The notes under the pieces: model-generated
The model's input: the letters and a program-made list of their open reading frames with translations, nothing else
The model's database searches: none
Told to the model about the DNA's origin: nothing
NCBI GenBank assembly: GCA_002099625.1
Contig: GCA_002099625.1_4857.1
Source of the DNA: Escherichia coli
Lineage (GTDB): Bacteria; Pseudomonadota; Gammaproteobacteria; Enterobacterales; Enterobacteriaceae
Length of the DNA: 64,000 bases
Direction: 5' to 3' (one strand)
Program-made: the position numbers and the translations under genes
In this document: positions 1-64,000 of the stretch, piece by piece
Layout of the letters: every line of letters starts with the position of its first letter
Numbering within the stretch: position 1 is the stretch's first letter

Positions 1-83
1 AGCGCTAGGATTACTTGGTCTGTACATGATGCTTACCTTTTATAGTCGAGTTGGGGGAATTCAGATGAGGCTTTCTCATCTCA

Positions 84-104
84 CTTAGATAATATCTATC
101 TGCG
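84..104. promoter_or_regulatory. Copy 1 of recurring near-palindromic motif TAGATAATATCTATCT(G/C)AG
   Basis: tagataatatctatctg at 86-102; same core recurs at 22046, 53698 and 61262, always intergenic and 25-60 bp upstream of a gene start. Confidence 0.45.
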
Positions 105-118
105 AATATTTGGAATAC

Positions 119-160
119 AAAAAAAAAATAAAAGAGTTGTCCTCACTCCGAAGAGTGAGG
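119..160 (-). terminator. Rho-independent terminator
   Basis: Hairpin cctcactc-cgaa-gagtgagg (141-160) followed on the minus strand by a U-run (A-run 119-133 on plus); lies just downstream of CDS 253..1068. Confidence 0.5.
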
Positions 161-252
161 ACTTCCCTGGTGTTGGCATGTAAATCTACAAGGTCTTACA
201 AGGTCAGACGAGGGCTAATCGTCAGGAACATAGCTACTGGGCGTTAGCTAAT

Positions 253-1068
253 TCAGCGAAGGACGTCGGTAGTCTTACCGTGGGAGTTAACCACGTAAAC
301 TTCGTCGCCCTTATAAAACAATTCGTAAAGAGCACCGCTACTGATCTGGTTATCAGGATCGTGCCCAGATTCTTCTTCGATGCACATTGCGCCAATCAGT
401 TCATCGACTGAGCGGTCGCCTGGTCGCGCACCCTTCAAGACAGTAACGACAGATTCGCCATTTACCCATTGGGATTGTTCTTGTACATCGCAGAACTCCA
501 TGGTCGGCCCAGGTTCTAACTCGACCTGTTGCAGCTCAGCACGGGTATAAATGACTATATGTAAATCGCTATCTGGCGAAGGTTTTAAGTTAATGAGTTT
601 TTCAAGTGGTGTATAACCTCGTAGCTGCCGATTTACGGTAGCGATGTCTACAGTTACCGGTAACACCAAGATGGCAAACTCCGACAGGTCTCCGGCGATA
701 GCTCGGACGAAACTGTCTATATCTTTGTAAAAAACATAAACCCGGCCTGTGACGGAGTCAGGTAAAACAATATTTGGAAATATCGCCCGAAGGTATTCAT
801 ACCCGGCAGGTGCAGATGCTGCGAATCGAGTTTCAAAACTCAAGATGTCTGACGGCATACGCGTGTTCGGGTCGATTACATCAGGGGCAACGCGTTTTAA
901 CCCTGGATTAAGGGCTAACTTTTCATCGTCGAGAACTATATCGAAGCGCTCGTTCTCGAGCATTTTTAATGCCTCGCGGAATACACGAGACTTACGGTCA
1001 CCGATACGAACTTTTTCATGTTCGGTAATAATGCGGTCACCATCAATTACACGTTTAACTGTAAACAT
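253..1068 (-). CDS. Hypothetical protein (271 aa from MFTVKRVIDGD)
   Basis: ORF 253..1176 in track; AAGGAAAG ribosome-binding site sits 4 nt before the internal ATG at 1068, so the shorter start is preferred. Confidence 0.6.
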   Translation of the reverse strand: MFTVKRVIDGDRIITEHEKVRIGDRKSRVFREALKMLENERFDIVLDDEKLALNPGLKRVAPDVIDPNTRMPSDILSFETRFAASAPAGYEYLRAIFPNIVLPDSVTGRVYVFYKDIDSFVRAIAGDLSEFAILVLPVTVDIATVNRQLRGYTPLEKLINLKPSPDSDLHIVIYTRAELQQVELEPGPTMEFCDVQEQSQWVNGESVVTVLKGARPGDRSVDELIGAMCIEEESGHDPDNQISSGALYELFYKGDEVYVVNSHGKTTDVLR

Positions 1069-1229
1069 GTTGCTTTCCTTCTTACTACTATTGCTGCTTC
1101 TATTGGTAGTCCACGACATATCCCTCGTGGGTGGGTTCGGCGTGTAACCGAATAAGTTTTTCTGTTCCCAGGGCAACGCACCAGGCTTAAGTGATTTAGT
1201 TGGCTAACTAGGAACAGAAAAGGGAGAAC

Positions 1230-1440
1230 AAACCAGGGCGCGAGGTGGCTCTGGACGGATGCGTAAGAAAAACCCAAACGGCCCTGGTCTGTAATTTGGC
1301 CCGAAGTCACCGTGTCGGAGGACAGCCCATGCAGGTAGGCGGCAATGGACACGGTGACCGCGGAAGTGGTTCGTGTTATCCTTGACCCGTGTGTGGATAC
1401 GCGTCTTATTTCGAATGCCTTCGGGATAAGGATAACACAA
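1230..1440 (-). ncRNA. Candidate structured stable RNA downstream of the tRNA cluster
   Basis: No credible ORF; 11-bp inverted repeats gtcaccgtgtc/gacacggtgac (1306-1316/1348-1358) and gtgttatcctt/aaggataacac (1373-1383/1428-1438), plus ccagggc/gccctgg. Confidence 0.3.
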
Positions 1441-1442
1441 AT

Positions 1443-1518
1443 TGGCGACTCTGGCAGGATTTGAACCTGCGACATATGGATTAACAGTCCACCGTTCTAC
1501 CAGCTGAACTACAGAGTC
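1443..1518 (-). tRNA. tRNA-Asn (anticodon GTT)
   Basis: Reverse complement folds as a canonical cloverleaf: acceptor gactctg/cagagtc, D-arm gttc-agctggta-gaac, anticodon loop ctGTTaa, T-arm gcagg-ttcaaat-cctgc, encoded CCA. Confidence 0.85.
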
Positions 1519-1526
1519 TTAAAGAG

Positions 1527-1602
1527 CGAGCATGTGACGGGATTCGAACCCGCGAAATATCCGATTATGAGTCGGGTGTTAATTCCTCTAACTTCACTGC
1601 TC
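1527..1602 (-). tRNA. Atypical tRNA-like gene, anticodon CAT (Met or Ile2), possible pseudo-tRNA
   Basis: Good T-arm gcggg-ttcgaat-cccgt and anticodon loop ctCATaa, but acceptor stem pairs only with a bulged A, position 8 is A not U, C27-A43 mismatch, no encoded CCA. Confidence 0.4.
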
Positions 1603-1604
1603 TT

Positions 1605-1674
1605 GCTTTGACCGGTCTCGAACCGGCGACTTTCCTCGAAGAGGCTGCTCTACCTACCTGAGCTACAAAGCCAT
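1605..1674 (-). tRNA. tRNA-like element with truncated anticodon arm
   Basis: Canonical 5' acceptor and D-arm (ggctttg-ta-gctc-aggtaggta-gagc) and T-arm (gccgg-ttcgaga-ccggt), but only about 19 nt between D- and T-arms; anticodon arm reduced to cctc-ttc-gagg hairpin. Confidence 0.3.
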
Positions 1675-1679
1675 TGTTC

Positions 1680-2710
1680 ATGGCATCATGATAGTTACAC
1701 TCAACGTACCACACCCCTACTGGTTTCCGTTTCGGAGGACTTAACCAGACACCATACGTCCAAGGTCGACGCTTAGGTGTGTTATCAGTTGCCTGACTGG
1801 AAATCTCTTACGAGACGTCTACGTTGAACCGGCAAGCCGGCCATGATGTGAAGATGGGGGAACGCCCAGGCTTCCGCCCAGTCGAGTGAGGTACGAATCC
1901 TTCACTCCTGTCATCACTGATGGTGACAGCGCTCCCATTGTAAGGTGCCGGTGCATCCCGGCGTGTGTTAGTGCATTCAGCTCCCTCGGGCTTATCTGCG
2001 GCAACACGTTGCCCGGCGCACCGACATATACCACAGTAACCTCGTAAAGTCACTCTGGTATTGTTCGTTGCATACTACTAAGTTATCACGTAAACGATTT
2101 CACCACTTCCAATAATTAACCTAAATTCATTTCTGAATGCGGGTGATGGACTTCTTCTTCTGAGCCTGGCCGTAAGGTCAGGTCTTAGCGTCTCCAAGCA
2201 CCACCCGCTATCACGTACATTCGTGGCGTACCGGCCGTATGAGGTACCGCGCCTACGGTGACACACAGTCACCCTAACACTGGGAACTCAATCCCATTCG
2301 GTTATCAGATTGTGGATTTACAGGCGTAGCGTGGCGGCTTAATGGGCCGGTGCTTGCCTGTCCCCTAGGGACGGTTGTCGTGGAGACGCCAGTCTGTAAG
2401 TGGGGCCCTTGCGGGAAAACCCATCGCCTGTAAACCAAACATGATTGAATACCCAGAACCGGACGTTGGAAATCAACATCCTGATGTACTGGAGTATTTC
2501 ATGCATAAACGTGTCTCGTATCGAATGAGGTTATGACCGGTCAGATACCCAGCATCCTGTACAAGCGACCTGGTGCTTTGTGTACCTGGCTGCTACGGAT
2601 TTATCGGCTTACCGTAGGTCTAAGCTACTACCGGCTCATGCGGGACATCAACCCGCACAATCTGAGTAAGTATCACGGCTCGAATAGGGTTAGTGGGCCG
2701 AAGCCCACTG
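1680..2710 (-). other. About 1 kb of GC-rich non-coding DNA, candidate structured RNA
   Basis: Only short ORFs (60-81 aa) without ribosome-binding sites; flanked by tRNA-like genes and a small CDS in the same orientation; hairpin gggccgaagcccac near 2695. Confidence 0.25.
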
Positions 2711-2711
2711 T

Positions 2712-2954
2712 TTAGCCAGCGTTGAACGATTCATGAACGACGGTCCCAGCAGGATAGTGCGTAGTACCGATAAGAGTAACGGTCAGGGTAAGCCCTTCAT
2801 CCCAGCGCTCTTTCGGTAACCAGCGGCAGTCCATCCAATGACCACAGTCGGGAGGAATTGCACACGCGGCTTGCTCCGTAGGAGCCGCCACGATTATGGA
2901 ATCAAATTCATCATACCCGATATCGTCAGTTCGTTCTAGCAAGTACAAATTCAT
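2712..2954 (-). CDS. Small hypothetical protein (80 aa, Cys/His-containing)
   Basis: ORF 2712..2966; GGAGAA ribosome-binding site precedes ATG at 2954 (MNLYLLERTDD); track start is a TTG. Confidence 0.4.
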   Translation of the reverse strand: MNLYLLERTDDIGYDEFDSIIVAAPTEQAACAIPPDCGHWMDCRWLPKERWDEGLTLTVTLIGTTHYPAGTVVHESFNAG

Positions 2955-3018
2955 GTTGTTCTCCAACAGTTGACAAATCTGTGTCTTCTGTGTTAAACCT
3001 GAATTCGTTGGCTAAAAG

Positions 3019-3094
3019 TGGCGGGGGCACGAGGTTTCGAACCTCGAACCTTCGGTTTTGGAGACCGGTGCGCTACCAATTGCGCCATACCCCC
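3019..3094 (-). tRNA. tRNA-Trp (anticodon CCA)
   Basis: Reverse complement gggggta-tg-gcgc-aattggta-gcgc-a-ccggt-ctCCAaa-accga-aggtt-cgagg-ttcgaaa-cctcg-tgccccc-g-cca; closely resembles E. coli tRNA-Trp; C27-A43 mismatch. Confidence 0.85.
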
Positions 3095-3188
3095 CAGAAT
3101 TCTTTAAACGTGTTTATACGGATGCGCTACCCCGTTATCGCAGGCGATTGATGGGGTCAAGCTTGCGTGCTTCTGACTCCCGCATGAT

Positions 3189-3680
3189 TCACCTCCGTAG
3201 TTCGTAAGTGCTAATCTCACCACCGGTATAGATATCGCATTCGGACGCAATCTCAACAGCACGAACCGCATTCGCGCCCATCTTCATCGCACCCAACGCG
3301 TACTCGTAACCGCTTCCGGTTGCCAGAGGTGGTGTGGCTTCACTCCACCACAACGACACGTCGTCTTCACGCTTCCCACCGACTATCGCTTTCCCTGAGG
3401 CCAGAAGCATCAGGAAAGTAAAATCCATCTTCGCAGGTAACTGCGAGCTTTGTGTTAACCCCTTGTAGCCGGGTCTCAAGCGGACCGTTTCCAGCAGGGC
3501 CAATTGTCCTGTGATGTCGCCGCTTACCCCGAACACCACAATTCGTTCACCGGTAATCCACCACTCCTCGTCGGGAGGACAGACGAATAACTTCTGGGTA
3601 TTCAGGTTGCAGATATTCGACCCACGGGTTAACTGGCCGTCAGCAGCTAAGACTTTTCCATCGAACGCTATCGTGGTCAT
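3189..3680 (-). CDS. HslV/proteasome beta-like N-terminal-nucleophile hydrolase
   Basis: N-terminus MTTIAFDGKVLAADGQLTRG matches the HslV/proteasome beta start (Thr1 nucleophile exposed after Met removal; TTI...VLAADGQ); GGAGAA ribosome-binding site before ATG at 3680. Confidence 0.6.
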   Translation of the reverse strand: MTTIAFDGKVLAADGQLTRGSNICNLNTQKLFVCPPDEEWWITGERIVVFGVSGDITGQLALLETVRLRPGYKGLTQSSQLPAKMDFTFLMLLASGKAIVGGKREDDVSLWWSEATPPLATGSGYEYALGAMKMGANAVRAVEIASECDIYTGGEISTYELRR

Positions 3681-4626
3681 GATTTAATTCTCCGTTTGGT
3701 TTATCATACCTCACGCAGAATCTGTAAATTTTAATCAGCCAGGTACCGTCGTTTCTCAACGGGAGTACCCACCCCTCTCGTCTGTTCCGAGCCGGCAAGA
3801 TATGGACCAACCTCCTCATCGGAGTTATCCCCCAAGTCTGCGGTTCTACACGCAGACCCCTTTTCGACGCAACGCCGAATTCGAATCAGTTTTGGCCCGA
3901 CGCCAGAGCGGAATCAGCGATAACTATCGGAGGTAAGTTCAACGACGTCTCTCCGCTGCCCAGTCCTCTGGCGCTGCCACGGTCAACTCGGATTTTGTCA
4001 TGGGTGCGCAGTCGACTTTCTCGACACTCTCGCAAACCGAACTACGCCCGACGTAGCACCGTCGGCAGGTCGGTTATTTACCGAGTACCTGAATGGGTGG
4101 TGATTGTCGGAATCCCCGCCGACGCTCACCGGTTCTGTTCCACGGCGAAAGTTTTCCAGAACATAATAAATCACGCAGTGTTAGATTGCGCTTTGTCGAA
4201 GACACCACGGTAGGTATTTTCGAAAAAGCGTCCTGGGTAACAATCCCAGGACTTGGAGCCCTAGCGTGCAGGGTTTAAAAGTGATTGGACCATTGGCGCG
4301 GTCAATCGCTATTCGCATATAACAACAAACTCACGTAATCAAAAAATTACCGGCTCGAGGCGTAGGCGTCCAGGAGCCGGTGAGTCACACAGCAGTGAGT
4401 CCCTCTGCGGGGATTTTCGTGGAGCTTGTCGTTGGAATAAAAATCCGTCCCCGGACGGGTTGGTGGTGTGGGTCGACTTGTCAGAGTCTGCCGTCCAGGG
4501 AGGCGGCCACCGAAGCTATGGGTTTTGGACATCGAGTGGTGGTCTGAACACACGATAGGGAAACCACGTAAAAAATACACAGGGTACCCAAACCAGGACG
4601 TCTGTCCGATCACGATCTCTTAATAA

Positions 4627-4797
4627 GGATCACGCGCGCGCCCGCACGCGTTTTAAGATCTTAATATATTAATATATTTATTTATATAAATAATTATAAT
4701 AATTAAATATAATACCTAAAGGTATTATTATATTTAATATTATTATATATTTTAAAAGATCCTGGAGGATACGGGTGTGCGCACGCGCACGCGTATA
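4627..4797. repeat. AT-rich imperfect palindrome (about 100 bp, >95% A+T) flanked by alternating CG/CA GC-rich blocks
   Basis: Left clamp cacgcgcgcgcccgcacgcg (4631-4650), AT tract 4651-4760 centred on aatacc-taaa-ggtatt (4711-4726), right clamp gtgtgcgcacgcgcacgcgt (4776-4795); GATC at both inner borders. Confidence 0.7.
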
Positions 4798-4888
4798 AGG
4801 AAAGGGTCTTCGACCCGATCCACAGGATCGATCTAAAAAACAATCTAAGTGATTGTTTTAAAAAGAAATTTTGAGAATTAGATTAAAT

Positions 4889-4911
4889 TATCCCCTAAGG
4901 GGGATTTTTAG
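4889..4911 (+). terminator. Terminator-like hairpin in non-coding region
   Basis: atcccc-taag-ggggat followed by ttttt; no annotated upstream plus-strand gene, so it may end a small RNA. Confidence 0.3.
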
Positions 4912-5394
4912 AGTGAGTTAACAACCCAAAGAACTCGTAAGTAACCGACAGTGTGTGTCGGTTACAGAACGATCCAGTTTTCACCCAGACATGGCACGAA
5001 GTGCTACCCAACGTGTGATCGTCGTCGCGGCCGGCGACCGTCGTCCCGGAACCGAAACGGGAATGGCTCTCTCGCGCTCTCAGCGGCCCGCTGGCGAGAT
5101 TTTCCGGTAGGGGGAACCCAAGTGTACTGGGTTGGGTATAAATCTCTTTCTAGCGCCTTCTAGAGCGTTTTTAATAACTGGTTAAAAAACATACAATCCT
5201 GAATCCCCATTCCCCGTATTTCCTCGCCCCGACAAAAATAAATTCTCTGTCTCGATACATAACCCCCTCTAAAACGCACGTAACCGACCCTAGAAAACGA
5301 TAAACTGCCAAAAACGAGCTACCCTACATCCAGACCACTTAATCGTTTTCTGACGTCTCCTAGACCCCCTTTAACCGGCCGGTTAAAAAAATAA

Positions 5395-5447
5395 TCAAAA
5401 AAAAAATAAAAAAAATAAGATTGGCGTACTCCCCGAAGAGAGTACGC
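5395..5447 (-). terminator. Rho-independent terminator
   Basis: Hairpin gcgtactc-cccgaaga-gagtacgc (5424-5447) followed on the minus strand by a long U-run (A-run 5390-5420); immediately downstream of CDS 5456..5965. Confidence 0.55.
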
Positions 5448-5455
5448 CTAGTGAC

Positions 5456-5965
5456 TTAACACTTGATGGTATAGCCATCAAGGCCAAGGTGTACTGGTTT
5501 TATCCATAACCCTGGCTCCCCGAAAATATTCAGGTCGTAAGTTTGGTAATGCATGATCTTTGCAGGAACATGCACACCCATGCGTTGCAGAAATTCCCAG
5601 ACGGCGACGTAACGTTCACGAGTGATGAACATTAATCCGGAGTCGAACCCGGAACCGATGTCTAGGAAATTACCAAGAGAACTGTCAAAACTTGACACAC
5701 CATCTTGAGTAAGTGCGACCAACCCTTTAGTTAAATCTCTGTGGTTGTCAATGAAGTTACAGAGATCTACGATGGTTATTTGACCGTAAATACGACGGAG
5801 GACGGCAGCAACAGCCAAAATCTCGCTGGTATTTCCGTAGTCACCTAAAGGGTTATGGTCCATCATCGCAGTAATTATGCTTGTGTCGCAGAGGTCGATT
5901 AACCGCTGGTCGTGTACCACCAGGTTAAGACCTTGCCCCACCTGCACGGTTGGCGCAGTAAACAT
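5456..5965 (-). CDS. Hypothetical protein (169 aa)
   Basis: ORF 5456..6010; AAGGAG ribosome-binding site precedes ATG at 5965 (MFTAPTVQ), removing the overlap with the upstream gene. Confidence 0.6.
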   Translation of the reverse strand: MFTAPTVQVGQGLNLVVHDQRLIDLCDTSIITAMMDHNPLGDYGNTSEILAVAAVLRRIYGQITIVDLCNFIDNHRDLTKGLVALTQDGVSSFDSSLGNFLDIGSGFDSGLMFITRERYVAVWEFLQRMGVHVPAKIMHYQTYDLNIFGEPGLWIKPVHLGLDGYTIKC

Positions 5966-5975
5966 AGGAGGCTCC

Positions 5976-7109
5976 TTACGTTTTGACTGACTGTGAAGGT
6001 ACTCTGGCATCGTACATTAAAAAGATTTCCAGCAGACTCATACCCGTCGCGTAAAAGATTTGGTCTGTAATGACACTCACCAACGCTTCTGGGTCAATCG
6101 CGTCTACTGCAAAATCACTGTCGAACTGCCAGAACTCGACGTCATCCCCCTTTTCAAATGTCGCGGCATACAATCCAGGTTTCACACCACGCCGGAACGA
6201 AAAGAGTTTTGCGTCAGACTCAGTGTCCTTACCATAGATTTCCCCGTCGGTCCGTGTGATCGCTGCGCGTTTACACCGAGTTACCGTAAGGAGCGCACGG
6301 TTTGCAGATGCTTGCGATTTAAACGGATAGGGGCCATCGTATGTCGGGACATTCTGGTCGCCTAAGGCATCAAGTGCCTTACTCCGATAGACTACCGGAG
6401 ACTTAAAATTACACAGTCGATTCCCTTCGGTAAACATTGTGTATTCGACCTTAACGTCGGTACCGACGAGGTCAGCAGGGGACACTTTGTAGTGTGCTAA
6501 CTGTCCCTGCACGCGGCGAGAAAGCATCGATGCCAGGAAGGTATGGTTGCCCTGTGTACGCAAGACATAACCGAACTCTGTGCAGTCGACGATACGAGCG
6601 TCCATACGTCGTACAGGCTCCAGCCGGTAAGTCACATCATTCGCTTCGATAAGAAACTGACTGATGCTAACATCGCGAGATCGATGTTTGATTGCTTCAA
6701 ACACTTCACCCGCTTCCAGAATAGCTGGTTCAATTACATTGACCTGGAATGGGAGGGGTTTCGTCGGCCGTTGACCCATTGTTGTCACTGTCATCGAACG
6801 TAGCCACGGATCGTCCTCGCTAGGGTCATTGGAAAGCCAATGTGTTAACCAGCGAGAAAGGTTCTGAGGAATCGTTGCGGTTGAATATAAAATCACGGTA
6901 CCCATTATGCCTGCATCGGCCAGCAAGCGCGCGAGTACCGTGTTCATCGAATCGTATTTGCCATTTCGAAGAATAGGTAATCCTCCGACCTGGACCATTT
7001 CGCAGATGACGCCGTGTGGCAACACCCACATCTTCACTTGTTGGGCAGAATGTATCTGCCCAGTGCGCAGCTTTTCTTGCCACGCGTGCTTACGTTCAAA
7101 GTTCATCAT
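5976..7109 (-). CDS. Hypothetical protein (377 aa)
   Basis: Long ORF, tandem ATG start, co-directional with neighbours. Confidence 0.65.
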   Translation of the reverse strand: MMNFERKHAWQEKLRTGQIHSAQQVKMWVLPHGVICEMVQVGGLPILRNGKYDSMNTVLARLLADAGIMGTVILYSTATIPQNLSRWLTHWLSNDPSEDDPWLRSMTVTTMGQRPTKPLPFQVNVIEPAILEAGEVFEAIKHRSRDVSISQFLIEANDVTYRLEPVRRMDARIVDCTEFGYVLRTQGNHTFLASMLSRRVQGQLAHYKVSPADLVGTDVKVEYTMFTEGNRLCNFKSPVVYRSKALDALGDQNVPTYDGPYPFKSQASANRALLTVTRCKRAAITRTDGEIYGKDTESDAKLFSFRRGVKPGLYAATFEKGDDVEFWQFDSDFAVDAIDPEALVSVITDQIFYATGMSLLEIFLMYDARVPSQSVKT

Positions 7110-7181
7110 TGGGTAAAATCTCCTTCAGGTATACTCTCAGTATGATAACATATATCCGTAAATTTTTAGAGGTTTAGTGCC

Positions 7182-8558
7182 ATGTCTGAACTGGTTTATG
7201 ATTTCAGTACCGGTTGTTATCGCGATACCGGAGTGAAGGTTGCCGTCGAATCATTCGGACGTGACCCATTCTTCGACGATGACACGTATTCTACGGGCTT
7301 GTACTACGACTATGGTTTTGGCGGCTACGTCCCGATGGGTTTGGTGGTTGCTGCAGAAGCCATGAAGAATGACCGATTACGTAAAGTGTTTGACGAATGC
7401 TTTAAACACGTCGTAATCGATCGTCGTTTTGCAAAGCAAATTCAACTTCACGTGGATAACATTCTTAAACGTGAAGGCAATGTGGAGTGGCTAGGGTCTA
7501 ACCTGCTAGGTGTCCACACTATCCGTTTTTACGATTCTGACCGTAACCGCTTTTTTGAAGATGTCTTGAAAGTGGATGAAGATTATCTGTTCGAGATGAT
7601 TAAAGAATCGGGTACGATTAACACCGACTGGGCAGTGGCTGGTGATCCGTATAACCTCTCTACGGTGTATACTCTACATCGAATGATGTCGAAATTCGCC
7701 GATCGTGAAATCCACGCCGCGGCTGTATCGTTAGTAACGCTTCTGCAATTCAAATTCTACTCCAGTATATATTACCACTTCTTCCCCAAGCCGGTCGACA
7801 TGGCCGCTGCCGACGCTGCGTATTCAATGCTGTCGTTAAAGTTCGATATTCGACGTTTAGGTAACTGGGGCTTGCACATGCAGGAGCGTTCAGAATACTT
7901 CTGTTCCCCAGAGTACCCAAACTACGATGCGGTTAAACGCTTCGATACGCCGGATTTGGTGCTGCGCTTCATCACCGACTTGAACACCCGTACCAAACAA
8001 ACCGTGAAGGACTATTACGCGGTACTGGACAAAGTACGTCGCGATAATAGCCGTGTGATTACGCAGTCAACTCGTATAGAGTTAGACGGCGAATCGATTA
8101 TTCGCGACAAAGTGGGTGCGCTGGATATCGCTAAGCAGAATCTGTTCGATGCGTCTTACGATATCAACAATCTTTACAAAGAGCAATTAGCAAAAGTGGT
8201 GTTGGAGCTAGTACCCAAAGCATCTCCCGCGGCACTGAAAACTTTGCTGGCGTATATTGCAAGTCTACCGCTTGGCAAAAAGCGTGATGAAATTAACGCT
8301 ATCATGGAGGACACGCTATCGCACGCGTTCGACGAAGTTGTTACCTCTCGTCTGAACTTTAACGACGCGAGTACGGTTCTGCTGCGTATGCGTTCGTTGT
8401 ATCAGGCCTCGAAGTCCCCCAACCCGTACGTGTTATCGTTACGTGAACGGATTGAGAAACTGGCTGCACGAGAAACACATATCCGTCATGAAGCCGCCTT
8501 GGCCGCTTTGCGTAATGCGTTGTTGTTGTACTTCTTGATCCGCTCTTTGCAGAAGTAA
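7182..8558 (+). CDS. Hypothetical protein (458 aa)
   Basis: Long ORF on the plus strand ending at a strong terminator. Confidence 0.7.
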   Translation: MSELVYDFSTGCYRDTGVKVAVESFGRDPFFDDDTYSTGLYYDYGFGGYVPMGLVVAAEAMKNDRLRKVFDECFKHVVIDRRFAKQIQLHVDNILKREGNVEWLGSNLLGVHTIRFYDSDRNRFFEDVLKVDEDYLFEMIKESGTINTDWAVAGDPYNLSTVYTLHRMMSKFADREIHAAAVSLVTLLQFKFYSSIYYHFFPKPVDMAAADAAYSMLSLKFDIRRLGNWGLHMQERSEYFCSPEYPNYDAVKRFDTPDLVLRFITDLNTRTKQTVKDYYAVLDKVRRDNSRVITQSTRIELDGESIIRDKVGALDIAKQNLFDASYDINNLYKEQLAKVVLELVPKASPAALKTLLAYIASLPLGKKRDEINAIMEDTLSHAFDEVVTSRLNFNDASTVLLRMRSLYQASKSPNPYVLSLRERIEKLAARETHIRHEAALAALRNALLLYFLIRSLQK

Positions 8559-8567
8559 AATAAAATG

Positions 8568-8609
8568 CCACCTCTCCAGTTTCGGAGAGGTGGCTACGTC
8601 GTATTTTTT
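8568..8609. terminator. Bidirectional rho-independent terminator
   Basis: Hairpin gccacctctcc-agtttc-ggagaggtggc (8568-8595) with T-run 8603-8609 on plus and A-run upstream; sits between convergent genes. Confidence 0.6.
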
Positions 8610-8624
8610 CGAGTTAAAGTTGAT

Positions 8625-8867
8625 TCAGGCGAGTGCTCCCGATACGGCAACTTGATGTAGGGTATACACAACGTGTAGCCCCGCGGTCGATAGTCCACCG
8701 ATAAGCAATACGCCAAAGCTACAGATAATCTGTCCGAGCCGCATTGTGCGTGTGCAGACATCGTGACTTTGTGCGTGTATGCGTATTACTTCGATGGTGT
8801 GGCGTAAGCCAAAGTATAGGCAAATCCACATTACCAGCACGATTGCGTAGTAGAGTTGAGTCATCAC
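8625..8867 (-). CDS. Small membrane protein (80 aa, two predicted TM helices)
   Basis: ORF overlaps terminase stop by 4 nt; hydrophobic stretches YYAIVLVMWICLYFGL and ICSFGVLLIGGLSTAGL. Confidence 0.45.
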   Translation of the reverse strand: MMTQLYYAIVLVMWICLYFGLRHTIEVIRIHAQSHDVCTRTMRLGQIICSFGVLLIGGLSTAGLHVVYTLHQVAVSGALA

Positions 8868-10975
8868 TTCATCCTCTGTCGTTGGATTAGCTCTTTCAAG
8901 CTTTCCATCGATGCGACGTTACGAACGTCAGTGTTGAGTTGAGAGACGAGCGCTTGAATACGATTCTTGTACATGAGCTGTTGTACCGGGTCGGCCACAA
9001 CTTGACTCTGTCTAATCATCGTTTCAATTTGCCCCATCAGTTGTTGTTGCTTTTCTTCTTCCTCGACTGCAGCCTCTTCATCGAATTCACCTGCCATGCC
9101 CCCGAGCATATTGCGGTTGCGCATCATCAGTCGGCTGTTACTTATACCGTAGTGGCCTAAGTTGTTGCCGAACAGAAGTAACCACATTGCCAGAAGCCAG
9201 GATATTACCAGGTCATCGTGACCGGATGCACGGTGGTCTATGCGCCCGTTTCGTTCGACGAGACCGAGGATTTGGTCGATCAATTCGCCTGACCGCAGTA
9301 AGTCCGCAGAAAGACGCAACGCCGTGGTAAATACTTCACCATACAACTTACGGCGTTTATCCTGGTCGGTTGAGAAACCGATGTATTTACGGAATTTGTC
9401 CCAGAAGCGCTCTGGACTGCCCACAGGGCCACGATGGAACTCTTTGTAAAGTTCATCGTTCCTTGAGTAATCCTGGGTCACTTTCACGTACAAACGACGA
9501 TGCAAATCGCGAACCTTAGATTGCAGCTGCAGTATGATGGCATCTGCTACCGAGGAGCCGGTAGACCGTCGTTCCAGAATGAGTACCGTGTTCGGATATT
9601 CGATCATGAAGTCTGCTAAGTGAATCGCAAACCCGATGACGTTTGTTTCGTTCACGGTGAGCTTGCCGGCATATTCGGCAGTGACAGAGTTGACGATTGA
9701 CATGGCAATGGCGTCCCGCCCCACGGCTTCGGAAGTATCCAAACCGATGATGTGGCGGTCTTGCATTTTAACCAGCATCTGTTCTTCAGTGTAATACCAA
9801 TCCGTTACGTAGTTGGAAGCAGAGATAATTTTCTGTGCTGCCCGAATACGCGAGGCGTTCATACGTCTTGCATCATCGCCTGAGAACGGTTTGTTGTAAC
9901 CACCGGTTGTCCATTCACCACCGAAGTCACGGCGGATTTGGTCTGGTGTACCTGGGGCGTTCGCAATCATATCTGCGAGTTCTTCGTCCGTAGTACCGAG
10001 CTGGCGGTGGTTGTATTTCACGTAGAACATGATACGTGGAATCTTCGCAGTAGAGCCTTTGCGAATCATGTCAATCAGTTGTGCACGAGTCGGAATGTCG
10101 ATATACCGTTCATCCCACGAAATCCCCGACGTCATCAGGCTGTACATGTACTCGCCTTCTTCTGTCGCCAAATCCCCAGGCGTTGTTGCGAAGACGTTGC
10201 CGTATGGAACACCTTCGGCTTCGTTAATACGACGCGCCGCGGTACCCGATGCTAGTGCAGCGGGGAGAATATGGTGGATGTTGTTGGTAAACGGTCCTTC
10301 ATCCGAGAACAGGCGTCCGGCTGTGAGTCCACGACCTACCCCGTTCGCAGCTTCCTTATCGTTTTGACCGATGCCGGTGATAAGTTTGTTGCCCTGCGCT
10401 AGACATGCAAATGTCTCACGGTTATCAGGATCGTCCGGGTGATGAGGCCAGAGGTAATCCGGTAACGCGTTACGCAGTTGCTTCATCTTGTTGATAGTTT
10501 CTTCACGCAGGGCAGGACCCTTCGTGATAAGAATCGTGCGTGAGTTCTCCAGGAAGCGCATCAGCCACAATAGCAATGCGGACATCCCGACAGTTTTACC
10601 ATGCTGACGGAGAAACTCGATAGCGGCGTCGATGTTGTTGAAGAAAATCCAGTACATCGAAAAGTTACCGCGGTCTAGACGAAACGGCATCCCGTTCTTT
10701 ACACCATCCGCAGGGACACGGACACATTCACGGAAGAAGTACCATGGGTTTTCCGCACACTCCGTAACAATCATCGCTTTTTGTTCGAGTGTTAAATCCG
10801 GACTGAACGGATCAACACCACGGAGTTCGGGATTGTGTAATGCCAGGTGGACGTACCAATGCTGGACACCTAATCCTTGTAGTGTTGTGGCGAATTGAAG
10901 GAAGTGCACGTTTGGTGTGACGTCGTCAACAATCGCCCCCGGATAGTGTCGCCAATCGTTTTTTCGCAGTATCAT
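8864..10975 (-). CDS. Terminase large subunit
   Basis: 703 aa; Walker A-like LRQHGKTVG, a pattern like T4 gp17 SRQLGKT; C-terminal nuclease-like IGLDTSEAVGRD and GHDDLVISW; GGAG ribosome-binding site before ATG at 10975. Confidence 0.8.
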   Translation of the reverse strand: MILRKNDWRHYPGAIVDDVTPNVHFLQFATTLQGLGVQHWYVHLALHNPELRGVDPFSPDLTLEQKAMIVTECAENPWYFFRECVRVPADGVKNGMPFRLDRGNFSMYWIFFNNIDAAIEFLRQHGKTVGMSALLLWLMRFLENSRTILITKGPALREETINKMKQLRNALPDYLWPHHPDDPDNRETFACLAQGNKLITGIGQNDKEAANGVGRGLTAGRLFSDEGPFTNNIHHILPAALASGTAARRINEAEGVPYGNVFATTPGDLATEEGEYMYSLMTSGISWDERYIDIPTRAQLIDMIRKGSTAKIPRIMFYVKYNHRQLGTTDEELADMIANAPGTPDQIRRDFGGEWTTGGYNKPFSGDDARRMNASRIRAAQKIISASNYVTDWYYTEEQMLVKMQDRHIIGLDTSEAVGRDAIAMSIVNSVTAEYAGKLTVNETNVIGFAIHLADFMIEYPNTVLILERRSTGSSVADAIILQLQSKVRDLHRRLYVKVTQDYSRNDELYKEFHRGPVGSPERFWDKFRKYIGFSTDQDKRRKLYGEVFTTALRLSADLLRSGELIDQILGLVERNGRIDHRASGHDDLVISWLLAMWLLLFGNNLGHYGISNSRLMMRNRNMLGGMAGEFDEEAAVEEEEKQQQLMGQIETMIRQSQVVADPVQQLMYKNRIQALVSQLNTDVRNVASMESLKELIQRQRMK

Positions 10976-10987
10976 ACAATCTCCATA

Positions 10988-11011
10988 CCTCCACCCCCGA
11001 AGGGGTGGAGG
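10988..11011 (-). other. Intergenic GC hairpin with UUCG tetraloop (RNA), no U-tract
   Basis: cctccacccc-cgaa-ggggtggagg between the 547-aa gene stop and the terminase ribosome-binding site. Confidence 0.4.
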
Positions 11012-11019
11012 AAGGTTTG

Positions 11020-12663
11020 TTACTCGATGTGGTGCGCCAGCATTGGCGTAGCCGCGAGGTTAAGCGTATCCGTAGGAGTGCGACGAATCCAGCGAATAAC
11101 TAACGAATCGTCCAGAGCGATACGATAATCTACCGTTTGCTCATTTAACCACTCATCGATGCTGTGGGTGTAAACCTTACCACCGACATGCACCTCAAAG
11201 TGTGTAGGCTCGGGAGCCTCAGATTCATTACGACGATCGTAGAGTGGATAAATCGGCTCGTACAGCGCTTTAAGCCACTCGGCTTTAGAGGCACAACCAC
11301 AACGAAGGTTCAGCGTGGAGTAGTTGACGTTAGAGTATTTGAACTCCGCCCAAATTTCATTACCGTAGACCAGCCCATCAGGCAGGTACTCGATAAGGAA
11401 GTTGGTATTCAACTCGTTACCTGGGTTCACTAACGTGATGGCGAAAGACTGCGCCTGGATGAATGCGCGGAATTGTGGATTTACTTTGCTGATATCCACC
11501 TGCACATTCAGACGCTGTTTCACACCCATCAACAGTGGGTCGAATGTAGTCCCTGTGGTGTACTGGATGTTTGCGGTCGCGTCGTAGACTTGGCCGCGTG
11601 TCAGGTTGTACAGCAGGAACGACAGACGATAACCACGGTTCGCATCCAACCAACGCGGAACCACAAACAGCTTCATGGAATAAGCACCATCGACTGTTTC
11701 GGTTACAGCGGTGTAGTCTTTGACAATTGTGTCTTTAACAATGTCAGTACCACCGTAGGTTTCACCACGGGCCAACTGATAGCTTAACTGGCAAGGTAGC
11801 TCATTACCGGCGTTTGACGCAATGTAGAACGTGTCGTGAGCACCAGAGTTACGCAGACCGTTAAATTTCACACGCGAACCATCGATAGGCAGGCGTTTGG
11901 TTCCGTCGCTGTACTGGATGTCGCACCACAACGGAATAGATTCCAGTGGGATGTTAATCGGCAGTGTCAGCGTAGTACCATTGTCGTCTACCAGGAACGG
12001 CGAAACCAGTTTAATGCCCAGCACAGTACGAGACGGTGTCTCTTGCGCCATCACCAGGTTGGTCTTGATGATGTGGCCGTGGGCGATCTGAACAACGTTA
12101 CCGACGTCAGAGTAAACCAGGAAAGTACACTCTTCACCGTTACTGACTTCGGCCAGACAGCTGCCAGGAATCGCTTGTTTCACCACAGTTTCTGCGTCAG
12201 CTGCACTGATGGTCTGCACCGGCAGATAGTTCTTTTTCAGAACCCCGTCTTTGTAATACCCAGACAGGATTTCTGCAGCATCGTTTACAGATGAGCCACG
12301 CAGGATACGCACACCATCGATATCAGGACCGTTGAAAGTGACGGCATCATCGATAACCATCGTCGGTGGAAGTTTGGTGCTGTCCACGTAGACGCGATAT
12401 TTGTCAGAGCGTAATGGGTAGTGGCCATTAAGACGCCCGTCTTGGTTTGCCACACCAACGCCGCCGAACGGTTCTGTTTCCCACGACGGTACCGAATAGT
12501 TCACGCTAACCACACGGTCAAAGCCGGAGGTCATGTCGTTCACGATGAGGTCGCGTGGGTTAGGTACGTAACCTGTTGGTTTGTTTGGTTCGTACAATTC
12601 ACTCGGGTCCCAGACTTCGAACCCGCGATCCTTGTCGATTAATTTGGACGCAATCTTCGCCAT
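11020..12663 (-). CDS. Hypothetical protein, possibly virion structural (547 aa)
   Basis: Long ORF tightly coupled to the upstream gene (stop 12666, start 12663). Confidence 0.6.
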   Translation of the reverse strand: MAKIASKLIDKDRGFEVWDPSELYEPNKPTGYVPNPRDLIVNDMTSGFDRVVSVNYSVPSWETEPFGGVGVANQDGRLNGHYPLRSDKYRVYVDSTKLPPTMVIDDAVTFNGPDIDGVRILRGSSVNDAAEILSGYYKDGVLKKNYLPVQTISAADAETVVKQAIPGSCLAEVSNGEECTFLVYSDVGNVVQIAHGHIIKTNLVMAQETPSRTVLGIKLVSPFLVDDNGTTLTLPINIPLESIPLWCDIQYSDGTKRLPIDGSRVKFNGLRNSGAHDTFYIASNAGNELPCQLSYQLARGETYGGTDIVKDTIVKDYTAVTETVDGAYSMKLFVVPRWLDANRGYRLSFLLYNLTRGQVYDATANIQYTTGTTFDPLLMGVKQRLNVQVDISKVNPQFRAFIQAQSFAITLVNPGNELNTNFLIEYLPDGLVYGNEIWAEFKYSNVNYSTLNLRCGCASKAEWLKALYEPIYPLYDRRNESEAPEPTHFEVHVGGKVYTHSIDEWLNEQTVDYRIALDDSLVIRWIRRTPTDTLNLAATPMLAHHIE

Positions 12664-12665
12664 GA

Positions 12666-15179
12666 TTAACCCTTGATTATCAGATACTGATTAAGCTGCA
12701 CTTCGCCATTCAGATAACGTTCATTGACGCGGTCTAAGAAGGCAAAGCCAAGTTCGTTGATTTCTACCGTTTCGTACTTCACATGCGGATGCAGTTTCAC
12801 AAACGCTTTATCGTAACCGATATAAGCCGGGTCAAACGGCAGGAGGTCTTTATAACGCTCCATGATGTTATCCAGCTGCGACGTCGAAATACGATACTCT
12901 GGATCGTCTTCCCGTAGAATCAGAATACCTTGTAAGTAGTCCCACAAGATTTTGTTCAGGGTTGGCGAGTAGAGATGATACAGATACGGCAACGGTACCG
13001 GGTTAACCGGCGGTGGTGTTGGGAACCAGTTAGACAAATAAGCCTCAACGCGTGTGTCCAAATCGCGGGCAGTGTCGCGCAACTTGTAAGTATCGCCGCT
13101 TACCAACGTCCGTAACGGAATAGTCGGATCGTCGACTGAGTACGGGAACCCGTCTTGTACGATATCGACACCTACAGTGTTGTCTTCACGGAACACGACT
13201 TCGTCACGCAGTAACAGTGAACCACCACCCACAACGCGAATTACTTTGTCATCACGACAATCAAACTGATTGTTGTTAGACAGCAGTCCGCTTGACACGA
13301 AACCGTGTTTAGGAATACGGAGTTCACCGGTCACACCACGACAACGCACTGAGATTTTGTTGGTATCCCCGTCCGCCATCCAAGCTTTGCACACCACCAC
13401 GATTTCCGGCCAGCGGGTATGATAGTCAATCCCATGAACCAGCGGGTGGTTGTTCAACCACACTTCGACCGTTTCCATTGGTAACCACAGCGTGCGCTGC
13501 TGCCCGTCTTGGTTGCGTGCTACAATCGGAATACGTATCTGACCTTCCGATACTTTAACCTCCACTTCGAAGAACAAATGGAGGTCGTCGTAAATCACGG
13601 TCGGGTGACGTCGTGTCCGATCTACGGTCCAGGTGATTTTGTTTCCGTCGCGTGTGTAATCCGTTCCTTCCTCGGCTTTGTAGTAATCGTTGGTCGGAAC
13701 TTCCCCGATGACCATTCGAATCCACAGTCCAACGTTCGAACCTGGCTCAATTTCAAAGTCGGGAGCGTTGTCAACAATCTTCACCGCATCTGAGACTTCA
13801 CCTGCAATTGCCTCAATGATTCGTGCTTCCGGATTGCGAGGGATGTAAACATCGTAGCCTGCATTACGGTGATGCTCTAACAGCAACCCATCGGCATCGT
13901 ATTCGTATACAGTCGACAATGTTGCCAGTAGGTCAGGCAAAATACCACGATAACCGCCAGAGGTAAGTTCCAGACGCTGCGGTGTGTCGGCGCTGTAACG
14001 TGCAGCAGCGTTGTAGCCGTACGCATCAGTGCAAAGATCGCGCGTGATGTTCCGGAGTTTGGCCGCCGCTAACCGATTCGCTGCCGATTCTTCGAGCGCT
14101 GCTGCGGTCCACTCTGGTACGTTGGAGTTTGCCCCCACCATCGCACCGATGATTTGCTCGTCGCTAAGACGATAGAGATCATGCGTGTGGGTGGAATTAT
14201 ACAGCGGCTTCAGGTCAAGGAAATCGTCGCGTATCAATAAACGAATCGTTAGTTCGTCGATATCATTCATCGGGGTGTTGAACGCGGTGCGGTACTTCGA
14301 AATCCGCATCGAAGGAATCGATAGATCGTTCCACGTCAATTGTCGTACGGCCAGATGGCGGTGGCGATGGTAGTAACGTCCCTCGCCTTTCCACAACAAC
14401 TGAATTTCACAATCGCTGTTGAAAATCCAAATGCCATCCCCTTTTGGAATGTGCAGCAGGTATTTTCGTGTTTGGTCAAGCGTTGAGTAGAACGTTTGCA
14501 AATCCCCACAACGGTATTCAATCACACGACGAATACGCCCATCGACACGGATTTCAACATCGTCCCACGCTTTGATATCCGCGGGCTTAGGATCAGCAAT
14601 CATCTTTCCGTTTACCCAGAAATCGACATAGCCGATTTTCTGGCCTTTCAACAGATTATAACGGTCTAAGACGATCTGGATCTGTTGTGGGTTCGGCGGA
14701 TTATACGGTTCGATGAACGTCGGTTTAACAACAGGAGCGTTTTCGCCGCCATCATTACCAGCATAAATGCGCAGATAACACGGCGTGTCGTCTAACCACT
14801 TGTAGCGTTCCGTTTGCGGAATCGCCATGTAAATCTGACCAGAGAGTGTCCGCCAGAAATACACAGAGTTCGACGGGATAATTGTCCCATCTTCGTTGTA
14901 CACCTGCATCCACGCATGGAAGTTATTTACACACGTAGTAAGTTTCTTCCAGCGCTCAGGAGGGATACTCAAGTTGCCGTAGTTGAGGTGGAGCTTGTCA
15001 ATTACAAACGCGTGCCACCACCCCTCGCCCGGTAAAGGAATCGGATTACGCCCGTGCTTGAAAAACCCGATCGCTCCGGTCTTTTCAGTTAATCGAAAAG
15101 GCGCAATGTTCAACACCCCATCGAGGTACGGACGCTGCCACGCATTTTTAACGGCGTGAGCGACCAGCCAGTTCTCCAT
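12666..15179 (-). CDS. Hypothetical large protein, possibly virion structural (837 aa)
   Basis: Long ORF; AAGAGG ribosome-binding site before ATG at 15179. Confidence 0.65.
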   Translation of the reverse strand: MENWLVAHAVKNAWQRPYLDGVLNIAPFRLTEKTGAIGFFKHGRNPIPLPGEGWWHAFVIDKLHLNYGNLSIPPERWKKLTTCVNNFHAWMQVYNEDGTIIPSNSVYFWRTLSGQIYMAIPQTERYKWLDDTPCYLRIYAGNDGGENAPVVKPTFIEPYNPPNPQQIQIVLDRYNLLKGQKIGYVDFWVNGKMIADPKPADIKAWDDVEIRVDGRIRRVIEYRCGDLQTFYSTLDQTRKYLLHIPKGDGIWIFNSDCEIQLLWKGEGRYYHRHRHLAVRQLTWNDLSIPSMRISKYRTAFNTPMNDIDELTIRLLIRDDFLDLKPLYNSTHTHDLYRLSDEQIIGAMVGANSNVPEWTAAALEESAANRLAAAKLRNITRDLCTDAYGYNAAARYSADTPQRLELTSGGYRGILPDLLATLSTVYEYDADGLLLEHHRNAGYDVYIPRNPEARIIEAIAGEVSDAVKIVDNAPDFEIEPGSNVGLWIRMVIGEVPTNDYYKAEEGTDYTRDGNKITWTVDRTRRHPTVIYDDLHLFFEVEVKVSEGQIRIPIVARNQDGQQRTLWLPMETVEVWLNNHPLVHGIDYHTRWPEIVVVCKAWMADGDTNKISVRCRGVTGELRIPKHGFVSSGLLSNNNQFDCRDDKVIRVVGGGSLLLRDEVVFREDNTVGVDIVQDGFPYSVDDPTIPLRTLVSGDTYKLRDTARDLDTRVEAYLSNWFPTPPPVNPVPLPYLYHLYSPTLNKILWDYLQGILILREDDPEYRISTSQLDNIMERYKDLLPFDPAYIGYDKAFVKLHPHVKYETVEINELGFAFLDRVNERYLNGEVQLNQYLIIKG

Positions 15180-15189
15180 AGTGGGCCTC

Positions 15190-16095
15190 TTACTTGATGT
15201 TCAGTGGTTTGGTGTTTTGATTCAACAGAAGGTTGTAAGTGAATTCAAACTTATCGCGTTTCTTAGCGGTGTCTGACTTCTTCACAATCCCACCTAACCG
15301 ACTGCGGTTAAACATGTTATTATCCAGACAAGCCTTAATCATAACGAAGAGACTAGGCGGATATTCGATGGCGCTGGTAGCGAGTTGTTTTTCATAACTC
15401 ACCCCGAAGAAGCTGGTATTCAACATCTGCTGCAGAGACAGAATGCTCAGGTCACGCACCCGCGGAGTGATATCTGCAGCCTGCACCATTTCGACGAATT
15501 CTGCGATATTACGCGGGAAAAGATATTCTGTGTGGCCTGTCACTGATTCAAACAGTTCCGCAGGTAAGCCTAATTGTTGCTCCAGCATCTGCTGCAAACG
15601 TAAAGCTTTCACATCATCTTCGACGTGATTATAGAACTGTCCCACAGAGAACAATGCAGCCAACGCTTTGATTTGCCCACTTTGATATGGAGCAAGTGCA
15701 AACGTGTGGGTAATCGCATCCGACACCCATTTGCTGAAAATCTCATGGTGGTAGGGCATCTGTGCCATCAGTGCAGCAAGCTTACCATTACTCCGTTTCC
15801 ACACCAATTCCCAGCGAGCCTGGTCGAGACGCAATGCGTGTTCGACTGGGTTTCGTATTTTTAGCTCGTTGGTCTTATCCAGCGTGGTAAACGTGGCTGC
15901 GTATACATAAACGTCGTCGCCGATAACAATCGGCAAAGGAAACGGTTTTACATCAGCGGTCTCAACAACGTAATGAACTTCATCGGACTGTGAGACAGTT
16001 TGGTTAAGTTTACGGGCTAATTCCAGGTCTGCCTTGGTGCGAGTAAGGTCAAGTGCATTAAAGGGATTACCGCTGTAAGCGTTTTCGAGTGCCAT
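15190..16095 (-). CDS. Hypothetical protein (301 aa from MALENAYSG)
   Basis: ORF 15190..16257; AAGGA ribosome-binding site precedes ATG at 16095; the longer form would overlap the divergent gene start at 16153. Confidence 0.55.
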   Translation of the reverse strand: MALENAYSGNPFNALDLTRTKADLELARKLNQTVSQSDEVHYVVETADVKPFPLPIVIGDDVYVYAATFTTLDKTNELKIRNPVEHALRLDQARWELVWKRSNGKLAALMAQMPYHHEIFSKWVSDAITHTFALAPYQSGQIKALAALFSVGQFYNHVEDDVKALRLQQMLEQQLGLPAELFESVTGHTEYLFPRNIAEFVEMVQAADITPRVRDLSILSLQQMLNTSFFGVSYEKQLATSAIEYPPSLFVMIKACLDNNMFNRSRLGGIVKKSDTAKKRDKFEFTYNLLLNQNTKPLNIK

Positions 16096-16152
16096 GAGTA
16101 TGATCCTTAGTATGACCATCAGGTCTTTAAGACGAATATATGGAGACGTTCC

Positions 16153-18198
16153 ATGACTTTTATTCCACGAAACGGCGCGCCGTTGAATAACAAGCAAGGT
16201 TGGCAGGATAACTCTGTCCCCGAGCTTGTGCGTACCCCTACGGGTGACGCAATTCATAAGCCGCTGATCTTCACCTTTGCCGCGCGCGGGGTAGACAACG
16301 AGGCGTTCCCGTTAACCGGGGATAATGCACTGTCTCTGCTTGGTCGCAATGTCTTTGACTTGCGAGGCCCCTACGCGACGTTCAACACGCCCTATCAGGC
16401 GATGTTCAACGCTAACGCAAACGAGTGTATGTATCAGCGCTTGATCCCTGAAGATGCGAAAACCGCAAGTGTTCGCGTATTCGCCGACGTACTCGAAACG
16501 AAAGTTCCGTCCTACGAACGCGACAGCAACGGGATCGTTCAGTACGACAACTCGGGCAAGCCCAAGATCAAAGAACAAGTTGACGGTTTGGTAATCGTCT
16601 TCCGTTCTGTCGTAATCGACGAAACTACCCCGGCCATCGGCGCAGGTGTGGTTATCGAGGGGACGATGACTGGCGAAGGCGGCACGAAATCGAAGCTGTA
16701 TCCGTTGTTCGATATCGCAGGCCCGTATGCGGGTGCTGACGTCAACGGTTTCGGTTTCAAACTGATCCCACTCAGCGAGAAATCCAGCCCGGCTCTGACC
16801 TCCTCCTATCAAAATGAAGTCGGTGGTCGTGTTTACACCCTGCAATGGTTCGAAACCCTGGCAGGCGTGACTTCTCCGGTAGTGTGGAAAACTCTCACTG
16901 GCATGAGTAGCATCAATTTTAGCTTTAAGCCCGATGCATACTATCAGCCGATGAGAACGCAACTCGACTTCGAAGTTGTTGTTGCGGATGCATATCGTCA
17001 GACGATGCCTGACATTGGCGAGCTGCCAGATTATGGTCCTTTCGAGCAGTTCTATCTGTATCGCGAGAACCTGGAAACTGTACTGGGCTTGGCTCAGGCC
17101 GCTATCACAACTGATGCGCCTGCTGACCCGTATATGGTTGACATCTTTGGCGGCTATGATTTACTGGGCCAGCCTTACGATGGTCTTCAGGTAAACCCGG
17201 CTACTGAAACCGGTAAAGTTGTGTTCTCCGCATCCAACATCCACTACCTGCAAGGTGGTAGCGATGGTACCATGAACAACGACGTTTACGACGAACTCGT
17301 TCGCCGTGAAATGCTGCTGTTCCCGGATGGCGGTAAAGTCCGTTACGACAACGAGCTGAAATACTCGCTGGGTTGTTTCTGGGACTCTGGCTTTAGCTTC
17401 GATACTAAAGCTGCGCTCGTGAACTTCATCGGTCGTTCACGTAACACCTTCTTGACGCTGGCGACTCACGTTCACAACCAAGGTCGTAACGATGAGCAGA
17501 CAGAAGAAAGTGCAAAAATCGCCCTGATCGAATTGATCACTGCGGTACCGGAATCTGCCTATTACGGTACTCCGGCTGCACGTGGTATGGTCACTGGCCA
17601 ATCGGCGTTCATCAAGAACTCTTCCTACAAGAAGCCTGTTCCGATGAACTATTCCCTGGCGAACTTCTTCTCGAAGTACCTGGGTGCTGCTGAAGGTCGT
17701 GCAAAACCGGCTTATCGTTTCAGCCGTGGCGAACTGACGATTATCGAAGATCTGACTGACCTGAGTATGCCGTGGAAAGGCAACGAAGTGTATGCATCTG
17801 ACTGGGATGTGTCGCTGATCACTGCCCGTTCCTACGACTACTATCGCTTGTTCATTCCGGCGATTCAGTCAATCTACAGCGAAGATCGTTCTGTACTGAA
17901 CAACGCCCTGTTCAACTTCATGATGACCTACGTCTATCGTGTTTCCGACCGTGTATGGGCGGACATGTCTGGCGAAGCGGCCATGACGGATGATGAACGT
18001 GCGAAGATGATTGAGAACAAAATTATCGAACGTCTGGAAGGCCGTCTCGATAACGTTGCTGTTGTCACTCCGAAGGCGTACTTCACTGCAGACGATAAAT
18101 CCAATGGTTACTCTGTGACGCTGGACCTGATCGCTGAAGGCGGTGTGCTGCTCACCCAGTTCAACACCACTATCAAAGTTTACCGTCGGGAGAGCTAA
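16153..18198 (+). CDS. Putative tail sheath protein (681 aa)
   Basis: Codon usage typical of highly expressed genes; size and gene order (followed after 3 nt by a 291-aa gene, then a strong terminator) fit a sheath-tube pair; functional call is inference only. Confidence 0.4.
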   Translation: MTFIPRNGAPLNNKQGWQDNSVPELVRTPTGDAIHKPLIFTFAARGVDNEAFPLTGDNALSLLGRNVFDLRGPYATFNTPYQAMFNANANECMYQRLIPEDAKTASVRVFADVLETKVPSYERDSNGIVQYDNSGKPKIKEQVDGLVIVFRSVVIDETTPAIGAGVVIEGTMTGEGGTKSKLYPLFDIAGPYAGADVNGFGFKLIPLSEKSSPALTSSYQNEVGGRVYTLQWFETLAGVTSPVVWKTLTGMSSINFSFKPDAYYQPMRTQLDFEVVVADAYRQTMPDIGELPDYGPFEQFYLYRENLETVLGLAQAAITTDAPADPYMVDIFGGYDLLGQPYDGLQVNPATETGKVVFSASNIHYLQGGSDGTMNNDVYDELVRREMLLFPDGGKVRYDNELKYSLGCFWDSGFSFDTKAALVNFIGRSRNTFLTLATHVHNQGRNDEQTEESAKIALIELITAVPESAYYGTPAARGMVTGQSAFIKNSSYKKPVPMNYSLANFFSKYLGAAEGRAKPAYRFSRGELTIIEDLTDLSMPWKGNEVYASDWDVSLITARSYDYYRLFIPAIQSIYSEDRSVLNNALFNFMMTYVYRVSDRVWADMSGEAAMTDDERAKMIENKIIERLEGRLDNVAVVTPKAYFTADDKSNGYSVTLDLIAEGGVLLTQFNTTIKVYRRES

Positions 18199-18201
18199 TA
18201 G

Positions 18202-19077
18202 ATGGCAATCAAAGATCGTCTCATTTTGCCTGATCAGGGTCTGCACGTCGACGGCGGCCAGTACGATATGGTCAACGCGTTCTCCTCGGGCCAAAACGGC
18301 CCGGTTGGACAGGTTGGCAAGTTCGTTACTAACGCCTCTCGTCTGCGTCGTAACGTCATTGCGCGTGTCATGGAATTCCCTCGTTGGGTGGATTACATGC
18401 CGAACCCGCAAATGTGGCGTCAGGCTATCAAGTCCTTTATCGAGGTTCACTCCGAGATTACTGGTCTGGATAAAACCCTGAGCCATGCGGCAGTTGAAAC
18501 TCAACAGGGCCGTAACAACCGCACCCAGTATGAAGCTGGTCTGGTAACGGAAGCACTGTCCTCTGTTACCTTCACCACCCCGGATAAACTCGGGAAGGTG
18601 TACCAGAACATGCTGTGGGCGTGGCTGGTTTACGGTGTTTGCGATCCCCAGACTGGTCACCCAGGCCTGGCCGCAATCAACCCGAACGTTCCTGACCACC
18701 TGCCGGATATGTACAGCATGACCGTGCTGTTCATCGAACCGGATGCATATCAGCGTAAACCGCAGAATGCGTGGTGGTTAACGAACATGATTCCGGAAAC
18801 CGCCGGCCAGGATATCGGTGAGCGTGAAACCAACACCGGTCCGCAGATTAACGAACTGTCAATCGCCTTTACCTCCCAGCAATGGACAGGTTGGGGTCCG
18901 ATGCAGGCTGCTGCGAAAGAGCTGGAGCGTATGAAGCTGTACGGTCTGCGTCCTTACGAGCGCAAACTGTGGCTTACTCCGTCTCAGCAGACCGATGGTA
19001 TCAACCCGGACGTCAACGCAACCCCAGGTGGCTACAACTCTGTCTCCGACGAGCAGATGGCCAACCAGATGCGCTAA
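18202..19077 (+). CDS. Putative tail tube protein (291 aa)
   Basis: Immediately follows the putative sheath gene; highly expressed codon usage; GGGAGAG ribosome-binding site. Confidence 0.35.
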   Translation: MAIKDRLILPDQGLHVDGGQYDMVNAFSSGQNGPVGQVGKFVTNASRLRRNVIARVMEFPRWVDYMPNPQMWRQAIKSFIEVHSEITGLDKTLSHAAVETQQGRNNRTQYEAGLVTEALSSVTFTTPDKLGKVYQNMLWAWLVYGVCDPQTGHPGLAAINPNVPDHLPDMYSMTVLFIEPDAYQRKPQNAWWLTNMIPETAGQDIGERETNTGPQINELSIAFTSQQWTGWGPMQAAAKELERMKLYGLRPYERKLWLTPSQQTDGINPDVNATPGGYNSVSDEQMANQMR

Positions 19078-19094
19078 GACAAAAAAACAAGCGT

Positions 19095-19133
19095 TACCTC
19101 TCTCCATTTGGAGAGAGGTACGTTTTATTTTTT
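19095..19133. terminator. Bidirectional rho-independent terminator
   Basis: Hairpin tacctctctcca-ttt-ggagagaggta followed by T-run 19123-19133 on plus; A-run 19081-19087 serves the convergent minus-strand gene. Confidence 0.6.
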
Positions 19134-19667
19134 CGGTTGGCCAGCATCAATTTCACGCTGCGCATTGGCACGAATCAGCAAGTTCTTGATTTGCAGCAAT
19201 AACAGATAGGTTACGAGCACATCGAATTCAGACGGTGGTTGAACATCACCCAAGTCAGGGTGGGCAATCTTCCAGAGAGACATCCCGTCTTTATAACCTT
19301 GCCCTGATTCTGCCGCGAGAATGTCGTTGGCGGACATGCTAATGAGTTCGTGTTCCAGCCGACGGAGTACATCGTCACCCAATTCTACCTGCAACAGACA
19401 TTTAAAGCGAATGATAAAACCCGCGATAATACGACCGCTACTACCTTTGGTGATCGTGTCGAGAAAACGTTGGTAGCCGTTGATGGTGTGCGGGATGATT
19501 TCAACCGGATATTCGGCAATGGTTTCGAAAGCATCTTCCAGTATAGCTTTCATGGACAACGTAAACACGTCACCGATCTGATTGATGTGGCGAATAATGT
19601 CTTCACGTTTCATATCAGATGGAATCGGTTTGATATCATCCTGACCGAGAGTATTAAGTTGCTTCAT
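19125..19667 (-). CDS. Hypothetical protein (180 aa from MKQLNTLGQ)
   Basis: ORF 19125..19748; GGAG ribosome-binding site before ATG at 19667. Confidence 0.55.
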   Translation of the reverse strand: MKQLNTLGQDDIKPIPSDMKREDIIRHINQIGDVFTLSMKAILEDAFETIAEYPVEIIPHTINGYQRFLDTITKGSSGRIIAGFIIRFKCLLQVELGDDVLRRLEHELISMSANDILAAESGQGYKDGMSLWKIAHPDLGDVQPPSEFDVLVTYLLLLQIKNLLIRANAQREIDAGQPKK

Positions 19668-19722
19668 TGTAGCTCCAAAATCAAAAAAAAATAGGGCAGT
19701 CATAAGACCACCCCATTGTTTA

Positions 19723-19926
19723 CTACTTCCGACCGTATAGCGAAGCAAGCCCTTCTAACTGCAGCGGCTTCGGCATAGGTTTAGGGAAGGTGACGGTGAG
19801 ACCGATTTCCTCGTGTGACGCAATGGTGCCATCCCAACGTAACCCAGTAGCAGGATTCACATTAGGATGACATTCCACTTTAGCCCCGAGTAGCTCAGCG
19901 AGTTCCTTTGGGCTGGACGGAATCAT
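19723..19926 (-). CDS. Small hypothetical protein (67 aa)
   Basis: ORF in co-directional block; start unverified. Confidence 0.35.
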   Translation of the reverse strand: MIPSSPKELAELLGAKVECHPNVNPATGLRWDGTIASHEEIGLTVTFPKPMPKPLQLEGLASLYGRK

Positions 19927-20414
19927 TATTCGTCGTCTTCGTCTTCTTCATCGGTTGCCATCATGGACTTGGCAAACTCTTTACGCAGCTTGCCTTCCAA
20001 CGCTTTAGACTTTGGAGAACCGAAACCGTAAGAGATGGACGCTGCCCATTCTTTCTGAGTTGGGTTTTCAGTAACCGGGCGAGAGAACACGGTAGAGAAT
20101 GCTGCGTTACCGATATCCAGCGTTAAGTCCAGTGCACCGATATCGCTATCCGCTTTCGCACGGTCAGCAATCAGACCACCGGCAACGCCACCGAACAGTT
20201 CAGTGAAGTTTGCGTCGTGCTGTCGCAGAGCGTCCGCGTCTTCCAGTGTGAAGCGATAGTCCACATCCCCAACTTTCGTTACGGGGAGTGTTTCTTCGTA
20301 AATCTTAACCAGCGGGTCGGCGTTCAGCGCCAGGTCTTCGGACAGGGTTGCTGCCGGCGTGTCCAGTTCAGCGATCAGTTTGTGCAGTGCTTTCATTGAA
20401 GTTACTTCAGCCAT
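19926..20414 (-). CDS. Hypothetical acidic protein (162 aa, C-terminal DEEDEDDE)
   Basis: AAGGAA ribosome-binding site before ATG at 20414; strongly acidic tail. Confidence 0.6.
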   Translation of the reverse strand: MAEVTSMKALHKLIAELDTPAATLSEDLALNADPLVKIYEETLPVTKVGDVDYRFTLEDADALRQHDANFTELFGGVAGGLIADRAKADSDIGALDLTLDIGNAAFSTVFSRPVTENPTQKEWAASISYGFGSPKSKALEGKLRKEFAKSMMATDEEDEDDE

Positions 20415-20440
20415 CTTAATATTCCTTAAGGTCAGTGTGA

Positions 20441-21112
20441 TTAATCGTGTGAAAGACGAGCTTCGAGGTCGTCGATAATGGTATCTGTGAAATAGCTAAT
20501 ATCTAGCTGCTCCACGAAATCCCTGCGTTCCAGAATGCGCTCTGCGAAGAGCGTACCGTACCAACTAGGGACATTACTAACACCGTTGCGTCCGAACTTC
20601 TGTTGGACGTGACCAACGGCATGGAATTTTGCATCGCCTTTACTTTTACCCTGTTCACGGGCAAACAGATAAGAACGGTGCATGTAATTGCTCACGTCAT
20701 CTACAGACGGTATACCACGGTCAGCTGCGGCAACTATCTCAGAGACAATCCCGTTGTAGTTCCCTTTGTGAGAACTGCGGTGTTCTAAGACTGCATGGGC
20801 AATCGTCAAACATTCATCATCGGTAAGTTTATACTTACGTTTGAGCACTGGCTTGTTATCCAGTATCCAGCTATACCCTTTGATGTGGTGCGACGCACGG
20901 TCTTCTTTGGTAGAGAAGATATCGTGAGCTGCCACCGCAATCAGTATCAGCTTCAGGTGTTCGGTTTGCCCAAGCATATACGCGATACGAATCGCATTTG
21001 ATTTAACTGAGTTGATGTGATCCATGCGATGCGCACTATCGGTATAACGATAGAAGTCGCGGAATTGACGAACCAGTTTTTCCCAAAGTTTGTTGAGTTC
21101 AGTGCCCTGCAT
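20441..21112 (-). CDS. HD-domain phosphohydrolase
   Basis: Motifs RMDHINSV ... LILIAVAAHDI ... HH match the H...HD metal-binding signature of HD phosphohydrolases. Confidence 0.6.
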   Translation of the reverse strand: MQGTELNKLWEKLVRQFRDFYRYTDSAHRMDHINSVKSNAIRIAYMLGQTEHLKLILIAVAAHDIFSTKEDRASHHIKGYSWILDNKPVLKRKYKLTDDECLTIAHAVLEHRSSHKGNYNGIVSEIVAAADRGIPSVDDVSNYMHRSYLFAREQGKSKGDAKFHAVGHVQQKFGRNGVSNVPSWYGTLFAERILERRDFVEQLDISYFTDTIIDDLEARLSHD

Positions 21113-21129
21113 GTAAATATTCCTTACGA

Positions 21130-21143
21130 TAATGGTCGATTAA
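21130..21143 (-). promoter_or_regulatory. Leader motif TTAATCGACCATTA, copy 1 (18 nt upstream of the HD gene start)
   Basis: Minus-strand leader ttaatcgaccattatcgtaaggaatatttac-ATG nearly identical to the leader at 22009-22022. Confidence 0.4.
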
Positions 21144-21146
21144 CTA

Positions 21147-21536
21147 CTACGAGAATGTGTGATAACAACGTGTCAGTGTAACCTTCACGTTATCAGAATG
21201 GTCTTCGTTGGTATACACCACCGGCCAGATAATGTTATCAGACGAAAGCGCCTTTGATAACCCTTCAATCAATTCCTTCATTGAGGTTCCCTTCAGCCGA
21301 TGGGTCGTACGCCACCTGTGTGACGTCATACGGCTATAAACCACCATATCTGGTGTAAGGGTACTACTTTCCTCTTTAATCTCCTCTAAACGCTTCTCCT
21401 CGCTTTCTACGAAGCTTAGTAAAGCATCCGGATTTCGAACAAACTCACCGAAACGATCGTCTCGGCGCAAGCCACAAAGAACCCATAGCGTGAATGGGTC
21501 TCTGCACGCATCTACTAACCCCTCTGCGATTTTCAT
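21147..21536 (-). CDS. Hypothetical protein (129 aa)
   Basis: ORF in co-directional block. Confidence 0.55.
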   Translation of the reverse strand: MKIAEGLVDACRDPFTLWVLCGLRRDDRFGEFVRNPDALLSFVESEEKRLEEIKEESSTLTPDMVVYSRMTSHRWRTTHRLKGTSMKELIEGLSKALSSDNIIWPVVYTNEDHSDNVKVTLTRCYHTFS

Positions 21537-21590
21537 TTTATTCCTTCCTACACAGTCAAAGGATTTGTACGATTCGTGATTTTTGAGAGA

Positions 21591-21989
21591 TCAGATTAGC
21601 TGCTCAGCGCGCAAACGTCTCAAAGTGTTCGTTGCTGTAACAAGAACATCTTGCAGTTCTTGCATTGCTTTACCAACAAAGAACGGTTTAAGATGCAGGT
21701 CGCTAGTGATGAGTCCGCCGTATTTGTACGGTAGGTCTGTAATATCACAGACGATGGGATTTTTTGCTCGCCACTCTTCATCAGCAACGAGAATAAGAAA
21801 CTTCCAGGCGTCTTGATTGCCGAGCGATTCACCGGTTTCTGGCTTGTAGAGTTCTTTTAAACGTTTATCGCGCTCGGAGATAAGGTATTCGTCATCAGTC
21901 AACAGACGAATTAAATCGGCTTCGTTGCTCTCGGCTTTAGCACAAAGCATCATGGCAACAAACGGGTCTTGGCGTAGTTGGTTAGTCAT
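21591..21989 (-). CDS. Hypothetical protein (132 aa)
   Basis: ORF; GAAGGAG ribosome-binding site before ATG at 21989. Confidence 0.55.
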   Translation of the reverse strand: MTNQLRQDPFVAMMLCAKAESNEADLIRLLTDDEYLISERDKRLKELYKPETGESLGNQDAWKFLILVADEEWRAKNPIVCDITDLPYKYGGLITSDLHLKPFFVGKAMQELQDVLVTATNTLRRLRAEQLI

Positions 21990-22008
21990 TGTAAATACTC
22001 CTTCTGGG

Positions 22009-22022
22009 TAATGGTCGATTAA
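22009..22022 (-). promoter_or_regulatory. Leader motif TTAATCGACCATTA, copy 2
   Basis: Minus-strand leader ttaatcgaccattacccagaaggagtatttaca-ATG, 20 nt upstream of the ATG at 21989. Confidence 0.4.
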
Positions 22023-22045
22023 AGCGTTAACGTGTAACGCTCACC

Positions 22046-22064
22046 TAAGTAATATATATCTCAG
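22046..22064. promoter_or_regulatory. Copy 2 of recurring near-palindromic motif (taagtaatatatatctcag)
   Basis: Intergenic, about 55 bp upstream of the minus-strand gene start at 21989. Confidence 0.45.
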
Positions 22065-22135
22065 TTCTTTTTGAATGCAATTAATAAAATAAAAAGACTC
22101 ACCCGTATCCGAAGATAGGATGAGCCTAGTGGAGC

Positions 22136-22684
22136 TTAGACTTGCAGTAGTGTCCCCGAGTGACTAATCGGGTCATTGTAGAACGCTTCACACTGGAGGC
22201 AAATGCCATCAATGTTCGGTTCTTCAGTTCGCGACCATATCGCCGCACCACCTTGCAAAATCCATTCTCGACAGTTACGACCATAATCGTCGACAAGCAA
22301 ATTACCTCGCGAGGCGTAAGCTTTCTTCTGCCCTGAACTTTCGGTGACGATGACTTTGTCAGCTGGTACCCCAAAGTGCTTCATGAACCACCGTTGTTTT
22401 GAATCCACAACCAATTGGTGGTCGTAGTGATCTTCTGACCCAGAGGTGAGTATTGCCCAACTGTCGCAAAGTCTATCTACCGTTTCCAGGATTCGCTCTA
22501 CACCCTCAATTGGTTCGAGTTTGTAAAACAAGTCAGGATCGTTCTGATACATCGAACGAACCAAACTACGACGACGGAGTTCAGGTAATGCGTTAAACTC
22601 TTTAATCGTCATTCCGGGAAAATGTGTGGATAAAACGTATTTACGCCAGCGTGCAAAAACGCCATCGCTATCCAGATAAAACAT
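22136..22684 (-). CDS. HAD-superfamily 5'-nucleotidase-like protein (182 aa)
   Basis: ORF 22136..22729; AAGGA ribosome-binding site before ATG at 22684; N-terminal MFYLDSDGVF is HAD motif I (DxDG). Confidence 0.55.
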   Translation of the reverse strand: MFYLDSDGVFARWRKYVLSTHFPGMTIKEFNALPELRRRSLVRSMYQNDPDLFYKLEPIEGVERILETVDRLCDSWAILTSGSEDHYDHQLVVDSKQRWFMKHFGVPADKVIVTESSGQKKAYASRGNLLVDDYGRNCREWILQGGAAIWSRTEEPNIDGICLQCEAFYNDPISHSGTLLQV

Positions 22685-22737
22685 TTTCTTGTCCTTATTT
22701 TGTTCCCCAACACATGAAACCAACGTCATGTAAAAAA

Positions 22738-23037
22738 TTACATCTGCTTTATTGCCATATTCGAACGATACGGCTCAGTGAGTAGAAAGTAAGTACGGCG
22801 ATAGTCGATTGTCACTCCGGCCTCTTTAATGTCGCAATAGAGCGCCATGATATCTAGCGACGCGATTCCGGAGATAATGTTATTAACCTTGCGTTTTGTA
22901 TCAAAACGTTCCGATAAGATTTCGGCAAGCACTTCCTTACCAGCCTTTCCTTGGATGGCGTAGATCGCTAACGCTTTCAGTTCTTCCGGCGTCAAACAAC
23001 GAAGGGTCGGAGGTATTGCGATGTTAACGACCTTCAT
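22738..23037 (-). CDS. Hypothetical protein (about 100 aa)
   Basis: ORF 22738..23082; ATG at 23037 or GTG at 23082, not resolved. Confidence 0.45.
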   Translation of the reverse strand: MKVVNIAIPPTLRCLTPEELKALAIYAIQGKAGKEVLAEILSERFDTKRKVNNIISGIASLDIMALYCDIKEAGVTIDYRRTYFLLTEPYRSNMAIKQM

Positions 23038-23092
23038 GCGTCCCCCTACTGTAGTGGTTTTTAGTTGTGATTTGCAGACCACGAACTAGGCA

Positions 23093-23722
23093 CTACGGTG
23101 AAACGACGTATTCGTTCAGTGCGTTATCAAAAGCAGTACGCGCAGTGGCGACCGCCTCCGAGACCTTAACTTCACCGCGCTCCCAGTTGACGCTGATAAC
23201 CAGTCGATAAAATTCGCCGGCTTTCAACAGTTGACTGGTAGACAGGCGCACATCTTGTCCGAAACTTAAGTGATAGACAAAAACATGGCCACCGTTGCGA
23301 AGTTCTGACAACCGCATCTCGCCCAGGTAAATCGGTTTGATATCCCAGTTCGACATGCGGTGTGGTACAATCCATACTTCACCCGCCCGATTCGGTTCCT
23401 GTGTCAGGTTGACCGAAGGCTGCGCTACATCACGTTCATCAAAACCGTAAAGATACAATCGTGTGGGTATTTCGATTGCAGAGAAGTTGTGACGTGCACC
23501 CTTAATCGCTCGCTCTAAATCTACCGAGCAGCAAATCCTGGGCACGGTCTTGTCTTCATCTGGCGCGCACGAAAGTGGGATACGCGGCGAAAACGTCGGT
23601 ATCTTACACTTGCTTAAATGCAGCGGCTGTTCAGTCAGTTTACGCAACGTCAACTTTTTGGCGACGTGCGGCATCTGGCGTTCACACCACCGCTCTAATG
23701 ACGGGTCGATATGTTCTGCCAT
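23093..23722 (-). CDS. Hypothetical protein (209 aa)
   Basis: ORF in operon-like minus-strand block downstream of the RNA-polymerase-like genes. Confidence 0.55.
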   Translation of the reverse strand: MAEHIDPSLERWCERQMPHVAKKLTLRKLTEQPLHLSKCKIPTFSPRIPLSCAPDEDKTVPRICCSVDLERAIKGARHNFSAIEIPTRLYLYGFDERDVAQPSVNLTQEPNRAGEVWIVPHRMSNWDIKPIYLGEMRLSELRNGGHVFVYHLSFGQDVRLSTSQLLKAGEFYRLVISVNWERGEVKVSEAVATARTAFDNALNEYVVSP

Positions 23723-23726
23723 TTTT

Positions 23727-24530
23727 TTACCAGCTCCTTACACCCATGCCCATTACCCGCAGATTGGACACTTTCGGAGCCAGCTGCAGGTATTCCTGCG
23801 CGAGTTGCTGGAGAGCACCACGACGGGACTCAGTGGCAACAGCGCTGGTCGTTGTCGGATTGTACAGAATGTCTTCCAACACTTGACGACTGATAGGGCG
23901 GTCGACGTAAGTGCGAGTAGATTCCTGTGCCACTTTACTACCGCGTTGAATCGCAGAGTATTTGTTACAGATTTGCAGGCCATCTTCAATAACCCAGTCA
24001 AAGGTGACCAGTTTATCGATGCGGCGTACGATTGTCGTACCCAGACGACCTTCACGAACGATAGCACGCAGTGAGAAACACACGTTCTGATGTGGGTTCT
24101 CTAGTGCTTCCGCCAGAAGCGGACCACGTTCACGGTTAGGTTTAATCCAACCCCAGATTTCCATCACCGGCAGACCGTTACACATCTGGTCGGTCGGCTT
24201 CACTTCTACTTCGCGAATGTGCATACACACGTTACGCGTTTCGATCCATTCGTTACGTTCGATCCACTGGGCTTCGCTCATGCCTTGTTCGTATTGCGGA
24301 TGGTCTTCTTCACCGAAGAGATTCCCCGCTAAAACTTTACGCATGAAAACGTTAGAGCGCTCGAAGACATGTTTTGACTCGTTATAGGCGTAGTAAATAT
24401 TCTCAGAGTTGAAAATATTCAGTGCACCTAACAGGACGTAATAATACCCGTCCGCATCTTTCTTTAGCGTTGCCCCTTTATTGACCCCAGCGAGTGCCAC
24501 GCAGTTATAACGTAGTGACAAGTTTTCCAT
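23727..24530 (-). CDS. Hypothetical protein (267 aa)
   Basis: ORF in same block. Confidence 0.6.
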   Translation of the reverse strand: MENLSLRYNCVALAGVNKGATLKKDADGYYYVLLGALNIFNSENIYYAYNESKHVFERSNVFMRKVLAGNLFGEEDHPQYEQGMSEAQWIERNEWIETRNVCMHIREVEVKPTDQMCNGLPVMEIWGWIKPNRERGPLLAEALENPHQNVCFSLRAIVREGRLGTTIVRRIDKLVTFDWVIEDGLQICNKYSAIQRGSKVAQESTRTYVDRPISRQVLEDILYNPTTTSAVATESRRGALQQLAQEYLQLAPKVSNLRVMGMGVRSW

Positions 24531-24592
24531 TGGTTTCCCCAGTTGTTATTACCGAAGCGGGTTATTGGGGACGTACAATAACCCTACCTCAG

Positions 24593-25321
24593 TTACCTCA
24601 TATACAAATCCTCGAGTGGCTCTGCACGTACCGGATCGACCTGGAGTGCAGAACGGATACCCTGTTTCAGTTCCACATCTGCAATCTTGGCCAACCGGGA
24701 AGTTTTGTTCAATGAACCTGAACGCAGCGGAATAAACTGCACCCGATTCATCAAATCGCTGTCTTTTTTCAGGGTGTAGCGGAAATACGTCCGCGGGTCG
24801 CCAACCTTACGCTGTGTGTGGGCAGCATAACAGTCAGCGGTGATCTGGTCGTTAAAGACCGTAAAGCCGTTCCACGTCTTAGTGTCAGACAATAGCTCAG
24901 CGTCATCTACTGCGGTGTACCAGAAAGGCCGGTTTCCGAAGTCGTAGATGTACGAAGCGATGTTGTAGACTGGCGAGGAGAGCACTTGCAGCATTCGGTT
25001 GGGGAACACCACCGTGCCGGGGTCAAAACGGAACTCGTAATACGGCACACCCTGAACATCAATTTCCTCAAACGCCGACGGGGTAATTTCAATGAACGTC
25101 GTGACGTTCGATACCCCGTAGGTTTTGCGGTCAGTGGAGATAGCGAAAATGCCGACGATTTCGACTTGCGAAGAAATTACCGCCAGCTCTTTAGCCACGA
25201 AGCCAACAGGGATGTAAATGTAACATCCCCCTTTGGTGATGGTGGCCGTGCCTTGGTCCACTAAATCTGCATGAATTTTCGTCGCGTCACGACGTGCTGT
25301 TTCAATGGCGCTCACGACCAC
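24593..25321 (-). CDS. Hypothetical protein (242 aa)
   Basis: ORF in same block. Confidence 0.6.
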   Translation of the reverse strand: MVVSAIETARRDATKIHADLVDQGTATITKGGCYIYIPVGFVAKELAVISSQVEIVGIFAISTDRKTYGVSNVTTFIEITPSAFEEIDVQGVPYYEFRFDPGTVVFPNRMLQVLSSPVYNIASYIYDFGNRPFWYTAVDDAELLSDTKTWNGFTVFNDQITADCYAAHTQRKVGDPRTYFRYTLKKDSDLMNRVQFIPLRSGSLNKTSRLAKIADVELKQGIRSALQVDPVRAEPLEDLYMR

Positions 25322-25330
25322 CTCTCTTTA

Positions 25331-26806
25331 TTAAACTTTGCTCGGTACAGAAATAACCACACCGCCACAAATCCAATCCAGGACGTAGTTAATCATCCAG
25401 TCGGTCGCCACCTCGTCAGGCTGACGGTTAGCAATCATACCACGATGAATATCCAGCATCAGCTTGGACAGTTCGTATTCACCGAAGACCTCAGTCGCGG
25501 AGACCTTGATAACGAACTCAGTGATGTCTGTGGTGTCGGTTGTGAAGAACGAATCGATGAAGCTTGCCGTTGATTTCTTAACGAACTCCGGCGTTGCTAC
25601 CTGACCGTCCTGTCCACGCCAGAACAGTTCAGGATCGGTCGCATCGATAGCCACGTTAAACGCTTGTTTCAGTGACTGGCGATTGCGTGTTACCCAACTG
25701 CTGTCGAGCTTAGCACGCTGAATCGCAGAACGGTGGCCCCAGGCAGCGATGTAGTCTTTCTGTTTTTCCAACAGTGAAGCTACACGCGTGGAGACATTGG
25801 TGTCACCTTCGTCCAGCTGGTAGATAGCGCCCAGTAACGCTTCAACGCTACCACCTTTTTCCAGATAGTCGTCCATCACTTCCTGACAGATATACACTTT
25901 CTTCTCAACGTTGTCGTATCCGAAGACAATGTTACCGGTCTTGATGCGGGTAACGATGTTCTGGGTGTAGGCGTAAACCCAACCGATATAGCTGTAATGC
26001 AATGGCAGCATCTGTGCTTTCCACTGCCCGCTATTCAGACCAGAGTCTTTCCACGGCATTTCCAGGTAGTAGCCAGAAAGCAGCATAAACAGAATGTTGC
26101 GTTTCAGGTTGTGTGGTGCCTGGTCGCTTACCGGAGAGAGCATGTTCCCTTCGAGCATGTTGCGAACGGCTTCGTTGATATTCCAACCCAGCGCATTCAA
26201 CAGTTCTTTAACCAGATCGTCGTAAGCTTTGCTGCCGGTTTCTGGCAGTTCGATATCGGCAGGGACGTTGGCTTTAACTGCAGGGTGCGTAGTACCATTG
26301 CCCAGCGGGTTTTCTACCGAATCAATTAATGCCTGTACCACCGGGGAGTTCAACGCCGGGTCCATACCTGCAGGCACAAGTGCCCATTCTTCGCTAACTG
26401 CCTGGTTTTCAATACCCTGGTTGTTTTGGATAACCAGTTGAACAAACGGCTGAATAACGTTACGGGCAAAGTCAAGCATACCCTGACAACGTTGGATAGC
26501 CATACGTTTCAGTTCGAACAGTGTCGGTTCGTGGTCTTCGACGTTCAGCGTTTCTGGACCCGCTGCAGTATCTGCGATTACAGACGCTTCGCCTGTACCG
26601 GCCTGCGGCGTTTTCAGTGCAGTGATATCCGGCAGAGACTGGAAGAACTCCTCGTCAGTTATCTGTGTATCGAAAACGCTCTGCTGCGTAGTCGCTTTTG
26701 TCAGTAGACCAACAGGACTGTCAACGTCAGCTTCCAAACGAACCCGGTGTTGTTTCGCCAGTTTCATTGCGTTGGTGACAGCATTAAGTGAATATAAGTT
26801 GATCAT
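25331..26806 (-). CDS. Hypothetical protein (491 aa)
   Basis: Long ORF; 4-nt overlap with the upstream 97-aa gene. Confidence 0.65.
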   Translation of the reverse strand: MINLYSLNAVTNAMKLAKQHRVRLEADVDSPVGLLTKATTQQSVFDTQITDEEFFQSLPDITALKTPQAGTGEASVIADTAAGPETLNVEDHEPTLFELKRMAIQRCQGMLDFARNVIQPFVQLVIQNNQGIENQAVSEEWALVPAGMDPALNSPVVQALIDSVENPLGNGTTHPAVKANVPADIELPETGSKAYDDLVKELLNALGWNINEAVRNMLEGNMLSPVSDQAPHNLKRNILFMLLSGYYLEMPWKDSGLNSGQWKAQMLPLHYSYIGWVYAYTQNIVTRIKTGNIVFGYDNVEKKVYICQEVMDDYLEKGGSVEALLGAIYQLDEGDTNVSTRVASLLEKQKDYIAAWGHRSAIQRAKLDSSWVTRNRQSLKQAFNVAIDATDPELFWRGQDGQVATPEFVKKSTASFIDSFFTTDTTDITEFVIKVSATEVFGEYELSKLMLDIHRGMIANRQPDEVATDWMINYVLDWICGGVVISVPSKV

Positions 26807-27096
26807 GCCTGACCCCCGTTTTTGGTGCTGATAGAATCCTGGATGCGACCAGTAATACGCGCACCCACCATATCAGCGATGTCTCGTTTCAGCAAACGCT
26901 GATCGCCCATGCGGTCAGACAGGCCATTGCTGCCCTTCAGCAGTCCGTGAATAATTTCGGTGGCCAATTCAACCGCATTGCCCAGAACAACAAAGTTCAT
27001 GCGTTGCTGTGGGGAATAACCTTCCGTTTCCGGATTCGTGCTATTACGGCCCACCGGAATCCCATGCTGCTGCTTGAGCGTATCTAAAATTCCCAT
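26803..27096 (-). CDS. Hypothetical protein (97 aa)
   Basis: ORF with GGAG ribosome-binding site; preceded by GC hairpin 27121-27139. Confidence 0.5.
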   Translation of the reverse strand: MGILDTLKQQHGIPVGRNSTNPETEGYSPQQRMNFVVLGNAVELATEIIHGLLKGSNGLSDRMGDQRLLKRDIADMVGARITGRIQDSISTKNGGQA

Positions 27097-27120
27097 TATT
27101 AACTCCGGAGTTTATTTACC

Positions 27121-27139
27121 GGGCGGGAGCGACCCGCCC
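27121..27139 (-). other. Intergenic GC hairpin (RNA), no U-tract
   Basis: gggcggg-agcga-cccgccc between the beta-like gene stop (27144) and the next start (27096). Confidence 0.4.
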
Positions 27140-27143
27140 TACA

Positions 27144-30100
27144 TTAGTTGATTTTAGCCGGCAAGGCTGGGACGTCTTCACCATCTAAGATGCGTCCGAT
27201 ATTCTCCCCACCACGATACCCGACAGCGTTGGTGGTTCCGATGCGCATGATAGAACCTACGATACGTGCGTCGACGGAATCACGACCAAAGATAATGTCG
27301 AGTTCCTGCCCGTCTTCCGTTTTGTTGGTTCCATACATCACTTCCTGAACCGTCGTTTTCAGCTGGTTAGCAATAACCATCTTATCCGCTGCTGCCATCT
27401 CTACCCGGTGTGTGATGTAGAATCGGACACACAGGCTATTGTACGCTAACGGCACCCCCTCAACACGAAAATCACCGTTGACTCGACCATCCTTCGGCTC
27501 GTCACGTTTGAGAGCCAGCGCAGTCTTCCGACGTATACGGTCGTATTTACGAACCATCTCCGCCAAAGACGGGGTCATATCTTCCACCTCGCCGTGGTAA
27601 ACCACTTCGATTTTGTCGATAAACCCACGAACACCAGAGCGTGGTGCAAAGGAGCTTAACTCACGCAGCGTTTCCGCTGCTTCTTTACTGAACCCGCTCA
27701 TATCGCCGGTCAGGTTGTCGGTGAAGGTGCATAGAATTGAATCCACGTCTACGTGGTCCCCTTCTTTTACCATCTCCAACAGGTTCTGGGTAAACGTCAT
27801 TGTGACTTCTTTGAGTTTGGTAACATCGGCTTCAGCCTTAGCAGCGAACCGCTCACTAATGGCGTTGGAGTCCTCAATTACTTCTTCCCCTTCAATCAAA
27901 GCGACAGTTGCCAGTATCCCGTTTTTAAAGCTGACTTGCGTTGGATCGTAGATGTCTGGTTCAAAGTGTTGTTCGTTGTACGTGATAACGGCACCGGCAG
28001 GGAGTTTATCTCCGCGCTTCCATTTCGTTACCAGGGTGTGTGGGTAGTAAGTCCCTTCGTGCGGACCGAACCAACGGCCCAGTGGGAAAGCTTCTTCCTC
28101 TCCGTCGTCGTATTTGATTTTAACGTGGTCGTTAAGAACCTCCACAATCTTGCCAGGTTTATCGATTACGCGTGCGTGCTTCACAGAAGTACGGTGTGCC
28201 ACGAACTTTTCTTGCTCGGTACGATACGGTGTGGTGGTTGCGCCAACACAACTGGTCGCAGAACCGAATTGAATCCCAACGAAGTTCTGACGCTTAGCAT
28301 CGTCCATCAGGGTATCCGGCACCAAGCCATCAATAAACGACAGTGCCTCACCTGGCTTCAGTTTATCGAGGTCCTTTTTAAAGGTCGTGCCGTCCACGGT
28401 GTCGTAACGCGGATTGTTTGTTGCAAAGGCGGTGATACCTACATCGCCGTTATCGACCGTGTTACCGGAGACAATCCCCAGGTCGCTCGGTTGGAATTCA
28501 CGGGTACTGTAGACCATGGTCTTGCGGTTACGACCACCTGTACCGCCCATGGTAACAACATCTTTTTCTTTGATGTTCTGTACCGGGTTTGCGCCAGGAG
28601 CCAGCAGAACAGACGGGTCGGAGTTAATTGCACCCCACACCATGTCCTGCGTCAACTCAAACTTACGATTCGAGTTAGGCGCGTTGTTGTAGTTACGCAT
28701 CGCCCGCACCATCGCGGTGTAGATGTGATACGAAATACGTTGGTTCCCGATGAACATCATTTCGTCACCGTTAATTTCCGGTAACGTGTGGTCCGTCTGC
28801 AGCAGTTCGTTAGAACGCTCCAGTAAGCCGATAAAGGTTTCCGGCTCGCCCATTTTCCTGAGGATACGCGCGTGCATGTCGTCAACAAATGCGGTCCGCA
28901 TCAGTTTCAGCTCTTTGATGTAGCGTGGTGTTAGCCCATCTGCATCGCGTAACAGGTTCAGGTAAATGTCTTCCCGGTCAACTTCCGACTCGGTATACGT
29001 GGTAAAATGTTTAATGTAACGGTCTAAGCCGTTGACAATCATCCTCTGTTGATCGTTCTCGCAGACAATTGCAATTTTCGCATCCTGGAGACGAATAATG
29101 GAGTCGAACTGACTTTTATCGATACGTTGTCCGACAGAGAGAACCTCGTAACTGATACCAAAGTGTTTCAACATCCCGGTTAACCCGAGATAGTACGCAA
29201 ACACAAAGCCCAGCGAGATTGATTTGCCCATCAGTGACAGTTCGGTCATTTCACGTGGAGCCTTAGAGGTGTCCACGCCAAAGACTTCGGCGAGCGTACC
29301 CAGTGGTTCGGTCTTATCCTTATCCACTCGATAGAGCTGGGAGTTTTTATCCATACCGACGATGACATGACTCCGCGGTTTCTTCGCCACAGGTACCAGC
29401 TCGACACGGTCCGCGTCTGCCAGTTGCCCTTCGTTAAAGAATGCCGCTTTCTGTTTAATGTCAAAGTTCCATTGGTACCCAATTGCGTTGAACGCTGCTA
29501 CACGACGTGCCACCTCGGTGTACTGACGCGGCAGTTTAGACAGCGGATCGAACACATTCGCCAGTTTTGCATCAGTAATTTCGGTGTTCTTCGGATCGAC
29601 CGCGCGAGTAATAATCGCATTAGTGAGCCAACGTCCGTAATCATTGACGACTTTATCACTGCGACGGACAAAGTTCTTCCCGTAGGCAGTGGTTAACGCT
29701 ACGGTATCGTGGGACACTTTACGGATAGGAAGATCAACACGCTGACGACGCATTGTATATTCCACACCATTTGCAACCCAAGTACCGTCTTCGGTTAATG
29801 CAGGAATTGAAAAACGTACCGTGGTTGGTTCTCCGCCAATCGGCTGAATACGCAACGTGTGGTGTTCGATATTCCCGGTAACGGAAATCTCTTTCTCAAC
29901 AGTGTGATTGTGAATCGCCAAACCGAGACGCTGAGATGACGCTACTGCCCCCAGAATATCTTTCGGGAAGATTTCTTGGTTGTACTGACGAATGATTTGG
30001 TCGGTGGTATTTTCCGCCCAGGCTTCATCCGTAACTAAGCGTTCAATCTTCTTAGGCTCGGCTTTAACTTCGAGTTTCTTCGGATCGATGGTCAGACCTT

Positions 30101-31349
30101 CGCCGTACGTCTCTTTAGGATTGTACGGGTTGGGTAAGTTTACGAAACGTTTAGAAGATTCGTTCAGAAACTGATACGCTTTGGCGGTGACGCGGCCCGC
30201 TTCTGCCAGGCGCTCAACTTCCTGTTTAATCACAGCATCGTGTGGGATGGTGCGTTCTACGACGATGGTGGTTGGTTTGACATCTTCTTTCGGCGCTTCG
30301 ATGACCAGATCTTCTTTCTCATCGAACTCATGATCGTTCAATGTATCGTCAACGTTGTCGCTTTGTGTTGCTTCATCGTCGACGATATCGAGGCTTTCTT
30401 CCGGTTTACTGGCAACGGTTTCAACAGCATCGTCGTCCTCTCCCAGATGTACGCGTTCATCCCCTTCCGGTGTAACGAACTCGTCATCTTCGTAGTCGGT
30501 AGACGGCGGTGTGGTCATCACCGTAGTCAGTGTACGGTAGAACATTCTGCCCATCTGCACGTCAGTCAAACGACCACCGGCAGACTTACGCATTCTTTCA
30601 ATTACACCCATGTTCATGGATGTAAAACCACCGTTGTGTGTGAAGATAAAGTTCACACGAGACAGCTGGTTCATGTCCATACCGTCGAACAGGGTTGCTT
30701 GCTGATCGCCGTAAGCCCAACCGAACAGTTCCAGTAACCACAGCAGGTTAAAGTCTTTAAAGTGTTCCAGTTTGGTTTTAACACGATCGTTATACGTCAT
30801 TTTAAAACGATCAAAAGAAGGCAGTACGTTACCCAGTTCGATGATGTAGTAGTTCTGACGCATGTACTCACGTGAGTCAGTTTTCATCTGGTTAGTTATC
30901 AGCAGCTGAATGTTGTGCAGACGTTCGTACCAGGACATTAAAGTATCTGGGTAGAAATAATGCGGCAGCATCGGAGTGTAGTTTTCGATGAGCAGCACTT
31001 TCGGATCGGAACGTACCACGCCGTCTTCAATCATGCGACGAATACGACGGTTGTTACGATGGTACTGGAAGATTTGGCGCTCTTGACCAACAACCGGTTT
31101 CTTACGCGGGTGGCCAATAATGCCGTCTTCAGGCAGCTGGAAGTGGTGACGAATCATCGCCGGTTTTTCCAGCTGACCAAAACATGGTGTGGTTAACGGT
31201 GGTGCTAAAACCACCTGGTCTAAATCGATGGTGTGGTAGATAGAACCACGTGGGAGCTGGAGCTTCTCCAGCGGGATAATACGCGGACGACCGAACTCAT
31301 CGGTCTTGCGCACGGTAAAGCGCTGGTTAAACTGTTTCAGAAAAATCAT
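27144..31349 (-). CDS. Multisubunit RNA polymerase beta-like subunit (1401 aa)
   Basis: C-terminal region IEGEEVIEDSNAISERF resembles the bacterial beta-subunit active-site segment (NFEDAIxxSE); lies directly downstream of the beta-prime-like gene; assignment from eye-matched motifs only. Confidence 0.5.
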   Translation of the reverse strand: MIFLKQFNQRFTVRKTDEFGRPRIIPLEKLQLPRGSIYHTIDLDQVVLAPPLTTPCFGQLEKPAMIRHHFQLPEDGIIGHPRKKPVVGQERQIFQYHRNNRRIRRMIEDGVVRSDPKVLLIENYTPMLPHYFYPDTLMSWYERLHNIQLLITNQMKTDSREYMRQNYYIIELGNVLPSFDRFKMTYNDRVKTKLEHFKDFNLLWLLELFGWAYGDQQATLFDGMDMNQLSRVNFIFTHNGGFTSMNMGVIERMRKSAGGRLTDVQMGRMFYRTLTTVMTTPPSTDYEDDEFVTPEGDERVHLGEDDDAVETVASKPEESLDIVDDEATQSDNVDDTLNDHEFDEKEDLVIEAPKEDVKPTTIVVERTIPHDAVIKQEVERLAEAGRVTAKAYQFLNESSKRFVNLPNPYNPKETYGEGLTIDPKKLEVKAEPKKIERLVTDEAWAENTTDQIIRQYNQEIFPKDILGAVASSQRLGLAIHNHTVEKEISVTGNIEHHTLRIQPIGGEPTTVRFSIPALTEDGTWVANGVEYTMRRQRVDLPIRKVSHDTVALTTAYGKNFVRRSDKVVNDYGRWLTNAIITRAVDPKNTEITDAKLANVFDPLSKLPRQYTEVARRVAAFNAIGYQWNFDIKQKAAFFNEGQLADADRVELVPVAKKPRSHVIVGMDKNSQLYRVDKDKTEPLGTLAEVFGVDTSKAPREMTELSLMGKSISLGFVFAYYLGLTGMLKHFGISYEVLSVGQRIDKSQFDSIIRLQDAKIAIVCENDQQRMIVNGLDRYIKHFTTYTESEVDREDIYLNLLRDADGLTPRYIKELKLMRTAFVDDMHARILRKMGEPETFIGLLERSNELLQTDHTLPEINGDEMMFIGNQRISYHIYTAMVRAMRNYNNAPNSNRKFELTQDMVWGAINSDPSVLLAPGANPVQNIKEKDVVTMGGTGGRNRKTMVYSTREFQPSDLGIVSGNTVDNGDVGITAFATNNPRYDTVDGTTFKKDLDKLKPGEALSFIDGLVPDTLMDDAKRQNFVGIQFGSATSCVGATTTPYRTEQEKFVAHRTSVKHARVIDKPGKIVEVLNDHVKIKYDDGEEEAFPLGRWFGPHEGTYYPHTLVTKWKRGDKLPAGAVITYNEQHFEPDIYDPTQVSFKNGILATVALIEGEEVIEDSNAISERFAAKAEADVTKLKEVTMTFTQNLLEMVKEGDHVDVDSILCTFTDNLTGDMSGFSKEAAETLRELSSFAPRSGVRGFIDKIEVVYHGEVEDMTPSLAEMVRKYDRIRRKTALALKRDEPKDGRVNGDFRVEGVPLAYNSLCVRFYITHRVEMAAADKMVIANQLKTTVQEVMYGTNKTEDGQELDIIFGRDSVDARIVGSIMRIGTTNAVGYRGGENIGRILDGEDVPALPAKIN

Positions 31350-31367
31350 ACATGTGCCTTATGGGTA

Positions 31368-32981
31368 TCATTTCAACAGCGCAGCAGTCGTTCTTTTAAT
31401 CACGTTGTTAACCGGATTGATTTTGAAACTGCCGTCTGTTGCAAACCAGTAGTTTTTCGAACTGACCCACTTCCGATTTTCCTCGAGCGCTTCGGTTGAC
31501 ATCGGGCAGTTTGCTGAGCCGGTGTCACCATCGTAGTCACCACCCAAGCCCCCTAATCGGGATGGGTGTGGTGCCATGGATTCCACAAAGGTTTTCACGG
31601 TACGGTCAGGGAAACTAATTGCACCCTTCTCTTTTAACGTGACCCAATCGTCTTCCAGTTCATGCAAATAGAGGGAAGAAGTGGTGGTCTCCAATCTTAT
31701 GGTCGAGGAGTAAGTCGAACCGCGTCCCGTAACCGGATAACGCGTGATGAACGAGAAGTAGTCATTCCAAATATCGTAACCTGACAAATAGAGGAGTTCC
31801 GCTAAGCTCAGTCCGCGGACAAGCTTACGGTCACGTCCTTCCGGCAGGTCTTCAATATCGTAAAAGATTTTGAAGCTGCGTTTGTCCTGGTAGATTAATG
31901 CCACGTAATGGTCCGGATCAATCATCAGCGGTTTATGTCGAAGCTCGCGCGCTTCCATTCTGTTGATGAGTGTTTCGATGCCATCGTCGGTAGTGAAAAG
32001 GTCATACACCCGCCCGGAGACTTCCAGGAACTCACGCTTGAGTGTTTTGGTGTTAACGCCGTATAAGTTGCCGTCCCCTGCCCGGATGTTACTGAGGTAA
32101 CGTTCACGGATGTGGTATTGAGCCACAGGCAGTAATGCCTTCAGGGTTTGGTACAAACCGATACGGGTATCCGTTGGACGAATCGCATCTTCGCGACCCA
32201 TGACCTTGGAACCGGTTGAGAATGAAGACAGTACGTTACGCGTACCGTTCATTAACTTACGTGACGTCACTTTACGACGTGCAAAACCACCTTTACCGTC
32301 TTGGATGTTGAAGAAGTACATCCAGATATCATTAAAGGTTTGTTGGAGCTTCCAGCGAACCGGGTCAGTCAGTTCCGTTCGCGTACTGCGGTCGGGGATT
32401 GCACGTGCCAGAGAAATCAGACGGCGGTAGAGTCCGCCAATCTCTTCTTCTTGGTCGCGGCCATCCTGACGAATGACCAAATCACGTAATCCCGCAGGCA
32501 GAACCAGCACATAGCGGCTGAGACTGACCGGACGGAACTTATTGAAGAAATCGACTGTCTCGTCGCGACGCATCGATTCGTTGCGTCCCGGTGTCAGTTG
32601 TTCGTAGTAGCGTAGGAAGAAGTTGAAGCCGGTGTCTGCACCTTTATCACTGGGCAGAGCCGGCTCGAAGTCTTTTTCTTTCTCATTCCAGATAGCGAAT
32701 CGCTTCCCGGAACAGATTTCTTCGTACAGCTGTTTCAGCTGGAACAATGCCAAACAAACGGTCGGCGAAATGATATCCAGTTTGATATCAATGTACGAGA
32801 ACGTTGAGTCTCGTGCTTCGCTCCCTGTGAGGCCAAAAATTTCGGTTGAATACAGTCCTTCAGGGTGAAAGTTTTTCGTCAGTCCCTGAAAGGTGTCTGT
32901 TGTTGTAACTGGTTTTAAATGCGACACCAGGGACTTGTTGACGTTTAACAAGTAAAAGTCAACCCAGTTTAGCTTTCTCAC
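31368..32981 (-). CDS. Multisubunit RNA polymerase beta-prime N-terminal-like subunit (537 aa)
   Basis: GGDYDGDTG about 465 residues in, matching the position of the beta-prime catalytic NADFDGD motif; N-terminal PEGLYSTEIFG resembles beta-prime RDGLFCARIFGP; GTG start with AGGAG ribosome-binding site. Confidence 0.6.
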   Translation of the reverse strand: MRKLNWVDFYLLNVNKSLVSHLKPVTTTDTFQGLTKNFHPEGLYSTEIFGLTGSEARDSTFSYIDIKLDIISPTVCLALFQLKQLYEEICSGKRFAIWNEKEKDFEPALPSDKGADTGFNFFLRYYEQLTPGRNESMRRDETVDFFNKFRPVSLSRYVLVLPAGLRDLVIRQDGRDQEEEIGGLYRRLISLARAIPDRSTRTELTDPVRWKLQQTFNDIWMYFFNIQDGKGGFARRKVTSRKLMNGTRNVLSSFSTGSKVMGREDAIRPTDTRIGLYQTLKALLPVAQYHIRERYLSNIRAGDGNLYGVNTKTLKREFLEVSGRVYDLFTTDDGIETLINRMEARELRHKPLMIDPDHYVALIYQDKRSFKIFYDIEDLPEGRDRKLVRGLSLAELLYLSGYDIWNDYFSFITRYPVTGRGSTYSSTIRLETTTSSLYLHELEDDWVTLKEKGAISFPDRTVKTFVESMAPHPSRLGGLGGDYDGDTGSANCPMSTEALEENRKWVSSKNYWFATDGSFKINPVNNVIKRTTAALLK

Positions 32982-33010
32982 TTTTAAGCTCCTGAATTGG
33001 AAGAAACATT

Positions 33011-36000
33011 ATGGCAAAAAGAGGCAAAGACGGTTTCGATGATATCGATTTAGATAGACTCGACGACTGGGATGATTTCGGTGAACCACCCCGTCCCAAA
33101 GACGAGAAAAAACGAAGCCCGATACTCAGTACCCTGAATGTTGCCAGGAAGTCGGCGTTGTCAACTATCTGGCCAGAAGGGAAACGCGACCAAGTTATCC
33201 TCAAGGGGATGCCTAAGCCGGCAGCTGATGCATACGAGGGCTATCAGTCAGCGGCAGCTGCAGCAAAGGACATTTACGCCCATACGAAAGGGGAGCTTGA
33301 GAAGACCGAGCGCACGCTGAAGATGCAAGCGCGTCAACTCGGTCCGACAATGAAGAAATACTTGCCGGATGCAGTTACTAAACGCTTCGACAAGTGGTCA
33401 AAATCTGACCAGTTAGATTACCAGAACTACGATCCGAATCAGGCATTGATGGATCGTGAACTGGGCGACGTATTCTCAGGTGTGCCAAAGGACGCCGATG
33501 AGCAACGTCAGCTGCAGGATCGCATGGTAGAGGACAAGCTCCGTGACAGCATCAAAGAGATGCGCGCGGATGCAATGCACCAAACCATGATTGGGATGGC
33601 GAAAGATATTAACCTGTTAACCGGGTTAAGCCGTGGGGTATTCTTAAACATCGAGCGTAAGAAGCTCGAATTGCAATACCGCACCCTGTTCGCCATTCAA
33701 GACATCGTGAAGATGAAGCAGTCGGAGTTCGATCGTAACACGCCTGCTTTAGAAGCCATCGTGAAGAACACGGCACTGCCGGATTACGCGAAGGAAGATT
33801 TCTCAGAAGTCCGTTGGGCGAACGTTAAACGCCAGGCTGCGGAATGGATGAACCCGTTGCGTTATGCTGACGGGTTTATGGACATGATTCGCGAAAATAC
33901 CAAGAAGAAAATTTCTGGTATATTTGGCGAAGGTCGTGGTTTGTTAGAGTCCGTTCTCGGCATGGGTGTTGAAGACGATTTCGGCATGAGCGATAGCTCT
34001 TCGTTGACTGCCGAACGTCGCAAAACAAATGCTCGCGATAAAGCAACTGCATGGGGTAGCGGATTCCTTGCGAAGAAACTACTCGGCCCACAAATCGAGA
34101 AACTCCAGAAATGGACTCGTGAGGAGATGGAGAAAAATCCAGAGGTCATGAAACGCCTGCAGAAGGGCGCGTTCACCTTTGGTAATCTTTCCTCTATCTC
34201 GAACTCAGCTATCGCAGGCGAAACGCAAGGACCGTTGGCGGATTTGTTCCGGGTATTGAATGAACTCGGTATTGTCCAACCGTTAAACCGCGAGAAAGCT
34301 TTTCTTGATGAGCGTAATGGCGAAACGTTAAGCCGTTCGGCGAAGTTTGACCGCAAAGCGTATCTTAGCATAGTTGAAGTTATTCCTGCCTGGCTGGCAG
34401 AGATTAACAAATCTGTTCGTCGTGGCTATGGCGAACATGCCGACCTGGAATATGACATCACCAGCCGTGGTTTCGTAGACCGCAAAGTGGTCGGTAATCG
34501 TGTACGAAAAGCGGTTGCAAATGATGAGCAGCGTCTGCGTCTTCAGAATTCCATTAATAGCACTGTGGATTTTGTTGACCGCGGCAAAACACTCTCGCAG
34601 AAGGATCGTCAGCATCTTGCCGACTATATTGAGTCGCGTGCCTCGCAGGGCCGTGCATTCGACGTAGAAGCAATTTTGAAAGACCCGATGCATCTTCATC
34701 GGTATATGCCAGGAAACTCTGCAGAACGCATTAAGGAAGCGTTACAGGGGCATTCTGATAGCCTGGTCGGTGGTAGCAACGAATTAAGTAACGAACTGGC
34801 TCGCAAAATCTCCACAGTGCAGTCATCTATCACCCAACGTCAGGCAATTATCGACGAGGCGGTGAATATTTACGGCGAGCGAGCGTTGCGTGATGCGGGT
34901 ATCTTTAACTACGACGCGAAGAGTGACACCTTCGGCGTGGATAAAGACCTGTCCGATCCCTATACCTTGTTTAATGACTTGGCGATGGGTAAGACACGCA
35001 GCGGGCGTGCATTGACTCGTGACCAGGAGATTCAACGTAAGCTGCAAAATGGTTCGGCGTTAGGCGACTATCTGCGCCGAATGAACCAAGGGGCAAGTGG
35101 TGGTGCCGATGACACGTCGTTACCGCCGGCTTTACGTGGCGGTGGTAAAGGCCGCGGAATGTCGCCTCGGCAGCTAGCCGCGGTTCTCTACGGTGAAACC
35201 TCGACTAACTTTGTTGAATTGTTGAGTCAACGTAACCGTGGCGAAGAAGCGCCACGGAATAACTTTGACGGTATCATCGAAGCGATTCGGGGTAACAACA
35301 ACAGTGACACCCTCCAGAAAATTCTGGAACACGTCAGAAGCATGGACGAAGAAGGGGTTCTCCTGGCTTCGTTAGCAGGGGGTGCTGGTTCTGGCGATGA
35401 AGAAATGGGCCCGCCTCGCCCTGGCGGTGGTAGCGGTGGCGGTAAACGCCGTCGTATTATCATCGGTGAGGATGGGCTTATTCGTCGTTGGGGTGGTGTG
35501 TTGTTCGACACCGCAACAGGAATCGGCGGCTTTGCAAAACGTGGTGTTAAGGGTGCCTGGAATAAACTGAACCAGTTCGGTGGCTGGGCACGCGGTAAAG
35601 TCGCAGGAATGGGTGGCGGAGAAGGTCCTGGTTTCTTAACCCGGATGCGTGGCCTTATTAGTGGTAGTGTCCGTGGGGGCTTTGAAGCAGTAAGCTCTTT
35701 CGGTAAAGGACTACTGGGTATCCGCGACATTTACGATGACCACGGTAATGTTGTTCTGCAGGGCGCACGCCTGGAAGCTGGGGAATACTACCAGGTTATT
35801 GATGGTAAGATGGTTCAGTTGAAAACACTGGACGACATCAAGCTGGGGAGCGACATTGTTGACTCCGCAGGTAATCTGGTATTAGCGGCCGCTGACTTAG
35901 CCGCTGCGGGTAAACTCCGCTACTATAAAGGCGGGAAAATCCAAGCACTGACCCAAGGTCTGGCCAGTAAGATTGGTTTAGGCTTTAATAAGGTGGCTAA

Positions 36001-39000
36001 GCTACCGAAAAGGTTCCTGGATTTCCTGTCACCAAAAGCGGGCAGCATCGTTGGTAAGATTAAGGACTGGCTGAACGAGATTCCGGAAGGCGAAGAAAAG
36101 ACACGTCTCCAGAAAGCGTTCAACCGTGTAACGAGCTTACCGGGTAAAGTGCTCGGTTTTGCGAAACGTGGTGTCGATCGTCTGAAAGACATGATTACCG
36201 ACAACCCACTGACGCGTTGGTGGAAAGGCCGTAAAGATGGTGGGGGTGGTGGTTTCAGTCTCTTCTCATCAACCGGCAAGAAAACCAACCACATCCTTAT
36301 CCGTATCTATAAACTGTTGAACCAACGTTTACCGGGAGATCCGGAAGACGAAAGTTGGACAGAGGAAATGGAGAAGGGCGTCGGGGGTGGCGGTAGTACG
36401 ATCGGTCGTGCAGTACGCGGGGCGTATGATCGTGCGAAAGCGTCATTGTCTGAACGTTTTGGTGGACGTTGGTCAAGAACAAAAGCGTTCTTTGGTCGTG
36501 GACGTGACCGCCTGCGTGGTTGGTTCAGTGGTTTCCGAGGCCGGGCTGGGGATATGCTCGATGGATATCGTGGAGCACGACACGACATTGCTACACGTTA
36601 CGAAGTTGAACGTCGGTTGGCTGGACGCGATGACGATGTTGCTGAGTTTTATCGCAGCCATTTGAACGCGAAAGGTGGCCTTTCTGGCCGTAAAGTCTAC
36701 GGCGATGCGAAGGAAGACCTTGAGACCGCACGTGATGCAGCAGGGAGGGTTATTAACAAAGGGAAGAATGCTGCCAAGTCTGCAGGTGCAAGGTTATTCG
36801 AACGCTTGGACCGAATGATTGGCTTGCAAGAGATGTCGTGGTTTAACACCATGCGCGAATCAGTATCCCGTGCAGGTGGTGACGATGGCATTATTCGCAC
36901 CATGTTTGCGAAGTTCGGTAAACGTAACAAGCCGCCTGAAGGTGATGAAAAACGCGACTACTTTAACTTCTTCAAACGTTGGCGTGAGAAACGTAAGGAG
37001 AAGAAAGAGAAAGCGCAGGGCTCCAAAGGGAAATCTGGCGGTCTGTGGGATATGGTGAAAGGCTTACCTATCATCGGCCCCATCGTCAGTATCTTGGGAA
37101 CTGTGGGTAATATACTCGGTTCTATCACGAAATGGGGGGTGTTAAAACCCGTAGGTCTTTTAGGTAAGGCTGCGTGGAACGTTGGTAAGTTCGCAGTAAC
37201 CCGTTTGGCGGCACCCGCGGTGTCCGCTGTGGCAACTGCGGCATCTGCCGTCGTGACAGCAGTGGGCTGGCCGGCAATTCTTATCGGTGGCGCGATCGCT
37301 GCGGCAGGTTACGCCGCGTACAAGATCGCAACGACTACCTATACCCAGTACCTGGATAAGATGCGTTTAGCTCAGTACGGTTTCCGTGATTACGATAAGT
37401 GGTCGTCGGACGACGGGGCGAAGGCGCGTTACTTAGAAGACGCATTGCGTGAGTATGTGTCTTACGCGGAAGATGGCCAAGCCAGTCTCCGCGGACTAAG
37501 TGGAAAAGACGTTCAGAAGTTAGCTGAAGGGTTCGGTATCAACGTTGAGGAAAAAGGCGAGATGTTGGCCTTCCAAGCGTTTATGCTTCAGCGCTTCATT
37601 CCGATTTATCTCCGCTGGATTACGGCACTGAAATCGATGCCGAACAGTATCCAGTTGGCTGACGTCGGCGATGCGAAGAAAGTATCGAAAGAGGACATGC
37701 AGACACTCTTCAACAAAATGAAGATGACTAAGGATGCAAAAGCGTTCTCTTCGTTAACTGACCCACGCAAAGTCAACCAAGGTTTCTTCTCGAAAGCTTG
37801 GGACGTTGTAACCTTTACACCGAAGGAGTTTTTGAGCGGTGAAGAGGTTATGGAAGTGCAGAATGAAGTTGAGCGTGCAATCAAGTTCAGAATGGACGAT
37901 AAGAAAGCACGTAAGTACGGAATGGCACCGGCTGTAGAGGGGATTAAGTCCGCGGGCGTTGATGAAGCTATCAACAAACTTGGACAGTTGGATAACGAAC
38001 GTAATAAAAATCTGGCGAAGGTAGAGGGTTGGGAAGACGGAACAGAGCAGGTTCAGATTCAGGTAGACTGGAATGCGGTGCTCGACCAGAAAGACATGAA
38101 TGCGATGGAGTCGGTACGTTGGAAGACTTATGGTTTTACCACCATCGACAACGCCACACGCACGTTGATTACGGTATTCGAGAAAAACGTCATCAAAGAC
38201 ATTGACGTGAAAACCGCAAGCTACAAAGGTGATTGGAAGAAAGCAATCGCCTCAATGGTTCCAGACGCTATCGGCACACCGAAAGAAGATCGTTTGAAGC
38301 GGTGGTTCTTTGACCGTTTCTTACCGGTATTCATGACGTACTTGGTTGGGGTGAAACGCTACCTGCCAACAGCTGATCCGCTGAACTTGAAACTGACCGG
38401 CGGTTACCTGTACGAAATCAGTTTGATGATGTCAACAGCTTATAGCTTGAAGGGCGGTATAAGACAGTCGGTGTGGGAAGTGAATATCAACCCATTAGGG
38501 GGCGATGCTAACACTAATCCGTCGTCTATCAAAGCCGAGCTGGAAACGCTGAAGCTGTTATCAAAAGAAGCTGACCTTGCCGTGCGTAACATGATTAAAG
38601 CCATTAAAAATAATGGCAAGCGTGCACGCTGGAAGGATCGTAACAAGAACCGCAGTTCTCTGGAAGTCACCGGTGAAGATGAAGAAGACTCGAACATCAG
38701 TTCGGGAGATTCTTTGTCATCTGACGGTGCTCGCGCCTCAGGCTACATTCCATCGGGCACGAGTGGCGGTGTGCCGGGTAACTTAGGTCAAGTCGTCGAT
38801 GCGGTTGGTGGTGTGCGGAACTACGCTGCAATGACCACTGGTTCGTCGTCGATTAACCTGAGTGATGTGAAAGACGGTGATTATAAGTCACTGGCTGAAA
38901 AATACCCGATAGAAATGTTGGGTAGAAAGGGTGCGTTGAACGTTCCGAATATCAAAGCATTGATTACCGATGCAGCGAACATGATGGGCGTGCCACCTGC

Positions 39001-40132
39001 AGTGGCGTTAGCAATGGCTAAGGCGGAGTCCGGATTTAACTACACCGCTAAAAACCCGTATGCTTCGGCGTCTGGGTTGTTCCAGTTTGTTAACGGCACG
39101 TGGGACGGGATGATGAAGGGGTATTCGCGGAAGTTTGGTATTCCGCGTGTTAACCAAATGGACCCGTGGGCGAATGCTATACTGGGTGTACAGTTCATTC
39201 GTGACAACATCCAACAAGCACAACGTGACCTGGGTGGTAAAGCACCACCTCCAGCCGTGGCTTATCTGTACCACTTCCTAGGTGCAGGCGGCGGTAAGAA
39301 ATTCCTGGAAGCGTGGAAGCGTAATCCGAATATGGCGGCATCGAGTGCTCCTGGGATTACATCCGCAATATTGAGAGGGAATGCCAACGTCTTCTACAGC
39401 AACGGTCGTATACGTAGCGTAGATGGGGTTATTCAGGAACTGAACCGCCGCATGGGTGCAATTTCCGCCAACGAAGTCGCTGCCGATCCGAGCAAGACGA
39501 AGGATATGGTTGCAGGATTGTCGCCTAATTCACCAACCAACCCGGCAGCGGCAATGGGTGCACCGGCCGCTAATGACCCGAGTCTGTCGCCAGCAGATAA
39601 CCTGCCAGCAGATAATGCTAATCGTCGTGATGACGCATTGACGCAGAAAGGGGCCATGGCGGCACAAGATGCAATGGCTACCGCCGCAGGTAATGTAGGA
39701 CCAGCAGCACCTACACCAACCACAGGCGGTACCGGAACATCCGATGCCTCAACAACGGCCGAAACCGTAGCGTCGCAAGCTGCAGCAGAAGGATTGTCTG
39801 CGACGGATGTTGCTAAAGTGAAAGCAGGCGCGGAAGCGCAGGTTAACGCAGCAGCTCGTCCAGTTGCCGCTCCAACTTCTGATGCTACAGCATCGACGCC
39901 AACGCTGAATGGTGACCCGATAGATGTTCAGCAGCTCAAGGTACTGATTCAGTCTCGCGATTACTTGAAAGAGATTCGTGATATTTTGAAATCAAATCCA
40001 AGAGCGGCAAACGACACACGGGGTGGTAGTATCCAGCAAGCGGCAAATGTGCCTCCTCCTGGCTCAGCTGCACGTAGGCAGGAAATAACCCAACCGACAC
40101 CGTCGTTAAACGTAAGTCGGAAAGCAAGCTAA
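33011..40132 (+). CDS. Giant virion protein (2373 aa) with TM segments and a lytic transglycosylase domain
   Basis: Lytic transglycosylase motif AKAESGFNYTAKNPYASASGLFQFVNGTW (about nt 39000-39130); hydrophobic cluster around nt 37060-37340; Gly/Arg-rich repeats; Ala/Pro/Thr-rich C-terminus; architecture like phiKZ gp181 or T7 gp16. Confidence 0.8.
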   Translation: MAKRGKDGFDDIDLDRLDDWDDFGEPPRPKDEKKRSPILSTLNVARKSALSTIWPEGKRDQVILKGMPKPAADAYEGYQSAAAAAKDIYAHTKGELEKTERTLKMQARQLGPTMKKYLPDAVTKRFDKWSKSDQLDYQNYDPNQALMDRELGDVFSGVPKDADEQRQLQDRMVEDKLRDSIKEMRADAMHQTMIGMAKDINLLTGLSRGVFLNIERKKLELQYRTLFAIQDIVKMKQSEFDRNTPALEAIVKNTALPDYAKEDFSEVRWANVKRQAAEWMNPLRYADGFMDMIRENTKKKISGIFGEGRGLLESVLGMGVEDDFGMSDSSSLTAERRKTNARDKATAWGSGFLAKKLLGPQIEKLQKWTREEMEKNPEVMKRLQKGAFTFGNLSSISNSAIAGETQGPLADLFRVLNELGIVQPLNREKAFLDERNGETLSRSAKFDRKAYLSIVEVIPAWLAEINKSVRRGYGEHADLEYDITSRGFVDRKVVGNRVRKAVANDEQRLRLQNSINSTVDFVDRGKTLSQKDRQHLADYIESRASQGRAFDVEAILKDPMHLHRYMPGNSAERIKEALQGHSDSLVGGSNELSNELARKISTVQSSITQRQAIIDEAVNIYGERALRDAGIFNYDAKSDTFGVDKDLSDPYTLFNDLAMGKTRSGRALTRDQEIQRKLQNGSALGDYLRRMNQGASGGADDTSLPPALRGGGKGRGMSPRQLAAVLYGETSTNFVELLSQRNRGEEAPRNNFDGIIEAIRGNNNSDTLQKILEHVRSMDEEGVLLASLAGGAGSGDEEMGPPRPGGGSGGGKRRRIIIGEDGLIRRWGGVLFDTATGIGGFAKRGVKGAWNKLNQFGGWARGKVAGMGGGEGPGFLTRMRGLISGSVRGGFEAVSSFGKGLLGIRDIYDDHGNVVLQGARLEAGEYYQVIDGKMVQLKTLDDIKLGSDIVDSAGNLVLAAADLAAAGKLRYYKGGKIQALTQGLASKIGLGFNKVAKLPKRFLDFLSPKAGSIVGKIKDWLNEIPEGEEKTRLQKAFNRVTSLPGKVLGFAKRGVDRLKDMITDNPLTRWWKGRKDGGGGGFSLFSSTGKKTNHILIRIYKLLNQRLPGDPEDESWTEEMEKGVGGGGSTIGRAVRGAYDRAKASLSERFGGRWSRTKAFFGRGRDRLRGWFSGFRGRAGDMLDGYRGARHDIATRYEVERRLAGRDDDVAEFYRSHLNAKGGLSGRKVYGDAKEDLETARDAAGRVINKGKNAAKSAGARLFERLDRMIGLQEMSWFNTMRESVSRAGGDDGIIRTMFAKFGKRNKPPEGDEKRDYFNFFKRWREKRKEKKEKAQGSKGKSGGLWDMVKGLPIIGPIVSILGTVGNILGSITKWGVLKPVGLLGKAAWNVGKFAVTRLAAPAVSAVATAASAVVTAVGWPAILIGGAIAAAGYAAYKIATTTYTQYLDKMRLAQYGFRDYDKWSSDDGAKARYLEDALREYVSYAEDGQASLRGLSGKDVQKLAEGFGINVEEKGEMLAFQAFMLQRFIPIYLRWITALKSMPNSIQLADVGDAKKVSKEDMQTLFNKMKMTKDAKAFSSLTDPRKVNQGFFSKAWDVVTFTPKEFLSGEEVMEVQNEVERAIKFRMDDKKARKYGMAPAVEGIKSAGVDEAINKLGQLDNERNKNLAKVEGWEDGTEQVQIQVDWNAVLDQKDMNAMESVRWKTYGFTTIDNATRTLITVFEKNVIKDIDVKTASYKGDWKKAIASMVPDAIGTPKEDRLKRWFFDRFLPVFMTYLVGVKRYLPTADPLNLKLTGGYLYEISLMMSTAYSLKGGIRQSVWEVNINPLGGDANTNPSSIKAELETLKLLSKEADLAVRNMIKAIKNNGKRARWKDRNKNRSSLEVTGEDEEDSNISSGDSLSSDGARASGYIPSGTSGGVPGNLGQVVDAVGGVRNYAAMTTGSSSINLSDVKDGDYKSLAEKYPIEMLGRKGALNVPNIKALITDAANMMGVPPAVALAMAKAESGFNYTAKNPYASASGLFQFVNGTWDGMMKGYSRKFGIPRVNQMDPWANAILGVQFIRDNIQQAQRDLGGKAPPPAVAYLYHFLGAGGGKKFLEAWKRNPNMAASSAPGITSAILRGNANVFYSNGRIRSVDGVIQELNRRMGAISANEVAADPSKTKDMVAGLSPNSPTNPAAAMGAPAANDPSLSPADNLPADNANRRDDALTQKGAMAAQDAMATAAGNVGPAAPTPTTGGTGTSDASTTAETVASQAAAEGLSATDVAKVKAGAEAQVNAAARPVAAPTSDATASTPTLNGDPIDVQQLKVLIQSRDYLKEIRDILKSNPRAANDTRGGSIQQAANVPPPGSAARRQEITQPTPSLNVSRKAS

Positions 40133-40135
40133 TCG

Positions 40136-40157
40136 TAGGGGGTGGCAACACCCCCTA
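40136..40157 (+). other. GC hairpin with GCAA tetraloop right after the giant gene stop, no U-tract
   Basis: tagggggtg-gcaa-cacccccta, 9-bp stem. Confidence 0.4.
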
Positions 40158-40180
40158 ATCATCTTACAGAGAGGTTTTAC

Positions 40181-42403
40181 GTGGAAGCAAGACAACTAAA
40201 AGATTCAGGATGGGTAACCGGCCTGTTTGGCGGTACAACCGCACAGCGCGATGAGCGCTTCCTGGGTTTGCGTCGTTACTCTAACGCGATGCTCTCGTTT
40301 GAAGATACCACGATGGGTGGTTCGCAAGCGTTAAATGCGCCGCCGCAGTTTACGATGTTTGCTGATCCGAGTTCAACAGGTGCCTTTGCACAACCTGATG
40401 CGGGTCGTGGCTCGTACTCAAAGTACGTTAAAGGTCAAGACCAACGTGGTTCCTATCGTCTAGGGACTTTCTATTACGAAGCTATTAACCAAAACAGTTT
40501 TTATCTTCATTGTCGTTTCGGTAAACCCCGATATATCGGGGTCGCTGCATTCTTCGCGAATATGTACGATTCCAACCTAGCGTATCTGGCGCGCACAGGT
40601 GACTACCCAGGTATGTTACGTGCGATGGGGACGTATGTTGCCGCCGCAGCAATATGGGCTGCAGTAGGTACGGTTGCCTTTGCGGTTATTCTGATTACGC
40701 CACGTATGTTGAAGATGGTGCTGAACAAGCAGACTTCTCGCTACTACTACGTGAAACCGACAATGCATTTGTATCTGCGCGCTGTGCAGAATATGGTCAA
40801 TACCCAGTTAGTTTATCGCCGATTGGTACCAACGGGTGTGTTAGGGACTTTCCAGCTTGCTAATGCTGTAGATGGGTCTGAGAAAGGCGGTACTGCTAAT
40901 AAGTACAACGGCGACCGTAAAGAGTGGTATTCCATGCTGCCAGAAATCTGGACAGCTGATGGTGAGTTCGATATCTATCGAATGATTAACCGCTACCAAA
41001 CATTAGCCAACTACCAGGCGAAAACCATCGATAAAATTCGTAAAGAGTCGAGTAACGAAGAGGACATGGCTCGTCGTTTGCGAAACTTCTATCTGGAAGC
41101 GACGTACTCAACAACCCATTTGGAGAAAGCTGCGCAGTACGAGGTTTCTTTACGTAACCTTGAATACGTAGCCAAAGCCGGTAAAGGGTACGATGCTGGT
41201 TTTGAAAACGTCGATAACAAAGAAGACGAACTGGTAGCAGGGATGAACGGAAGCATTCAGGATGCTCAGTCACAAGGAGGTAAAGCTGAAAACTTCGAAA
41301 ACGAAGGTGATGCGCAACGTAAAGAGCTTGCCGAGCGTATGGCACAGGTTGAAAAGAACCAGGCTCAGGTTGCTAAAAGTCAGACCGAAGCAAACTCAAT
41401 GGATGAGAATAATCTCGACATTGGGAAGATTGAAAACTGGATGGACCAAGGCCAGAAAGAATCTGTCGGTAGCGTCTTCAAAGACTATATCGATATTTTA
41501 GAAGGCGCTATGGATGGGTTAACTTCGAACATCGCTTCGGAGATACGCAATGGTTCGCAGTGGATTACTTGGCGTGTTGATGGACGTGATACCGTAGGGC
41601 GTTCGTTCTCCAACACCACCAAAGAACCTGAAATCTCTGGCACGGTTAACTCCGCCACACAGAAAGCACGTTCTTTGGAAGTAAACCTCTCTGGTGGTAA
41701 GACTGGTTTCGACGCAGTCGATGGTCTCATTACTGGGTTGAAGTCCGCCTTTACAGGCGCACTCGATTTCTTGCATTTATCAGGGATTATGTCGCTGTAC
41801 AACTCGTCAGTGATTGACTTCCCGGAAGTGTGGGACTCCTCAGACACCTCAGGTGACGATATCTCGCTAAGCATTCCCCTTCGCTGTTGGTCGGGTAACG
41901 ACTTAGATGTGTTCCAGGATCTGATTGTCCCGTTGTCGTTCTGGTTAGCGGCAGTTTGCCCGTTAGCAACCGGTAAACAATCGTTTACGCACCCGTTCTA
42001 TCTGGAGTGTTATTCTCGTGGTCGTTATTCCATGCGTAATGCCATGGTAACTAACTTGAGTCTCCAGTTTGGTACAGGTGGGTTAGGGTGGCGTGCTGAC
42101 GGTCTGCCGTTGTCGTGTGATATACAGGTAACTATTCGTGACCTGTCACGCGTTATGTACATGCCGATTGTAACCGATATTGGTGTGTTTGATGATGATA
42201 ACAAGTTCAGTGAATTTATGTCTGTGTTGGGTGCTGCCACGCTTTACGAGCGTACCAACGGTATCGCGCAGGCTAAAATCAACGCGTCTATCTGGGCGCA
42301 GAACTGGGCAAGTGCCTGGTCACAGGGCAGCATCGTCAACGCCGCGTTAGATATCATACCGGCACGACAAATCGCGAACATTTTCCTACCACAAGCGCGA
42401 TAG
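40181..42403 (+). CDS. Hypothetical protein, likely virion-associated (about 740 aa)
   Basis: ORF 40142..42403; GTG at 40181 has GAGAGG ribosome-binding site (40142 GTG is the alternative); internal hydrophobic segment GTYVAAAAIWAAVGTVAFAVILI. Confidence 0.6.
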   Translation: MEARQLKDSGWVTGLFGGTTAQRDERFLGLRRYSNAMLSFEDTTMGGSQALNAPPQFTMFADPSSTGAFAQPDAGRGSYSKYVKGQDQRGSYRLGTFYYEAINQNSFYLHCRFGKPRYIGVAAFFANMYDSNLAYLARTGDYPGMLRAMGTYVAAAAIWAAVGTVAFAVILITPRMLKMVLNKQTSRYYYVKPTMHLYLRAVQNMVNTQLVYRRLVPTGVLGTFQLANAVDGSEKGGTANKYNGDRKEWYSMLPEIWTADGEFDIYRMINRYQTLANYQAKTIDKIRKESSNEEDMARRLRNFYLEATYSTTHLEKAAQYEVSLRNLEYVAKAGKGYDAGFENVDNKEDELVAGMNGSIQDAQSQGGKAENFENEGDAQRKELAERMAQVEKNQAQVAKSQTEANSMDENNLDIGKIENWMDQGQKESVGSVFKDYIDILEGAMDGLTSNIASEIRNGSQWITWRVDGRDTVGRSFSNTTKEPEISGTVNSATQKARSLEVNLSGGKTGFDAVDGLITGLKSAFTGALDFLHLSGIMSLYNSSVIDFPEVWDSSDTSGDDISLSIPLRCWSGNDLDVFQDLIVPLSFWLAAVCPLATGKQSFTHPFYLECYSRGRYSMRNAMVTNLSLQFGTGGLGWRADGLPLSCDIQVTIRDLSRVMYMPIVTDIGVFDDDNKFSEFMSVLGAATLYERTNGIAQAKINASIWAQNWASAWSQGSIVNAALDIIPARQIANIFLPQAR

Positions 42404-42425
42404 TACACCACAGAGGTAGCGCATT

Positions 42426-42977
42426 ATGAGTTTATTTGGAAAGACCGCAAAAGAGTTGGTTTACGATCTTATCGTGTCCCAGAATCCCGGACTGACTGGC
42501 AAGGGCGTGACCATCGATAAATTGTCGTTCGGTAACCCGTCGCACATCACCGCATCCGATCCTGACCCAGAACAGTACACCAGACTGAACACCAGTCTCG
42601 ATGTTTCTGGTATCGTTGAGAAAGGTACGTTTGGTAAGATGGGTCTTACTTACCGTCGACTGGACGTAGCTCACCTGTTTGAAAACGTGGTGCTGTCTGT
42701 GGACGGTAGTAGCGCCAATACAGCCGCCGACCTCGTTCCGTTGTTACAGGCCAAGTACAATTGGTTGATTGATGCGAGCGAGATTTATGCGACGGAGTCA
42801 ATGACGTCTTCCACGAAACACAATTTGCGTTTCAATGGAAAGTCACTGGCGTGGACGGGTACGGTTGAAGTTTATTTGACCGAAGTTCCGAGCGATGGTG
42901 TCGATATCAGTAAACTGATCACCGTTACCGAGTTGAACGGTCTGGTTTATGACATCTCTGACATGACTCAAGCGTAA
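42426..42977 (+). CDS. Hypothetical protein (183 aa)
   Basis: GAGGTAG ribosome-binding site; last gene of the plus-strand block before a terminator. Confidence 0.6.
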   Translation: MSLFGKTAKELVYDLIVSQNPGLTGKGVTIDKLSFGNPSHITASDPDPEQYTRLNTSLDVSGIVEKGTFGKMGLTYRRLDVAHLFENVVLSVDGSSANTAADLVPLLQAKYNWLIDASEIYATESMTSSTKHNLRFNGKSLAWTGTVEVYLTEVPSDGVDISKLITVTELNGLVYDISDMTQA

Positions 42978-42994
42978 CAAAAAAATAAGTAATG

Positions 42995-43032
42995 CGAGTA
43001 CCCCTAACGGGGTACTCGTTTGCTTTATTTTT
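42995..43032. terminator. Bidirectional rho-independent terminator
   Basis: Hairpin cgagtacccc-taac-ggggtactcg with T-run 43019-43032 and upstream A-run; between convergent genes. Confidence 0.6.
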
Positions 43033-43454
43033 TAGCGTTCAATAATCACTTTTACGATATCTTCTACCGGAGGGTAATACCACAGAACCACGCTGTTTCG
43101 TCCCAAGTCTTTTGGAAACGTTTGACAGTACGCAATGTCGGTGCCGAAGCGTTCAGAGAGCTTTAAAACGTTCTCTGGGAATTGACAGCCTCCTCGCCAA
43201 TCATGCGTATAGAGTACCTGCTGTAGTAACTTCACATTAGCATCGAAGAAGTACAGATTTTCTACCGGTGCAATGTGAGGTACCGGAATCGGTGTGTCGG
43301 TAAGTACGAACTCCAAACCACCGCATTGTTCTGAACGCTCCGCTAGGAATTTCAGATGCCATGGCATTAGACCGTGGTCTTCCCAGACGATGTTGTTGAC
43401 CAGTAAACGATCAACGTATTCATCGTAATCAACCGTGAACAGTTTCTTCGCCAT
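43032..43454 (-). CDS. Hypothetical protein (140 aa)
   Basis: GAAGGTGA ribosome-binding site before ATG at 43454; overlaps the 3' end of the upstream gene by 26 nt. Confidence 0.55.
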   Translation of the reverse strand: MAKKLFTVDYDEYVDRLLVNNIVWEDHGLMPWHLKFLAERSEQCGGLEFVLTDTPIPVPHIAPVENLYFFDANVKLLQQVLYTHDWRGGCQFPENVLKLSERFGTDIAYCQTFPKDLGRNSVVLWYYPPVEDIVKVIIER

Positions 43455-44343
43455 CTTTCACCTTCTGCTCAAGTTCAGCGGCAGTCATGTCTGCTTCTTT
43501 AACGAAGATACCGTCCGCGTTCAGGAAACCCTTACGGTCTTTGATTTCGTCCCACGCCAGAGAGAAGCACTGTTCCAGAGTCATATCGTACGCATTAGCC
43601 AGCGCATTGGCGTATTCGACCATCTGAGCGAAGTGACATTCGATCATTACCGCGTCGCTGTTCTCGAAGTGTTTATATTCGAGTTGCTTAGCTGAGTCGA
43701 TGCCGGCTTGATCCCAGATGTAATCAACAGCTGCTGTGAGATGGAAACGCATTTTGTGGAACAGGTAATGACTGTTCCCGGCAAGTGGGTTCTTTGAACG
43801 CGCTTCGTTGACATATGTGCTGATATCGGTCGAGTCAAACTTAATGAGTTCCATCAAGTTAACCAACACGACCAGAGCATCACCGATACCGTCCATGATG
43901 TAACGGCGTTTGTTTTTACTGATACCGGTTGCCGCTTCACCGTCTTCTTCGTAGAGTTTGGTGGCTTGGCTATACCAGACGCCGTTATCCAGAATACCAC
44001 GCGCTTTAGACCAACCCATAACGTTAGTAATACATTGTGGGATGGTGTACAAAGGTACGTAACGCGGACGATCAACCGTACCACGATACTCGACACCTTC
44101 CAACGTCCACGGCATTTCGAAATCATTTATTTCCAAACTCTGGTCGCCTGTGAATACTTTACCTTCGACGTAAGTGTGACCGGTTTCACTGTTCACGCAC
44201 AGGGTGTACAGTTTCTCAAAGGACCACGGTTCAACAAACTGACGTTGGCAGAATCCAGCCAGAAGCTCATTAATCTGTGCCAGGTACTGGTTAGGTTCAA
44301 CAATAACGTTATACGGAATCTGGATAATGAAACGGTCGCCCAT
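43429..44343 (-). CDS. Hypothetical protein (304 aa)
   Basis: Long ORF in minus-strand block. Confidence 0.6.
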   Translation of the reverse strand: MGDRFIIQIPYNVIVEPNQYLAQINELLAGFCQRQFVEPWSFEKLYTLCVNSETGHTYVEGKVFTGDQSLEINDFEMPWTLEGVEYRGTVDRPRYVPLYTIPQCITNVMGWSKARGILDNGVWYSQATKLYEEDGEAATGISKNKRRYIMDGIGDALVVLVNLMELIKFDSTDISTYVNEARSKNPLAGNSHYLFHKMRFHLTAAVDYIWDQAGIDSAKQLEYKHFENSDAVMIECHFAQMVEYANALANAYDMTLEQCFSLAWDEIKDRKGFLNADGIFVKEADMTAAELEQKVKDGEETVHG

Positions 44344-44407
44344 TTTGATAGCTCCTTAAACAAAAAAAAATAAGTAGGGTGTCCATATGGACACCCTAAT
44401 ACGTATT

Positions 44408-44596
44408 TTAAATCTTGCACGCACCACCAGTGCAGTTGTCGTCGTCTTTCGACGGGTCAACGCCACCTTCCACACCTGCGTCAGGGTCAAGTCCAGGGAT
44501 AACCATCTCGTCATCCGGAGACATGTTTACATCCGCACCTAACCCATCACGATACATGAACGTTGTGGCTTGCCCACGACCGAGTTCTCCAGCCAT
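44408..44596 (-). CDS. Small hypothetical acidic protein (62 aa)
   Basis: Short ORF filling an intergenic gap; weak support. Confidence 0.3.
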   Translation of the reverse strand: MAGELGRGQATTFMYRDGLGADVNMSPDDEMVIPGLDPDAGVEGGVDPSKDDDNCTGGACKI

Positions 44597-44608
44597 ATTT
44601 TCCTCTAC

Positions 44609-45088
44609 TTAATTAATCAGGTGTATCACAACGTCTGGCGTTACTACGTCGACCAGACTGCGATAGATTTTATCGTAACTGAACTTGTTGAAGAAGAAAC
44701 CCGCTTCATCGACAATAACCAAGCCGAATTTCTCGTAGCCGGATATACCAGCACCCGTCGCGCGTTTCCAACCCTCGGGCAAGTAGTTACAGTGCACGGT
44801 CAGCCAACCGTTCCCAGCGGCTTTTTCATGGAATTTCTCCACCACTTCGCTCCGTAACGCTTCGTTGTGAACCAGATACAGAACGCTGCCGTGGAACTTT
44901 GCTGACATATCAACAGCGTGTGTTGTAACGCCTTTCTGACGACCAGCGCCATAGCGGATAGTGCGGAACTCGCTCAGTGCAATATGTGGTAAAAAGCCAC
45001 AGCTGCGGGCTTCATTGGAGTCCAGTTCGATAAGACCTTTGGACAGTTCTTTTACTACGGCGCGATAATCGATCCGAGTTATAGACAT
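44609..45088 (-). CDS. Hypothetical protein with Walker B-like motif (159 aa)
   Basis: LVIVDEAGFF resembles Walker B; only a degenerate P-loop (GAGRQKGVTT) upstream. Confidence 0.5.
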   Translation of the reverse strand: MSITRIDYRAVVKELSKGLIELDSNEARSCGFLPHIALSEFRTIRYGAGRQKGVTTHAVDMSAKFHGSVLYLVHNEALRSEVVEKFHEKAAGNGWLTVHCNYLPEGWKRATGAGISGYEKFGLVIVDEAGFFFNKFSYDKIYRSLVDVVTPDVVIHLIN

Positions 45089-45099
45089 CTGTTTTCACC

Positions 45100-45867
45100 T
45101 TATTTGTAGTTAACCGTATACGGCGCGCCCTGCTTAGTAAAGCCAACCGTCAGCTTGCTCGCCTCTTTCTTTACCCATGCGGGTAATTCTTCACGGAATG
45201 CCGGGTTCAAGAACCAAATCTGCTCATAGCGCCCGTCAATCTTTTCAACAACACGTTCCCAACCTTCGACGTACGTCAACGAGAACCATTTAAAACGCGC
45301 ATGGCGTGCCCAGTAGTGGTATTCGATGGTTCGACCGACGTGAGTCAAGACATCAATCAGAACTTGGTAGAAGCTCGGCTTTCCGATGACATGGGTATAC
45401 TCGAAGATAACAGATTCTTCGCCAGGGACGAAGTTATCTTCAAAATTCTTCTCCCCTGCTAAAGGTACCATTATCGTGTCGTTGTTGATACACAGCAACC
45501 AGTGCTTATTCGAAAATATCGGCGTGTCGCCCGAGAAACGAGCCCAGCGATAATTTTCAATCGCGACGCCAATCTGTGGCCGTAGTGTATCGACCACCTT
45601 CGCTATCGCTGCAGGATCTATCGGCTCATAGACCAGACAAATCGCTTGCACTTGCTCTCTTTCCTGCTCAGGTTCCGCAGGTCGTGGTCGCCGCCCCAGC
45701 ATCAAAATCCCACTAAGATTAGTTTCCCCAATCTCAATGATTTCTATTTCGCTAGTAGGAAGCTGCCGTTTAGCGTCCTCCATGTCGACGGCCCCTAATA
45801 ACCCGTATTCGTAGTCGTCGAATTCCACTGTGTAGAATTCATCGGAGAACGCAAAGAGTTTCATCAT
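45100..45867 (-). CDS. Hypothetical protein (255 aa)
   Basis: ORF in block. Confidence 0.6.
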   Translation of the reverse strand: MMKLFAFSDEFYTVEFDDYEYGLLGAVDMEDAKRQLPTSEIEIIEIGETNLSGILMLGRRPRPAEPEQEREQVQAICLVYEPIDPAAIAKVVDTLRPQIGVAIENYRWARFSGDTPIFSNKHWLLCINNDTIMVPLAGEKNFEDNFVPGEESVIFEYTHVIGKPSFYQVLIDVLTHVGRTIEYHYWARHARFKWFSLTYVEGWERVVEKIDGRYEQIWFLNPAFREELPAWVKKEASKLTVGFTKQGAPYTVNYK

Positions 45868-45868
45868 C

Positions 45869-46132
45869 TTATTTCTCCATTGTTTTAAAGAGAACGTCTA
45901 CGCTGTTACGGAGCATATTCAATTCTTCTTCTTTCTTACGCAGCAGCATTTCAGGAGCGTTCTTTGCAAACTCTTTCAATGCCATTTGGACGACATGCGA
46001 ATCGGTTTCGTCCGGGAACAGGGCCTTTAATGCAACCCATTCTTCCGCCGTGAAAACATCGCCTTTGCGAACATTACGCTGTTGTGGTAGTCGAATTGTT
46101 TTACTGAGTCGGTCAGTCATAGCTCCACCCAA
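45869..46132 (-). CDS. Hypothetical protein (87 aa)
   Basis: ORF in block. Confidence 0.45.
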   Translation of the reverse strand: MGGAMTDRLSKTIRLPQQRNVRKGDVFTAEEWVALKALFPDETDSHVVQMALKEFAKNAPEMLLRKKEEELNMLRNSVDVLFKTMEK

Positions 46133-46653
46133 ATCAGTTTAAAGGTATTACCTTCTAAGCCGGTCGGATGGATAATCATCGCTTCGGTATAGATAGGCTC
46201 TTCTTCTGCAATACGGTGCTCAGCTGCTAAGCCTGAAAGGTGCATGTAGAGGTCTTCATCCATATCCCCGTTAAAAGATGAGGTCAGGATGAAAGGTGTG
46301 GATTCTGCGATTTGCAAAAGCGTTTCTTTGCTAATCTGCATCTCCATTGTCCGACGTCGTTCCATCCAACTGCCTTGTTCGTGGATATACGGGTCGGTAT
46401 TAATGCGAACGACAGGTTCCGTAGACATACCCAGACCACGCGACATCATCTGGATAGCCAGAAGCGTCCACCATTCTTGTTCAGCTATCGGGAAACCGAT
46501 GGCTTTCATTGTACCGTCTGGTTGTGGAACGTGCAATTGTCCACGATGTTCGTCTGGAAACTCGATGATCTTCTGTCCGTTGATAGGAATAAACGGCGGT
46601 TCGTCCGTAGCAACCACCGCTTTAGGCTTGAAGGGAACGACGTTGTCAGCCAT
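46117..46653 (-). CDS. Hypothetical protein (178 aa)
   Basis: ORF in block. Confidence 0.55.
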   Translation of the reverse strand: MADNVVPFKPKAVVATDEPPFIPINGQKIIEFPDEHRGQLHVPQPDGTMKAIGFPIAEQEWWTLLAIQMMSRGLGMSTEPVVRINTDPYIHEQGSWMERRRTMEMQISKETLLQIAESTPFILTSSFNGDMDEDLYMHLSGLAAEHRIAEEEPIYTEAMIIHPTGLEGNTFKLIWVEL

Positions 46654-46665
46654 AAACGCTCCTAA

Positions 46666-47703
46666 TTAGATAGCGACAGGTGCTTTAATTGGGTCGTGTG
46701 ATACGTAATCCTGGATCTCAAAATCATCGAACTTATAATCGAAGATAGATTCCGGTTTACGTTTGATGACCAGTTTCGCCAAAGGTAAAGGTTCGCGCGT
46801 CAGCTGCAGCTTGGCCTGCTCCAGATGGTTGGAGTACAGATGCACGTCACCGCCGCTCCAAACGAAATCGCCTGGCACCATGTTAACTTGCTGAGCTACC
46901 ATGTGTACGAGTAATGCGTAAGACGCGATATTGAACGGTACGCCAAGGAAAAAATCTGCACTACGTTGATAGAGCTGGCATGAAAGAATGCGGCGAGGTA
47001 TTTCAAGTGCGTCCATCTCAACGTGGAACACTGCGTCATCTGCTACAGCTTCATTACTAAAGCGGGAATCGTTAAATTGATCTGGAAGGTTCTTTTCAAA
47101 CCAATCAAGGCGCTCGTCGATAGACAGCTCACGAGTGTAGAACTGAAAGAACGCATGACACGGAGCTAACGCCATTTGATCCAACTCGCCCACGTTCCAT
47201 GCGCTGACAATAATACGACGACTGTCCGGGTCGTTACGCAGCTGGCCCATAACCGTCTGGATTTGGTCGTGCTCTTTCAGAAGTACACGCGCATCGAACA
47301 TTTGTGAACCATCGTCCGCGTCGCCATAATCTGCGTATCCAGCATCCTGCAGTTTCTCGAGTAAAGCTGCATTTTTCTTAGGCACCAGTTTCACATCTTT
47401 CCAACGTCTCCATTGTGCACCATAGATTTCACCTAGGTCACCGTTCTCATCTTGCCACTCACGCCAGATTGTGACCCCGTTGTCTTCCAGATATTTGGTG
47501 TTGGTGTCACCGTTAAGGAACCAGAGAAGTTCGTGAATAATAGAACGCAGGTGGAGTTTTTTAGTCGTGACTAACGGGAAGCCTTTGCGCAAATCAAAAC
47601 GCATTTGGCGACCAAAGACGGAGAGCGTCCCTGTCCCAGTACGATCGCCCTTAACATGCCCTTCATCCAGAATATTCTGCATCATTTCAAGATACTGTTT
47701 CAC
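46666..47703 (-). CDS. thyA: Thymidylate synthase (ThyA-type) with two insertions
   Basis: GTG start with AAGGAAA ribosome-binding site gives [15 protein letters not shown]...; near-identical blocks to E. coli ThyA ([50 protein letters not shown] with catalytic Cys, [19 protein letters not shown]); two extra segments of about 36 and 45 aa. Confidence 0.85.
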
Positions 47704-47705
47704 AA

Positions 47706-48575
47706 TTATTTTCCTTTCAATAAATTCAAAATGTCTCTTAAATCGTCGTTCGCACAAATGTTTACGGCGTTACCGTCGAACTTAACATCAACGCGAGGGT
47801 TACGATTGAACAACATTTGTTTTCTTACTATCCACGGTTCAAAGTGCGCCTTGAGAAGCTCTTGCAGCTTTTCGTTCATAATGTCCTCCATCCGCAGCAA
47901 TAGCTGCGGCATGGCGACTTCACCGTTATGTTCGGTTTGTAAATCATTCGATGTGGCCAAAAGGCAATTTACAATAATGTCGTGAACTGACTCGTTGGTT
48001 TTGTACACCGTCTGATAGGTTTGTTTCGCCAAATCGTCGTCGGATAACGGCAACGATGCTTTGAGCAGTTCGCCGAGCGTGCTTGTCGTTTCAGGCGTCT
48101 TAACGAGCTTACGATGGCCATTAAAAACAACACGGTCAAACTCCAGCCCGCAACGACACGCCAACAATTGATACTGTCTCATCAACTTACGAAGCAGCGC
48201 GCTATAACTCTTAGCGTCAGGTTCTGGTTCACGCAAAACAACACTAACGGTCTCGACTGCAATTAACATGAGCTGCTGCAGTTGTCCTTCTTTCGTGCCA
48301 GTTGTAGTACGAACAGACACCGCATCACTCAACGGAACGACAATATCACCGAGGTTAGAATGTGGACCGAGGTGTAGCAGCGCGGCAAATGTCCAAATCG
48401 ATTCACCGATACCGGCAGCCACCTTTAAGTTATCCAGTTCATCGACACCTGCTGAGATCCTGCCGAGTGTGACGTAATACTTCACCAACTGACGTTCAGT
48501 CGCTTTCTGTTGGTAAATATCTGTCTTGCGAAACCACTCTTCGACTGCCTGAACTTGCTGAATGATGCTAGGCAC
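47706..48575 (-). CDS. Hypothetical protein (about 289 aa)
   Basis: ORF 47706..48668; GGGAGGAAG ribosome-binding site precedes GTG at 48575, overlapping the upstream stop (GTGccTAG), suggesting translational coupling. Confidence 0.5.
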
Positions 48576-48990
48576 AGACTTCTTCCTCCCGATACGCGTA
48601 GCAGATTGCAAAGTTAAGCTGGCCGGTTGCGCGAGAAACGACAACGGCGATAGTCTGGTCTTCCACACCCGACATCGGTGTGCCCTGGTTAACCATTTGA
48701 CCTGCGGCCTTGCTTACCGGACCCAGCAAACGCCAGCTGTACAGACGGCTACGTAACGCTGCGTTTTGTAAGAAAGCGGAGCCGCAATCATAGTCGACAT
48801 TAAACGCTGCAAACATTGGACCACAGTCTGCCATCGTGCCGTTTAACGGCAGCTCGCTCGTTACCACAATCTTCACAGGCTTGTCTTTGAGACGCTGTGC
48901 TAACGCTTCCCAGTTAGCGTTATTAGTGCCAGCGATGATGGTGTTGTTCAGAAGTAAGCCAACGCCTTTTTCAAACGCGATATTGTTCAT
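48568..48990 (-). CDS. Hypothetical protein (140 aa)
   Basis: AAGGAGAA ribosome-binding site 5 nt before ATG at 48990. Confidence 0.6.
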   Translation of the reverse strand: MNNIAFEKGVGLLLNNTIIAGTNNANWEALAQRLKDKPVKIVVTSELPLNGTMADCGPMFAAFNVDYDCGSAFLQNAALRSRLYSWRLLGPVSKAAGQMVNQGTPMSGVEDQTIAVVVSRATGQLNFAICYAYREEEVCA

Positions 48991-49038
48991 TATAGTTCTC
49001 CTTGAGGTCTTTTACATACGTACAGCCGTGGCCGTAAA

Positions 49039-49401
49039 TTATCGAAGAATAAGAATTTGACTACAGTCGTGCACATTGTACGTATTCATCCTGGGCTTGC
49101 TAGGCGGGTTGAATCCCATCAATAATTCGCACAATACACGACCAGGCTGCCCACTGAAGATAACCAGATGCGTGGTGTCTTCGCCGTCTCCAAGTCGGGA
49201 GAAAGCAACGCGTGGCGACGCAGCTTGCGTGTAGAGTTGCAATAGTTGAAACTTACCTTCTGCGAAGGGAGCAAGTTTCTCTTTCCACTCGACCATAGAT
49301 GTTTCGTCGAGTTCTAACGTGCGTACACGTCTCCCGTCACTATCCGGAACACCACAAACAAACACGATTCCGTGACGATTAAAGAAGAAGCCGATTTGCA
49401 T
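49039..49401 (-). CDS. Hypothetical protein (120 aa)
   Basis: AAGGAG ribosome-binding site before ATG at 49401. Confidence 0.55.
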   Translation of the reverse strand: MQIGFFFNRHGIVFVCGVPDSDGRRVRTLELDETSMVEWKEKLAPFAEGKFQLLQLYTQAASPRVAFSRLGDGEDTTHLVIFSGQPGRVLCELLMGFNPPSKPRMNTYNVHDCSQILILR

Positions 49402-49418
49402 TTACATACTCCTTAAGA

Positions 49419-49453
49419 TAAAAAATAAAGATACCCTCTCCCGAAGGAGAGGG
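49419..49453 (-). terminator. Rho-independent terminator
   Basis: Hairpin ccctctcc-cgaa-ggagaggg (49434-49453) followed on the minus strand by a U-run; downstream of CDS 49460..50122. Confidence 0.55.
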
Positions 49454-49459
49454 CACGAC

Positions 49460-50122
49460 TTAGATGCGGGTTTCATTATCCCAGTAGTTCCGAATGACTT
49501 CCTGGGCTTCAGCATCCGACGGGTTGCCTGGAATAGCGTCTTCTACTGCAAACGGCAATACGTCCTTGATAGACGTCAGCTCAAATCGCTCAACTTCCAG
49601 TTCGACTTTTACCCACTCGCCGAATGTAGTGGAGTCGCGCAGTTCGTTGACAAGGTCTTCGAAACCTGCCTGCGATTCGATAACTGGGTGACCTGCCAGT
49701 TTAAAGAACAAGTCGATATCCCAATGCTTCGCACCTTGCTCTGCCAGTTCACCTGGTTCGAGTTTGATACGACGCACGAGATGTGCAAGATTGCCATCTT
49801 CGTAGAAGGTCAGACCCGAGGCAAACCCGATATCCGAGTTCTCTTCGATACGACCATCAGATGCTTGTCGTTTTAACGTTAAGACTGCGGTTTTATCGGT
49901 GGACAACCGCACACGACGTTTGCCGTTAACGACCGGCATGATGACATCCAGGAACGTTTCACCTGTCTGACCAAACAGCCATTGCCAACCTTCTTCAGTG
50001 GGTTTAACCCACATGCAATACTCACGTTCCTTCTCCGTAGAGATGGACTCACGCGCAACAGTAATGACTTCTTTTTCCTGCTGCTCGTCTAAGTTTTTGA
50101 GAATATCAAATAGTCCCATCAT
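49460..50122 (-). CDS. Hypothetical protein (220 aa)
   Basis: ORF in block. Confidence 0.6.
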   Translation of the reverse strand: MMGLFDILKNLDEQQEKEVITVARESISTEKEREYCMWVKPTEEGWQWLFGQTGETFLDVIMPVVNGKRRVRLSTDKTAVLTLKRQASDGRIEENSDIGFASGLTFYEDGNLAHLVRRIKLEPGELAEQGAKHWDIDLFFKLAGHPVIESQAGFEDLVNELRDSTTFGEWVKVELEVERFELTSIKDVLPFAVEDAIPGNPSDAEAQEVIRNYWDNETRI

Positions 50123-50957
50123 CGATTCCTAGTTTCTTCAAAAGTTCGGTTCGATCAAACGTACTGTCCTCAGGATCGATATGTTCAGCTATCATCTCAA
50201 TCAGATTTGGTAGCCAGTCCCAGTGTGCTGGGAATATCTTACGCCCTTGCATCATGTAATAATGCTTAAGCGGGATACGTGCTCGCAGAATCTCTGCAAA
50301 TACATTACCTAACGATGTCCCGTCGACCGACAGTATAAAGAGTTTATTTACCAGCGCATGGATAAAGCGGCTTTCTGTAACCGGGGTAAATGAACCGGGC
50401 TTATAACTGGTTCCTCCGTAGATTTCCGCTTTCAGATTACGACCTAGCCGGATACAGTCGCTGCCATCTAGTGCACGCAACTTCTCAATATCAGGCCAGG
50501 TGTTCACTGCCTGTCGCATGATATCAAATTCCATCACCGAAGTGCGGTTATCAATTTCACGCATTAAGTAATCCAGAATACGCAGGTAATGATAATAACC
50601 TTCGAGCGTCCGGAAAGGTCCGTGGGGGGTAACAAAATACTCACCAGGGCGAGCATAGAAGTTACTCGCCATCCGACCTATCTCAGTTCGCCCCTGCGAA
50701 TAGATGTTGAAGTGATTCAGACCGTCTGTAGACGGCGTGATATCCACCAAGGTACTCTGGTAACCCATACGCAGTAAATAGCGTACAAAGGCTTCCTTTT
50801 CTTCTGGTGGTAGGATGGGACGTAAAACAGGATATGTGGCTTCTACCGAGGCGGGCAACGTAAACCCAAAAGCAGCCGCCAAAGCATCCACCGATGCACC
50901 ATCGACACGTAGACGTTCCAACGCACTACGCAAAAACTTACCTTCATCTTTCGACAT
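50106..50957 (-). CDS. Hypothetical protein (283 aa)
   Basis: ORF in block. Confidence 0.6.
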   Translation of the reverse strand: MSKDEGKFLRSALERLRVDGASVDALAAAFGFTLPASVEATYPVLRPILPPEEKEAFVRYLLRMGYQSTLVDITPSTDGLNHFNIYSQGRTEIGRMASNFYARPGEYFVTPHGPFRTLEGYYHYLRILDYLMREIDNRTSVMEFDIMRQAVNTWPDIEKLRALDGSDCIRLGRNLKAEIYGGTSYKPGSFTPVTESRFIHALVNKLFILSVDGTSLGNVFAEILRARIPLKHYYMMQGRKIFPAHWDWLPNLIEMIAEHIDPEDSTFDRTELLKKLGIDDGTI

Positions 50958-50966
50958 AGAGGTACC

Positions 50967-52241
50967 TTACAAGGCGAAATAGCTCTGCACCAGCGTACTG
51001 GCAGACTGATATTGGACACTACCACCGGCGATAACGTACGGACGTTTCTCGGTGGTCAGGAGTGCTTGAATCGCATTACTGTTGGCGTACGTGTAAAGCT
51101 TAAGCTCAACCATTCCAGGATTCGTTTTAGAGATATCCCAGTTTGGATTAAGCGCATTAAACAACGTCAACAGTCGCTGACCGTAGGTGCTGTAACCCAC
51201 CCCCGGCTCAACGTTAAGGTTCATCAGAAGATTCTGAATAACAGTATCTGCAATCTCAGCACCTTGACCTGGCTGTAGTTTAGGCAAGTAATACTCAACA
51301 GAATTGAGATTGCCAGCAGCCGCAGCCTGTATCATCAGTTCGCCGTACAACGCTTGTTGTGCAATAGGATCGGTGATAGCCTGAATCATCGGATCGATGC
51401 GATTCGGCAGACCGTATTGATTGAGCTTTGTGGACATACCGTATATCAACGCAGACGAGGTGTTGATATCCAGCGAGGAGAAATTCCCACTCCCGCCCGT
51501 AAAGCTATCAATGATCCCGTCGATAGACAAGAAGTCGTCCAGGTCCTTAAAGCTATCAAACGTGTGCGTAACATCGTCAATCAGTGCGGTGACTTGCCAC
51601 TTGGCGCTATTGGCCATATCGACGTAGTTACCGATTTCACGCTGTACCTCACCAGGCAGTTTGGCAAGCTGTCCCGCGATGTTCATCGTGGACTCCAGGC
51701 GAGCTTTCACTGACGCATAATCTGTCCCGACCGCGCTTAAAGCGCTATCGCGAAGATCAGTCAGTGTATCCCATCCCTTACTTAACAGACTACCTGCACC
51801 GCCCGGTGAGAGATAGCTCAGTGCAGTTTTCCCTTCCTGGTTTACCTTCTGAAAGGGTTCGGACACATCGCGCTTCTGTGGATCGATAACTGGCAGCGCT
51901 TCTTTCGTGTTGGAAGCAAAAGTAGGCACACGTTGAGGCGGCGATACTCCGGAAGCCGCTGAACCTGCTGCCTTTTTACCACCTACCGTGACTTGGTCGC
52001 CACCCCCGAACACGTTACCAAATTTTTCACTTATCGTGTTGCCAATGTTGGAGATCTTGTCGAAAGTTTCCCCTGCTTTGGCGGTTACGTTATTGTACAA
52101 ATTTTGAGCACTTTCAATACCGCGCTCGGCATTACCAATTGTTGACTGGACACGGTTTTGAACATCGTTAACTTTGTTCTCTATTGCGCCCGTTGTGCTG
52201 CTTATCTGGTTGGTAATCCCATCAAGGTTGTTCAGTTTCAT
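50967..52241 (-). CDS. Hypothetical protein, possible virion or fibre-like protein (424 aa)
   Basis: N-terminal heptad-like, Asn/Gln/Ser-rich segment (AIENKVNDVQNRVQSTIGNAERGIESAQNLYNN) and Gly/Ser-rich regions. Confidence 0.55.
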   Translation of the reverse strand: MKLNNLDGITNQISSTTGAIENKVNDVQNRVQSTIGNAERGIESAQNLYNNVTAKAGETFDKISNIGNTISEKFGNVFGGGDQVTVGGKKAAGSAASGVSPPQRVPTFASNTKEALPVIDPQKRDVSEPFQKVNQEGKTALSYLSPGGAGSLLSKGWDTLTDLRDSALSAVGTDYASVKARLESTMNIAGQLAKLPGEVQREIGNYVDMANSAKWQVTALIDDVTHTFDSFKDLDDFLSIDGIIDSFTGGSGNFSSLDINTSSALIYGMSTKLNQYGLPNRIDPMIQAITDPIAQQALYGELMIQAAAAGNLNSVEYYLPKLQPGQGAEIADTVIQNLLMNLNVEPGVGYSTYGQRLLTLFNALNPNWDISKTNPGMVELKLYTYANSNAIQALLTTEKRPYVIAGGSVQYQSASTLVQSYFAL

Positions 52242-53100
52242 TGGAACTCCAGAATCTATACGTCGCTAACGGAACGTCGTCGCTGACCTCATATTCTCTA
52301 CCGCTACGATGACGAACTTTGAAAGTGATTTCGAACTCACGTACGTCCAGCGCTTGTAAGATTATTAGAAACCAACGCCAGGTGATTGCCTCGGTGTGAC
52401 GCATCGCCTGTTTCATGTTGTTTCGTCTGTCCCCACGTTTGGATGATGTGCCTGGGCACAACTTAGGGTTGTTGACGTAGTTCGTCGTCCACCGTTCCAG
52501 TTTATCACCATCGATTTTATACCCACGAATAACTTTGTAGATTAAACGCAGGAGAATGTGCTTCATCACATGTTCGATAGTGTGGTCGATGTTCGCGACA
52601 TACTCGTTAACGTCGTAAGATGCGGGATGCTCGAAACGCTCTTTACGTTTCTTCCTGTTCTCATTACGTAAGTTCTTAATGAAGTCCTCACGCACAAACG
52701 TACTGTCGAATACAAAACACTTCGTGTCAAAGCTTCCCCGCTTAGTCAGCAGGGTGACTGTTAGCGTTTGCATCTCCAGGATAACTAATCCCTCGATGAA
52801 ACGTTTCCACGTAAAATCGACTGTCAGGTTACGTACCGAACCACCCGTAAGTGAGGTGTTCAGCCGGTTAACGCGGTCGGTCATCGTGGTCAGTTTGCTG
52901 TCACGAAACTGTTTCAGATACTCCGGGTCGTTGACATGTTGACGGATAAGGTCTTTCCATATCCCGTCGCTAATACCCATCAACTTAACCAGATTCCAAT
53001 AAGCTTTCCTTAACGGGTAGCTGGAATCTGACGCCGGTGGCGTACCGTGCCAAATTTGCTCGCGTGTGCTATTCAGCGGCGGCTTTTTCTCATCATCCAT
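52222..53100 (-). CDS. Hypothetical protein (292 aa)
   Basis: ORF in block. Confidence 0.55.
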   Translation of the reverse strand: MDDEKKPPLNSTREQIWHGTPPASDSSYPLRKAYWNLVKLMGISDGIWKDLIRQHVNDPEYLKQFRDSKLTTMTDRVNRLNTSLTGGSVRNLTVDFTWKRFIEGLVILEMQTLTVTLLTKRGSFDTKCFVFDSTFVREDFIKNLRNENRKKRKERFEHPASYDVNEYVANIDHTIEHVMKHILLRLIYKVIRGYKIDGDKLERWTTNYVNNPKLCPGTSSKRGDRRNNMKQAMRHTEAITWRWFLIILQALDVREFEITFKVRHRSGREYEVSDDVPLATYRFWSSNETEQP

Positions 53101-53133
53101 ACATCACCTTGTTACAAGGGAATAGATTAAAAG

Positions 53134-53664
53134 TTAGAGATAGTGTTCCACTATCACTTCTAACTCGCGGAAGATATGTGCGGTTTGATTAAACAGCGTA
53201 TCCTGTTCGGGTGTTTGTTTATCAAATGCACGCTGATACAGTTCTAACATAGCGAAGACTGTGCGCAGTTTATCGCGCGCGACTTCAGGATCGGATGCAC
53301 CGAAATAATGATCAAGCCATCGTGGTTCTGAACTCTCTCCTTTTCTATCGATTGCCTCAGGCAACTCTAACCAACGTTGATTGGGAATGTTGCTACTGGA
53401 TACACGGTTATACTCAGAAATGAAGAATTCCAATCGCTCCACCAACGTGTCAAAATCTCGAATACGTAATTCGAGTTGTCCACGCAATGAAAAAGGAAGG
53501 TATTCTTTCCCATTATATTCCAGAGGCTCTGTAATGAGTTCTAAGCCCACCATCACTCTGTGCAGGGTGTTATGGGTATTCTTATGAAACTCAGCCTCCA
53601 AAGAGCGTCTGCGAGCTTCTATAGCCTTACGACGCAGGAGTGTTGAAAGCCATTTAAAAAGCAT
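53134..53664 (-). CDS. Hypothetical protein (176 aa)
   Basis: ORF; recurring motif lies about 33 bp upstream of its start. Confidence 0.55.
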   Translation of the reverse strand: MLFKWLSTLLRRKAIEARRRSLEAEFHKNTHNTLHRVMVGLELITEPLEYNGKEYLPFSLRGQLELRIRDFDTLVERLEFFISEYNRVSSSNIPNQRWLELPEAIDRKGESSEPRWLDHYFGASDPEVARDKLRTVFAMLELYQRAFDKQTPEQDTLFNQTAHIFRELEVIVEHYL

Positions 53665-53697
53665 AGGTGTTATCCTATTATGAGATGTTGTCTCGGA

Positions 53698-53716
53698 TAG
53701 ATAATATCTGTCTGAG
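53698..53716. promoter_or_regulatory. Copy 3 of recurring near-palindromic motif (tagataatatctgtctgag)
   Basis: In a 76-bp divergent intergenic region between the minus gene start at 53664 and the plus gene start at 53741. Confidence 0.5.
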
Positions 53717-53740
53717 TTCTTTTTGAGATGAGGTTATCCC

Positions 53741-54211
53741 ATGAGCGAAGAAGTGAAATACCAAGCGTTCGACGGAGATGTGGACAACGAAGATTCGCTT
53801 CTCCGCCAAACACAACAGCTACGCGTTAAGCTCGTCACGGATATGGTGAACGACGGTGAAGTACACAAAGACTTAAAAGCCGTCGACCGAATCGAACGCC
53901 TAATCAACGGCATCGACAAACAGGTCATGACGAAGCGGAAAATTAAAGCTGCTGAGAAAGGCGCTGAGGCGACTCAAGATTTGGCCAACAGTTTAAACGG
54001 CTTCTTAATGACCCGTGCAGGCGTTGGTATCAAACGTCACGACGATGAAGAAGATTTAAATAACGGATACCAACCCACCGTCCCACAGATTGCCGCAGTA
54101 CGGCCTCCGAAAGAAGGTGAGTTGGCACCAGTAGGCGAAAAGATTGACGTTGACCAGATCATGGCGTCTGCGTTTGCGAGTCGTCGTCCTGCTGATGACG
54201 ACGAAGACTAA
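53741..54211 (+). CDS. Hypothetical acidic protein (156 aa, C-terminal DDDED)
   Basis: GAGG ribosome-binding site; the only plus-strand gene in this region; 3' end overlaps the convergent gene by about 50 nt. Confidence 0.55.
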   Translation: MSEEVKYQAFDGDVDNEDSLLRQTQQLRVKLVTDMVNDGEVHKDLKAVDRIERLINGIDKQVMTKRKIKAAEKGAEATQDLANSLNGFLMTRAGVGIKRHDDEEDLNNGYQPTVPQIAAVRPPKEGELAPVGEKIDVDQIMASAFASRRPADDDED

Positions 54212-54887
54212 ACAGAGCAGTGTCCTTTACGTCAGTACCGACGTATTGAGCAAGAAAACGGGTGGACTCCTTAAAGGGGTTCACCTTATCTCTTTTTATT
54301 TGCGCGATTGCTTCTTCCGTCAATTCGCTGGTCAGCATACTCGGTCGGGTAATGGTGAAATCCGGAATCGGTTTCTGGAAATGGCCCGCGTGTTGTTCTA
54401 TCCACGGGTACCAGTCGTACATTATCCAACCGTCCCACGCCGAAGCAAGTCGTCCTGGTGTAAGATCGCTGTGAGGAATAACAACGACGTCTACTTGCAC
54501 TTCGTTGTAGTAGTAGCGAAGTTCTTCCAAAAACGCATGACGTTCTTCATCATCGAGATCGGCGTATGGCCACAGGTTAAACGTTAAGACAGGTCGCTCG
54601 ATAGGAGCGTGCATCTGTATCGTCATTAACATTGCCTGTACTTCGTTCTTTAGCGTAAGCAACATTTCTGTTGGCTGCGCGTTCTGCAACGCGCGTTTAT
54701 CACGCTCCGCGAACTTTTTATTCCAGTCCTGAATTCCTACCACTTCGGCCCACGCATCCGTGAACCGCATCCGATACACTTCTAAATCAAGCTTCTCTAA
54801 TACATCAGGCTGCAGCACTTTCGCCCAACCAATTCGTGTATCGAAGATTGTGTCGATATCGACTAAGAAACGGCGTCCTAATCTCAT
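54159..54887 (-). CDS. Hypothetical protein (242 aa)
   Basis: ORF in block. Confidence 0.55.
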   Translation of the reverse strand: MRLGRRFLVDIDTIFDTRIGWAKVLQPDVLEKLDLEVYRMRFTDAWAEVVGIQDWNKKFAERDKRALQNAQPTEMLLTLKNEVQAMLMTIQMHAPIERPVLTFNLWPYADLDDEERHAFLEELRYYYNEVQVDVVVIPHSDLTPGRLASAWDGWIMYDWYPWIEQHAGHFQKPIPDFTITRPSMLTSELTEEAIAQIKRDKVNPFKESTRFLAQYVGTDVKDTALFSLRRHQQDDDSQTQTP

Positions 54888-55552
54888 TCCGGGCGTCCTA
54901 AGTTGTTACCGATGTGCATTGCTTTAAAGTACGAAGACCATGTACGCGGCGCTTTTGAACTGGTACGCTCAGCCCCTTCCAGGTTGATGCGACCTTTACC
55001 GGTTTGCCGTAGCGATTGATAGAACGCACGTTGTAACGTATCGTTACCACCACGCGCCCACAGGAACTCCTGGAGCGTTGAGTCGTGTCCATCCGAGTAC
55101 ATGATGTACGCTTCTGGAAACGAAACACCCGAGGCTTTGGAAGGCCCTACTACCTGACCTGAGAGTTTATCGCGGACTTTATCGTTCTTCGCCACCGCCA
55201 TTTTCTTCTCTTGCATCTGCGTCTGGCGACGTGCAGGTAGCCGGAAGACTAAATGGGGGTAACGGGTACGCTGTAGGATACCGGTTTTCGGTTCCGTGAG
55301 CCACAGGCGCTGACACAAGTTCAGTCCCATCGCTTCGCAAATTTTAATATTGCGCATATGGTCAATTTTGACCTTGCCGCCAGTTGGGTTGTAAACAGGC
55401 AACCCTTCGCGCAGACGATTGAACTCTTCGTCAGACATTCGTGAGAAAGCGCGCTTGGCAGCTTCCGCGTTAATCCCGGTCGGGTCAACTAAGTTCAGTA
55501 ACTGTAAAGCATAAGCTTCTGCTTTTTTTCGCCGTGCCGGGTCTAATCTCAT
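54884..55552 (-). CDS. Hypothetical basic protein (222 aa)
   Basis: ORF in block; 4-nt overlaps on both sides. Confidence 0.55.
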   Translation of the reverse strand: MRLDPARRKKAEAYALQLLNLVDPTGINAEAAKRAFSRMSDEEFNRLREGLPVYNPTGGKVKIDHMRNIKICEAMGLNLCQRLWLTEPKTGILQRTRYPHLVFRLPARRQTQMQEKKMAVAKNDKVRDKLSGQVVGPSKASGVSFPEAYIMYSDGHDSTLQEFLWARGGNDTLQRAFYQSLRQTGKGRINLEGAERTSSKAPRTWSSYFKAMHIGNNLGRPE

Positions 55553-55824
55553 TTTTTCATCCTCTCGCGGAGCACTGGAAGAACCACACGTTCCAGGTCT
55601 TCAATCCAGTACGGGATATCTTCATTGTGTTCAGGCACACCGACCGCATCAACCTTCGGTTTATCATTAATCAGGTTGCCGTAATGGGCATTTACCTGAT
55701 GACTAAATTCAGACAGTGCATGTCGCGGTGCTGAGAACTCGTTATGGAACGCGGTGCTAAGTTCCTGGCTAATACCAGCGAGACCCAGACACAGACGCTC
55801 TACAATATCTTTCTGATAACGCAT
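55549..55824 (-). CDS. Hypothetical protein (91 aa)
   Basis: ORF in block. Confidence 0.5.
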   Translation of the reverse strand: MRYQKDIVERLCLGLAGISQELSTAFHNEFSAPRHALSEFSHQVNAHYGNLINDKPKVDAVGVPEHNEDIPYWIEDLERVVLPVLRERMKK

Positions 55825-55837
55825 CGCTAATCCTCAG

Positions 55838-55864
55838 GGGAAAAAACAGGCGGGTTGCCCCGCC
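55838..55864 (-). terminator. Rho-independent terminator
   Basis: Hairpin ggcggg-ttgc-cccgcc followed on the minus strand by a U-run (A-run 55840-55846); downstream of CDS 55870..57363. Confidence 0.5.
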
Positions 55865-55869
55865 CATGC

Positions 55870-57363
55870 TTATTTCTTCTTAGTCAAGAACTTAGGTTCC
55901 AGACCATCCACGGCCATCGCCAGTAATGACATTGCTGTTAAGCAACGCTTACCACCTTTGACTTCCTGATCCTTGAACATCCAGTATTCCACTGTATTGT
56001 CCAGAATTTCATTCCAGTCCCACTTTTCGTCGATAACTTTATAAAGCTCCGCCGGTGAGAGATGGTACTTCATTTCCAGTCGGTGGTAGTTATTCTGCAT
56101 GTACGCTAGTGCGGCGGTGATTTCCAACGCACGGCGCAAACGCGGGTTGCTGTCACACATGTCGCGAATCGTGGTACGCATGAAAGATGTACCAGGTAGC
56201 AAATCGAGGGTATAGTTAGCACCACTACGTTTGTAGCCCCATTCATCTTTCAGTGTGTCGCTCAGGTAATGCCACAGAGAGAGGTGATAAAGCAGACCCA
56301 TCTCCTGCGAGAAGACCATTTTGAACTTAACGCCTGTGTGACCACCCTTCGCACGGTACTGCGTGAAAACAATTTCTTTCAGGTCGTTCACCGAAGCATT
56401 CATTGCTTTCGAACGCGCAGTCGGGTATTTCTCTTCGTTTACACCGGTCTTCGCGTTGTAAGTCTGATCCTGCTTCAACTCACCAGACTTGGTTGCAACC
56501 AGCAGGGAGTTAGTTAAGAACGACAACTGACGGCGCGGGATACCCGCAAACTTCAGATCATCGCCTGCATCGTCCAACAGTTTACCGTTCGCCTTCGGTC
56601 CACCACGGCCACCTGCCGCCATTGCTTTACCCGCATCGTCGGCCAACTGAGCAACGAAGCCCATATAGAAACCACCACGCGCAAACGCAGACGGCCAACG
56701 GCTCATCATGTTCGATTTCTGCAGCGCATCGTGGGCGTTCAGGATGTTCTGTTCAGAATCACCGACCTCTGATTTGGCGTGTTTCTCTTCCAGGGAAGAG
56801 GTGTGCCATTCGGACAGGGAGTCAATCGAGTACAACCACGGGTCGAGAATCTTTTTCGCAGAGCGACGGATTGGGTCCGGGAACGGTGTTTCACGTGCCT
56901 TACCAGCCATATACTCTTTGAAACGTTTTTCGACTTCGTCACGGATATAAGCAGAGTAATACTCCTCACCCGCCATGATATCCGAGCCAACCATGTTGTA
57001 ACGACCTTCGTGGATCAGGTCCAGCACGCCGCCTGTTGGCGATACTTCTAATCCGTTTGCTTTCGCTGCGGAAATGTACCCCGTTTCCAGACGACTTAAT
57101 GCTGCCGTAACTTCGGTATCGTATTTCGATCCCCAGGCTGCATTATAACGTTGCAGAATCATGAAAATACAGAAGTCCAATAAGGTAGACTTAAAGGTAT
57201 TACCACGACCTGCGAAGCCCATGATGTGGGCAAAACCACCGTTGAGGTAGTACAAACCATCTTCCCCGCGCTCGTAGTTACCGAGAGCGTGGTCCATGAT
57301 GGTATATACGTTAAAACGAGGGCGAATCACTTCACCCATGACTTGTTTAGCTGGACCTGCCAT
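55870..57363 (-). CDS. Hypothetical protein (497 aa), degenerate P-loop-like segment
   Basis: Codon usage suggests high expression; GFAGRGNTFKST is one residue off a canonical Walker A, so no function is assigned. Confidence 0.6.
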   Translation of the reverse strand: MAGPAKQVMGEVIRPRFNVYTIMDHALGNYERGEDGLYYLNGGFAHIMGFAGRGNTFKSTLLDFCIFMILQRYNAAWGSKYDTEVTAALSRLETGYISAAKANGLEVSPTGGVLDLIHEGRYNMVGSDIMAGEEYYSAYIRDEVEKRFKEYMAGKARETPFPDPIRRSAKKILDPWLYSIDSLSEWHTSSLEEKHAKSEVGDSEQNILNAHDALQKSNMMSRWPSAFARGGFYMGFVAQLADDAGKAMAAGGRGGPKANGKLLDDAGDDLKFAGIPRRQLSFLTNSLLVATKSGELKQDQTYNAKTGVNEEKYPTARSKAMNASVNDLKEIVFTQYRAKGGHTGVKFKMVFSQEMGLLYHLSLWHYLSDTLKDEWGYKRSGANYTLDLLPGTSFMRTTIRDMCDSNPRLRRALEITAALAYMQNNYHRLEMKYHLSPAELYKVIDEKWDWNEILDNTVEYWMFKDQEVKGGKRCLTAMSLLAMAVDGLEPKFLTKKK

Positions 57364-57378
57364 TTAGCGCTCCGTCAA

Positions 57379-57678
57379 TTAGCGTTTTTTCAGTGGGAGT
57401 AACAGACGACGTTTATGCCAAACTTCGAAATGCACTTCTGCCCACTCGGTGACTTGGTTGTCATCCTTAGGATTGATGTTAGAAATGCTTTTGAAGCGGT
57501 TACGGTTACGTTCGTCGATTTCGATTTCCAGAACGCGTTGACCATCAGCACGTGTGGTCACGTTCAGGATTTTACCAACCACGATCGGACTACCATCGGT
57601 ATTCTTCTTCGTCGGGGTGGTGTAAATCTCAGGTTCGATACGAGAGGTTAAAGCGCGAGTCAGTAATTTGATTCTCAT
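57379..57678 (-). CDS. Hypothetical protein (99 aa)
   Basis: ORF in block. Confidence 0.5.
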   Translation of the reverse strand: MRIKLLTRALTSRIEPEIYTTPTKKNTDGSPIVVGKILNVTTRADGQRVLEIEIDERNRNRFKSISNINPKDDNQVTEWAEVHFEVWHKRRLLLPLKKR

Positions 57679-57776
57679 CAGATGTTACCTTTTTGCAGTT
57701 CTCGTACATAAGGTTTGGGTGATACGTAAAAGACTTACTATGTAGCCCAATCCCTTATATATTCGAGGTTGATAGA

Positions 57777-58532
57777 ATGAATGTTAATCCACTTGCAGCG
57801 TTGTCGGGCTTTGTTGCCAAAGCATCCACGATTCTGCCTAAAGCCTTTAGCGGCTCTCAACAGGAACTCGCGCTGACCACCTATGACGACATGTCTGATG
57901 TGTCCAAGTGGATGCAGCAAGAGAAGTTTTTAAACTTTACCGGAATGCTTGTACCCGTACCACCGGGCTTCAACACGTATGTGATGGACCACATAGAACG
58001 GTTGGAATCTGTATGGGCTGTGCTCCAGAAGATTCAGGAAGGGGTTTTAAGTCCCATCGACAAACGTTTCGGCGCGATGACACACGACCTGGGCATGTTA
58101 ACTCTGCCGATTGGGTTTAAGTTCAAAGACCTGAACTATCCACTGAAAAACATCAATCCGAAAGACCTGGTTGAAAAACTGGCGAAGTCGTACACCAACA
58201 ATGTGATCGACCAGCGTGCGATTGAAAAGACCTACCACAGTGCAGGTGAGATTGACGTTGCGTTTAATCGTGCCAAAGCGCTGAACCTGGAAGTGACTAA
58301 GAAACTCCAGAAAGGTATTGACCGTACAGTTGAAAGCATCAACGTCTCTGTAGACATTATCTCTAATTCACAAGTCCATCCTAATGTGGCGGCAGAGTTA
58401 GTGAAAATGGCTGACATGGGTGCTGACTGGGTTGAGCTGTTCGGACTGTTTATGAAACAGATTAATGAACTGACAGAATGCCTGAACGTAACCGGTGATC
58501 GCCTCAAGACCCTGAAAGCAAACAAAAAATAA
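57777..58532 (+). CDS. Hypothetical protein (251 aa)
   Basis: GAGG ribosome-binding site; ends at a strong terminator. Confidence 0.6.
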   Translation: MNVNPLAALSGFVAKASTILPKAFSGSQQELALTTYDDMSDVSKWMQQEKFLNFTGMLVPVPPGFNTYVMDHIERLESVWAVLQKIQEGVLSPIDKRFGAMTHDLGMLTLPIGFKFKDLNYPLKNINPKDLVEKLAKSYTNNVIDQRAIEKTYHSAGEIDVAFNRAKALNLEVTKKLQKGIDRTVESINVSVDIISNSQVHPNVAAELVKMADMGADWVELFGLFMKQINELTECLNVTGDRLKTLKANKK

Positions 58533-58543
58533 AAAGTAAGCAG

Positions 58544-58584
58544 TACCCACTCCCCTTACGGGAGTGGGTAGGCTTTATTTTATT
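58544..58584. terminator. Rho-independent terminator (plus strand, partly bidirectional)
   Basis: Hairpin acccactccc-cttac-gggagtgggt followed by T-rich run 58573-58584. Confidence 0.6.
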
Positions 58585-58594
58585 TCGGACCGAT

Positions 58595-59137
58595 TTAGAA
58601 TTTACTGATAGCAAGAGGCTGCATTGGCTCGACCACAATCAGTATTTCTTTCAGACGTGAAACGATATGCTCCCAGACCTGTGCTTCGAGGTGACGTAGC
58701 ATGGTGGTGAACTCACCCATGTACATCTCTTTATACTCGTCGCGGTTGAGATGTTCCCACGCTTCTTTCAATGGGCCTGCTTCCGGTCCAGACATCTTAA
58801 TCATCATTTCGATGTCCTTCATTTCATCAAACGCTTTACCGACCTTATCAATAACCTCATCGGTCTTGAGTTCGAGTGAGAAGCGACCCATCTTAGACTG
58901 CAGGAAGCCGTCTTCAATGTCTTCGTCGTTGTATTCGAAACACGCAATACGTTGCGCGAGTTGATGAACTTCATTTACCGCGATATTGACGTACGCCGCA
59001 GAGATAAGTCCAGCGAGGTGTTGACGATCGATATTCTTCGGTATCAGATAGTCTTCACACTTACGCTTAAACTCGAACAACGCCGCTGGAAATATTTCAC
59101 GAAATTCGTCATCGAGTAAATCAATGAATATTTTCAT
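58595..59137 (-). CDS. Hypothetical protein (180 aa)
   Basis: ATGA start/stop overlap with the upstream gene. Confidence 0.55.
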   Translation of the reverse strand: MKIFIDLLDDEFREIFPAALFEFKRKCEDYLIPKNIDRQHLAGLISAAYVNIAVNEVHQLAQRIACFEYNDEDIEDGFLQSKMGRFSLELKTDEVIDKVGKAFDEMKDIEMMIKMSGPEAGPLKEAWEHLNRDEYKEMYMGEFTTMLRHLEAQVWEHIVSRLKEILIVVEPMQPLAISKF

Positions 59138-59673
59138 TCAACAGGTTTCCCATATTTCTCGCCGAGATACAGCAGTTCGCGACGACAGATAGCCAGCACC
59201 TTCATCTCCGCCTCACGATACAGCTTGGTGATTTTGTCAATGATTGGCTGGTCAACGATATCGGACCATGTTACCGTATCCGTAACGTTCGACGTTTGCC
59301 CGTTAATGACCACAGCAACATATGTCTCGCCCAGGTTCTCTTGATGTAACCCCGCCAGAGATTCACCAACCTTATCAAAGGCTTCACTCAATAAGTCGGT
59401 GATTTGGTCCGTCCCTTCTACCAGTTCAAAACGATGGGGATAGTTCAGAATGTTACGCAGCCGCGTGAACATACGTTCAATAAGCTGATTTACCATATCC
59501 CCAGTGTCACAGATAGCCACATCTACACCCGAACCTATTTCGTCAGACAAACGATTTTCGTGGACGGCCAACGCATCGTGAAGTTCAAATTCCACGTCTC
59601 GTTTTAATCCTAACAGAATTTCATCTAGCTGACGTCTCGACTCCGACAGAGCGAAGTCAATTACGATTTGCAT
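59134..59673 (-). CDS. Hypothetical protein (179 aa)
   Basis: AAGGAG ribosome-binding site before ATG at 59673. Confidence 0.6.
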   Translation of the reverse strand: MQIVIDFALSESRRQLDEILLGLKRDVEFELHDALAVHENRLSDEIGSGVDVAICDTGDMVNQLIERMFTRLRNILNYPHRFELVEGTDQITDLLSEAFDKVGESLAGLHQENLGETYVAVVINGQTSNVTDTVTWSDIVDQPIIDKITKLYREAEMKVLAICRRELLYLGEKYGKPVE

Positions 59674-59683
59674 CTAATGCTCC

Positions 59684-60091
59684 TTAAAAGTTACTTACCT
59701 CGGGCTGCGTATACCAGTATCTGCACGCTACGAGATCCACAACGTTATATTTCAGTTGTCCACCGTGCTGTGACGTGTCTGCCAATTCATGCGCAAGCTT
59801 GTACGCCAAGTCTTCACGGTTGTCGAGGATAAGCAACACAACACGCTGCACCTCATTAAAGATATCCGGTTCACGTAAACAACTGTAGCGCTCGCTAAGA
59901 TGCTTAATAACGCCTTTATAAACATCTCCTGGTACAGCAGTGCCATTTTCTGCTACGTGGAATGAAACAAGCACGATTTTAATTAAAATCTCGACAACCA
60001 TGGAGTATATCATTCCACGGTTGCCGTTAATTTCCACATGCTTTAGATACTCTTGCAAGTCCATCAATGACTCGCTATACACCTTTAACAT
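59684..60091 (-). CDS. Hypothetical protein (135 aa from MLKVYSESL)
   Basis: ORF 59684..60157; GAGGTGG ribosome-binding site precedes ATG at 60091, removing the overlap with the upstream gene. Confidence 0.55.
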   Translation of the reverse strand: MLKVYSESLMDLQEYLKHVEINGNRGMIYSMVVEILIKIVLVSFHVAENGTAVPGDVYKGVIKHLSERYSCLREPDIFNEVQRVVLLILDNREDLAYKLAHELADTSQHGGQLKYNVVDLVACRYWYTQPEVSNF

Positions 60092-60102
60092 AGCGACCAC
60101 CT

Positions 60103-60480
60103 CTAGTTGGTTGCCGGCCACACCCCTGGCGATGGGATTGCATCGTATCCACGCCATTTCTTAATCACGACAAGGTTCGAGCCTGGAAGACCATCTAAAT
60201 CAAAACCAACAGTAGCAACGACATCAACTTCAGCATCCAGCGATACCTGATCGCGACCCTGTGTTCTGAAATGTGCAAGAGACACCAGTTTACCGCCAGT
60301 AATCGCAGTATCGCGAATAAGACGTGCCATATTGCGCATCTCTACTGTCACTTCTCCACGAATAGCGACACTCAGCGTTGCTTTATTTAACCAGGCTTCT
60401 TGTCCCGGTTCGACAATATAGAGAATCACACCTTCTTTGTAATACTGTTTTACCATCGTTTCAAATTCGTCTTGCGTCAT
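60103..60480 (-). CDS. Hypothetical protein (125 aa)
   Basis: ORF in block. Confidence 0.55.
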   Translation of the reverse strand: MTQDEFETMVKQYYKEGVILYIVEPGQEAWLNKATLSVAIRGEVTVEMRNMARLIRDTAITGGKLVSLAHFRTQGRDQVSLDAEVDVVATVGFDLDGLPGSNLVVIKKWRGYDAIPSPGVWPATN

Positions 60481-60493
60481 TTTAAATACTCCT

Positions 60494-61228
60494 TCAGTAG
60501 TTTAGTTTCTCAGCGACTTCTTTACGGATGCGACACATCACCACCATCGCACCATTCGGAATTTGGCTCACGCAGTTATCCGTGTAAAACTTACCTCCAC
60601 ACAGATAAAAGTCCAGACACATGGCATCGGTCAGCTCGTGCCACAGGGTGCCGAAACCATACTGCCAAGGACCGGAATGAATGACATCGTAATCGCCTTC
60701 AGTTATGCCAAATGCGGCAGTAGCGGAAGACCACAATGTTGAGGAGGTGGTATAAGTGTCATACCAGTAACCGAGCAGACGATGGTTACGACGTATCTCA
60801 GCTAACCGCTCGTACATTGGGATGAATACATCTTCCACCTGCGTGACAAAATCAGCCAGCATCAACTTTTCCGTGAACCACTCGATCCACGCAAAGATTT
60901 GTTCTTCAACGTCTTGTTGGCTTAACCCCGTGGCAGTAATGCCTTCTTCGTAGGTGTAACCTTCGTAGACGTCAACAACATTAATCTCTACATGTTCTAG
61001 CGTGAACAACCGTTCGGTGTTGATGCAGTCGTACATCTCTTGTAACCACGCAGTGAAGACTTCTATACAGACGTTGATGGCTGTGTACTTGAATTCATCG
61101 CGCAGTGGATACCACTGTGGGTTATCCTTTAGTTCGTTCTTCGCGAACGCGGGCCAATGCTTTTCGAACAACGCTTCAAAGAACTGGGGCGTGAGGTTTA
61201 AAAGCACTGGCACTTCGACTTTAAGCAT
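60494..61228 (-). CDS. Hypothetical protein (244 aa)
   Basis: AAGGAG upstream of ATG at 61228; recurring motif about 35 bp upstream. Confidence 0.6.
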   Translation of the reverse strand: MLKVEVPVLLNLTPQFFEALFEKHWPAFAKNELKDNPQWYPLRDEFKYTAINVCIEVFTAWLQEMYDCINTERLFTLEHVEINVVDVYEGYTYEEGITATGLSQQDVEEQIFAWIEWFTEKLMLADFVTQVEDVFIPMYERLAEIRRNHRLLGYWYDTYTTSSTLWSSATAAFGITEGDYDVIHSGPWQYGFGTLWHELTDAMCLDFYLCGGKFYTDNCVSQIPNGAMVVMCRIRKEVAEKLNY

Positions 61229-61261
61229 CGTGAATAAATTCTCCTTAAGGTTACGTCCCTG

Positions 61262-61280
61262 TAGATAATATCTATCTCAG
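61262..61280. promoter_or_regulatory. Copy 4 of recurring near-palindromic motif (tagataatatctatctcag)
   Basis: Intergenic between minus-strand genes, upstream of the start at 61228. Confidence 0.5.
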
Positions 61281-61281
61281 A

Positions 61282-62022
61282 TTACTTTAAGAGATGCAAG
61301 AAGCGTGCTGCCTGTTCTGTAAAGTGAAAATACTCGATGGTATCAGGTTCGTCCGAGTGAATGTCATCCGGGTCCAGCAGGTAGCCCGAGATATCATCCG
61401 TTAAAACCCAAGCGTCTCCCTGCAGGAAAATACCCATCGGTTTTTCTACCACGGACATCACCAAGTCGGAATAAGAGTTACCTTCTGCTACCTTTACAAT
61501 GTCTTCACACGGGTCAACAATATACAGGTTGCAGAGACTACGATCTTTAAGACTGCGATGAAACATCGCTCGATCGTACCAAATAACCTGAGAACAATTA
61601 TCTTCGTCACCCGCCACATCGACCAACTCTGTCCAGAAACGATGTAAGAACCAGTTCAACGCACCGGTTATTAGCTCGTTCGGTTTCAGCATTCTAACGT
61701 GTTCGTCGTACAACTCTTCCATTGTCCAGATTCGACAATGCTCACGATCGATTGTCGGTAGCGGAGGTATTTGCGGCGGGACTTGTTTAGGCATCGGTTC
61801 ATCACATCTTGCGTTGTAACGCGCAATTGTTTCGGTAACCAGCTCTGCCACAACATCACAAGCCGCTTCAAATCCCCACTTGTACAACACGTCGTAATCT
61901 TCCATGGGCGCAGCACCAAACTCACGGTTCGTTGCCATCCACGACATCCATCCGTATTGCTCCACACAGTTAATCAGACTTTGTGTGTGGAGCGTGAGCG
62001 ATTCACTCACGACTCGCAACAT
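61282..62022 (-). CDS. Hypothetical protein (246 aa from MLRVVSESL)
   Basis: ORF 61282..62082; GAAGAGGTG ribosome-binding site precedes ATG at 62022, one nt after the upstream TAA stop. Confidence 0.55.
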   Translation of the reverse strand: MLRVVSESLTLHTQSLINCVEQYGWMSWMATNREFGAAPMEDYDVLYKWGFEAACDVVAELVTETIARYNARCDEPMPKQVPPQIPPLPTIDREHCRIWTMEELYDEHVRMLKPNELITGALNWFLHRFWTELVDVAGDEDNCSQVIWYDRAMFHRSLKDRSLCNLYIVDPCEDIVKVAEGNSYSDLVMSVVEKPMGIFLQGDAWVLTDDISGYLLDPDDIHSDEPDTIEYFHFTEQAARFLHLLK

Positions 62023-62023
62023 G

Positions 62024-63538
62024 TTACACCTCTTCTTCTCGCAGTATGCGACGGTTTGCGTAATACGCACACCACAACCCATGATACTCTTTACCGATAT
62101 AGATTAAGAAGTAACGGATGTAGTATTTTTCAGGACGACACACCGCGATGTAATAACGGCCTTCGGGTTCTTTAATACGGTTGATTTCCGTACGCGATGG
62201 AATATCGATACCGCGAGTCAAAATAACCGAGACAGGTCGTTTACCCATCGGAAAGTCAATCTTTAACGTTATTGACTTATCGACGCTACGGTAGTATTCC
62301 TTAACAGGCTTACCTTTGTCATCGAACAACAAGTCAGTAATATCATTTAAGACATAACCCTTTTCCTGATGCAGAACATCTCTCAACGTTGTAGCGAGTT
62401 CGTCACGAATATCCAGCGCACGGTACGACAATAAGGGCGGGCGAAGCATTCTGGAGATGGCCAGGTCTTCAAAGAACCAGACATTGGAATCTTCTCCACT
62501 GAAATGCATCTTGTCTGCCGGTAATCCATCACCTGCCACGTCAACGAACTTCTTACGTTTAACGAACTCATTGTTAACAACACCGATTGGATCATACTGC
62601 CGCATCTTCGGTGTATCTTTCCATGCCAGGGCGGCGTGGTTGTTTACAATCGTGTAGATGTTATCCCACGGTTGTTTAGTGAACATTACGGAAAAGTGTG
62701 CATCAGGAATCATTTTCCCAATAAACACCAAGTCGTCCTTGTTCTTTGCATGGTTGCCACCAAACATGTAATAGAAAGTTTCATCTTTCACTTTTACAGT
62801 AGGATGGTCCTCGTTCACCAACGGATAGCAATATTTAACCGTACAAATCGGCGGATATGCCGCAAGGTTCATCCCAGCGGCGATGGGCTCGGGTTCCGCG
62901 GATGCAGGCAACTCATCCTTCGACCAGTACGGCTGATATGGAACGCCGTCGTTGGTCGCTGTGATGGCTGAACCTTTTCTAGCCAATTCGTCCGCCCGGT
63001 CGTTACCGTAGTGGCCGGAGTGTCCTTTGATTTTGATAACCTTAACACCCCGTCCTTCTTTTTTCATCTGCTGTTTGATTTCCCAGATACGAACAATAAG
63101 TTCTTTGTTCGCCAGCGGAGTACCGTCAGCACGAACCCAACCACGTTTATGCCAGCCGTCTATCCACTCGTTAAAAGTGTTTACAACGTAACTGGCATCC
63201 ACGTAGATGATATAGTTCTTCGCGCGGAAGGGCGCGTTCTCAAACAACGTGATGAAGGCGATTAACTCGCCCACATCTGAGTAGAACTCTTTCGGAACGG
63301 GAATAACGGCGTCGACAAATTGAACGGTGTCCGGCAACTCCGGACACTTCACATCCTGCGGCACTTTTTTGTATCCAACAGTGGTAATCCGTTCTGAAAC
63401 ACCCGGATGGCTATAAGCCTGACTGTCTTCCAAATCTCCGTTGTTGAATAAATAACCATGAATACCAGCCCCCGAACCTTTCGGGGACTCAGTATGACTA
63501 CCATCGGTATAAATAACCGCTACGTCGACGTCTTTCAT
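62024..63538 (-). CDS. RNase HI domain protein with about 290-aa C-terminal extension (504 aa)
   Basis: N-terminal VAVIYTDGS...GAGIHGY and YIIYVDASYVVNTFNEWIDGWHKRGWVRADG...KGHSGHYGNDRADELARKG parallel E. coli RNase HI (TDGS; STDSQYV..WKKRGWKTAD; KGHAGHPENERCDELAR); C-terminal half has no recognised motif. Confidence 0.7.
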   Translation of the reverse strand: MKDVDVAVIYTDGSHTESPKGSGAGIHGYLFNNGDLEDSQAYSHPGVSERITTVGYKKVPQDVKCPELPDTVQFVDAVIPVPKEFYSDVGELIAFITLFENAPFRAKNYIIYVDASYVVNTFNEWIDGWHKRGWVRADGTPLANKELIVRIWEIKQQMKKEGRGVKVIKIKGHSGHYGNDRADELARKGSAITATNDGVPYQPYWSKDELPASAEPEPIAAGMNLAAYPPICTVKYCYPLVNEDHPTVKVKDETFYYMFGGNHAKNKDDLVFIGKMIPDAHFSVMFTKQPWDNIYTIVNNHAALAWKDTPKMRQYDPIGVVNNEFVKRKKFVDVAGDGLPADKMHFSGEDSNVWFFEDLAISRMLRPPLLSYRALDIRDELATTLRDVLHQEKGYVLNDITDLLFDDKGKPVKEYYRSVDKSITLKIDFPMGKRPVSVILTRGIDIPSRTEINRIKEPEGRYYIAVCRPEKYYIRYFLIYIGKEYHGLWCAYYANRRILREEEV

Positions 63539-64000
63539 TATTCTCCTCGCAACTGCGGTGGAACGTATTCACCTGTGCACATTTCGCGGTGGGCTTCTAA
63601 CATGCGTTCGAAGCCGTACGTACGCGCGACCAGGGCCAAATGATAGATGCGTGCCGTAGAATACGCTTCCTTCGCAGCATCAAAGCTAGCGTTATGCTCG
63701 TACGCTTCTTTGCCACGGGTCCAATGGTGCGCTTCTGCGTGCCAGTTCGGTTCCAGGCCAAACGCATATGCAATACGTTCTGCAGTCCGGTCAGAGTCCA
63801 ATATAGAAAACTTGCGGTACTTGCCCGGCGGGATATCGCACTGCGCGAATGCGTTCATCAGAATTGGAGCATCGAAATCGGGACCGCGCATGGTGATAAC
63901 CATTTTCACGTTGCCCAGATCATCCAACCATTTTTTGGCCGCCCACAGTGCTTCTGGCAGTGGAGTGGTCCCAGAAAACGCTTCAATACGTGCTTTCTCG
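63538..64000 (-). CDS. DEDDh-type 3'-5' exonuclease-like protein, C-terminal part (start lies beyond window edge)
   Basis: Reading frame stays open to nt 64000 (track start at 63927 is a TTG); motif EHNASFDAAKEAY resembles exonuclease motif III (H-x4-D). Confidence 0.4.
   Translation of the reverse strand, partial: EKARIEAFSGTTPLPEALWAAKKWLDDLGNVKMVITMRGPDFDAPILMNAFAQCDIPPGKYRKFSILDSDRTAERIAYAFGLEPNWHAEAHHWTRGKEAYEHNASFDAAKEAYSTARIYHLALVARTYGFERMLEAHREMCTGEYVPPQLRGE

Follow-up and report, generated by a model that had tools for sequence, protein, structure and literature searches.

Genes for two probable subunits of a virion-packaged RNA polymerase beside a giant tail protein gene in an SPN3US-like jumbo phage

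The virion-packaged RNA polymerase (vRNAP) of phiKZ-related jumbo phages has been characterized in several of its members. In phiKZ, gp180 bears a DFDGD motif, co-precipitates with gp178, gp80, and gp149, occurs in about 10 copies in each virion, and has been placed in the virion by Western blot and by mCherry fusion. In SPN3US, the assignment of the N-terminal piece of beta' (beta'N), the N-terminal piece of beta (betaN), and the tape measure protein, together with their virion location, has already been published (PMC5105663). There, gp240, gp241, gp218, gp42, and gp244 were detected in heads and were all lost in the 241(am11) mutant, gene 241 proved essential in the amber-mutant work (PMC5105663), and gp244 was assigned as beta'-C (Thomas 2016, PMC5105663), with gp218 being assigned in the literature as vRNAP beta-C. 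In the Escherichia phage Goslar, five vRNAP subunits were found in virions by LC-MS/MS, three of them being gp205, gp207, and gp210, the last of which is the counterpart of the beta'-C candidate described below. The phage vRNAP is not known to have an alpha or omega homologue, and the splitting of beta' just past the catalytic barrel is canonical, since it is common to vRNAPs, to the non-virion enzymes (nvRNAPs), and to cyanobacteria. As for the giant tail protein, SPN3US gp239 has been described as the tape measure protein, missing from tailless particles (Thomas 2016, PMC5105663; Ali 2017), whereas its phiKZ equivalent, gp181, has a published muralytic activity and has been counted among the components of the cell-puncturing device.

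The DNA analysed here, a stretch of 64 kb to which we refer as the window, belongs to an SPN3US-like Salmonella jumbo phage (Seoulvirus), as judged by its DNA match to SPN3US, SPFM, and SPLA phages. Positions 27144-33000 share 97.8-99.1% DNA identity with these phages, 97.8% being the value for SPN3US itself, and the region matches SPN3US_0239 to 0245, plus 0218, gene for gene. The proteins of the window are therefore named after their SPN3US counterparts (Table 1). The two polymerase genes are separated by a spacer of 18 bp, and the gene for the 537-aa protein is divergent from that of the 2373-aa protein, in a head-to-head arrangement with 29 bp between the start codons. All of them are set in a virion-morphogenesis module, adjoining prohead protease and tail genes. 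A preliminary description of this stretch had pointed out the three ORFs, the DYDGD and IEDSNAISERF motifs, two hydrophobic segments, and an SLT domain, every one of which was recovered at its place. We regard it as almost certain that this region encodes two of the five polypeptides making up the vRNAP packaged in the virion of an SPN3US-like, phiKZ-related jumbo phage. The present analysis contributes to this reading the gene identity with SPN3US, the homology to beta' and beta at the profile and fold levels, the conservation of the catalytic residues, and the synteny; virion location, essentiality, and early transcription would extend to these genes from what the literature reports for their relatives.

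Table 1. Position of the polymerase and tail protein features in the window
Feature	Position	Strand	Remarks
Candidate vRNAP beta'-C (SPN3US gp244 counterpart, phiKZ gp176 orthologue)	24593..25321	-	SPN3US_0244
Probable vRNAP beta-N (SPN3US gp241 counterpart, phiKZ gp178 orthologue)	27144..31349	-	1401 aa, uninterrupted
IEDSNAISERF, beta-like 'ED' segment (E1159, D1160)	27846..27878	-	Residues 1158-1168 of gp241
Acidic, predicted-disordered linker of gp241	30285..30494	-	About residues 286-355; from pLDDT and composition
N-terminal domain of gp241	30495..31349	-	Residues 1-285; without homology to cellular beta
Probable vRNAP beta'-N (SPN3US gp240 counterpart, phiKZ gp180 orthologue)	31368..32981	-	537 aa, GTG start, uninterrupted
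Catalytic Mg-binding motif DYDGD	31524..31538	-	Residues 482-486 of gp240
Giant tail protein, tape-measure-type with lytic transglycosylase (SPN3US gp239 counterpart, phiKZ gp181 orthologue)	33011..40132	+	2373 aa
Two hydrophobic Gly/Ala-rich segments	37061..37309	+	Residues 1351-1372 and 1399-1433 of the 2373-aa protein
SLT lytic transglycosylase domain	38960..39226	+	Residues 1984-2072; Pfam PF01464
Probable vRNAP beta-C (SPN3US gp218 counterpart)	54884..55552	-	222 aa; phrog_3233, SPN3US_0218

Both polymerase proteins belong to phage families annotated as RNA polymerase subunits: the 537-aa protein matches phrog_2986 (E=2.9e-238), with SPN3US_0240 in the same position, and the 1401-aa protein matches phrog_3148 (E=0), with SPN3US_0241 as its counterpart. 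The start of gp240 is a GTG with an AGGAG 7 nt upstream, and this good ribosome-binding site, together with the conserved N-terminus, gives an ORF of 537 aa, compared to the 519 aa reported by Thomas et al. Pfam returned no match for gp240 or gp241 of the window; among their homologues, RNA_pol_Rpb1_1 was touched by only five of the 33 for gp240, and Rpb2_6, weakly, by only one of the 18 for gp241. Single-sequence phmmer searches against the PDB yielded only sub-threshold beta' matches for gp240 (E=0.39) and only noise for gp241. Thus, the homology of both proteins to cellular polymerases becomes visible only at the level of profiles and folds.

At that level, the family profile of gp240 finds in the PDB the nvRNAP beta'N of the Bacillus phage AR9 (7s01_d, E=5e-12), followed by bacterial and plastid beta' (1e-10 to 1e-7, including plastid at 2.8e-10 and E. 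coli at 1.7e-7), with the LRP/lid and catalytic regions aligning in the same order. In these alignments, DYDGD falls on NADFDGD of plastid beta' and on SGDYDGD of the AR9 protein, and it is the sole D[FY]DGD in the six-frame translation of the whole window. The AF2 model of gp240 (pLDDT 81 overall) places the motif in a loop that connects strand 469-471 to strand 487-491, within a six-strand segment (409-491), with a local pLDDT of about 64. A Foldseek search of this model against the PDB returned only beta' chains (E=3e-16 to 1e-11, probability 1.00), with 7s01_d at the top (3e-16), then plastid RpoC1, cyanobacterial gamma, and E. coli beta'. The TM-scores are modest (0.32-0.40), as would be expected for an isolated multi-domain subunit, and do not by themselves prove the same domain arrangement. 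These profile and fold matches support the earlier reading of the 537-aa protein as a beta'-like subunit, specifically a predicted N-terminal piece of beta' with the catalytic DxDGD.

In the case of gp241, where structure prediction covers residues 1-480, the beta-like body is assigned by profile comparison. The family profile matches Thermus thermophilus beta (1iw7_C in the PDB) with an E-value of 2.2e-8, over four collinear stretches: 508-523 with beta 118-133, 907-971 with 395-460, 983-1110 with 530-653, and 1297-1353 with 822-880. These stretches take in the GGxGG/fork loop, the DD, and the DK..N/Q.K elements, with GGTGGR aligned to GPGGL, MDDAKR to HDDANR, and DKxVxANQLKT to GDKLANRHGNKG. 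The segment IEDSNAISERF, which we take to be equivalent to E. coli beta ...NFEDSILVSER... (its ED pair being E813/D814), falls after the stretch matching beta 530-653 and before the one matching 822-880, and the HMM alignment skips the segment itself. A tblastn search with gp241 found homologues in 316 jumbo-phage records, the full-length ones being spread across phiKZ-related phages. The proposal that the 1401-aa protein is beta-like is thus supported, as a prediction, by its collinear match to a cellular beta.

The 2373-aa neighbour had been described as belonging to the virion and as bearing a lytic transglycosylase domain, and this holds: PF01464 (SLT) is matched with E=2.1e-9 and 37.4 bits, over a gathering cut-off of 21.3, the same region matches phrog_4067 'transglycosylase' (E=2e-29), the catalytic Glu of the E-S motif is present (...AMAKAESGFNY...GLFQF...), and its counterpart, SPN3US_0239, encodes a tail protein. 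Which kind of tail protein this is could be disputed. GenBank names it a 'putative tail fibre protein', and its match to phrog_3201 'tail fiber protein' has an E-value of 0, so that it might be read as a fibre rather than as a tape-measure or cell-puncturing protein. We consider this unlikely, since the central Gly/Ala-rich hydrophobic segments (19-residue Kyte-Doolittle mean of at least 1.6), followed by a C-terminal SLT domain, are found in many tape-measure proteins, the tape-measure family phrog_1533 is matched as well, even if weakly (E=7e-4), Pfam detected no receptor-binding or fibre domain in the protein, and the published work summarized above names SPN3US gp239 the tape measure and ascribes muralytic activity to phiKZ gp181. 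The same work qualifies the claim that polymerase and giant lysin are co-packaged: the polymerase subunits are indeed head (ejection) proteins in SPN3US, but gp239 belongs to the tail and is absent when the tail is.

Turning to the polymerase genes, gp240 and gp241 could be polymerase-derived but catalytically dead proteins of the head or of the ejection machinery, with a structural role only. Their extreme divergence (about 12-14% identity between gp240 and cellular beta' in fold alignments) and the lack of Pfam matches would be in line with this, and the loss of gp178 in phiKZ disturbs capsid assembly, so that some structural role does exist. However, the residues on which catalysis depends have not drifted. 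In gp240, D482, D484, G485, and D486 are invariant among 33 homologues, with identities down to 37%; in gp241, E1159, D1160, and S1161 are invariant among 18 homologues, as are G936, G939, R940, D1016, K1019, R1020, K1323, Q1329, and K1331, with D1322 being nearly so. Only selection for catalysis would be expected to keep the three catalytic Asp, the ED and DD pairs, and the DK...K lysines invariant in homologues whose identity falls as low as 25-37%, and phiKZ-type phages use the injected enzyme to transcribe their early genes without the host RNAP, all of which makes a dead enzyme very improbable. That gp240 and gp241 are instead subunits of the nvRNAP, the enzyme for late-gene transcription inside the phage nucleus, is barely credible: both enzymes consist of split beta/beta' homologues and gp240 has its best solved match in an nvRNAP subunit (7s01_d of AR9), the PDB searches having turned up no solved vRNAP structure, but SPN3US has a separate polymerase gene set (e.g., SPN3US_0034 and 0035 at 29-33 kb), its published proteomics contradicts this assignment by finding both proteins in heads by mass spectrometry and jointly lost in 241(am11), gp180 and gp178, their orthologues in phiKZ, form part of the vRNAP, and the genes sit in the virion-morphogenesis module.

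As subunits of the packaged vRNAP, gp240 would represent the N-terminal third of beta', ending just past the catalytic barrel, with D482, D484, and D486 holding the catalytic Mg2+, and gp241 would provide the N-terminal ~80% of beta, with the fork-loop, the DD, a putative ED, and the DK...K elements, preceded by a phage-specific domain of ~285 residues and an acidic linker. These two proteins would combine with beta'-M (gp42), beta'-C (gp244), and beta-C (gp218) into a core enzyme without alpha or omega. The candidate for beta'-C matches phrog_2926 'virion structural protein' and shares 31% identity with the phiKZ-type protein at the same position, whereas the beta-C ORF matches phrog_3233 'RNA polymerase beta subunit' (E=9e-94) and has the same length as SPN3US_0218. 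A search of the window for beta'-M found nothing (best E=1.6), and its gene would lie outside of it. Following the work on SPN3US, phiKZ, and Goslar, the vRNAP would be synthesized during the middle or late phase of infection and assembled before or during prohead assembly, packaged in the head at roughly ten copies, and later ejected with the DNA to transcribe the early genes without the host polymerase. During entry, the C-terminal lytic transglycosylase of gp239 would cut the peptidoglycan as the tail penetrates. A scan for sigma-70 promoters and intrinsic terminators between 26700 and 33600 gave a number of sites not above that of shuffled sequence, which fits a phage independent of the host RNAP.

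The only part of these proteins that existing knowledge leaves unexplained is the first 285 residues of gp241. They are modelled as a compact alpha/beta domain, with pLDDT values mostly above 90, for which no structural relatives were found. The domain is conserved in about 1000 protein clusters and, among the best 150 matches listed, sits at the very N-terminus of the protein, with the related proteins recovered carrying it at that end only. The linker that follows has pLDDT values below 50 at residues 288-339 and contains 34% Asp+Glu over residues 270-360. We know of no sigma-like vRNAP subunit that would confer specificity for early-gene promoters. Thomas et al. (PMC5105663) have proposed that the pre-assembled polymerase docks into the prohead. 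Tentatively, and as a possibility that we would put somewhat below even chances, the domain may be a dedicated module for a task that cellular polymerases never need, which could be prohead docking, passage through the tail, or early-promoter specificity, these three options being equally compatible with the present findings.

The vRNAP system is important as a minimal, alpha-less polymerase in five pieces that travels packed inside a capsid, is squeezed out through a tail, and sets transcription going again once in the host, freeing the infection from the host RNAP. The genes described here, their split pattern, the virion location of their products, and the muralytic tail neighbour are already known from SPN3US (2011-2016) and, earlier, from phiKZ. 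The preliminary reading of the locus is correct in its core, but what it depicts is ordinary for the SPN3US-type phage family. Even so, the uninterrupted alleles of these phages, plus the available phage genetics, make them convenient subjects for work on vRNAP structure, and they are likewise suited to the study of the orphan N-terminal domain of gp241 and of the competition between introns and homing endonucleases at catalytic sites.

The closest relatives of the locus are gp240, gp241, and gp239 of SPN3US, with the same genes, order, and orientation, identical lengths for the 537- and 1401-aa proteins, and only strain-level substitutions; the giant protein has 2373 aa here, compared to a gene of 7119 nt for SPN3US_0239. 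The suggestion that the subunit boundaries might differ from those of described members does not hold, as they are canonical and correspond one to one to SPN3US gp240/gp241, and unusual boundaries were also rejected on comparison with a phiKZ-like phage and Goslar. The gene arrangement is, as had been suggested, characteristic of phiKZ-like jumbo phages: both the phiKZ-like phage and Goslar share the order of the window, with the giant tail protein gene divergent from those of beta'N and betaN, then two ORFs, beta'C, and the prohead protease. The comparison with phiKZ-type proteins identifies gp180, gp178, and gp181 as orthologues, with identities of 33% for gp180, about 33% for gp178, and 24% for gp181, the last value applying to the hydrophobic and SLT region, and phiKZ-type genomes continue, after the divergent pair, with the same gp177/gp176/gp175-type genes. 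However, in the phiKZ-type phage, the beta'N gene is split within the catalytic motif, exon 1 ending in ...LGAD and exon 2 resuming with FDGDT... after an HNH endonuclease ORF, whereas the gene of the window is continuous and has a Tyr where the phiKZ-type motif has a Phe. Similarly, the equivalents in Goslar, gp204 (tail), gp205 (beta'N), and gp207 (betaN), form the same module, but with an annotated group I intron and an ORF179-like gene between beta'N exon 1 and betaN, both missing from the window, and with a divergent spacer of 152 bp as compared to 29 bp. Rfam gave no group I intron match in the window, which, at the gathering threshold, excludes hidden introns from the polymerase genes. 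Three insertion sites are thus empty here, one in beta'N (D482|Y483) and two in betaN (D539|L540 and D1016|A1017). It is only because of the absence of the intron/HNH insert that the beta'N and betaN genes adjoin here.

Beyond this family, the best solved match by both profile and fold, the nvRNAP beta'N of AR9 (PDB 7S00/7S01, chain d), shares the DYDGD motif with gp240, but it belongs to a non-virion enzyme, is shorter (426-448 residues), and shows 13-14% identity in the fold alignment. The cyanobacterial gamma subunit and plastid RpoC1, both whole-length proteins that rank near the top of the fold and profile matches of gp240, are beta' pieces split at the same point, just past the catalytic barrel. 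These, however, are parts of cellular enzymes that work with alpha, omega, and sigma, whereas the phage polymerase has its beta' in three pieces and its beta in two.

The split RNA polymerase genes and the giant tail protein gene beside them form a real feature of the window, but one that is already known in the same phage species. The preliminary description, which had recognized RNA polymerase-like genes next to a transglycosylase protein, was right in this identification, and the ORF list reproduces its three ORFs to the nucleotide. In the record of SPN3US (genus Seoulvirus), whose numbering is used here, these ORFs are SPN3US_0241, 0240, and 0239, and their neighbors correspond one-to-one. 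Megablast against phage genomes matched 27144-33000 over its full length to SPLA3 and the SPFM series of Salmonella phages (99.1% identity) and to SPN3US (97.8%), with weaker matches to Erwinia relatives. Public assemblies contain the identical 537-aa gp240 in 583 indexed blocks, frequently within contigs of ~232-240 kb and in some cases deposited as Salmonella enterica isolates, from which we infer that complete phage genomes of this type accompany or contaminate isolate sequencing. Public labels are inconsistent, including "beta subunit 4/5", "beta subunit 2", "DNA-directed RNA polymerase alpha chain", "RNA polymerase III large subunit", and "hypothetical protein"; gp240 is usually labeled "beta" yet is beta'-like, and the putative tape measure protein gp239 is labeled "tail fibre".

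Polymerase module and other features of the window
Feature	Position	Strand	Size	Basis or family
gp241 ORF (betaN)	27144-31349	-	1401 aa	ORF list, translation
gp240 ORF (beta'N)	31368-32981	-	537 aa, GTG start	ORF list, translation
gp239 ORF (giant tail protein)	33011-40132	+	2373 aa	ORF list, translation
gp242 counterpart	26803-27096	-	97 aa	phrog_8223
gp243 counterpart	25331-26806	-	491 aa	phrog_3841
gp244 counterpart, beta'C candidate	24593-25321	-		
gp245 counterpart, prohead maturation protease	23727-24530	-		phrog_3014
betaC (gp218 counterpart)	54884-55552	-		phrog_3233, E=9e-94
UvsX-like recombinase	55870-57363	-		phrog_97
tRNA-Asn(GTT) and tRNA-Trp(CCA) cluster	1443-3094	-		

The virion-packaged polymerase (vRNAP) of SPN3US has been studied by Thomas et al. 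(2016, PMC5105663), who assigned gp240 as beta'N, gp241 as betaN, gp218 as betaC, and gp42 as beta'M, proposed gp244 as beta'C, and used mass spectrometry to show that heads contain all five. In the same study, gene 241 was essential, and the amber mutant 241(am11) produced particles devoid of any vRNAP subunit; gp240 is given there as 519 aa, versus the 537-aa ORF of the window. The window also encodes betaC and the beta'C candidate; beta'M, which lies at 39.4-40.7 kb of SPN3US, gave no match in a search of the 64 kb. The region with the betaC gene adjoins the UvsX-like recombinase gene.

The DYDGD motif reported for the 537-aa protein is indeed there, at residues 482-486, and no other D[FY]DGD occurs in any of the six reading frames of the window. 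gp240 belongs to phrog_2986 (E=2.9e-238), annotated as an RNA polymerase subunit. Pfam gave no match for gp240, and a single-sequence PDB search only sub-threshold ones, in one of which GLGGDYDGD was aligned to GFNADFDGD of a plastid beta'. A profile built from 33 homologues (37-90% identity) was significantly similar to the beta'N of the AR9 non-virion polymerase (nvRNAP; E=5e-12), the split beta' of plastids and cyanobacteria (~1e-10), and the beta' of E. coli and other bacteria (~1e-7); the LRP/lid region, followed by the catalytic region, is collinear with beta', and D482, D484, G485, and D486 are invariant across the 33 homologues. Foldseek with the AlphaFold2 model (mean pLDDT 81.2) retrieved only beta' chains from the PDB, the best being 7s01_d (E=3e-16), followed by plastid RpoC1, cyanobacterial gamma, and many bacterial beta' chains (1e-13 to 1e-11), all listed with probability 1.00. 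In this predicted structure, residues 409-491 make up a beta segment of six strands, and DYDGD lies in a loop there, flanked by strands 469-471 and 487-491, apparently at the place of the beta' catalytic barrel.

The IEDSNAISERF segment was likewise found in the 1401-aa protein, at residues 1158-1168. gp241 belongs to phrog_3148 (E=0), also annotated as an RNA polymerase subunit; here too Pfam gave no match and a single-sequence PDB search stayed below threshold. The profile of 18 homologues matched Thermus thermophilus beta significantly (E=2.2e-8) in four collinear blocks (gp241/beta: 508-523/118-133, 907-971/395-460, 983-1110/530-653, and 1297-1353/822-880), with the pairs GGTGGR/GPGGL, MDDAKR/HDDANR, and DKxVxANQLKT/GDKLANRHGNKG. 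E1159, D1160, and S1161, invariant in the 18 homologues, fall in the gap separating block three from block four, in what we take to be the equivalent of the ...FEDS..SER... segment of E. coli beta. Residues 1-285 are modeled with pLDDT mostly above 90 and are followed by an acidic disordered linker (pLDDT <50 at 288-339; 34% Asp+Glu at 270-360). This N-terminal domain is widespread (1049 clusters in a profile search) and, among the 150 best matches listed, seen only at the N-terminus. Thomas et al. (2016) found no beta homology in the N-terminal ~400 residues of SPN3US gp241 and proposed that they target the complex to the head; residues 1-285 may serve in head targeting, tail passage, or early-promoter specificity. 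This orphan domain of betaN is the residual question of a region otherwise already known.

The transglycosylase domain and hydrophobic segments described for the 2373-aa protein are both present: gp239 has a Pfam SLT domain (residues 1984-2072, E=2.1e-9, over the gathering score) and two strongly hydrophobic Gly/Ala-rich segments (1351-1372 and 1399-1433). In SPN3US, gp239 has been called the tail tape measure protein and is missing from tailless particles (same group as Thomas et al. 2016), and phiKZ gp181 is a muralytic virion protein. Whereas our analysis itself showed homology, conserved catalytic residues, and synteny, the mechanism proposed here draws on the family literature. The five vRNAP polypeptides would form a core lacking alpha and omega, which would enter the head, leave it with the DNA at ejection, and transcribe early genes independently of the host RNAP; gp239 would measure or fill the tail tube, its SLT domain acting on peptidoglycan at penetration. 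Since the polymerase would thus be a head protein and gp239 a tail protein, calling them co-packaged is imprecise.

The gp240 and gp239 genes are divergent, their start codons separated by 29 bp (32982-33010), so that any promoter of either gene must lie inside the opposite coding sequence or be extremely short. AGGAG precedes the GTG of gp240 by 7 nt; gp239 starts with ATG, and the spacer ends in ...CATTATG, giving a TATG that overlaps this codon. A perfect GC-rich hairpin, GGGCGGG-TCGCT-CCCGCCC (27121-27139, -), lies 4 nt past the gp241 stop and ahead of gp242, and was missed by the terminator scan because it has no T-run. The gp242-like and gp243-like ORFs (25331-27096, -), neither with a Pfam match, separate the betaN and beta'C genes, and the prohead protease gene is directly downstream of the module. 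Within the tRNA cluster, two weaker tRNA-like matches (1529-1600 and 1603-1672) were not called by ARAGORN.

The suggestion that subunit boundaries might differ from described members did not hold: the hinted novelty is absent. In a phiKZ-like genome and in Goslar, as in the window, the giant tail protein gene is followed divergently by beta'N, betaN, two ORFs (similar in size to the gp242-like/gp243-like pair), beta'C, and the prohead protease, and the difference consists only of mobile DNA. Between the divergent genes, the phiKZ-like phage has a spacer of 75 bp and Goslar one of 152 bp; Goslar also has an annotated putative terminator after gp207, equivalent in position to the hairpin. The annotated beta'N ORF of the phiKZ-like phage stops at ...LGAD, and that of Goslar continues beyond ...LGGD, where gp240 homology stops; in both, an HNH or ORF179-type gene comes next, Goslar having an annotated group I intron as well, and a short exon starting with FDGDT... 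lies 1.4-2 kb downstream. The beta'N gene is thus interrupted within the catalytic motif in the phiKZ-like phage (region L003, 7847-10942) and in Goslar (region L004, 8283-11973), whereas the motif is intact in the window (31524-31538).

Among 148 of the best matches from the 1049 clusters with the gp241 N-terminal domain (P0162-P0309), 33 are full-length (1340-1600 aa), 51 have 950-1200 aa, many ending in ...DD (D1015-D1016 of gp241, the PhiPA3 gp210 intron site), and 55 have 500-700 aa, many ending in ...RKQRGD (R534-D539). The two shared end points hint at introns or splits that recur at these places, even though some short entries may be only contig fragments. Both places, and the beta'N site as well, are uninterrupted in the window, where an Rfam scan found no intron; the gp240 and gp241 genes adjoin, 18 bp apart, because this lineage is intron-free.

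phiKZ gp180 has a DFDGD motif, co-precipitates with gp178, gp80, and gp149, and enters the cell from virions carrying ~10 copies, and Goslar virions contain five vRNAP subunits, gp205, gp207, and gp210 among them. According to the review of Sokolova et al. (2020), vRNAP, nvRNAP, and cyanobacteria all have beta' split after the barrel, and the top Foldseek matches of gp240 agree with this.

Follow-up and report, generated by a model that had tools for sequence, protein, structure and literature searches.

Overlapping divergent promoters, also termed face-to-face or bidirectional promoters, occur in bacteria and phages, where two opposite transcription units start within one polymerase footprint, may exclude each other and produce complementary 5′ leaders. 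The known examples rest on sigma-70 −10 and −35 elements. Transcription in the phiKZ-like phages is independent of the host enzyme (PMC7598289), and the middle and late promoters of their non-virion RNA polymerase are poorly defined, with reviews calling them unpredictable from sequence. In the phiKZ late promoter, the sole sequence-specific element is T(−3)ATG(+1), 4 bp at the transcription start, to which an undefined downstream sequence is added (PMC4666361), and the non-virion polymerase contacts the upstream DNA via its backbone only, holding it to about −30 (PMC12809450).

Two head-to-head gene pairs of phiKZ have counterparts in the DNA described below. The first, gp180/gp181 (NC_004629.1 189259–189333), sets a β′ N-terminal polymerase subunit against a giant tail-associated lysin across a 75-bp spacer with a canonical TATG whose G precedes the gp181 ATG by 31 nt. 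The phiKZ ONT-cappable-seq table (bioRxiv supplement) lists no transcription start at this junction, and the method is stated to capture transcripts longer than 5 kb poorly, which can explain the missing starts; one start in that dataset, P097, maps inside the 3′ end of gp181. The second pair, gp28/gp29 (sheath), has a 128-bp spacer and the mapped starts P009, P010 and P011. The proximal starts, 20123 on the minus and 20273 on the plus strand, are separated by 150 bp without overlap, and the sheath start P010 maps 1 nt 3′ of a TATG. P011 (21311, minus) sits antisense within the sheath gene, 1.1 kb in, and gives a transcript that covers gp28 (ONT-cappable-seq). P011 thus provides experimental evidence that a divergent gene can be transcribed from a promoter within its partner.

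Gene content, starts and spacer of the gp240/gp239 junction

The window analyzed here, a 64,000-nucleotide stretch from an assembly deposited as Escherichia coli (GCA_002099625.1), belongs to a Seoulvirus with 96.7–98.7% identity to Salmonella phage SPN3US. Its minus strand carries at 31368–32981 a gene for a 537-aa homologue of SPN3US gp240, the virion RNA polymerase β′ subunit (PMC5105663), here the N-terminal part, which starts with GTG at 32981 and is 99.8% identical to gp240. The translation contains the catalytic motif GDYDGD and matches PHROG 2986 (“RNA polymerase beta subunit”, E = 2.9e-238) with residues 3–536 aligned to profile positions 2–538; a PDB sequence search with gp240 as query gave zero matches. 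This gene heads the minus block, the second gene of which, encoding the virion RNA polymerase β N-terminal subunit (gp241 homologue, 27144–31349, minus), begins 18 nt past gp240. The plus block is headed by a giant tail protein gene (33011–40132, ATG at 33011, 2373 aa), homologous to SPN3US gp239 and counterpart of phiKZ gp181, whose product matches PHROG 3201 (“tail”) and has a C-terminal lytic transglycosylase domain (Pfam SLT, residues 1984–2072); SPN3US gp239 has been named “tape measure protein (gp239)” (PMC5105663). The original prediction, that a β′-like gene and a giant virion gene start head to head at 32981 and 33011 with 29 bp between them, gave exact coordinates according to the open reading frames and translations, and PHROG 2986, Pfam SLT, PHROG 3201 and PMC5105663 support both identities. 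The orthologous phiKZ pair gp180/gp181 is likewise head-to-head, and its flanks match those in the window, with the β subunit gene on one side and the gp182 family on the other; in contrast to its 75-bp spacer with TATG, the window has 29 bp and no TATG.

Both reading frames are closed directly upstream of their starts, by TGA at 32993–32995 before the gp239 ATG and by TAA (reverse complement of 33009–33011) before the gp240 GTG, and neither gene can be extended upstream. Each start is therefore the earliest possible after an in-frame stop, and the spacer is at least 29 bp. Public annotations (SPN3US, MET_P1_082_240) give identical starts for both homologues, and the 29-bp layout is already present in public annotation records. 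Nine diverged relatives in five genera (Seoulvirus, Erskinevirus, Wellingtonvirus, Machinavirus, and Derbicusvirus) keep the GTG start of gp240 (V[RK]KLNWVD) and the MAKK start of gp239 with spacers of 23–32 bp; counted from the conserved MAKK start, the gap is 29 bp in the window, SPN3US, SPAsTU, pEa_SNUABM_29, phiEaH2, Huxley, and Caitlin, 32 bp in Wellington, and 23 bp in CR5 and pEa_SNUABM_38. RisingSun, N1M2, OBP, and Ea35-70 have spacers of ∼25–42 bp once evident start mis-annotations are corrected. The order and orientation of tail lysin, β′(N) and β(N), the tail lysin diverging from the two polymerase genes, are shared by 14 phages, which represent at least 10 genera of the Chimalliviridae and include phiKZ, OBP, N1M2, RisingSun, and Ea35-70. 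Among the 17 annotated divergent spacers of SPN3US (11, 14, 25, 29, 57 … 280 bp; median 70), 29 bp is the fourth shortest. The gap is conserved but not exceptional, and is ordinary for this phage family, arising from tight gene packing.

The divergent spacer TTTTAAGCTCCTGAATTGGAAGAAACATT (32982–33010) was also predicted to hold both ribosome-binding sites, which stands for gp240 and less well for gp239. On the minus strand, a Shine-Dalgarno AGGAG (32989–32993) lies 7 nt before the GTG, is kept in the relatives and pairs with the anti-Shine-Dalgarno at −6.6 kcal/mol, about the median of SPN3US genes. On the plus strand, the Shine-Dalgarno-like GGAAG (32999–33003), 7 nt before the ATG, reaches only −3.3 kcal/mol, a value in the weakest 11% for SPN3US genes that 38% of random 20-mers also attain; GAATTGGAA at this site is conserved in every relative but the CR5 type. 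Conservation of the left half of the spacer, AAGCTCCTGAATTGGAA, reaches beyond the core ribosome-binding sites. As in overlapping divergent promoters, the opposite-strand gene starts are nearer to each other than one polymerase footprint and the two genes have separate translation signals. RNA structure was found in neither leader (fold z-scores +0.47 on the plus and −0.29 on the minus strand; compensatory changes in 0 of 22 predicted pairs), and these z-scores and absent compensatory pairs speak against the inverted repeat TTGTTGA-CGT-TyAACAA (32935–32951) as a leader structure. A conserved small open reading frame across the spacer (81 aa, 32959–33204, minus) was rejected, as stops interrupt it in Huxley and Caitlin.

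The window repeats the arrangement, as had been predicted, at 16096–16152, where a phiKZ gp28-like gene (ATG 16095, minus) and the tail sheath gene (ATG 16153, plus), with matches to Pfam PhiKZ_VTX and phiKZ_gp29PR, diverge from a 57-bp spacer orthologous to the phiKZ gp28/gp29 junction. This spacer contains the invariant CCTTAGTATGACC (16105–16117), which includes a TATG (16111–16114) whose G precedes the sheath ATG by 39 nt. The TATG is invariant across six genera, and the late-promoter feature is found at the sheath junction; the two junctions differ in that the one at 16096–16152 carries a recognizable conserved promoter-like motif.

Promoter motifs and synonymous-site constraint

The SPN3US clade resembles phiKZ in being enriched for the TATG of the late promoters, the sheath gene included: the motif persists in 23 of 26 upstream regions of orthologous genes and peaks with its G 21–40 nt before start codons, and the starts predicted from it elsewhere in the genome give leaders of 20–40 nt. 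The gp240/gp239 junction, in contrast, is without the motif on both strands, and the late-promoter class, if used there, would be present in an unrecognizable form. A TATG overlapping the gp239 ATG (33010–33013) was considered as the source of a leaderless gp239 mRNA and rejected, since phiEaH2, Wellington, and Huxley have C or A in place of its T. The AT-rich early motifs (AGATAGATATTATCT or GATATATATTAC), which represent the early promoter class of the virion RNA polymerase (∼10 nt, near −10), were recovered genome-wide, with copies in the window at 88–96, 22049–22060, 53700–53708, and 61264–61272 and none near 32981/33011; GATATCATC at 33039–33047 (minus strand, inside gp239), one mismatch from the early motif, is not conserved in the relatives. 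A search for host sigma-70 sites (−35/−10 with 16–18 bp spacing, either strand) over 31000–35000 gave a single match, at 34347, a count under the shuffle expectation. No sigma-70-like site lies at the junction, which fits the host-independent transcription of phiKZ-like phages and sets this locus apart from the known overlapping divergent promoters; the phage's own polymerase would be expected to act here.

The four tightest SPN3US junctions supply eight upstream sequences, and these have no significant motif in common. With up to two mismatches, the best 9-mer (TTTAACTAA) is present in seven of the eight (null maximum six), but at positions scattered from −11 to −77; CATACT is the reverse complement of the AGTATG of the opposite-strand gene, and TTCGTGGTCTGCA, tried as a general promoter motif, proved to be a single-locus element.

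Synonymous variation is suppressed at the 5′ ends of both genes. In codons 1–15 of gp240 (32937–32981, minus), which span −74 to −30 upstream of the gp239 ATG, the synonymous difference is 0.24, compared with a median of 0.50 for the gene, at the 0.4th percentile of 15-codon windows; in codons 1–15 of gp239 (33011–33055, plus), which span −30 to −74 upstream of the gp240 GTG, it is 0.33–0.34 against 0.54–0.57, at the 0.1–0.2th percentile. The constraint covers ∼15 codons beside the junction, and the gene average is regained by codons 16–20 in both genes; the internal control gene gp241 shows no 5′ constraint, with its first window at percentile 50.5. Ranked among 30 orthologous genes, gp240, gp239 and the tail sheath gene have the three lowest values, and each borders a tight divergent junction; 5′ constraint distinguishes divergent from co-directional genes (Mann-Whitney p = 0.007) and junctions under 60 bp from the rest (p = 0.0004), modest statistics that come from 30 genes in six related genomes. 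Across the 30 genes, the constraint in codons 1–15 is specific to genes at divergent junctions and indirectly supports putative overlapping promoter signals. It could alternatively stem from each gene's own translation start, or from a promoter requirement downstream of the transcription start as in phiKZ.

Probable placement of the two promoters

The plus block extends over 33011–42977 (gp239 to gp237) and the minus block from 32981 down to 19125 (gp240, gp241 onward), and each ends at a two-way terminator-like hairpin with an 11-bp stem. The hairpin at 42994–43019, with T-runs on both sides, ends the plus block and would block minus-strand read-through toward gp240, and that at 19095–19120 ends the minus block and would block plus-strand read-through from the sheath operon toward gp239. 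The closest upstream genes on the same strand lie past these hairpins, 10 kb off (minus) and 14 kb off (plus), with only antisense coding sequence between. The hairpins at the far ends and the 10–14 kb of antisense sequence make distant read-through unlikely and promoters at the junction necessary; both must be situated there, within ∼100 bp, at positions that we infer.

The reading to which we give slightly better than even chances is that the gp240/gp239 junction is the common origin of two divergent phage transcription units whose own promoters overlap face to face. The leftward unit would be the virion RNA polymerase operon, which includes gp240 and gp241 and reaches ∼19125; the rightward unit would be the giant tail protein operon, from gp239 through gp237 with its end near 42977. 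Each would have a separate junction promoter, read by the phage's own multisubunit RNA polymerase and not by the host enzyme. With a short gap and ribosome-binding sites adjacent to the starts, each transcription start, together with the DNA under the polymerase, would have to extend into or across the partner's translation start region, only 29 bp away. With face-to-face promoters, the 5′ leaders would be complementary over at least part of their length, and in both genes the opening ∼15 codons would bear a nucleotide-level constraint in addition to coding. The original prediction offered a choice between promoters inside the partner's coding sequence and read-through from afar; the overlap geometry and the constraint in codons 1–15 favor the former, and the hairpins and long antisense stretches weigh against the latter. 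Applied to the sequence determinants, its wording that the promoters must be inside the partner's coding sequence claims too much, since phiKZ late promoters are recognized sequence-specifically at just 4 bp of the start, with backbone contacts upstream (PMC4666361, PMC12809450). By analogy, a promoter without an upstream sequence requirement would make very short divergent spacers workable, and a polymerase that grips DNA as far as about −30 would, by its footprint alone, occupy the partner's start across a 29-bp spacer.

The small phiKZ determinant also bears on an unlikely alternative, in which both transcription starts lie back to back inside the spacer, with leaders of 13–15 nt and nothing regulatory in the partner's coding sequence. 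The T(−3)ATG(+1) element with its downstream sequence and non-specific upstream contacts would suit such an arrangement, as would the conservation of the left half of the spacer past the core ribosome-binding sites, and a downstream-region requirement could account for the constraint in each gene's own first codons. However, the gp240 Shine-Dalgarno lies to the left of that of gp239, so that the leaders are non-overlapping only if both transcription starts fall in 32994–32998, the sole TATG of the spacer is the one that overlaps the gp239 ATG with an unconserved T, and leaders of 13–15 nt are shorter than those predicted from TATG elsewhere in the genome.

We give similarly low credence to one or both promoters lying more than 100 nt deep in the partner gene, with long leaders antisense to the partner's 5′ region. 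This has a precedent in P011 for phiKZ gp28, and the nearest minus-strand TATG copies above gp240 lie at −250 and −300 (33231, 33281). Against deep promoters, the plus strand has no TATG in the 1 kb above gp239 (32001–33010), and the synonymous constraint is limited to the codons beside the junction. Complete reliance of gp240 and gp239 on same-strand read-through, with no local promoter, is very improbable: it would agree with the lack of a recognizable motif at the junction and of a gp180/gp181 start in the phiKZ table, but the poor capture of long transcripts can explain the latter, and the upstream genes lie far off, beyond the two-way hairpins. Least probable of all is that one start codon is wrong and the true spacer longer, with room for ordinary promoters, for which the minority status of GTG (12 of 264 SPN3US genes), the weak gp239 ribosome-binding site and mis-annotated starts at this junction in OBP, RisingSun, and Caitlin could be cited, but the nine relatives conserve residues 1–15 of the two proteins while differing at synonymous sites, GTG and a good AGGAG are kept in all, the PHROG 2986 match begins at gp240 residue 3, tblastn matches run from residue 1 in relatives 72–89% identical, and the first alternative in-frame ATG comes at codon 67 of gp239 and far past codon 100 of gp240.

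A test case for phiKZ-like promoters

The gp240/gp239 junction is a compact, strongly conserved test case for the promoters of the non-virion RNA polymerase, in which both should lie within ∼100 bp, the TATG is missing and synonymous sites mark the important nucleotides. The fragment ∼32900–33100 would be a convenient short template for 5′-end mapping and in vitro transcription. As a more speculative step, to which we assign a low probability, the ∼120-bp block 32937–33055 may be a conserved two-way control region with an undescribed phiKZ-like promoter class that has neither TATG nor the AT-rich early motif, perhaps a “middle” class serving the virion RNA polymerase genes, where two phage polymerases would start face to face and leaders would be complementary across both ribosome-binding sites. 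If so, transcription or translation of the RNA polymerase operon would exclude that of the tail operon and vice versa, or the two would be timed against one another.

Gene identities and layout of the junction

By sequence comparison, the window belongs to a jumbo phage of the genus Seoulvirus, with identities over 31000-35000 of 98.7% to Salmonella phage MET_P1_082_240 and 96.7% to SPN3US; both records annotate the identical two junction starts. The minus-strand ORF (31368..32981, 537 aa, GTG start) is identified by its sequence as gp240 of SPN3US, which supplies the N-terminal portion of beta-prime in the virion RNA polymerase (PMC5105663), with a GDYDGD catalytic motif in its translation and a match to PHROG 2986 (E = 2.9e-238) in which profile position 2 aligns to residue 3; gp241, the beta N-terminal part, follows on the same strand (27144..31349). 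The plus-strand ORF (33011..40132, 2373 aa, ATG start) is gp239, a giant tail protein that is the counterpart of phiKZ gp181, is named tape measure protein by Thomas et al. (PMC5105663) and carries an SLT transglycosylase domain at residues 1984-2072. These matches bear out the original prediction of a beta-prime-like gene facing a giant virion gene.

The two starts, GTG at 32981 and ATG at 33011, are separated by the 29-bp spacer TTTTAAGCTCCTGAATTGGAAGAAACATT (32982-33010), as had been claimed and as the sequence, the ORF table and public annotation agree; each ORF opens at the first start codon past an in-frame stop, so that 29 bp is the smallest possible gap. The spacer was also said to hold both ribosome-binding sites, which stands for the minus gene, where AGGAG (32989-32993, read as the reverse complement) precedes the GTG by 7 nt and pairs with the anti-Shine-Dalgarno sequence at a typical energy (-6.6 kcal/mol). 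The plus-gene candidate GGAAG (32999-33003, 7 nt 5' of the ATG) is weak, its -3.3 kcal/mol falling among the weakest 11% of phage genes and being matched by 38% of random 20-mers, so just one clear ribosome-binding site is present.

Downstream of gp239, a hairpin, GGGGGTGGCAACACCCCC (40138-40155), lies between the gp239 stop (40132) and a gp238-like GTG (40181); six genera retain it, with changes in both sides of the stem (e.g., GGGGGCAGCAATGCCCCC and GGGGGAGGGAAACCTCCCCC). In the homologous phiKZ gp181/gp182 gap, a 103-nt 5'UTR small RNA is made. The ORF tool probably set its start (40142) too far upstream, and relatives support the GTG at 40181.

Conservation and frequency of tight divergent spacers

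Among nine diverged phages (SPAsTU, pEa_SNUABM_29, phiEaH2, Wellington, Huxley, Caitlin, CR5, pEa_SNUABM_38 and SPN3US), the gp240 GTG start with V[RK]KLNWVD and the gp239 MAKK start are retained in all nine, the first codons of both genes carry synonymous differences, and tblastn alignments to relatives 72-89% identical begin at residue 1. The spacer measures 29 bp in the window, SPN3US, SPAsTU, pEa_SNUABM_29, phiEaH2, Huxley and Caitlin, 32 bp in Wellington, and 23 bp in CR5 and pEa_SNUABM_38; the 14-bp spacer annotated for Caitlin results from a tail-gene start that the public record probably sets 5 codons too far upstream. A minus-strand ORF spanning the spacer was rejected as a small gene, since it is not conserved.

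The head-to-head pairing of the gp240 and gp239 homologues is old, with homologous spacers of 30 bp in N1M2, ~30 bp in OBP (counted from the conserved MSR(N/K)PTNFTLLD start), ~25 bp in RisingSun (counted from the conserved MSDDFDMD start), 42 bp in Ea35-70 and 75 bp in phiKZ. At this junction, the public OBP record probably starts beta-prime ~59 nt too late, and that of RisingSun probably starts the tail gene 22 codons too early, giving a false 41-nt overlap.

A 29-bp gap is not very unusual in a SPN3US-type genome, where the full annotation holds divergent spacers of 11, 14, 25, 29, 57, 63, 66, 67, 70, 72, 76, 98, 124, 163, 180, 206 and 280 bp. The tighter SPN3US junctions (NC_027402.1) are at 50882-50906 (25 bp), containing the palindromic CTCCGGAG, which is usable as a ribosome-binding site both ways; at 69554-69567 (14 bp), where the head of the major capsid protein operon faces a DnaB-like helicase gene; and at 80716-80726 (11 bp).

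Placement of the promoters

Promoters for both genes were originally predicted to lie inside the partner's coding sequence or to read through from a distance. The plus block (33011-42977) and the minus block (32981 leftward to 19125) end in similar hairpins at convergent gene junctions (42994-43019 and 19095-19120, respectively), with perfect 11-bp stems and A-run/T-run flanks, which probably act as two-way terminators of a type reported for phiKZ and 201phi2-1. Read-through into gp240 or gp239 would cross one hairpin and then 10-14 kb of antisense, so the promoters of both genes are most likely at the junction. Because the minus-gene ribosome-binding site lies left of the plus-gene one, the leaders can avoid overlap only if both transcripts start within 32994-32998. 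The original reasoning is largely sound, although "must lie inside" is overstated for a phiKZ-type polymerase; in phiKZ, 4 bp are read by the beta-like subunit and upstream DNA to ~-30 is contacted via the backbone only (PMC12809450).

In phiKZ, late promoters consist of T(-3)ATG(+1) with undefined flanks, and middle promoters carry a weak AAanTTACc near -24 (PMC4666361; PMC7598289). In SPN3US, the TATG signal places its G in a peak 21-40 nt 5' of start codons and is retained in 23 of 26 orthologous upstream regions (permuted 4-mers, 9-64%), and two AT-rich motif classes were recovered, AGATAGATATTATCT and GATATATATTACyTAGGTGAG, the latter resembling the phiKZ early motif TATATTAC and having AATCGACyATTA ~30 nt further downstream, directly before the ribosome-binding site. 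No TATG occurs on the plus strand in 32001-33010, whereas phiKZ has one 31 nt 5' of gp181, and the closest minus-strand copies to the gp240 start are at -250 and -300. Neither AT-rich class, no sigma-70-like site and no RNA-folding signal was found at the junction, and a motif search over the four tightest SPN3US junctions (eight sequences) gave nothing above chance.

Elsewhere in the window, both AT-rich classes, which are early-promoter-like, occur on the minus strand: (A)GATAGATATTATCT at 88-96, 53700-53708 and 61264-61272, and the second class at 22049-22060 and 22009-22020. The 98-bp divergent spacer 57679-57776, between genes starting at 57678 (minus) and 57777 (plus), has a conserved TATG for each gene (G at -29 and -35), with predicted starts back to back without overlap. 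TTCGTGGTCTGCA (23073-23085, minus), which precedes the ATG at 23037 by ~45 nt, has a core invariant in six genera including CR5 and is unique in the genome as an upstream element. Across SPN3US coding sequences, TATG occurs at 2.8 per kb in sense and 0.97 per kb in antisense, a bias that may stem from codon usage or from selection against antisense promoters.

The like arrangement claimed for 16096-16152 is a genuine 57-bp head-to-head junction (ATG 16095, minus; ATG 16153, plus) separating a phiKZ gp28-like gene from the tail sheath gene. Unlike the 32981/33011 junction, it carries an invariant TATG element, CCTTAGTATGACC (16105-16117, six genera), with its G 39 nt 5' of the sheath ATG. In the phiKZ transcription-start table, the sheath start P010 lies 1 nt 3' of a TATG, and P011, a further gp28 promoter, lies 1.1 kb within the sheath gene, an experimental precedent for a promoter within a divergent partner. 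The gp28 start P009 (NC_004629.1, 20123) falls within gp28 as annotated, 84 nt into the coding sequence; the annotation may open the gene too far upstream, or this transcript may not encode the complete protein. No start in the interval 187788-195984, which includes gp180/gp181, is given in the phiKZ ONT-cappable-seq table, whose authors report poor capture of transcripts >5 kb; no start maps for SPN3US-like phages were found.

Synonymous-site constraint at the gene starts

Synonymous variation, scored in 15-codon windows on codon alignments of the nine phages, was depressed in the first window of gp240 (0.24 vs. a gene median of 0.50; 0.4th percentile) and of gp239 (0.33 vs. 0.54; 0.1th percentile), returning to average by about codon 16. 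As a control, orthologue sets were built from 50 kb of five relatives and 30 genes were tested in the same way; the lowest first-window percentiles were those of the tail sheath gene (0.1), gp239 (0.2) and gp240 (0.4), all at tight divergent junctions, and the internal operon gene gp241 scored 50.5. The scores separated genes at divergent junctions from co-directional ones (Mann-Whitney p = 0.007; ratio test p = 0.002) and those at junctions <60 bp from the remaining genes (p = 0.0004). This pattern is consistent with regulatory information that overlaps the opening ~45 nt of both gp240 and gp239; it is compatible with the partner's promoter, with the downstream region of the gene's own promoter, which is needed in phiKZ (PMC4666361), or with translation initiation, and does not say which.

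The junction is an ordinary, conserved outcome of tight packing in Chimalliviridae genomes, mildly interesting only in that the two operon promoters would be confined to ~100 bp, with no recognisable motif and a clear synonymous-site footprint.

Follow-up and report, generated by a model that had tools for sequence, protein, structure and literature searches.

A thymidylate synthase with two surface insertions in a Seoulvirus-type jumbo phage

The window, i.e. the whole stretch of 64,000 nucleotides analyzed here, contains a thymidylate synthase (TS) gene whose product carries two long extra segments within an otherwise E. coli-like protein. The locus raises the questions of which reaction this enzyme catalyzes, where the extra segments came from, and what they do. 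The window as a whole shares 92-95% identity with Salmonella Seoulvirus phages; it belongs to a Seoulvirus (SPN3US-like) chimallivirus, a nucleus-forming jumbo phage, and the enterobacterial host suggested by an earlier note on this DNA is borne out by this identity.

The TS gene and its product

The thyA-type ORF lies on the minus strand, the coding strand that the earlier note had left implicit. It starts with a GTG codon at 47703, with GGA 8 nt upstream, and its TAA stop codon occupies positions 46666-46668. SPN3US_0229 and similar relatives in GenBank use a downstream ATG as the start and comprise 339 aa; residues M1, Q3, and Y4, located ahead of that ATG, are kept family-wide in the alignment of close homologs. 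Promoter and terminator signals showed no excess within the gene. The locus has the following features:

46666..47703, minus strand: thymidylate synthase gene (thyA-type), 345 aa plus TAA; ORF and translation, GTG start
47398..47703, minus strand: core block N, residues 1-102 (E. coli 1-102); phmmer block 1, with R21 of the phosphate loop, E58, W80, W83, and Y94
47272..47397, minus strand: insert 1, residues 103-144, net +36, from alignments; predicted beta-alpha-beta-beta mini-domain, hypervariable cassette with the GY anchor G122/Y123
47131..47271, minus strand: core block M, residues 145-191 (E. coli 109-155); phmmer block 2, with R162/R163 (E. coli R126/R127) and the catalytic Cys182-His183 (Cys codon 47158-47160)
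46987..47130, minus strand: insert 2, residues 192-239, net +45, from alignments; predicted acidic helical bundle in place of the beta-hairpin E. coli 156-158, hypervariable cassette with invariant anchors E197, P236, and R238
46669..46986, minus strand: core block C, residues 240-345 (E. coli 159-264); phmmer block 3, with R247, S248, D250, N258, H288, Y290, and the C-terminal KAPVAI closure tail
47706..48575, minus strand: candidate distant MazG-like NTP pyrophosphatase (phrog_10269), upstream of thyA and itself an allelic hot spot

The TAA of the upstream gene is separated from the thyA GTG by 2 nt, a spacing consistent with translational coupling. The longest ORF of this gene spans 47706-48668, and the homologous SPN3US_0228 has 870 nt. 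Its product matches the profiles phrog_10269 (4e-112) and phrog_715, MazG-like (7e-4), and the ortholog in pSal-SNUABM-04 is annotated with an NTP-PPase_SsMazG domain. This MazG-like pyrophosphatase candidate is found directly 5' of the TS gene here and in one distant phage; its allele in the E. coli Seoulvirus EC001 is only 44% identical, inside flanks that are otherwise 95-100% identical. The gene downstream of thyA is 94-100% identical among Seoulviruses.

The earlier note regarded the protein core as strikingly similar to enterobacterial ThyA, and the searches agree. The protein matches the PF00303 profile with 374 bits (E 3.7e-112; cut-off 24.3) and the phrog_160 thymidylate synthase profile (1e-116), and the top PDB match in phmmer is E. 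coli ThyA (E 5e-124), covering E. coli residues 1-264 except for the replaced loops 103-108 and 156-158. Among the dUMP, folate, and closure residues, 27 of 28 are the same as in E. coli TS, the sole change being R49K. The conserved residues include (i) the catalytic set C182, H183, E58, Y94, D250, H288, and Y290 (with counterparts of E. coli C146 in the P-C-H motif, H147, D169, H207, and Y209), (ii) the dUMP phosphate arginines and serine R21, R247, R162, R163, and S248 (E. coli R21, R166, R126', R127', and S167), and (iii) the folate and closure elements W80, W83, L179, G254, F257, and V343-A344-I345 (with counterparts of E. coli L143, G173, and F176). N258 corresponds to E. coli N177, the Asn that goes with uracil rather than cytosine, and the C-terminal APVAI is retained. 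Of the 132 full-length representative homologs, 103 retain all 13 catalytic positions. Since the ligand and closure residues are conserved, we read the gene product as a canonical ThyA-class synthase that would convert dUMP and 5,10-methylene-tetrahydrofolate to dTMP and dihydrofolate.

The suggestion in the earlier note that the inserts alter substrate specificity is thus unlikely to hold. Remodeling of the pocket toward a modified pyrimidine, for example to give a hydroxymethylase-like activity, has in its favor the closeness of insert 2 to the partner's phosphate loop, but we consider it highly improbable given the nearly unchanged pocket and closure residues. The position of E. coli residue 177 stays Asn (Asp in dCMP hydroxymethylase), Y94, W80, W83, and the hydride-transfer tail are kept, and core identity is 74% with E. 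coli TS versus 16-19% with hydroxymethylases. Moreover, both insertions fall at ends of strands or helices remote from Cys182; along the strand, about 8 residues separate the hairpin from this nucleophile. A dCMP/dUMP hydroxymethylase (T4 gp42-like or MilA-like) was ruled out by the same Asn, the closure tail, and the low identity. A bifunctional DHFR-TS was also rejected, as the protein has no N-terminal extension and no DHFR Pfam match. A tblastn search of the window with E. coli FolA returned no credible DHFR (E 0.28); related genomes encode DHFR and dTMP kinase, according to the description of phage SPFM (PMC6614189). In phage PhiPA3, a TS-GFP fusion is excluded from the phage nucleus (PMC9067925), and by analogy the window TS most likely acts in the cytoplasm of the infected cell.

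Position and predicted fold of the two inserts

Alignment of the protein with E. coli ThyA demonstrated that the extra segments, which the earlier note had put at about 36 and 45 residues after QWRRW and FFQFY, are real insertions of exactly these net lengths. The three phmmer blocks are colinear with E. coli ThyA (residues 1-102, 145-191, and 240-345 against E. coli 1-102, 109-155, and 159-264). Compared with the enterobacterial enzyme (EC 2.1.1.45; PDB 2TSC and 1TJS), insert 1 has 42 residues in place of 6 in the loop E. coli 103-108, and insert 2 has 48 residues in place of 3 in the hairpin E. coli 156-158. Both are in frame and stop-free, with a GC content like that of the core (0.48, 0.47, and 0.48). 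The Pfam model runs through insert 1 and breaks at the insert-2 hairpin. No Rfam family, including group I introns, matched the region at E<=1, and no intein or endonuclease Pfam domain was found in the protein. An intron or intein origin, as in T4 td, was rejected: the ORF is continuous, the inserts of 126 and 144 nt are conserved as protein, and Rfam and Pfam matches are absent.

Both inserts are predicted to be confidently folded modules. In the AlphaFold2 (AF2) model, insert 1 forms a beta-alpha-beta-beta unit (strands 100-108, 124-130, and 137-146 and helix 112-120, pLDDT 76-91), and the same elements appear in the model with a 23%-identical allele. Insert 2 forms an acidic helical bundle (helices 195-205, 207-212, 217-221, and 223-232, pLDDT 85-94); three helices are seen in the same second model, where the insert-2 allele is 39% identical. 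Both models are monomeric, and their overall pLDDT of 78-79 is moderate, with low values around the catalytic loop. Across 117 close homologs, E197, P236, and R238 never vary, and G122, Y123, and R198 hardly do; the net charge of insert 2 ranges from -2 to -9 across all 17 allele types. No solved TS with these inserts occurs among the PDB matches, and our literature searches did not retrieve a description of them.

The earlier note had located both insertions near the region that forms the small domain in other TSs, which is partly wrong. Insert 1 sits in the loop before helix H, which we take to be the variable loop of the 8-residue eukaryotic TS insert; this equivalence derives from the numbering offsets between human TS (hTS) and the E. 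coli enzyme (hTS Y135 for E. coli Y94, and hTS C195 for E. coli C146). It is not the L. casei site: an L. casei-type expanded small domain was rejected, as the segment E. coli 83-91 has 7 residues, the same as in E. coli, and the site itself (about E. coli 87-89) is unexpanded. Insert 2 sits in the hairpin between two central interface strands. To our knowledge, no characterized TS has an insertion in this strand iii-iv hairpin. Because insert 2 replaces that hairpin, it would emerge at the homodimer rim, next to its own Arg162/Arg163 and the partner's phosphate loop; this placement follows by homology to human TS rather than from a modeled dimer. In hTS, Y202 belongs to the interface perimeter, stacks on F59', and neighbors R175, K47', and T55' (PMC9831607). 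This residue corresponds to E. coli Y153 and to Y189 here, and all equivalents of its surroundings are conserved in the window protein; in sequence comparison, the interface-perimeter residues K18, T26, F30, P159-R162, Y189, and D286 are conserved.

Surface insertions are known in other TSs: L. casei TS has a 50-residue small-domain insert, and two eukaryotic inserts, of 12 and 8 residues, occur in human TS (Hardy et al. 1987; Perry et al. 1990; Schiffer et al. 1995). Both enzymes are precedents for surface insertions without catalytic change, as proposed for the window TS. The closest relatives of the window protein in this respect are the TSs of other chimalliviruses (SPN3US gp229, Goslar gp141, the Erwinia Asesino/Machina/Caitlin group, CR5, phiKZ-like phages, and 201phi2-1 B3FJL1), which have the same two insert sites and anchors. 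They are annotated merely as thymidylate synthase, and their insert alleles differ widely from those of the window (20-40% identity). The 201phi2-1 TS model aligns through the inserts of the window protein with a TMq of 0.79 versus 0.63 for insert-less TS. The Pseudomonas chimallivirus enzymes differ in that their core has diverged much further (53-57%) and the L. casei site holds an additional, third insert of about 105 aa.

Origin and exchange of the inserts

Recent acquisition from the host, as claimed in the earlier note, is not supported by the comparisons made. The identity of the window gene to E. coli thyA is about 71% at the nucleotide level, confined to the three core blocks and without any high-identity tract; gene conversion from the host gene was rejected, as every block is only about 71% identical. 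In the core-only tree (neighbor joining, Kimura distances, 500 bootstraps), the phage TS clade is monophyletic in 86% of replicates, Enterobacterales together with Aeromonas exclude it in 84%, and nesting inside Enterobacterales is seen in at most 4%. The core identity between phages and Enterobacterales (74%) is barely above that between Enterobacterales and other Proteobacteria (71%). To judge by these comparisons, the phage TSs constitute a separate monophyletic lineage outside the crown Enterobacterales. The TS of L031, a metagenome-assembled genome labeled Klebsiella, is not enterobacterial in the core tree.

The inserts are shared with phiKZ-like phages. Goslar TS and the TSs of phiKZ-like Pseudomonas phages contain both of them, and the phiKZ-like anchors match those of the window. 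A tblastn search with insert 2 yielded 81 records, all of them phages whose names point to hosts from which SPN3US-, phiKZ-, or Erwinia-type jumbo phages are known. Of 132 representative clusters, 93 have a site-2 insert, usually with the shared entry and exit motif, and many are from uncultured large phages; this ranking favors insert-bearing proteins because the query itself carries inserts. The sampled genomic contexts of distant representatives were phage-like in all five cases, and none of the 80 best GTDB matches in bacterial genomes had an insert. We describe a chimallivirus/large-phage "decorated" TS lineage, a grouping defined in this analysis and not a curated family, by two motifs that the window protein contains: site 2 enters with Y-T/S-R/H-E-L/M-x3-E-R and leaves with V/I-P-x-R-x-L-S-C, and site 1 has a G-Y/W anchor ahead of D-Q-I. 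Some components of this lineage vary. Both inserts are conserved as coding sequence among the 117 close homologs, but insert 1 is missing from the family member P0045 and insert 2 is shortened in P0041, which means that neither is absolutely required. The third insert, at the L. casei site, is found in P0045, P0117, and phiKZ-like TSs; homologs of 450-590 aa contain no extra Pfam domain. By their distribution, the inserts are an old trait of the large-phage TS lineage and not a recent host capture.

Comparison of the inserts with their cores showed, as a new result, that these are fast-evolving modules that recombine as cassettes between phages. We distinguished 18 allele types of insert 1 and 17 of insert 2, which are combined in 30 ways across 16 core clusters. 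Inserts only 20-40% identical are found on cores with identities of 90% or more; pairs with core identity of at least 90% and insert identity below 50% number 20 for insert 2 and 24 for insert 1. The insert-2 allele of EC001 is 89% identical to that of a Caitlin-type Erwinia phage, the cores being 77% identical. The thyA gene is a divergence hot spot amid a 97-99% identical genome background, and an HNH endonuclease gene is inserted beside it in the Salmonella phage SPLA3. Between alleles, omega is 0.27-0.69 for the inserts versus 0.05-0.12 for the core, with dS saturated; within allele classes, dN is 0-0.01 versus dS of 0.04-0.11, with few substitutions, and omega above 1 was nowhere measured. 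Type-1 insert 2 occurs on contigs labeled E. coli and Salmonella alike. In a comparison of few genomes, the insert alleles did not covary with the MazG-like gene next to thyA. Other patches of the same genomes are likewise mosaic.

Possible roles of the inserts

The explanation that we prefer, and hold to be somewhat better than evenly probable, is that of a canonical TS with two old, folded, swappable surface inserts that serve in quaternary structure or as docking surfaces. These modules, inherited from the old large-phage TS lineage, sit in two surface loops of the conserved TS fold, and their exposed parts evolve fast. The cassettes are swapped by homologous recombination, with the strongly conserved core sequence providing the flanks; a free-standing HNH endonuclease also occurs at this locus. 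The inserts would leave chemistry and substrate choice unchanged; insert 2 may extend the edge of the dimer or make it distinctive, and other proteins could dock on either of the two. A protein-protein interaction role, as the earlier note proposed, is therefore plausible, and a role in quaternary structure or protein docking is the most likely one for these inserts. The docking idea draws on a functional analogy with T4 Td, whose surface insertions were reportedly proposed by Finer-Moore et al. in 1994 (Biochemistry 33:15459) to be docking sites for other enzymes of the T4 dNTP-synthesizing complex. T4 Td is about 36% identical to the window TS and differs in the location of its inserts (at the small-domain site and in the C-terminal region) and in the group I intron of its gene, which the window gene lacks. 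The free reassortment of alleles and the lack of covariation with the MazG-like gene provide no positive evidence for a specific partner.

Both observations fit a rather unlikely but serious alternative, in which the inserts are tolerated, functionless loop expansions, their variability reflects relaxed constraint, and their shuffling is a by-product of core-seeded recombination and a homing endonuclease. The higher between-allele omega of the inserts, their varying lengths with the exceptional P0045 and P0041, the mosaic patches elsewhere in these genomes, and the HNH endonuclease adjoining thyA in SPLA3 all agree with neutrality. However, functionless loops would have to be reconciled with the persistence of the inserts across phiKZ-like and SPN3US-like phages and much further afield, with the invariant or almost invariant anchors, with purifying selection inside allele classes (though on few substitutions), with confident and reproducible predicted folds, and with the acidity of insert 2 in every allele type. 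A less probable reading takes the variability as adaptive: the inserts would be diversifying identity surfaces that evade a host or rival factor or prevent mixed dimers with host ThyA (74-81% identical to the phage TSs) or with the TS of a co-infecting phage. This would explain the many deeply divergent, horizontally exchanged alleles on near-identical cores, the exposure of variable parts atop conserved anchors, and the location of insert 2 at the dimer-interface rim; moreover, Goslar-type relatives change the interface strand too, from LSCQLYQRS to LSCMLLARS or LSCFYMMRS. TS codons have been flagged as positively selected in SPFM, SPN3US, and SEGD1 (PMC6614189), but this signal could be a recombination artefact, and in our data omega never exceeds 1, with between-allele dS saturated. 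PADLOC gave no match for TS and its neighbors, and allele type has no clear host correlation. We also know of no defense system or inhibitor aimed at TS. Marginally less probable again is that the inserts are conflict surfaces kept by diversifying selection from a factor that senses, inhibits, or poisons the phage TS, for example via mixed dimers with host ThyA or a competitor TS; if true, thymidylate synthesis would be a previously unrecognized front of phage-host or phage-phage conflict.

TS, a classic target of drugs, ranks among the best-studied and most conserved of enzymes. In the present case, a large lineage of big phages, most of it uncultured, has a TS that bears as many as three folded add-on modules at fixed positions on its surface. 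One of these positions, the dimer-interface rim, is without any solved structure. In the SPN3US-like phages these modules act as interchangeable alleles and the catalytic core stays host-like. Two cautions follow for the interpretation of phage enzymes: (i) recent capture cannot be concluded from strong likeness to a host enzyme, and (ii) positive selection can be mimicked by recombination mosaics. As SPN3US, Goslar, and phiKZ have genetics, the decorated TS offers a tractable system for the roles that decorations of core enzymes may play in complex assembly, dimer insulation, or immune evasion.

Gene structure and catalytic identity

The thymidylate synthase (TS) encoded in the window matches Pfam family PF00303 (thymidylate synthase) with 374 bits, and its nearest solved structure is E. 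coli ThyA (E 5e-124). This structure-database match comprises three colinear core blocks separated by two inserts:

46666-47703, minus strand: TS gene, 345 aa; stop codon TAA at 46666-46668
aa 1-102, 145-191 and 240-345: core blocks, equivalent to E. coli ThyA residues 1-102, 109-155 and 159-264
aa 103-144: insert 1, in place of six E. coli residues (net +36)
aa 192-239: insert 2, in place of three E. coli residues (net +45)

In alignment with E. coli ThyA, the two insertions claimed by an earlier note, which was made from the sequence alone, are recovered exactly in size and position. Both keep the reading frame, and their GC content equals that of the core. Several other architectures were considered and rejected for this gene, namely a DHFR-TS fusion, an L. 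casei-type TS, and an intron- or intein-interrupted gene; introns are ruled out by the lack of an Rfam match, and no intein or endonuclease domain was found in the inserts by Pfam.

The gene starts with GTG at 47703, preceded by GGA 8 nt upstream and by the TAA stop of the upstream gene 2 nt before. In GenBank, SPN3US_0229 (from the related phage SPN3US) and several relatives start at a downstream ATG, yielding 339 aa (locus L001, 6667-7683). Since the GTG start abuts the upstream stop codon and regains the universally conserved N-terminus M-x-Q-Y (MKQYLE in the window, 47686-47703), the deposited starts are probably six codons too short.

Of the positions that contact dUMP or folate or take part in closure, 27 of 28 are identical to E. 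coli TS, the remaining one being R49K. Among those retained are Cys182, which is the nucleophile, all four phosphate arginines, W80, W83, Y94, the C-terminal APVAI, and Asn258 (E. coli N177), whereas dCMP hydroxymethylases have Asp at the latter position; by sequence, the protein is not a hydroxymethylase. Judged by its sequence, the protein is a canonical TS, and every sequence criterion tested places it in the ThyA family. The suggestion that the inserts alter substrate specificity, and thus change what the enzyme makes, is very improbable given the conserved pocket and closure positions. Thymidylate synthase is already the annotation of the gene in dozens of phage genomes, and GFP fusions have shown that the TS of related phages is cytoplasmic and kept out of the phage nucleus (PMC9067925).

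Distribution and origin of the two-insert enzyme

The window region shares 92-95% nucleotide identity with Salmonella Seoulvirus phages, including SPN3US, the SPFM series and SEGD1, which are phiKZ-related jumbo phages forming a phage nucleus. TS proteins with both inserts are encoded by all Seoulviruses, Cronobacter phage CR5, E. coli phage Goslar, and the Erwinia jumbo phages Asesino, Machina, Caitlin, Wellington, phiEaH2 and others. In the 488-aa TS of one phiKZ-like Pseudomonas phage, the same two sites are occupied by inserts whose anchors are recognisably homologous, and the L. casei small-domain site holds a third insert of ~105 aa. A tblastn search with insert 2 matched 81 phage records, which by organism name are phages of Salmonella, Erwinia, Pseudomonas, Cronobacter, Escherichia, Proteus and Enterobacteria; every record listed belongs to a jumbo phage of the SPN3US, Erwinia or phiKZ/201phi2-1 type.

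Searched exhaustively with HMMER, 1.84 billion representatives yielded 15,936 TS homologs. Among the 132 full-length proteins within the best 150, a ranking biased to insert-bearing proteins because the query itself has inserts, 93 have a site-2 insert (median +40 aa), 56 a site-1 insert (median +29) and 35 an insert at the L. casei site. All eight presence/absence combinations of the three sites occur in this sample, and the 13 scored catalytic residues are intact in 103 of the 132. Most site-2 inserts share an entry pattern, Y-T/S-R/E-x-L/M-S/T-x-x-E-R, and an exit pattern, V/I-P-x-R/K-x-L-S-C, which favours a single old insertion over repeated gains. In all five sampled cases the genomic context of the decorated TS is phage-like, on contigs of 41-370 kb that also encode RNR, SbcCD, a clamp loader, primase, DHFR and numerous ORFans. 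Across the genomes of 185,579 bacterial and archaeal species, the inserts are absent from the best 80 of at least 600 matches, all of 261-277 aa. Seven metagenomic TS proteins (P0125, P0132, P0152, P0176, P0127, P0171, P0202) are 450-590 aa long, some with an extra 200-300 aa near profile positions ~100-105 or with N-terminal extensions; PF00303 is their only Pfam domain, and no intein signature was detected in them.

The earlier note had also proposed recent acquisition from the host. This proposal is unsupported: the gene has ~71% nucleotide identity to E. coli thyA, limited to the three core blocks, the phage clade falls outside Enterobacterales, and the inserts occur in the phiKZ-like TS. 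A search of 5,426 E. coli genomes found no high-identity tract. In a core-only neighbour-joining tree (262 columns, 500 bootstraps), TS proteins of enterobacterial phages are monophyletic (86%), a clade of Enterobacterales and Aeromonas without phage TS receives 84%, and placement of the phage clade inside Enterobacterales receives at most 4%. The core is indeed similar to enterobacterial ThyA, as noted earlier; however, mean core identity is 74% between phages and Enterobacterales, 71% between Enterobacterales and other Proteobacteria, and 89% within Enterobacterales, so the similarity is mainly due to slow TS evolution and not to recent capture.

Exchange of inserts by recombination

The inserts are exchanged by recombination through conserved core flanks. 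Between SPN3US and the window, dS is 0.64 in the core, 0.11 in insert 1 and 0.035 in insert 2; codons 106-255 are ~100% identical in nucleotides, whereas both gene ends are 84-91% identical. In the Seoulvirus EC001, the core and insert 1 are 94% and 98% identical to those of the window, but insert 2 only 35%. Its insert-2 dN (0.73) exceeds the core dS (0.37), which indicates recombination with a divergent allele rather than divergence in place; insert 2 of EC001 shares 89% identity with its counterpart in a Caitlin-type Erwinia phage, the core of that phage being only 77% identical. In the related phage MET_P1, the inserts are 23% and 39% identical to those of the window, and codons 271-345 are 98-100% identical in nucleotides. 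The 117 close homologs comprise 18 types of insert 1 and 17 of insert 2 on 16 core clusters, which make up 30 combinations, and the same insert types turn up on different cores. Cores at least 90% identical are paired with inserts less than 50% identical in 20 pairs for insert 2 and in 24 for insert 1. Since the two inserts reassort freely, a specific contact between them is disfavoured.

The thyA gene is a local hot spot of divergence, the rest of the compared genomes being 97-99% identical. Mosaic replacement in the window genome is not unique to thyA. Short patches at 42550-42850 and 43450-43600 have 77-88% nucleotide identity to SPN3US against this background. Two MazG-like genes lie nearby:

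47706-48668, minus strand, likely start 48575: distant MazG-like NTP pyrophosphatase candidate (phrog_10269; phrog_715 weakly, E 7e-4)
43429-44343, minus strand: second, clearer MazG-like pyrophosphohydrolase (phrog_7855 at 2.6e-144; Pfam MazG E 0.002)

The two products are weakly related, and these paralogous genes flank the block. The stop codon of the candidate lies 2 nt ahead of the thyA start, and the annotation of its pSal-SNUABM-04 ortholog includes an SsMazG domain. On a distant phage contig, an insert-bearing TS likewise follows a PRA-PH/MazG-like gene. The candidate and thyA together would fit a module leading from dUTP/dCTP to dUMP and then dTMP. Within 6 kb of EC001 thyA, the MazG-like gene is the only other divergent patch, with an allele of 44% protein identity to that of the window inside flanks 95-100% identical. 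Its alleles do not track the insert alleles, MET_P1 having the MazG allele of the window and differing inserts, which argues weakly against the MazG-like neighbour as an insert partner.

In Salmonella phage SPLA3, a free-standing HNH endonuclease gene (OR413581.1, 208181-208948; locus L092, 2001-2768) sits immediately upstream of thyA, overlapping the start of that gene. It encodes 255 aa, is annotated as 'restriction endonuclease', and is absent from the window and SPN3US. Free-standing endonuclease elements are known to promote conversion of the DNA around them (PMC2790892), and the SPLA3 endonuclease is likely a driver of local gene conversion. The CDS adjoining it is 576 nt long, compared with 870 nt for the MazG-like gene of other Seoulviruses.

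Predicted structure and possible role of the inserts

An AlphaFold2 model of the window TS based on the 117 homologs (mean pLDDT 79) folds insert 1 into strands 100-108, 124-130 and 137-146 and helix 112-120 (block pLDDT 76-91), and insert 2 into four short helices between 195 and 232 (pLDDT 85-94). The model of P0029, a homolog of the MET_P1 type with inserts 23% and 39% identical to those of the window, again has a beta-alpha-beta-beta insert 1, together with a three-helix insert 2. In a viral model library, the TS of 201phi2-1 aligns through the inserts (TMq 0.79 vs 0.63 for an insert-less TS). All 17 allele types of insert 2 are acidic (-2 to -9), and the charge of insert 1 is variable.

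Insert 1 occupies the loop before helix H; numbering offsets suggest that human TS has its 8-residue 'eukaryotic insert' at this position. Insert 2, ~eight residues along the strand from the catalytic Cys of its own subunit, was placed by homology to human TS. The last residue before it, Y189, is equivalent to E. coli Y153 and human Y202, which lies at the perimeter of the interface and stacks on F59' of the partner, near its own P172-R175 and the partner's K47', T55' and D254' (PMC9831607). Since the window TS keeps every residue equivalent to these surroundings, insert 2 would lie at the rim of the dimer interface, beside its own arginines for the partner's active site and the partner's phosphate loop. 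In the Goslar-type TS (locus L003, 4001-5017) and the P0046 cluster, which by insert-2 type takes in 63 of the 117 homologs, LSCMLLARS or LSCFYMMRS replaces LSCQLYQRS as the central interface strand; E. coli Q165 is not conserved, so that remodelling reaches the dimer interface itself.

The inserts are old, coding and predicted to be ordered, with a few invariant anchors, and are otherwise fast-evolving. Within insert allele classes, the small number of substitutions is largely synonymous; omega between classes is 0.27-0.69, compared with 0.05-0.12 in the core. Neutral decoration, shuffled by recombination, is an unlikely account of these inserts, and a conflict interface under diversifying selection is distinctly less probable. 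In a published screen, two TS codons of these phages scored as positively selected (PMC6614189), a signal that can stem from such recombination.

We favor non-catalytic surface modules that would act on quaternary structure or docking. Insert 2 might extend the homodimer interface or give it an identity of its own, and either insert could dock other enzymes, as Finer-Moore et al. reportedly proposed in 1994 for the surface inserts of T4 Td. In the searchable literature, we found no description of the two-insert architecture or its breadth in large phages, nor of the interface-rim location of insert 2 or of cassette exchange. The core function of this TS is ordinary; the cassette behaviour of a housekeeping enzyme is curious and testable for specialists.
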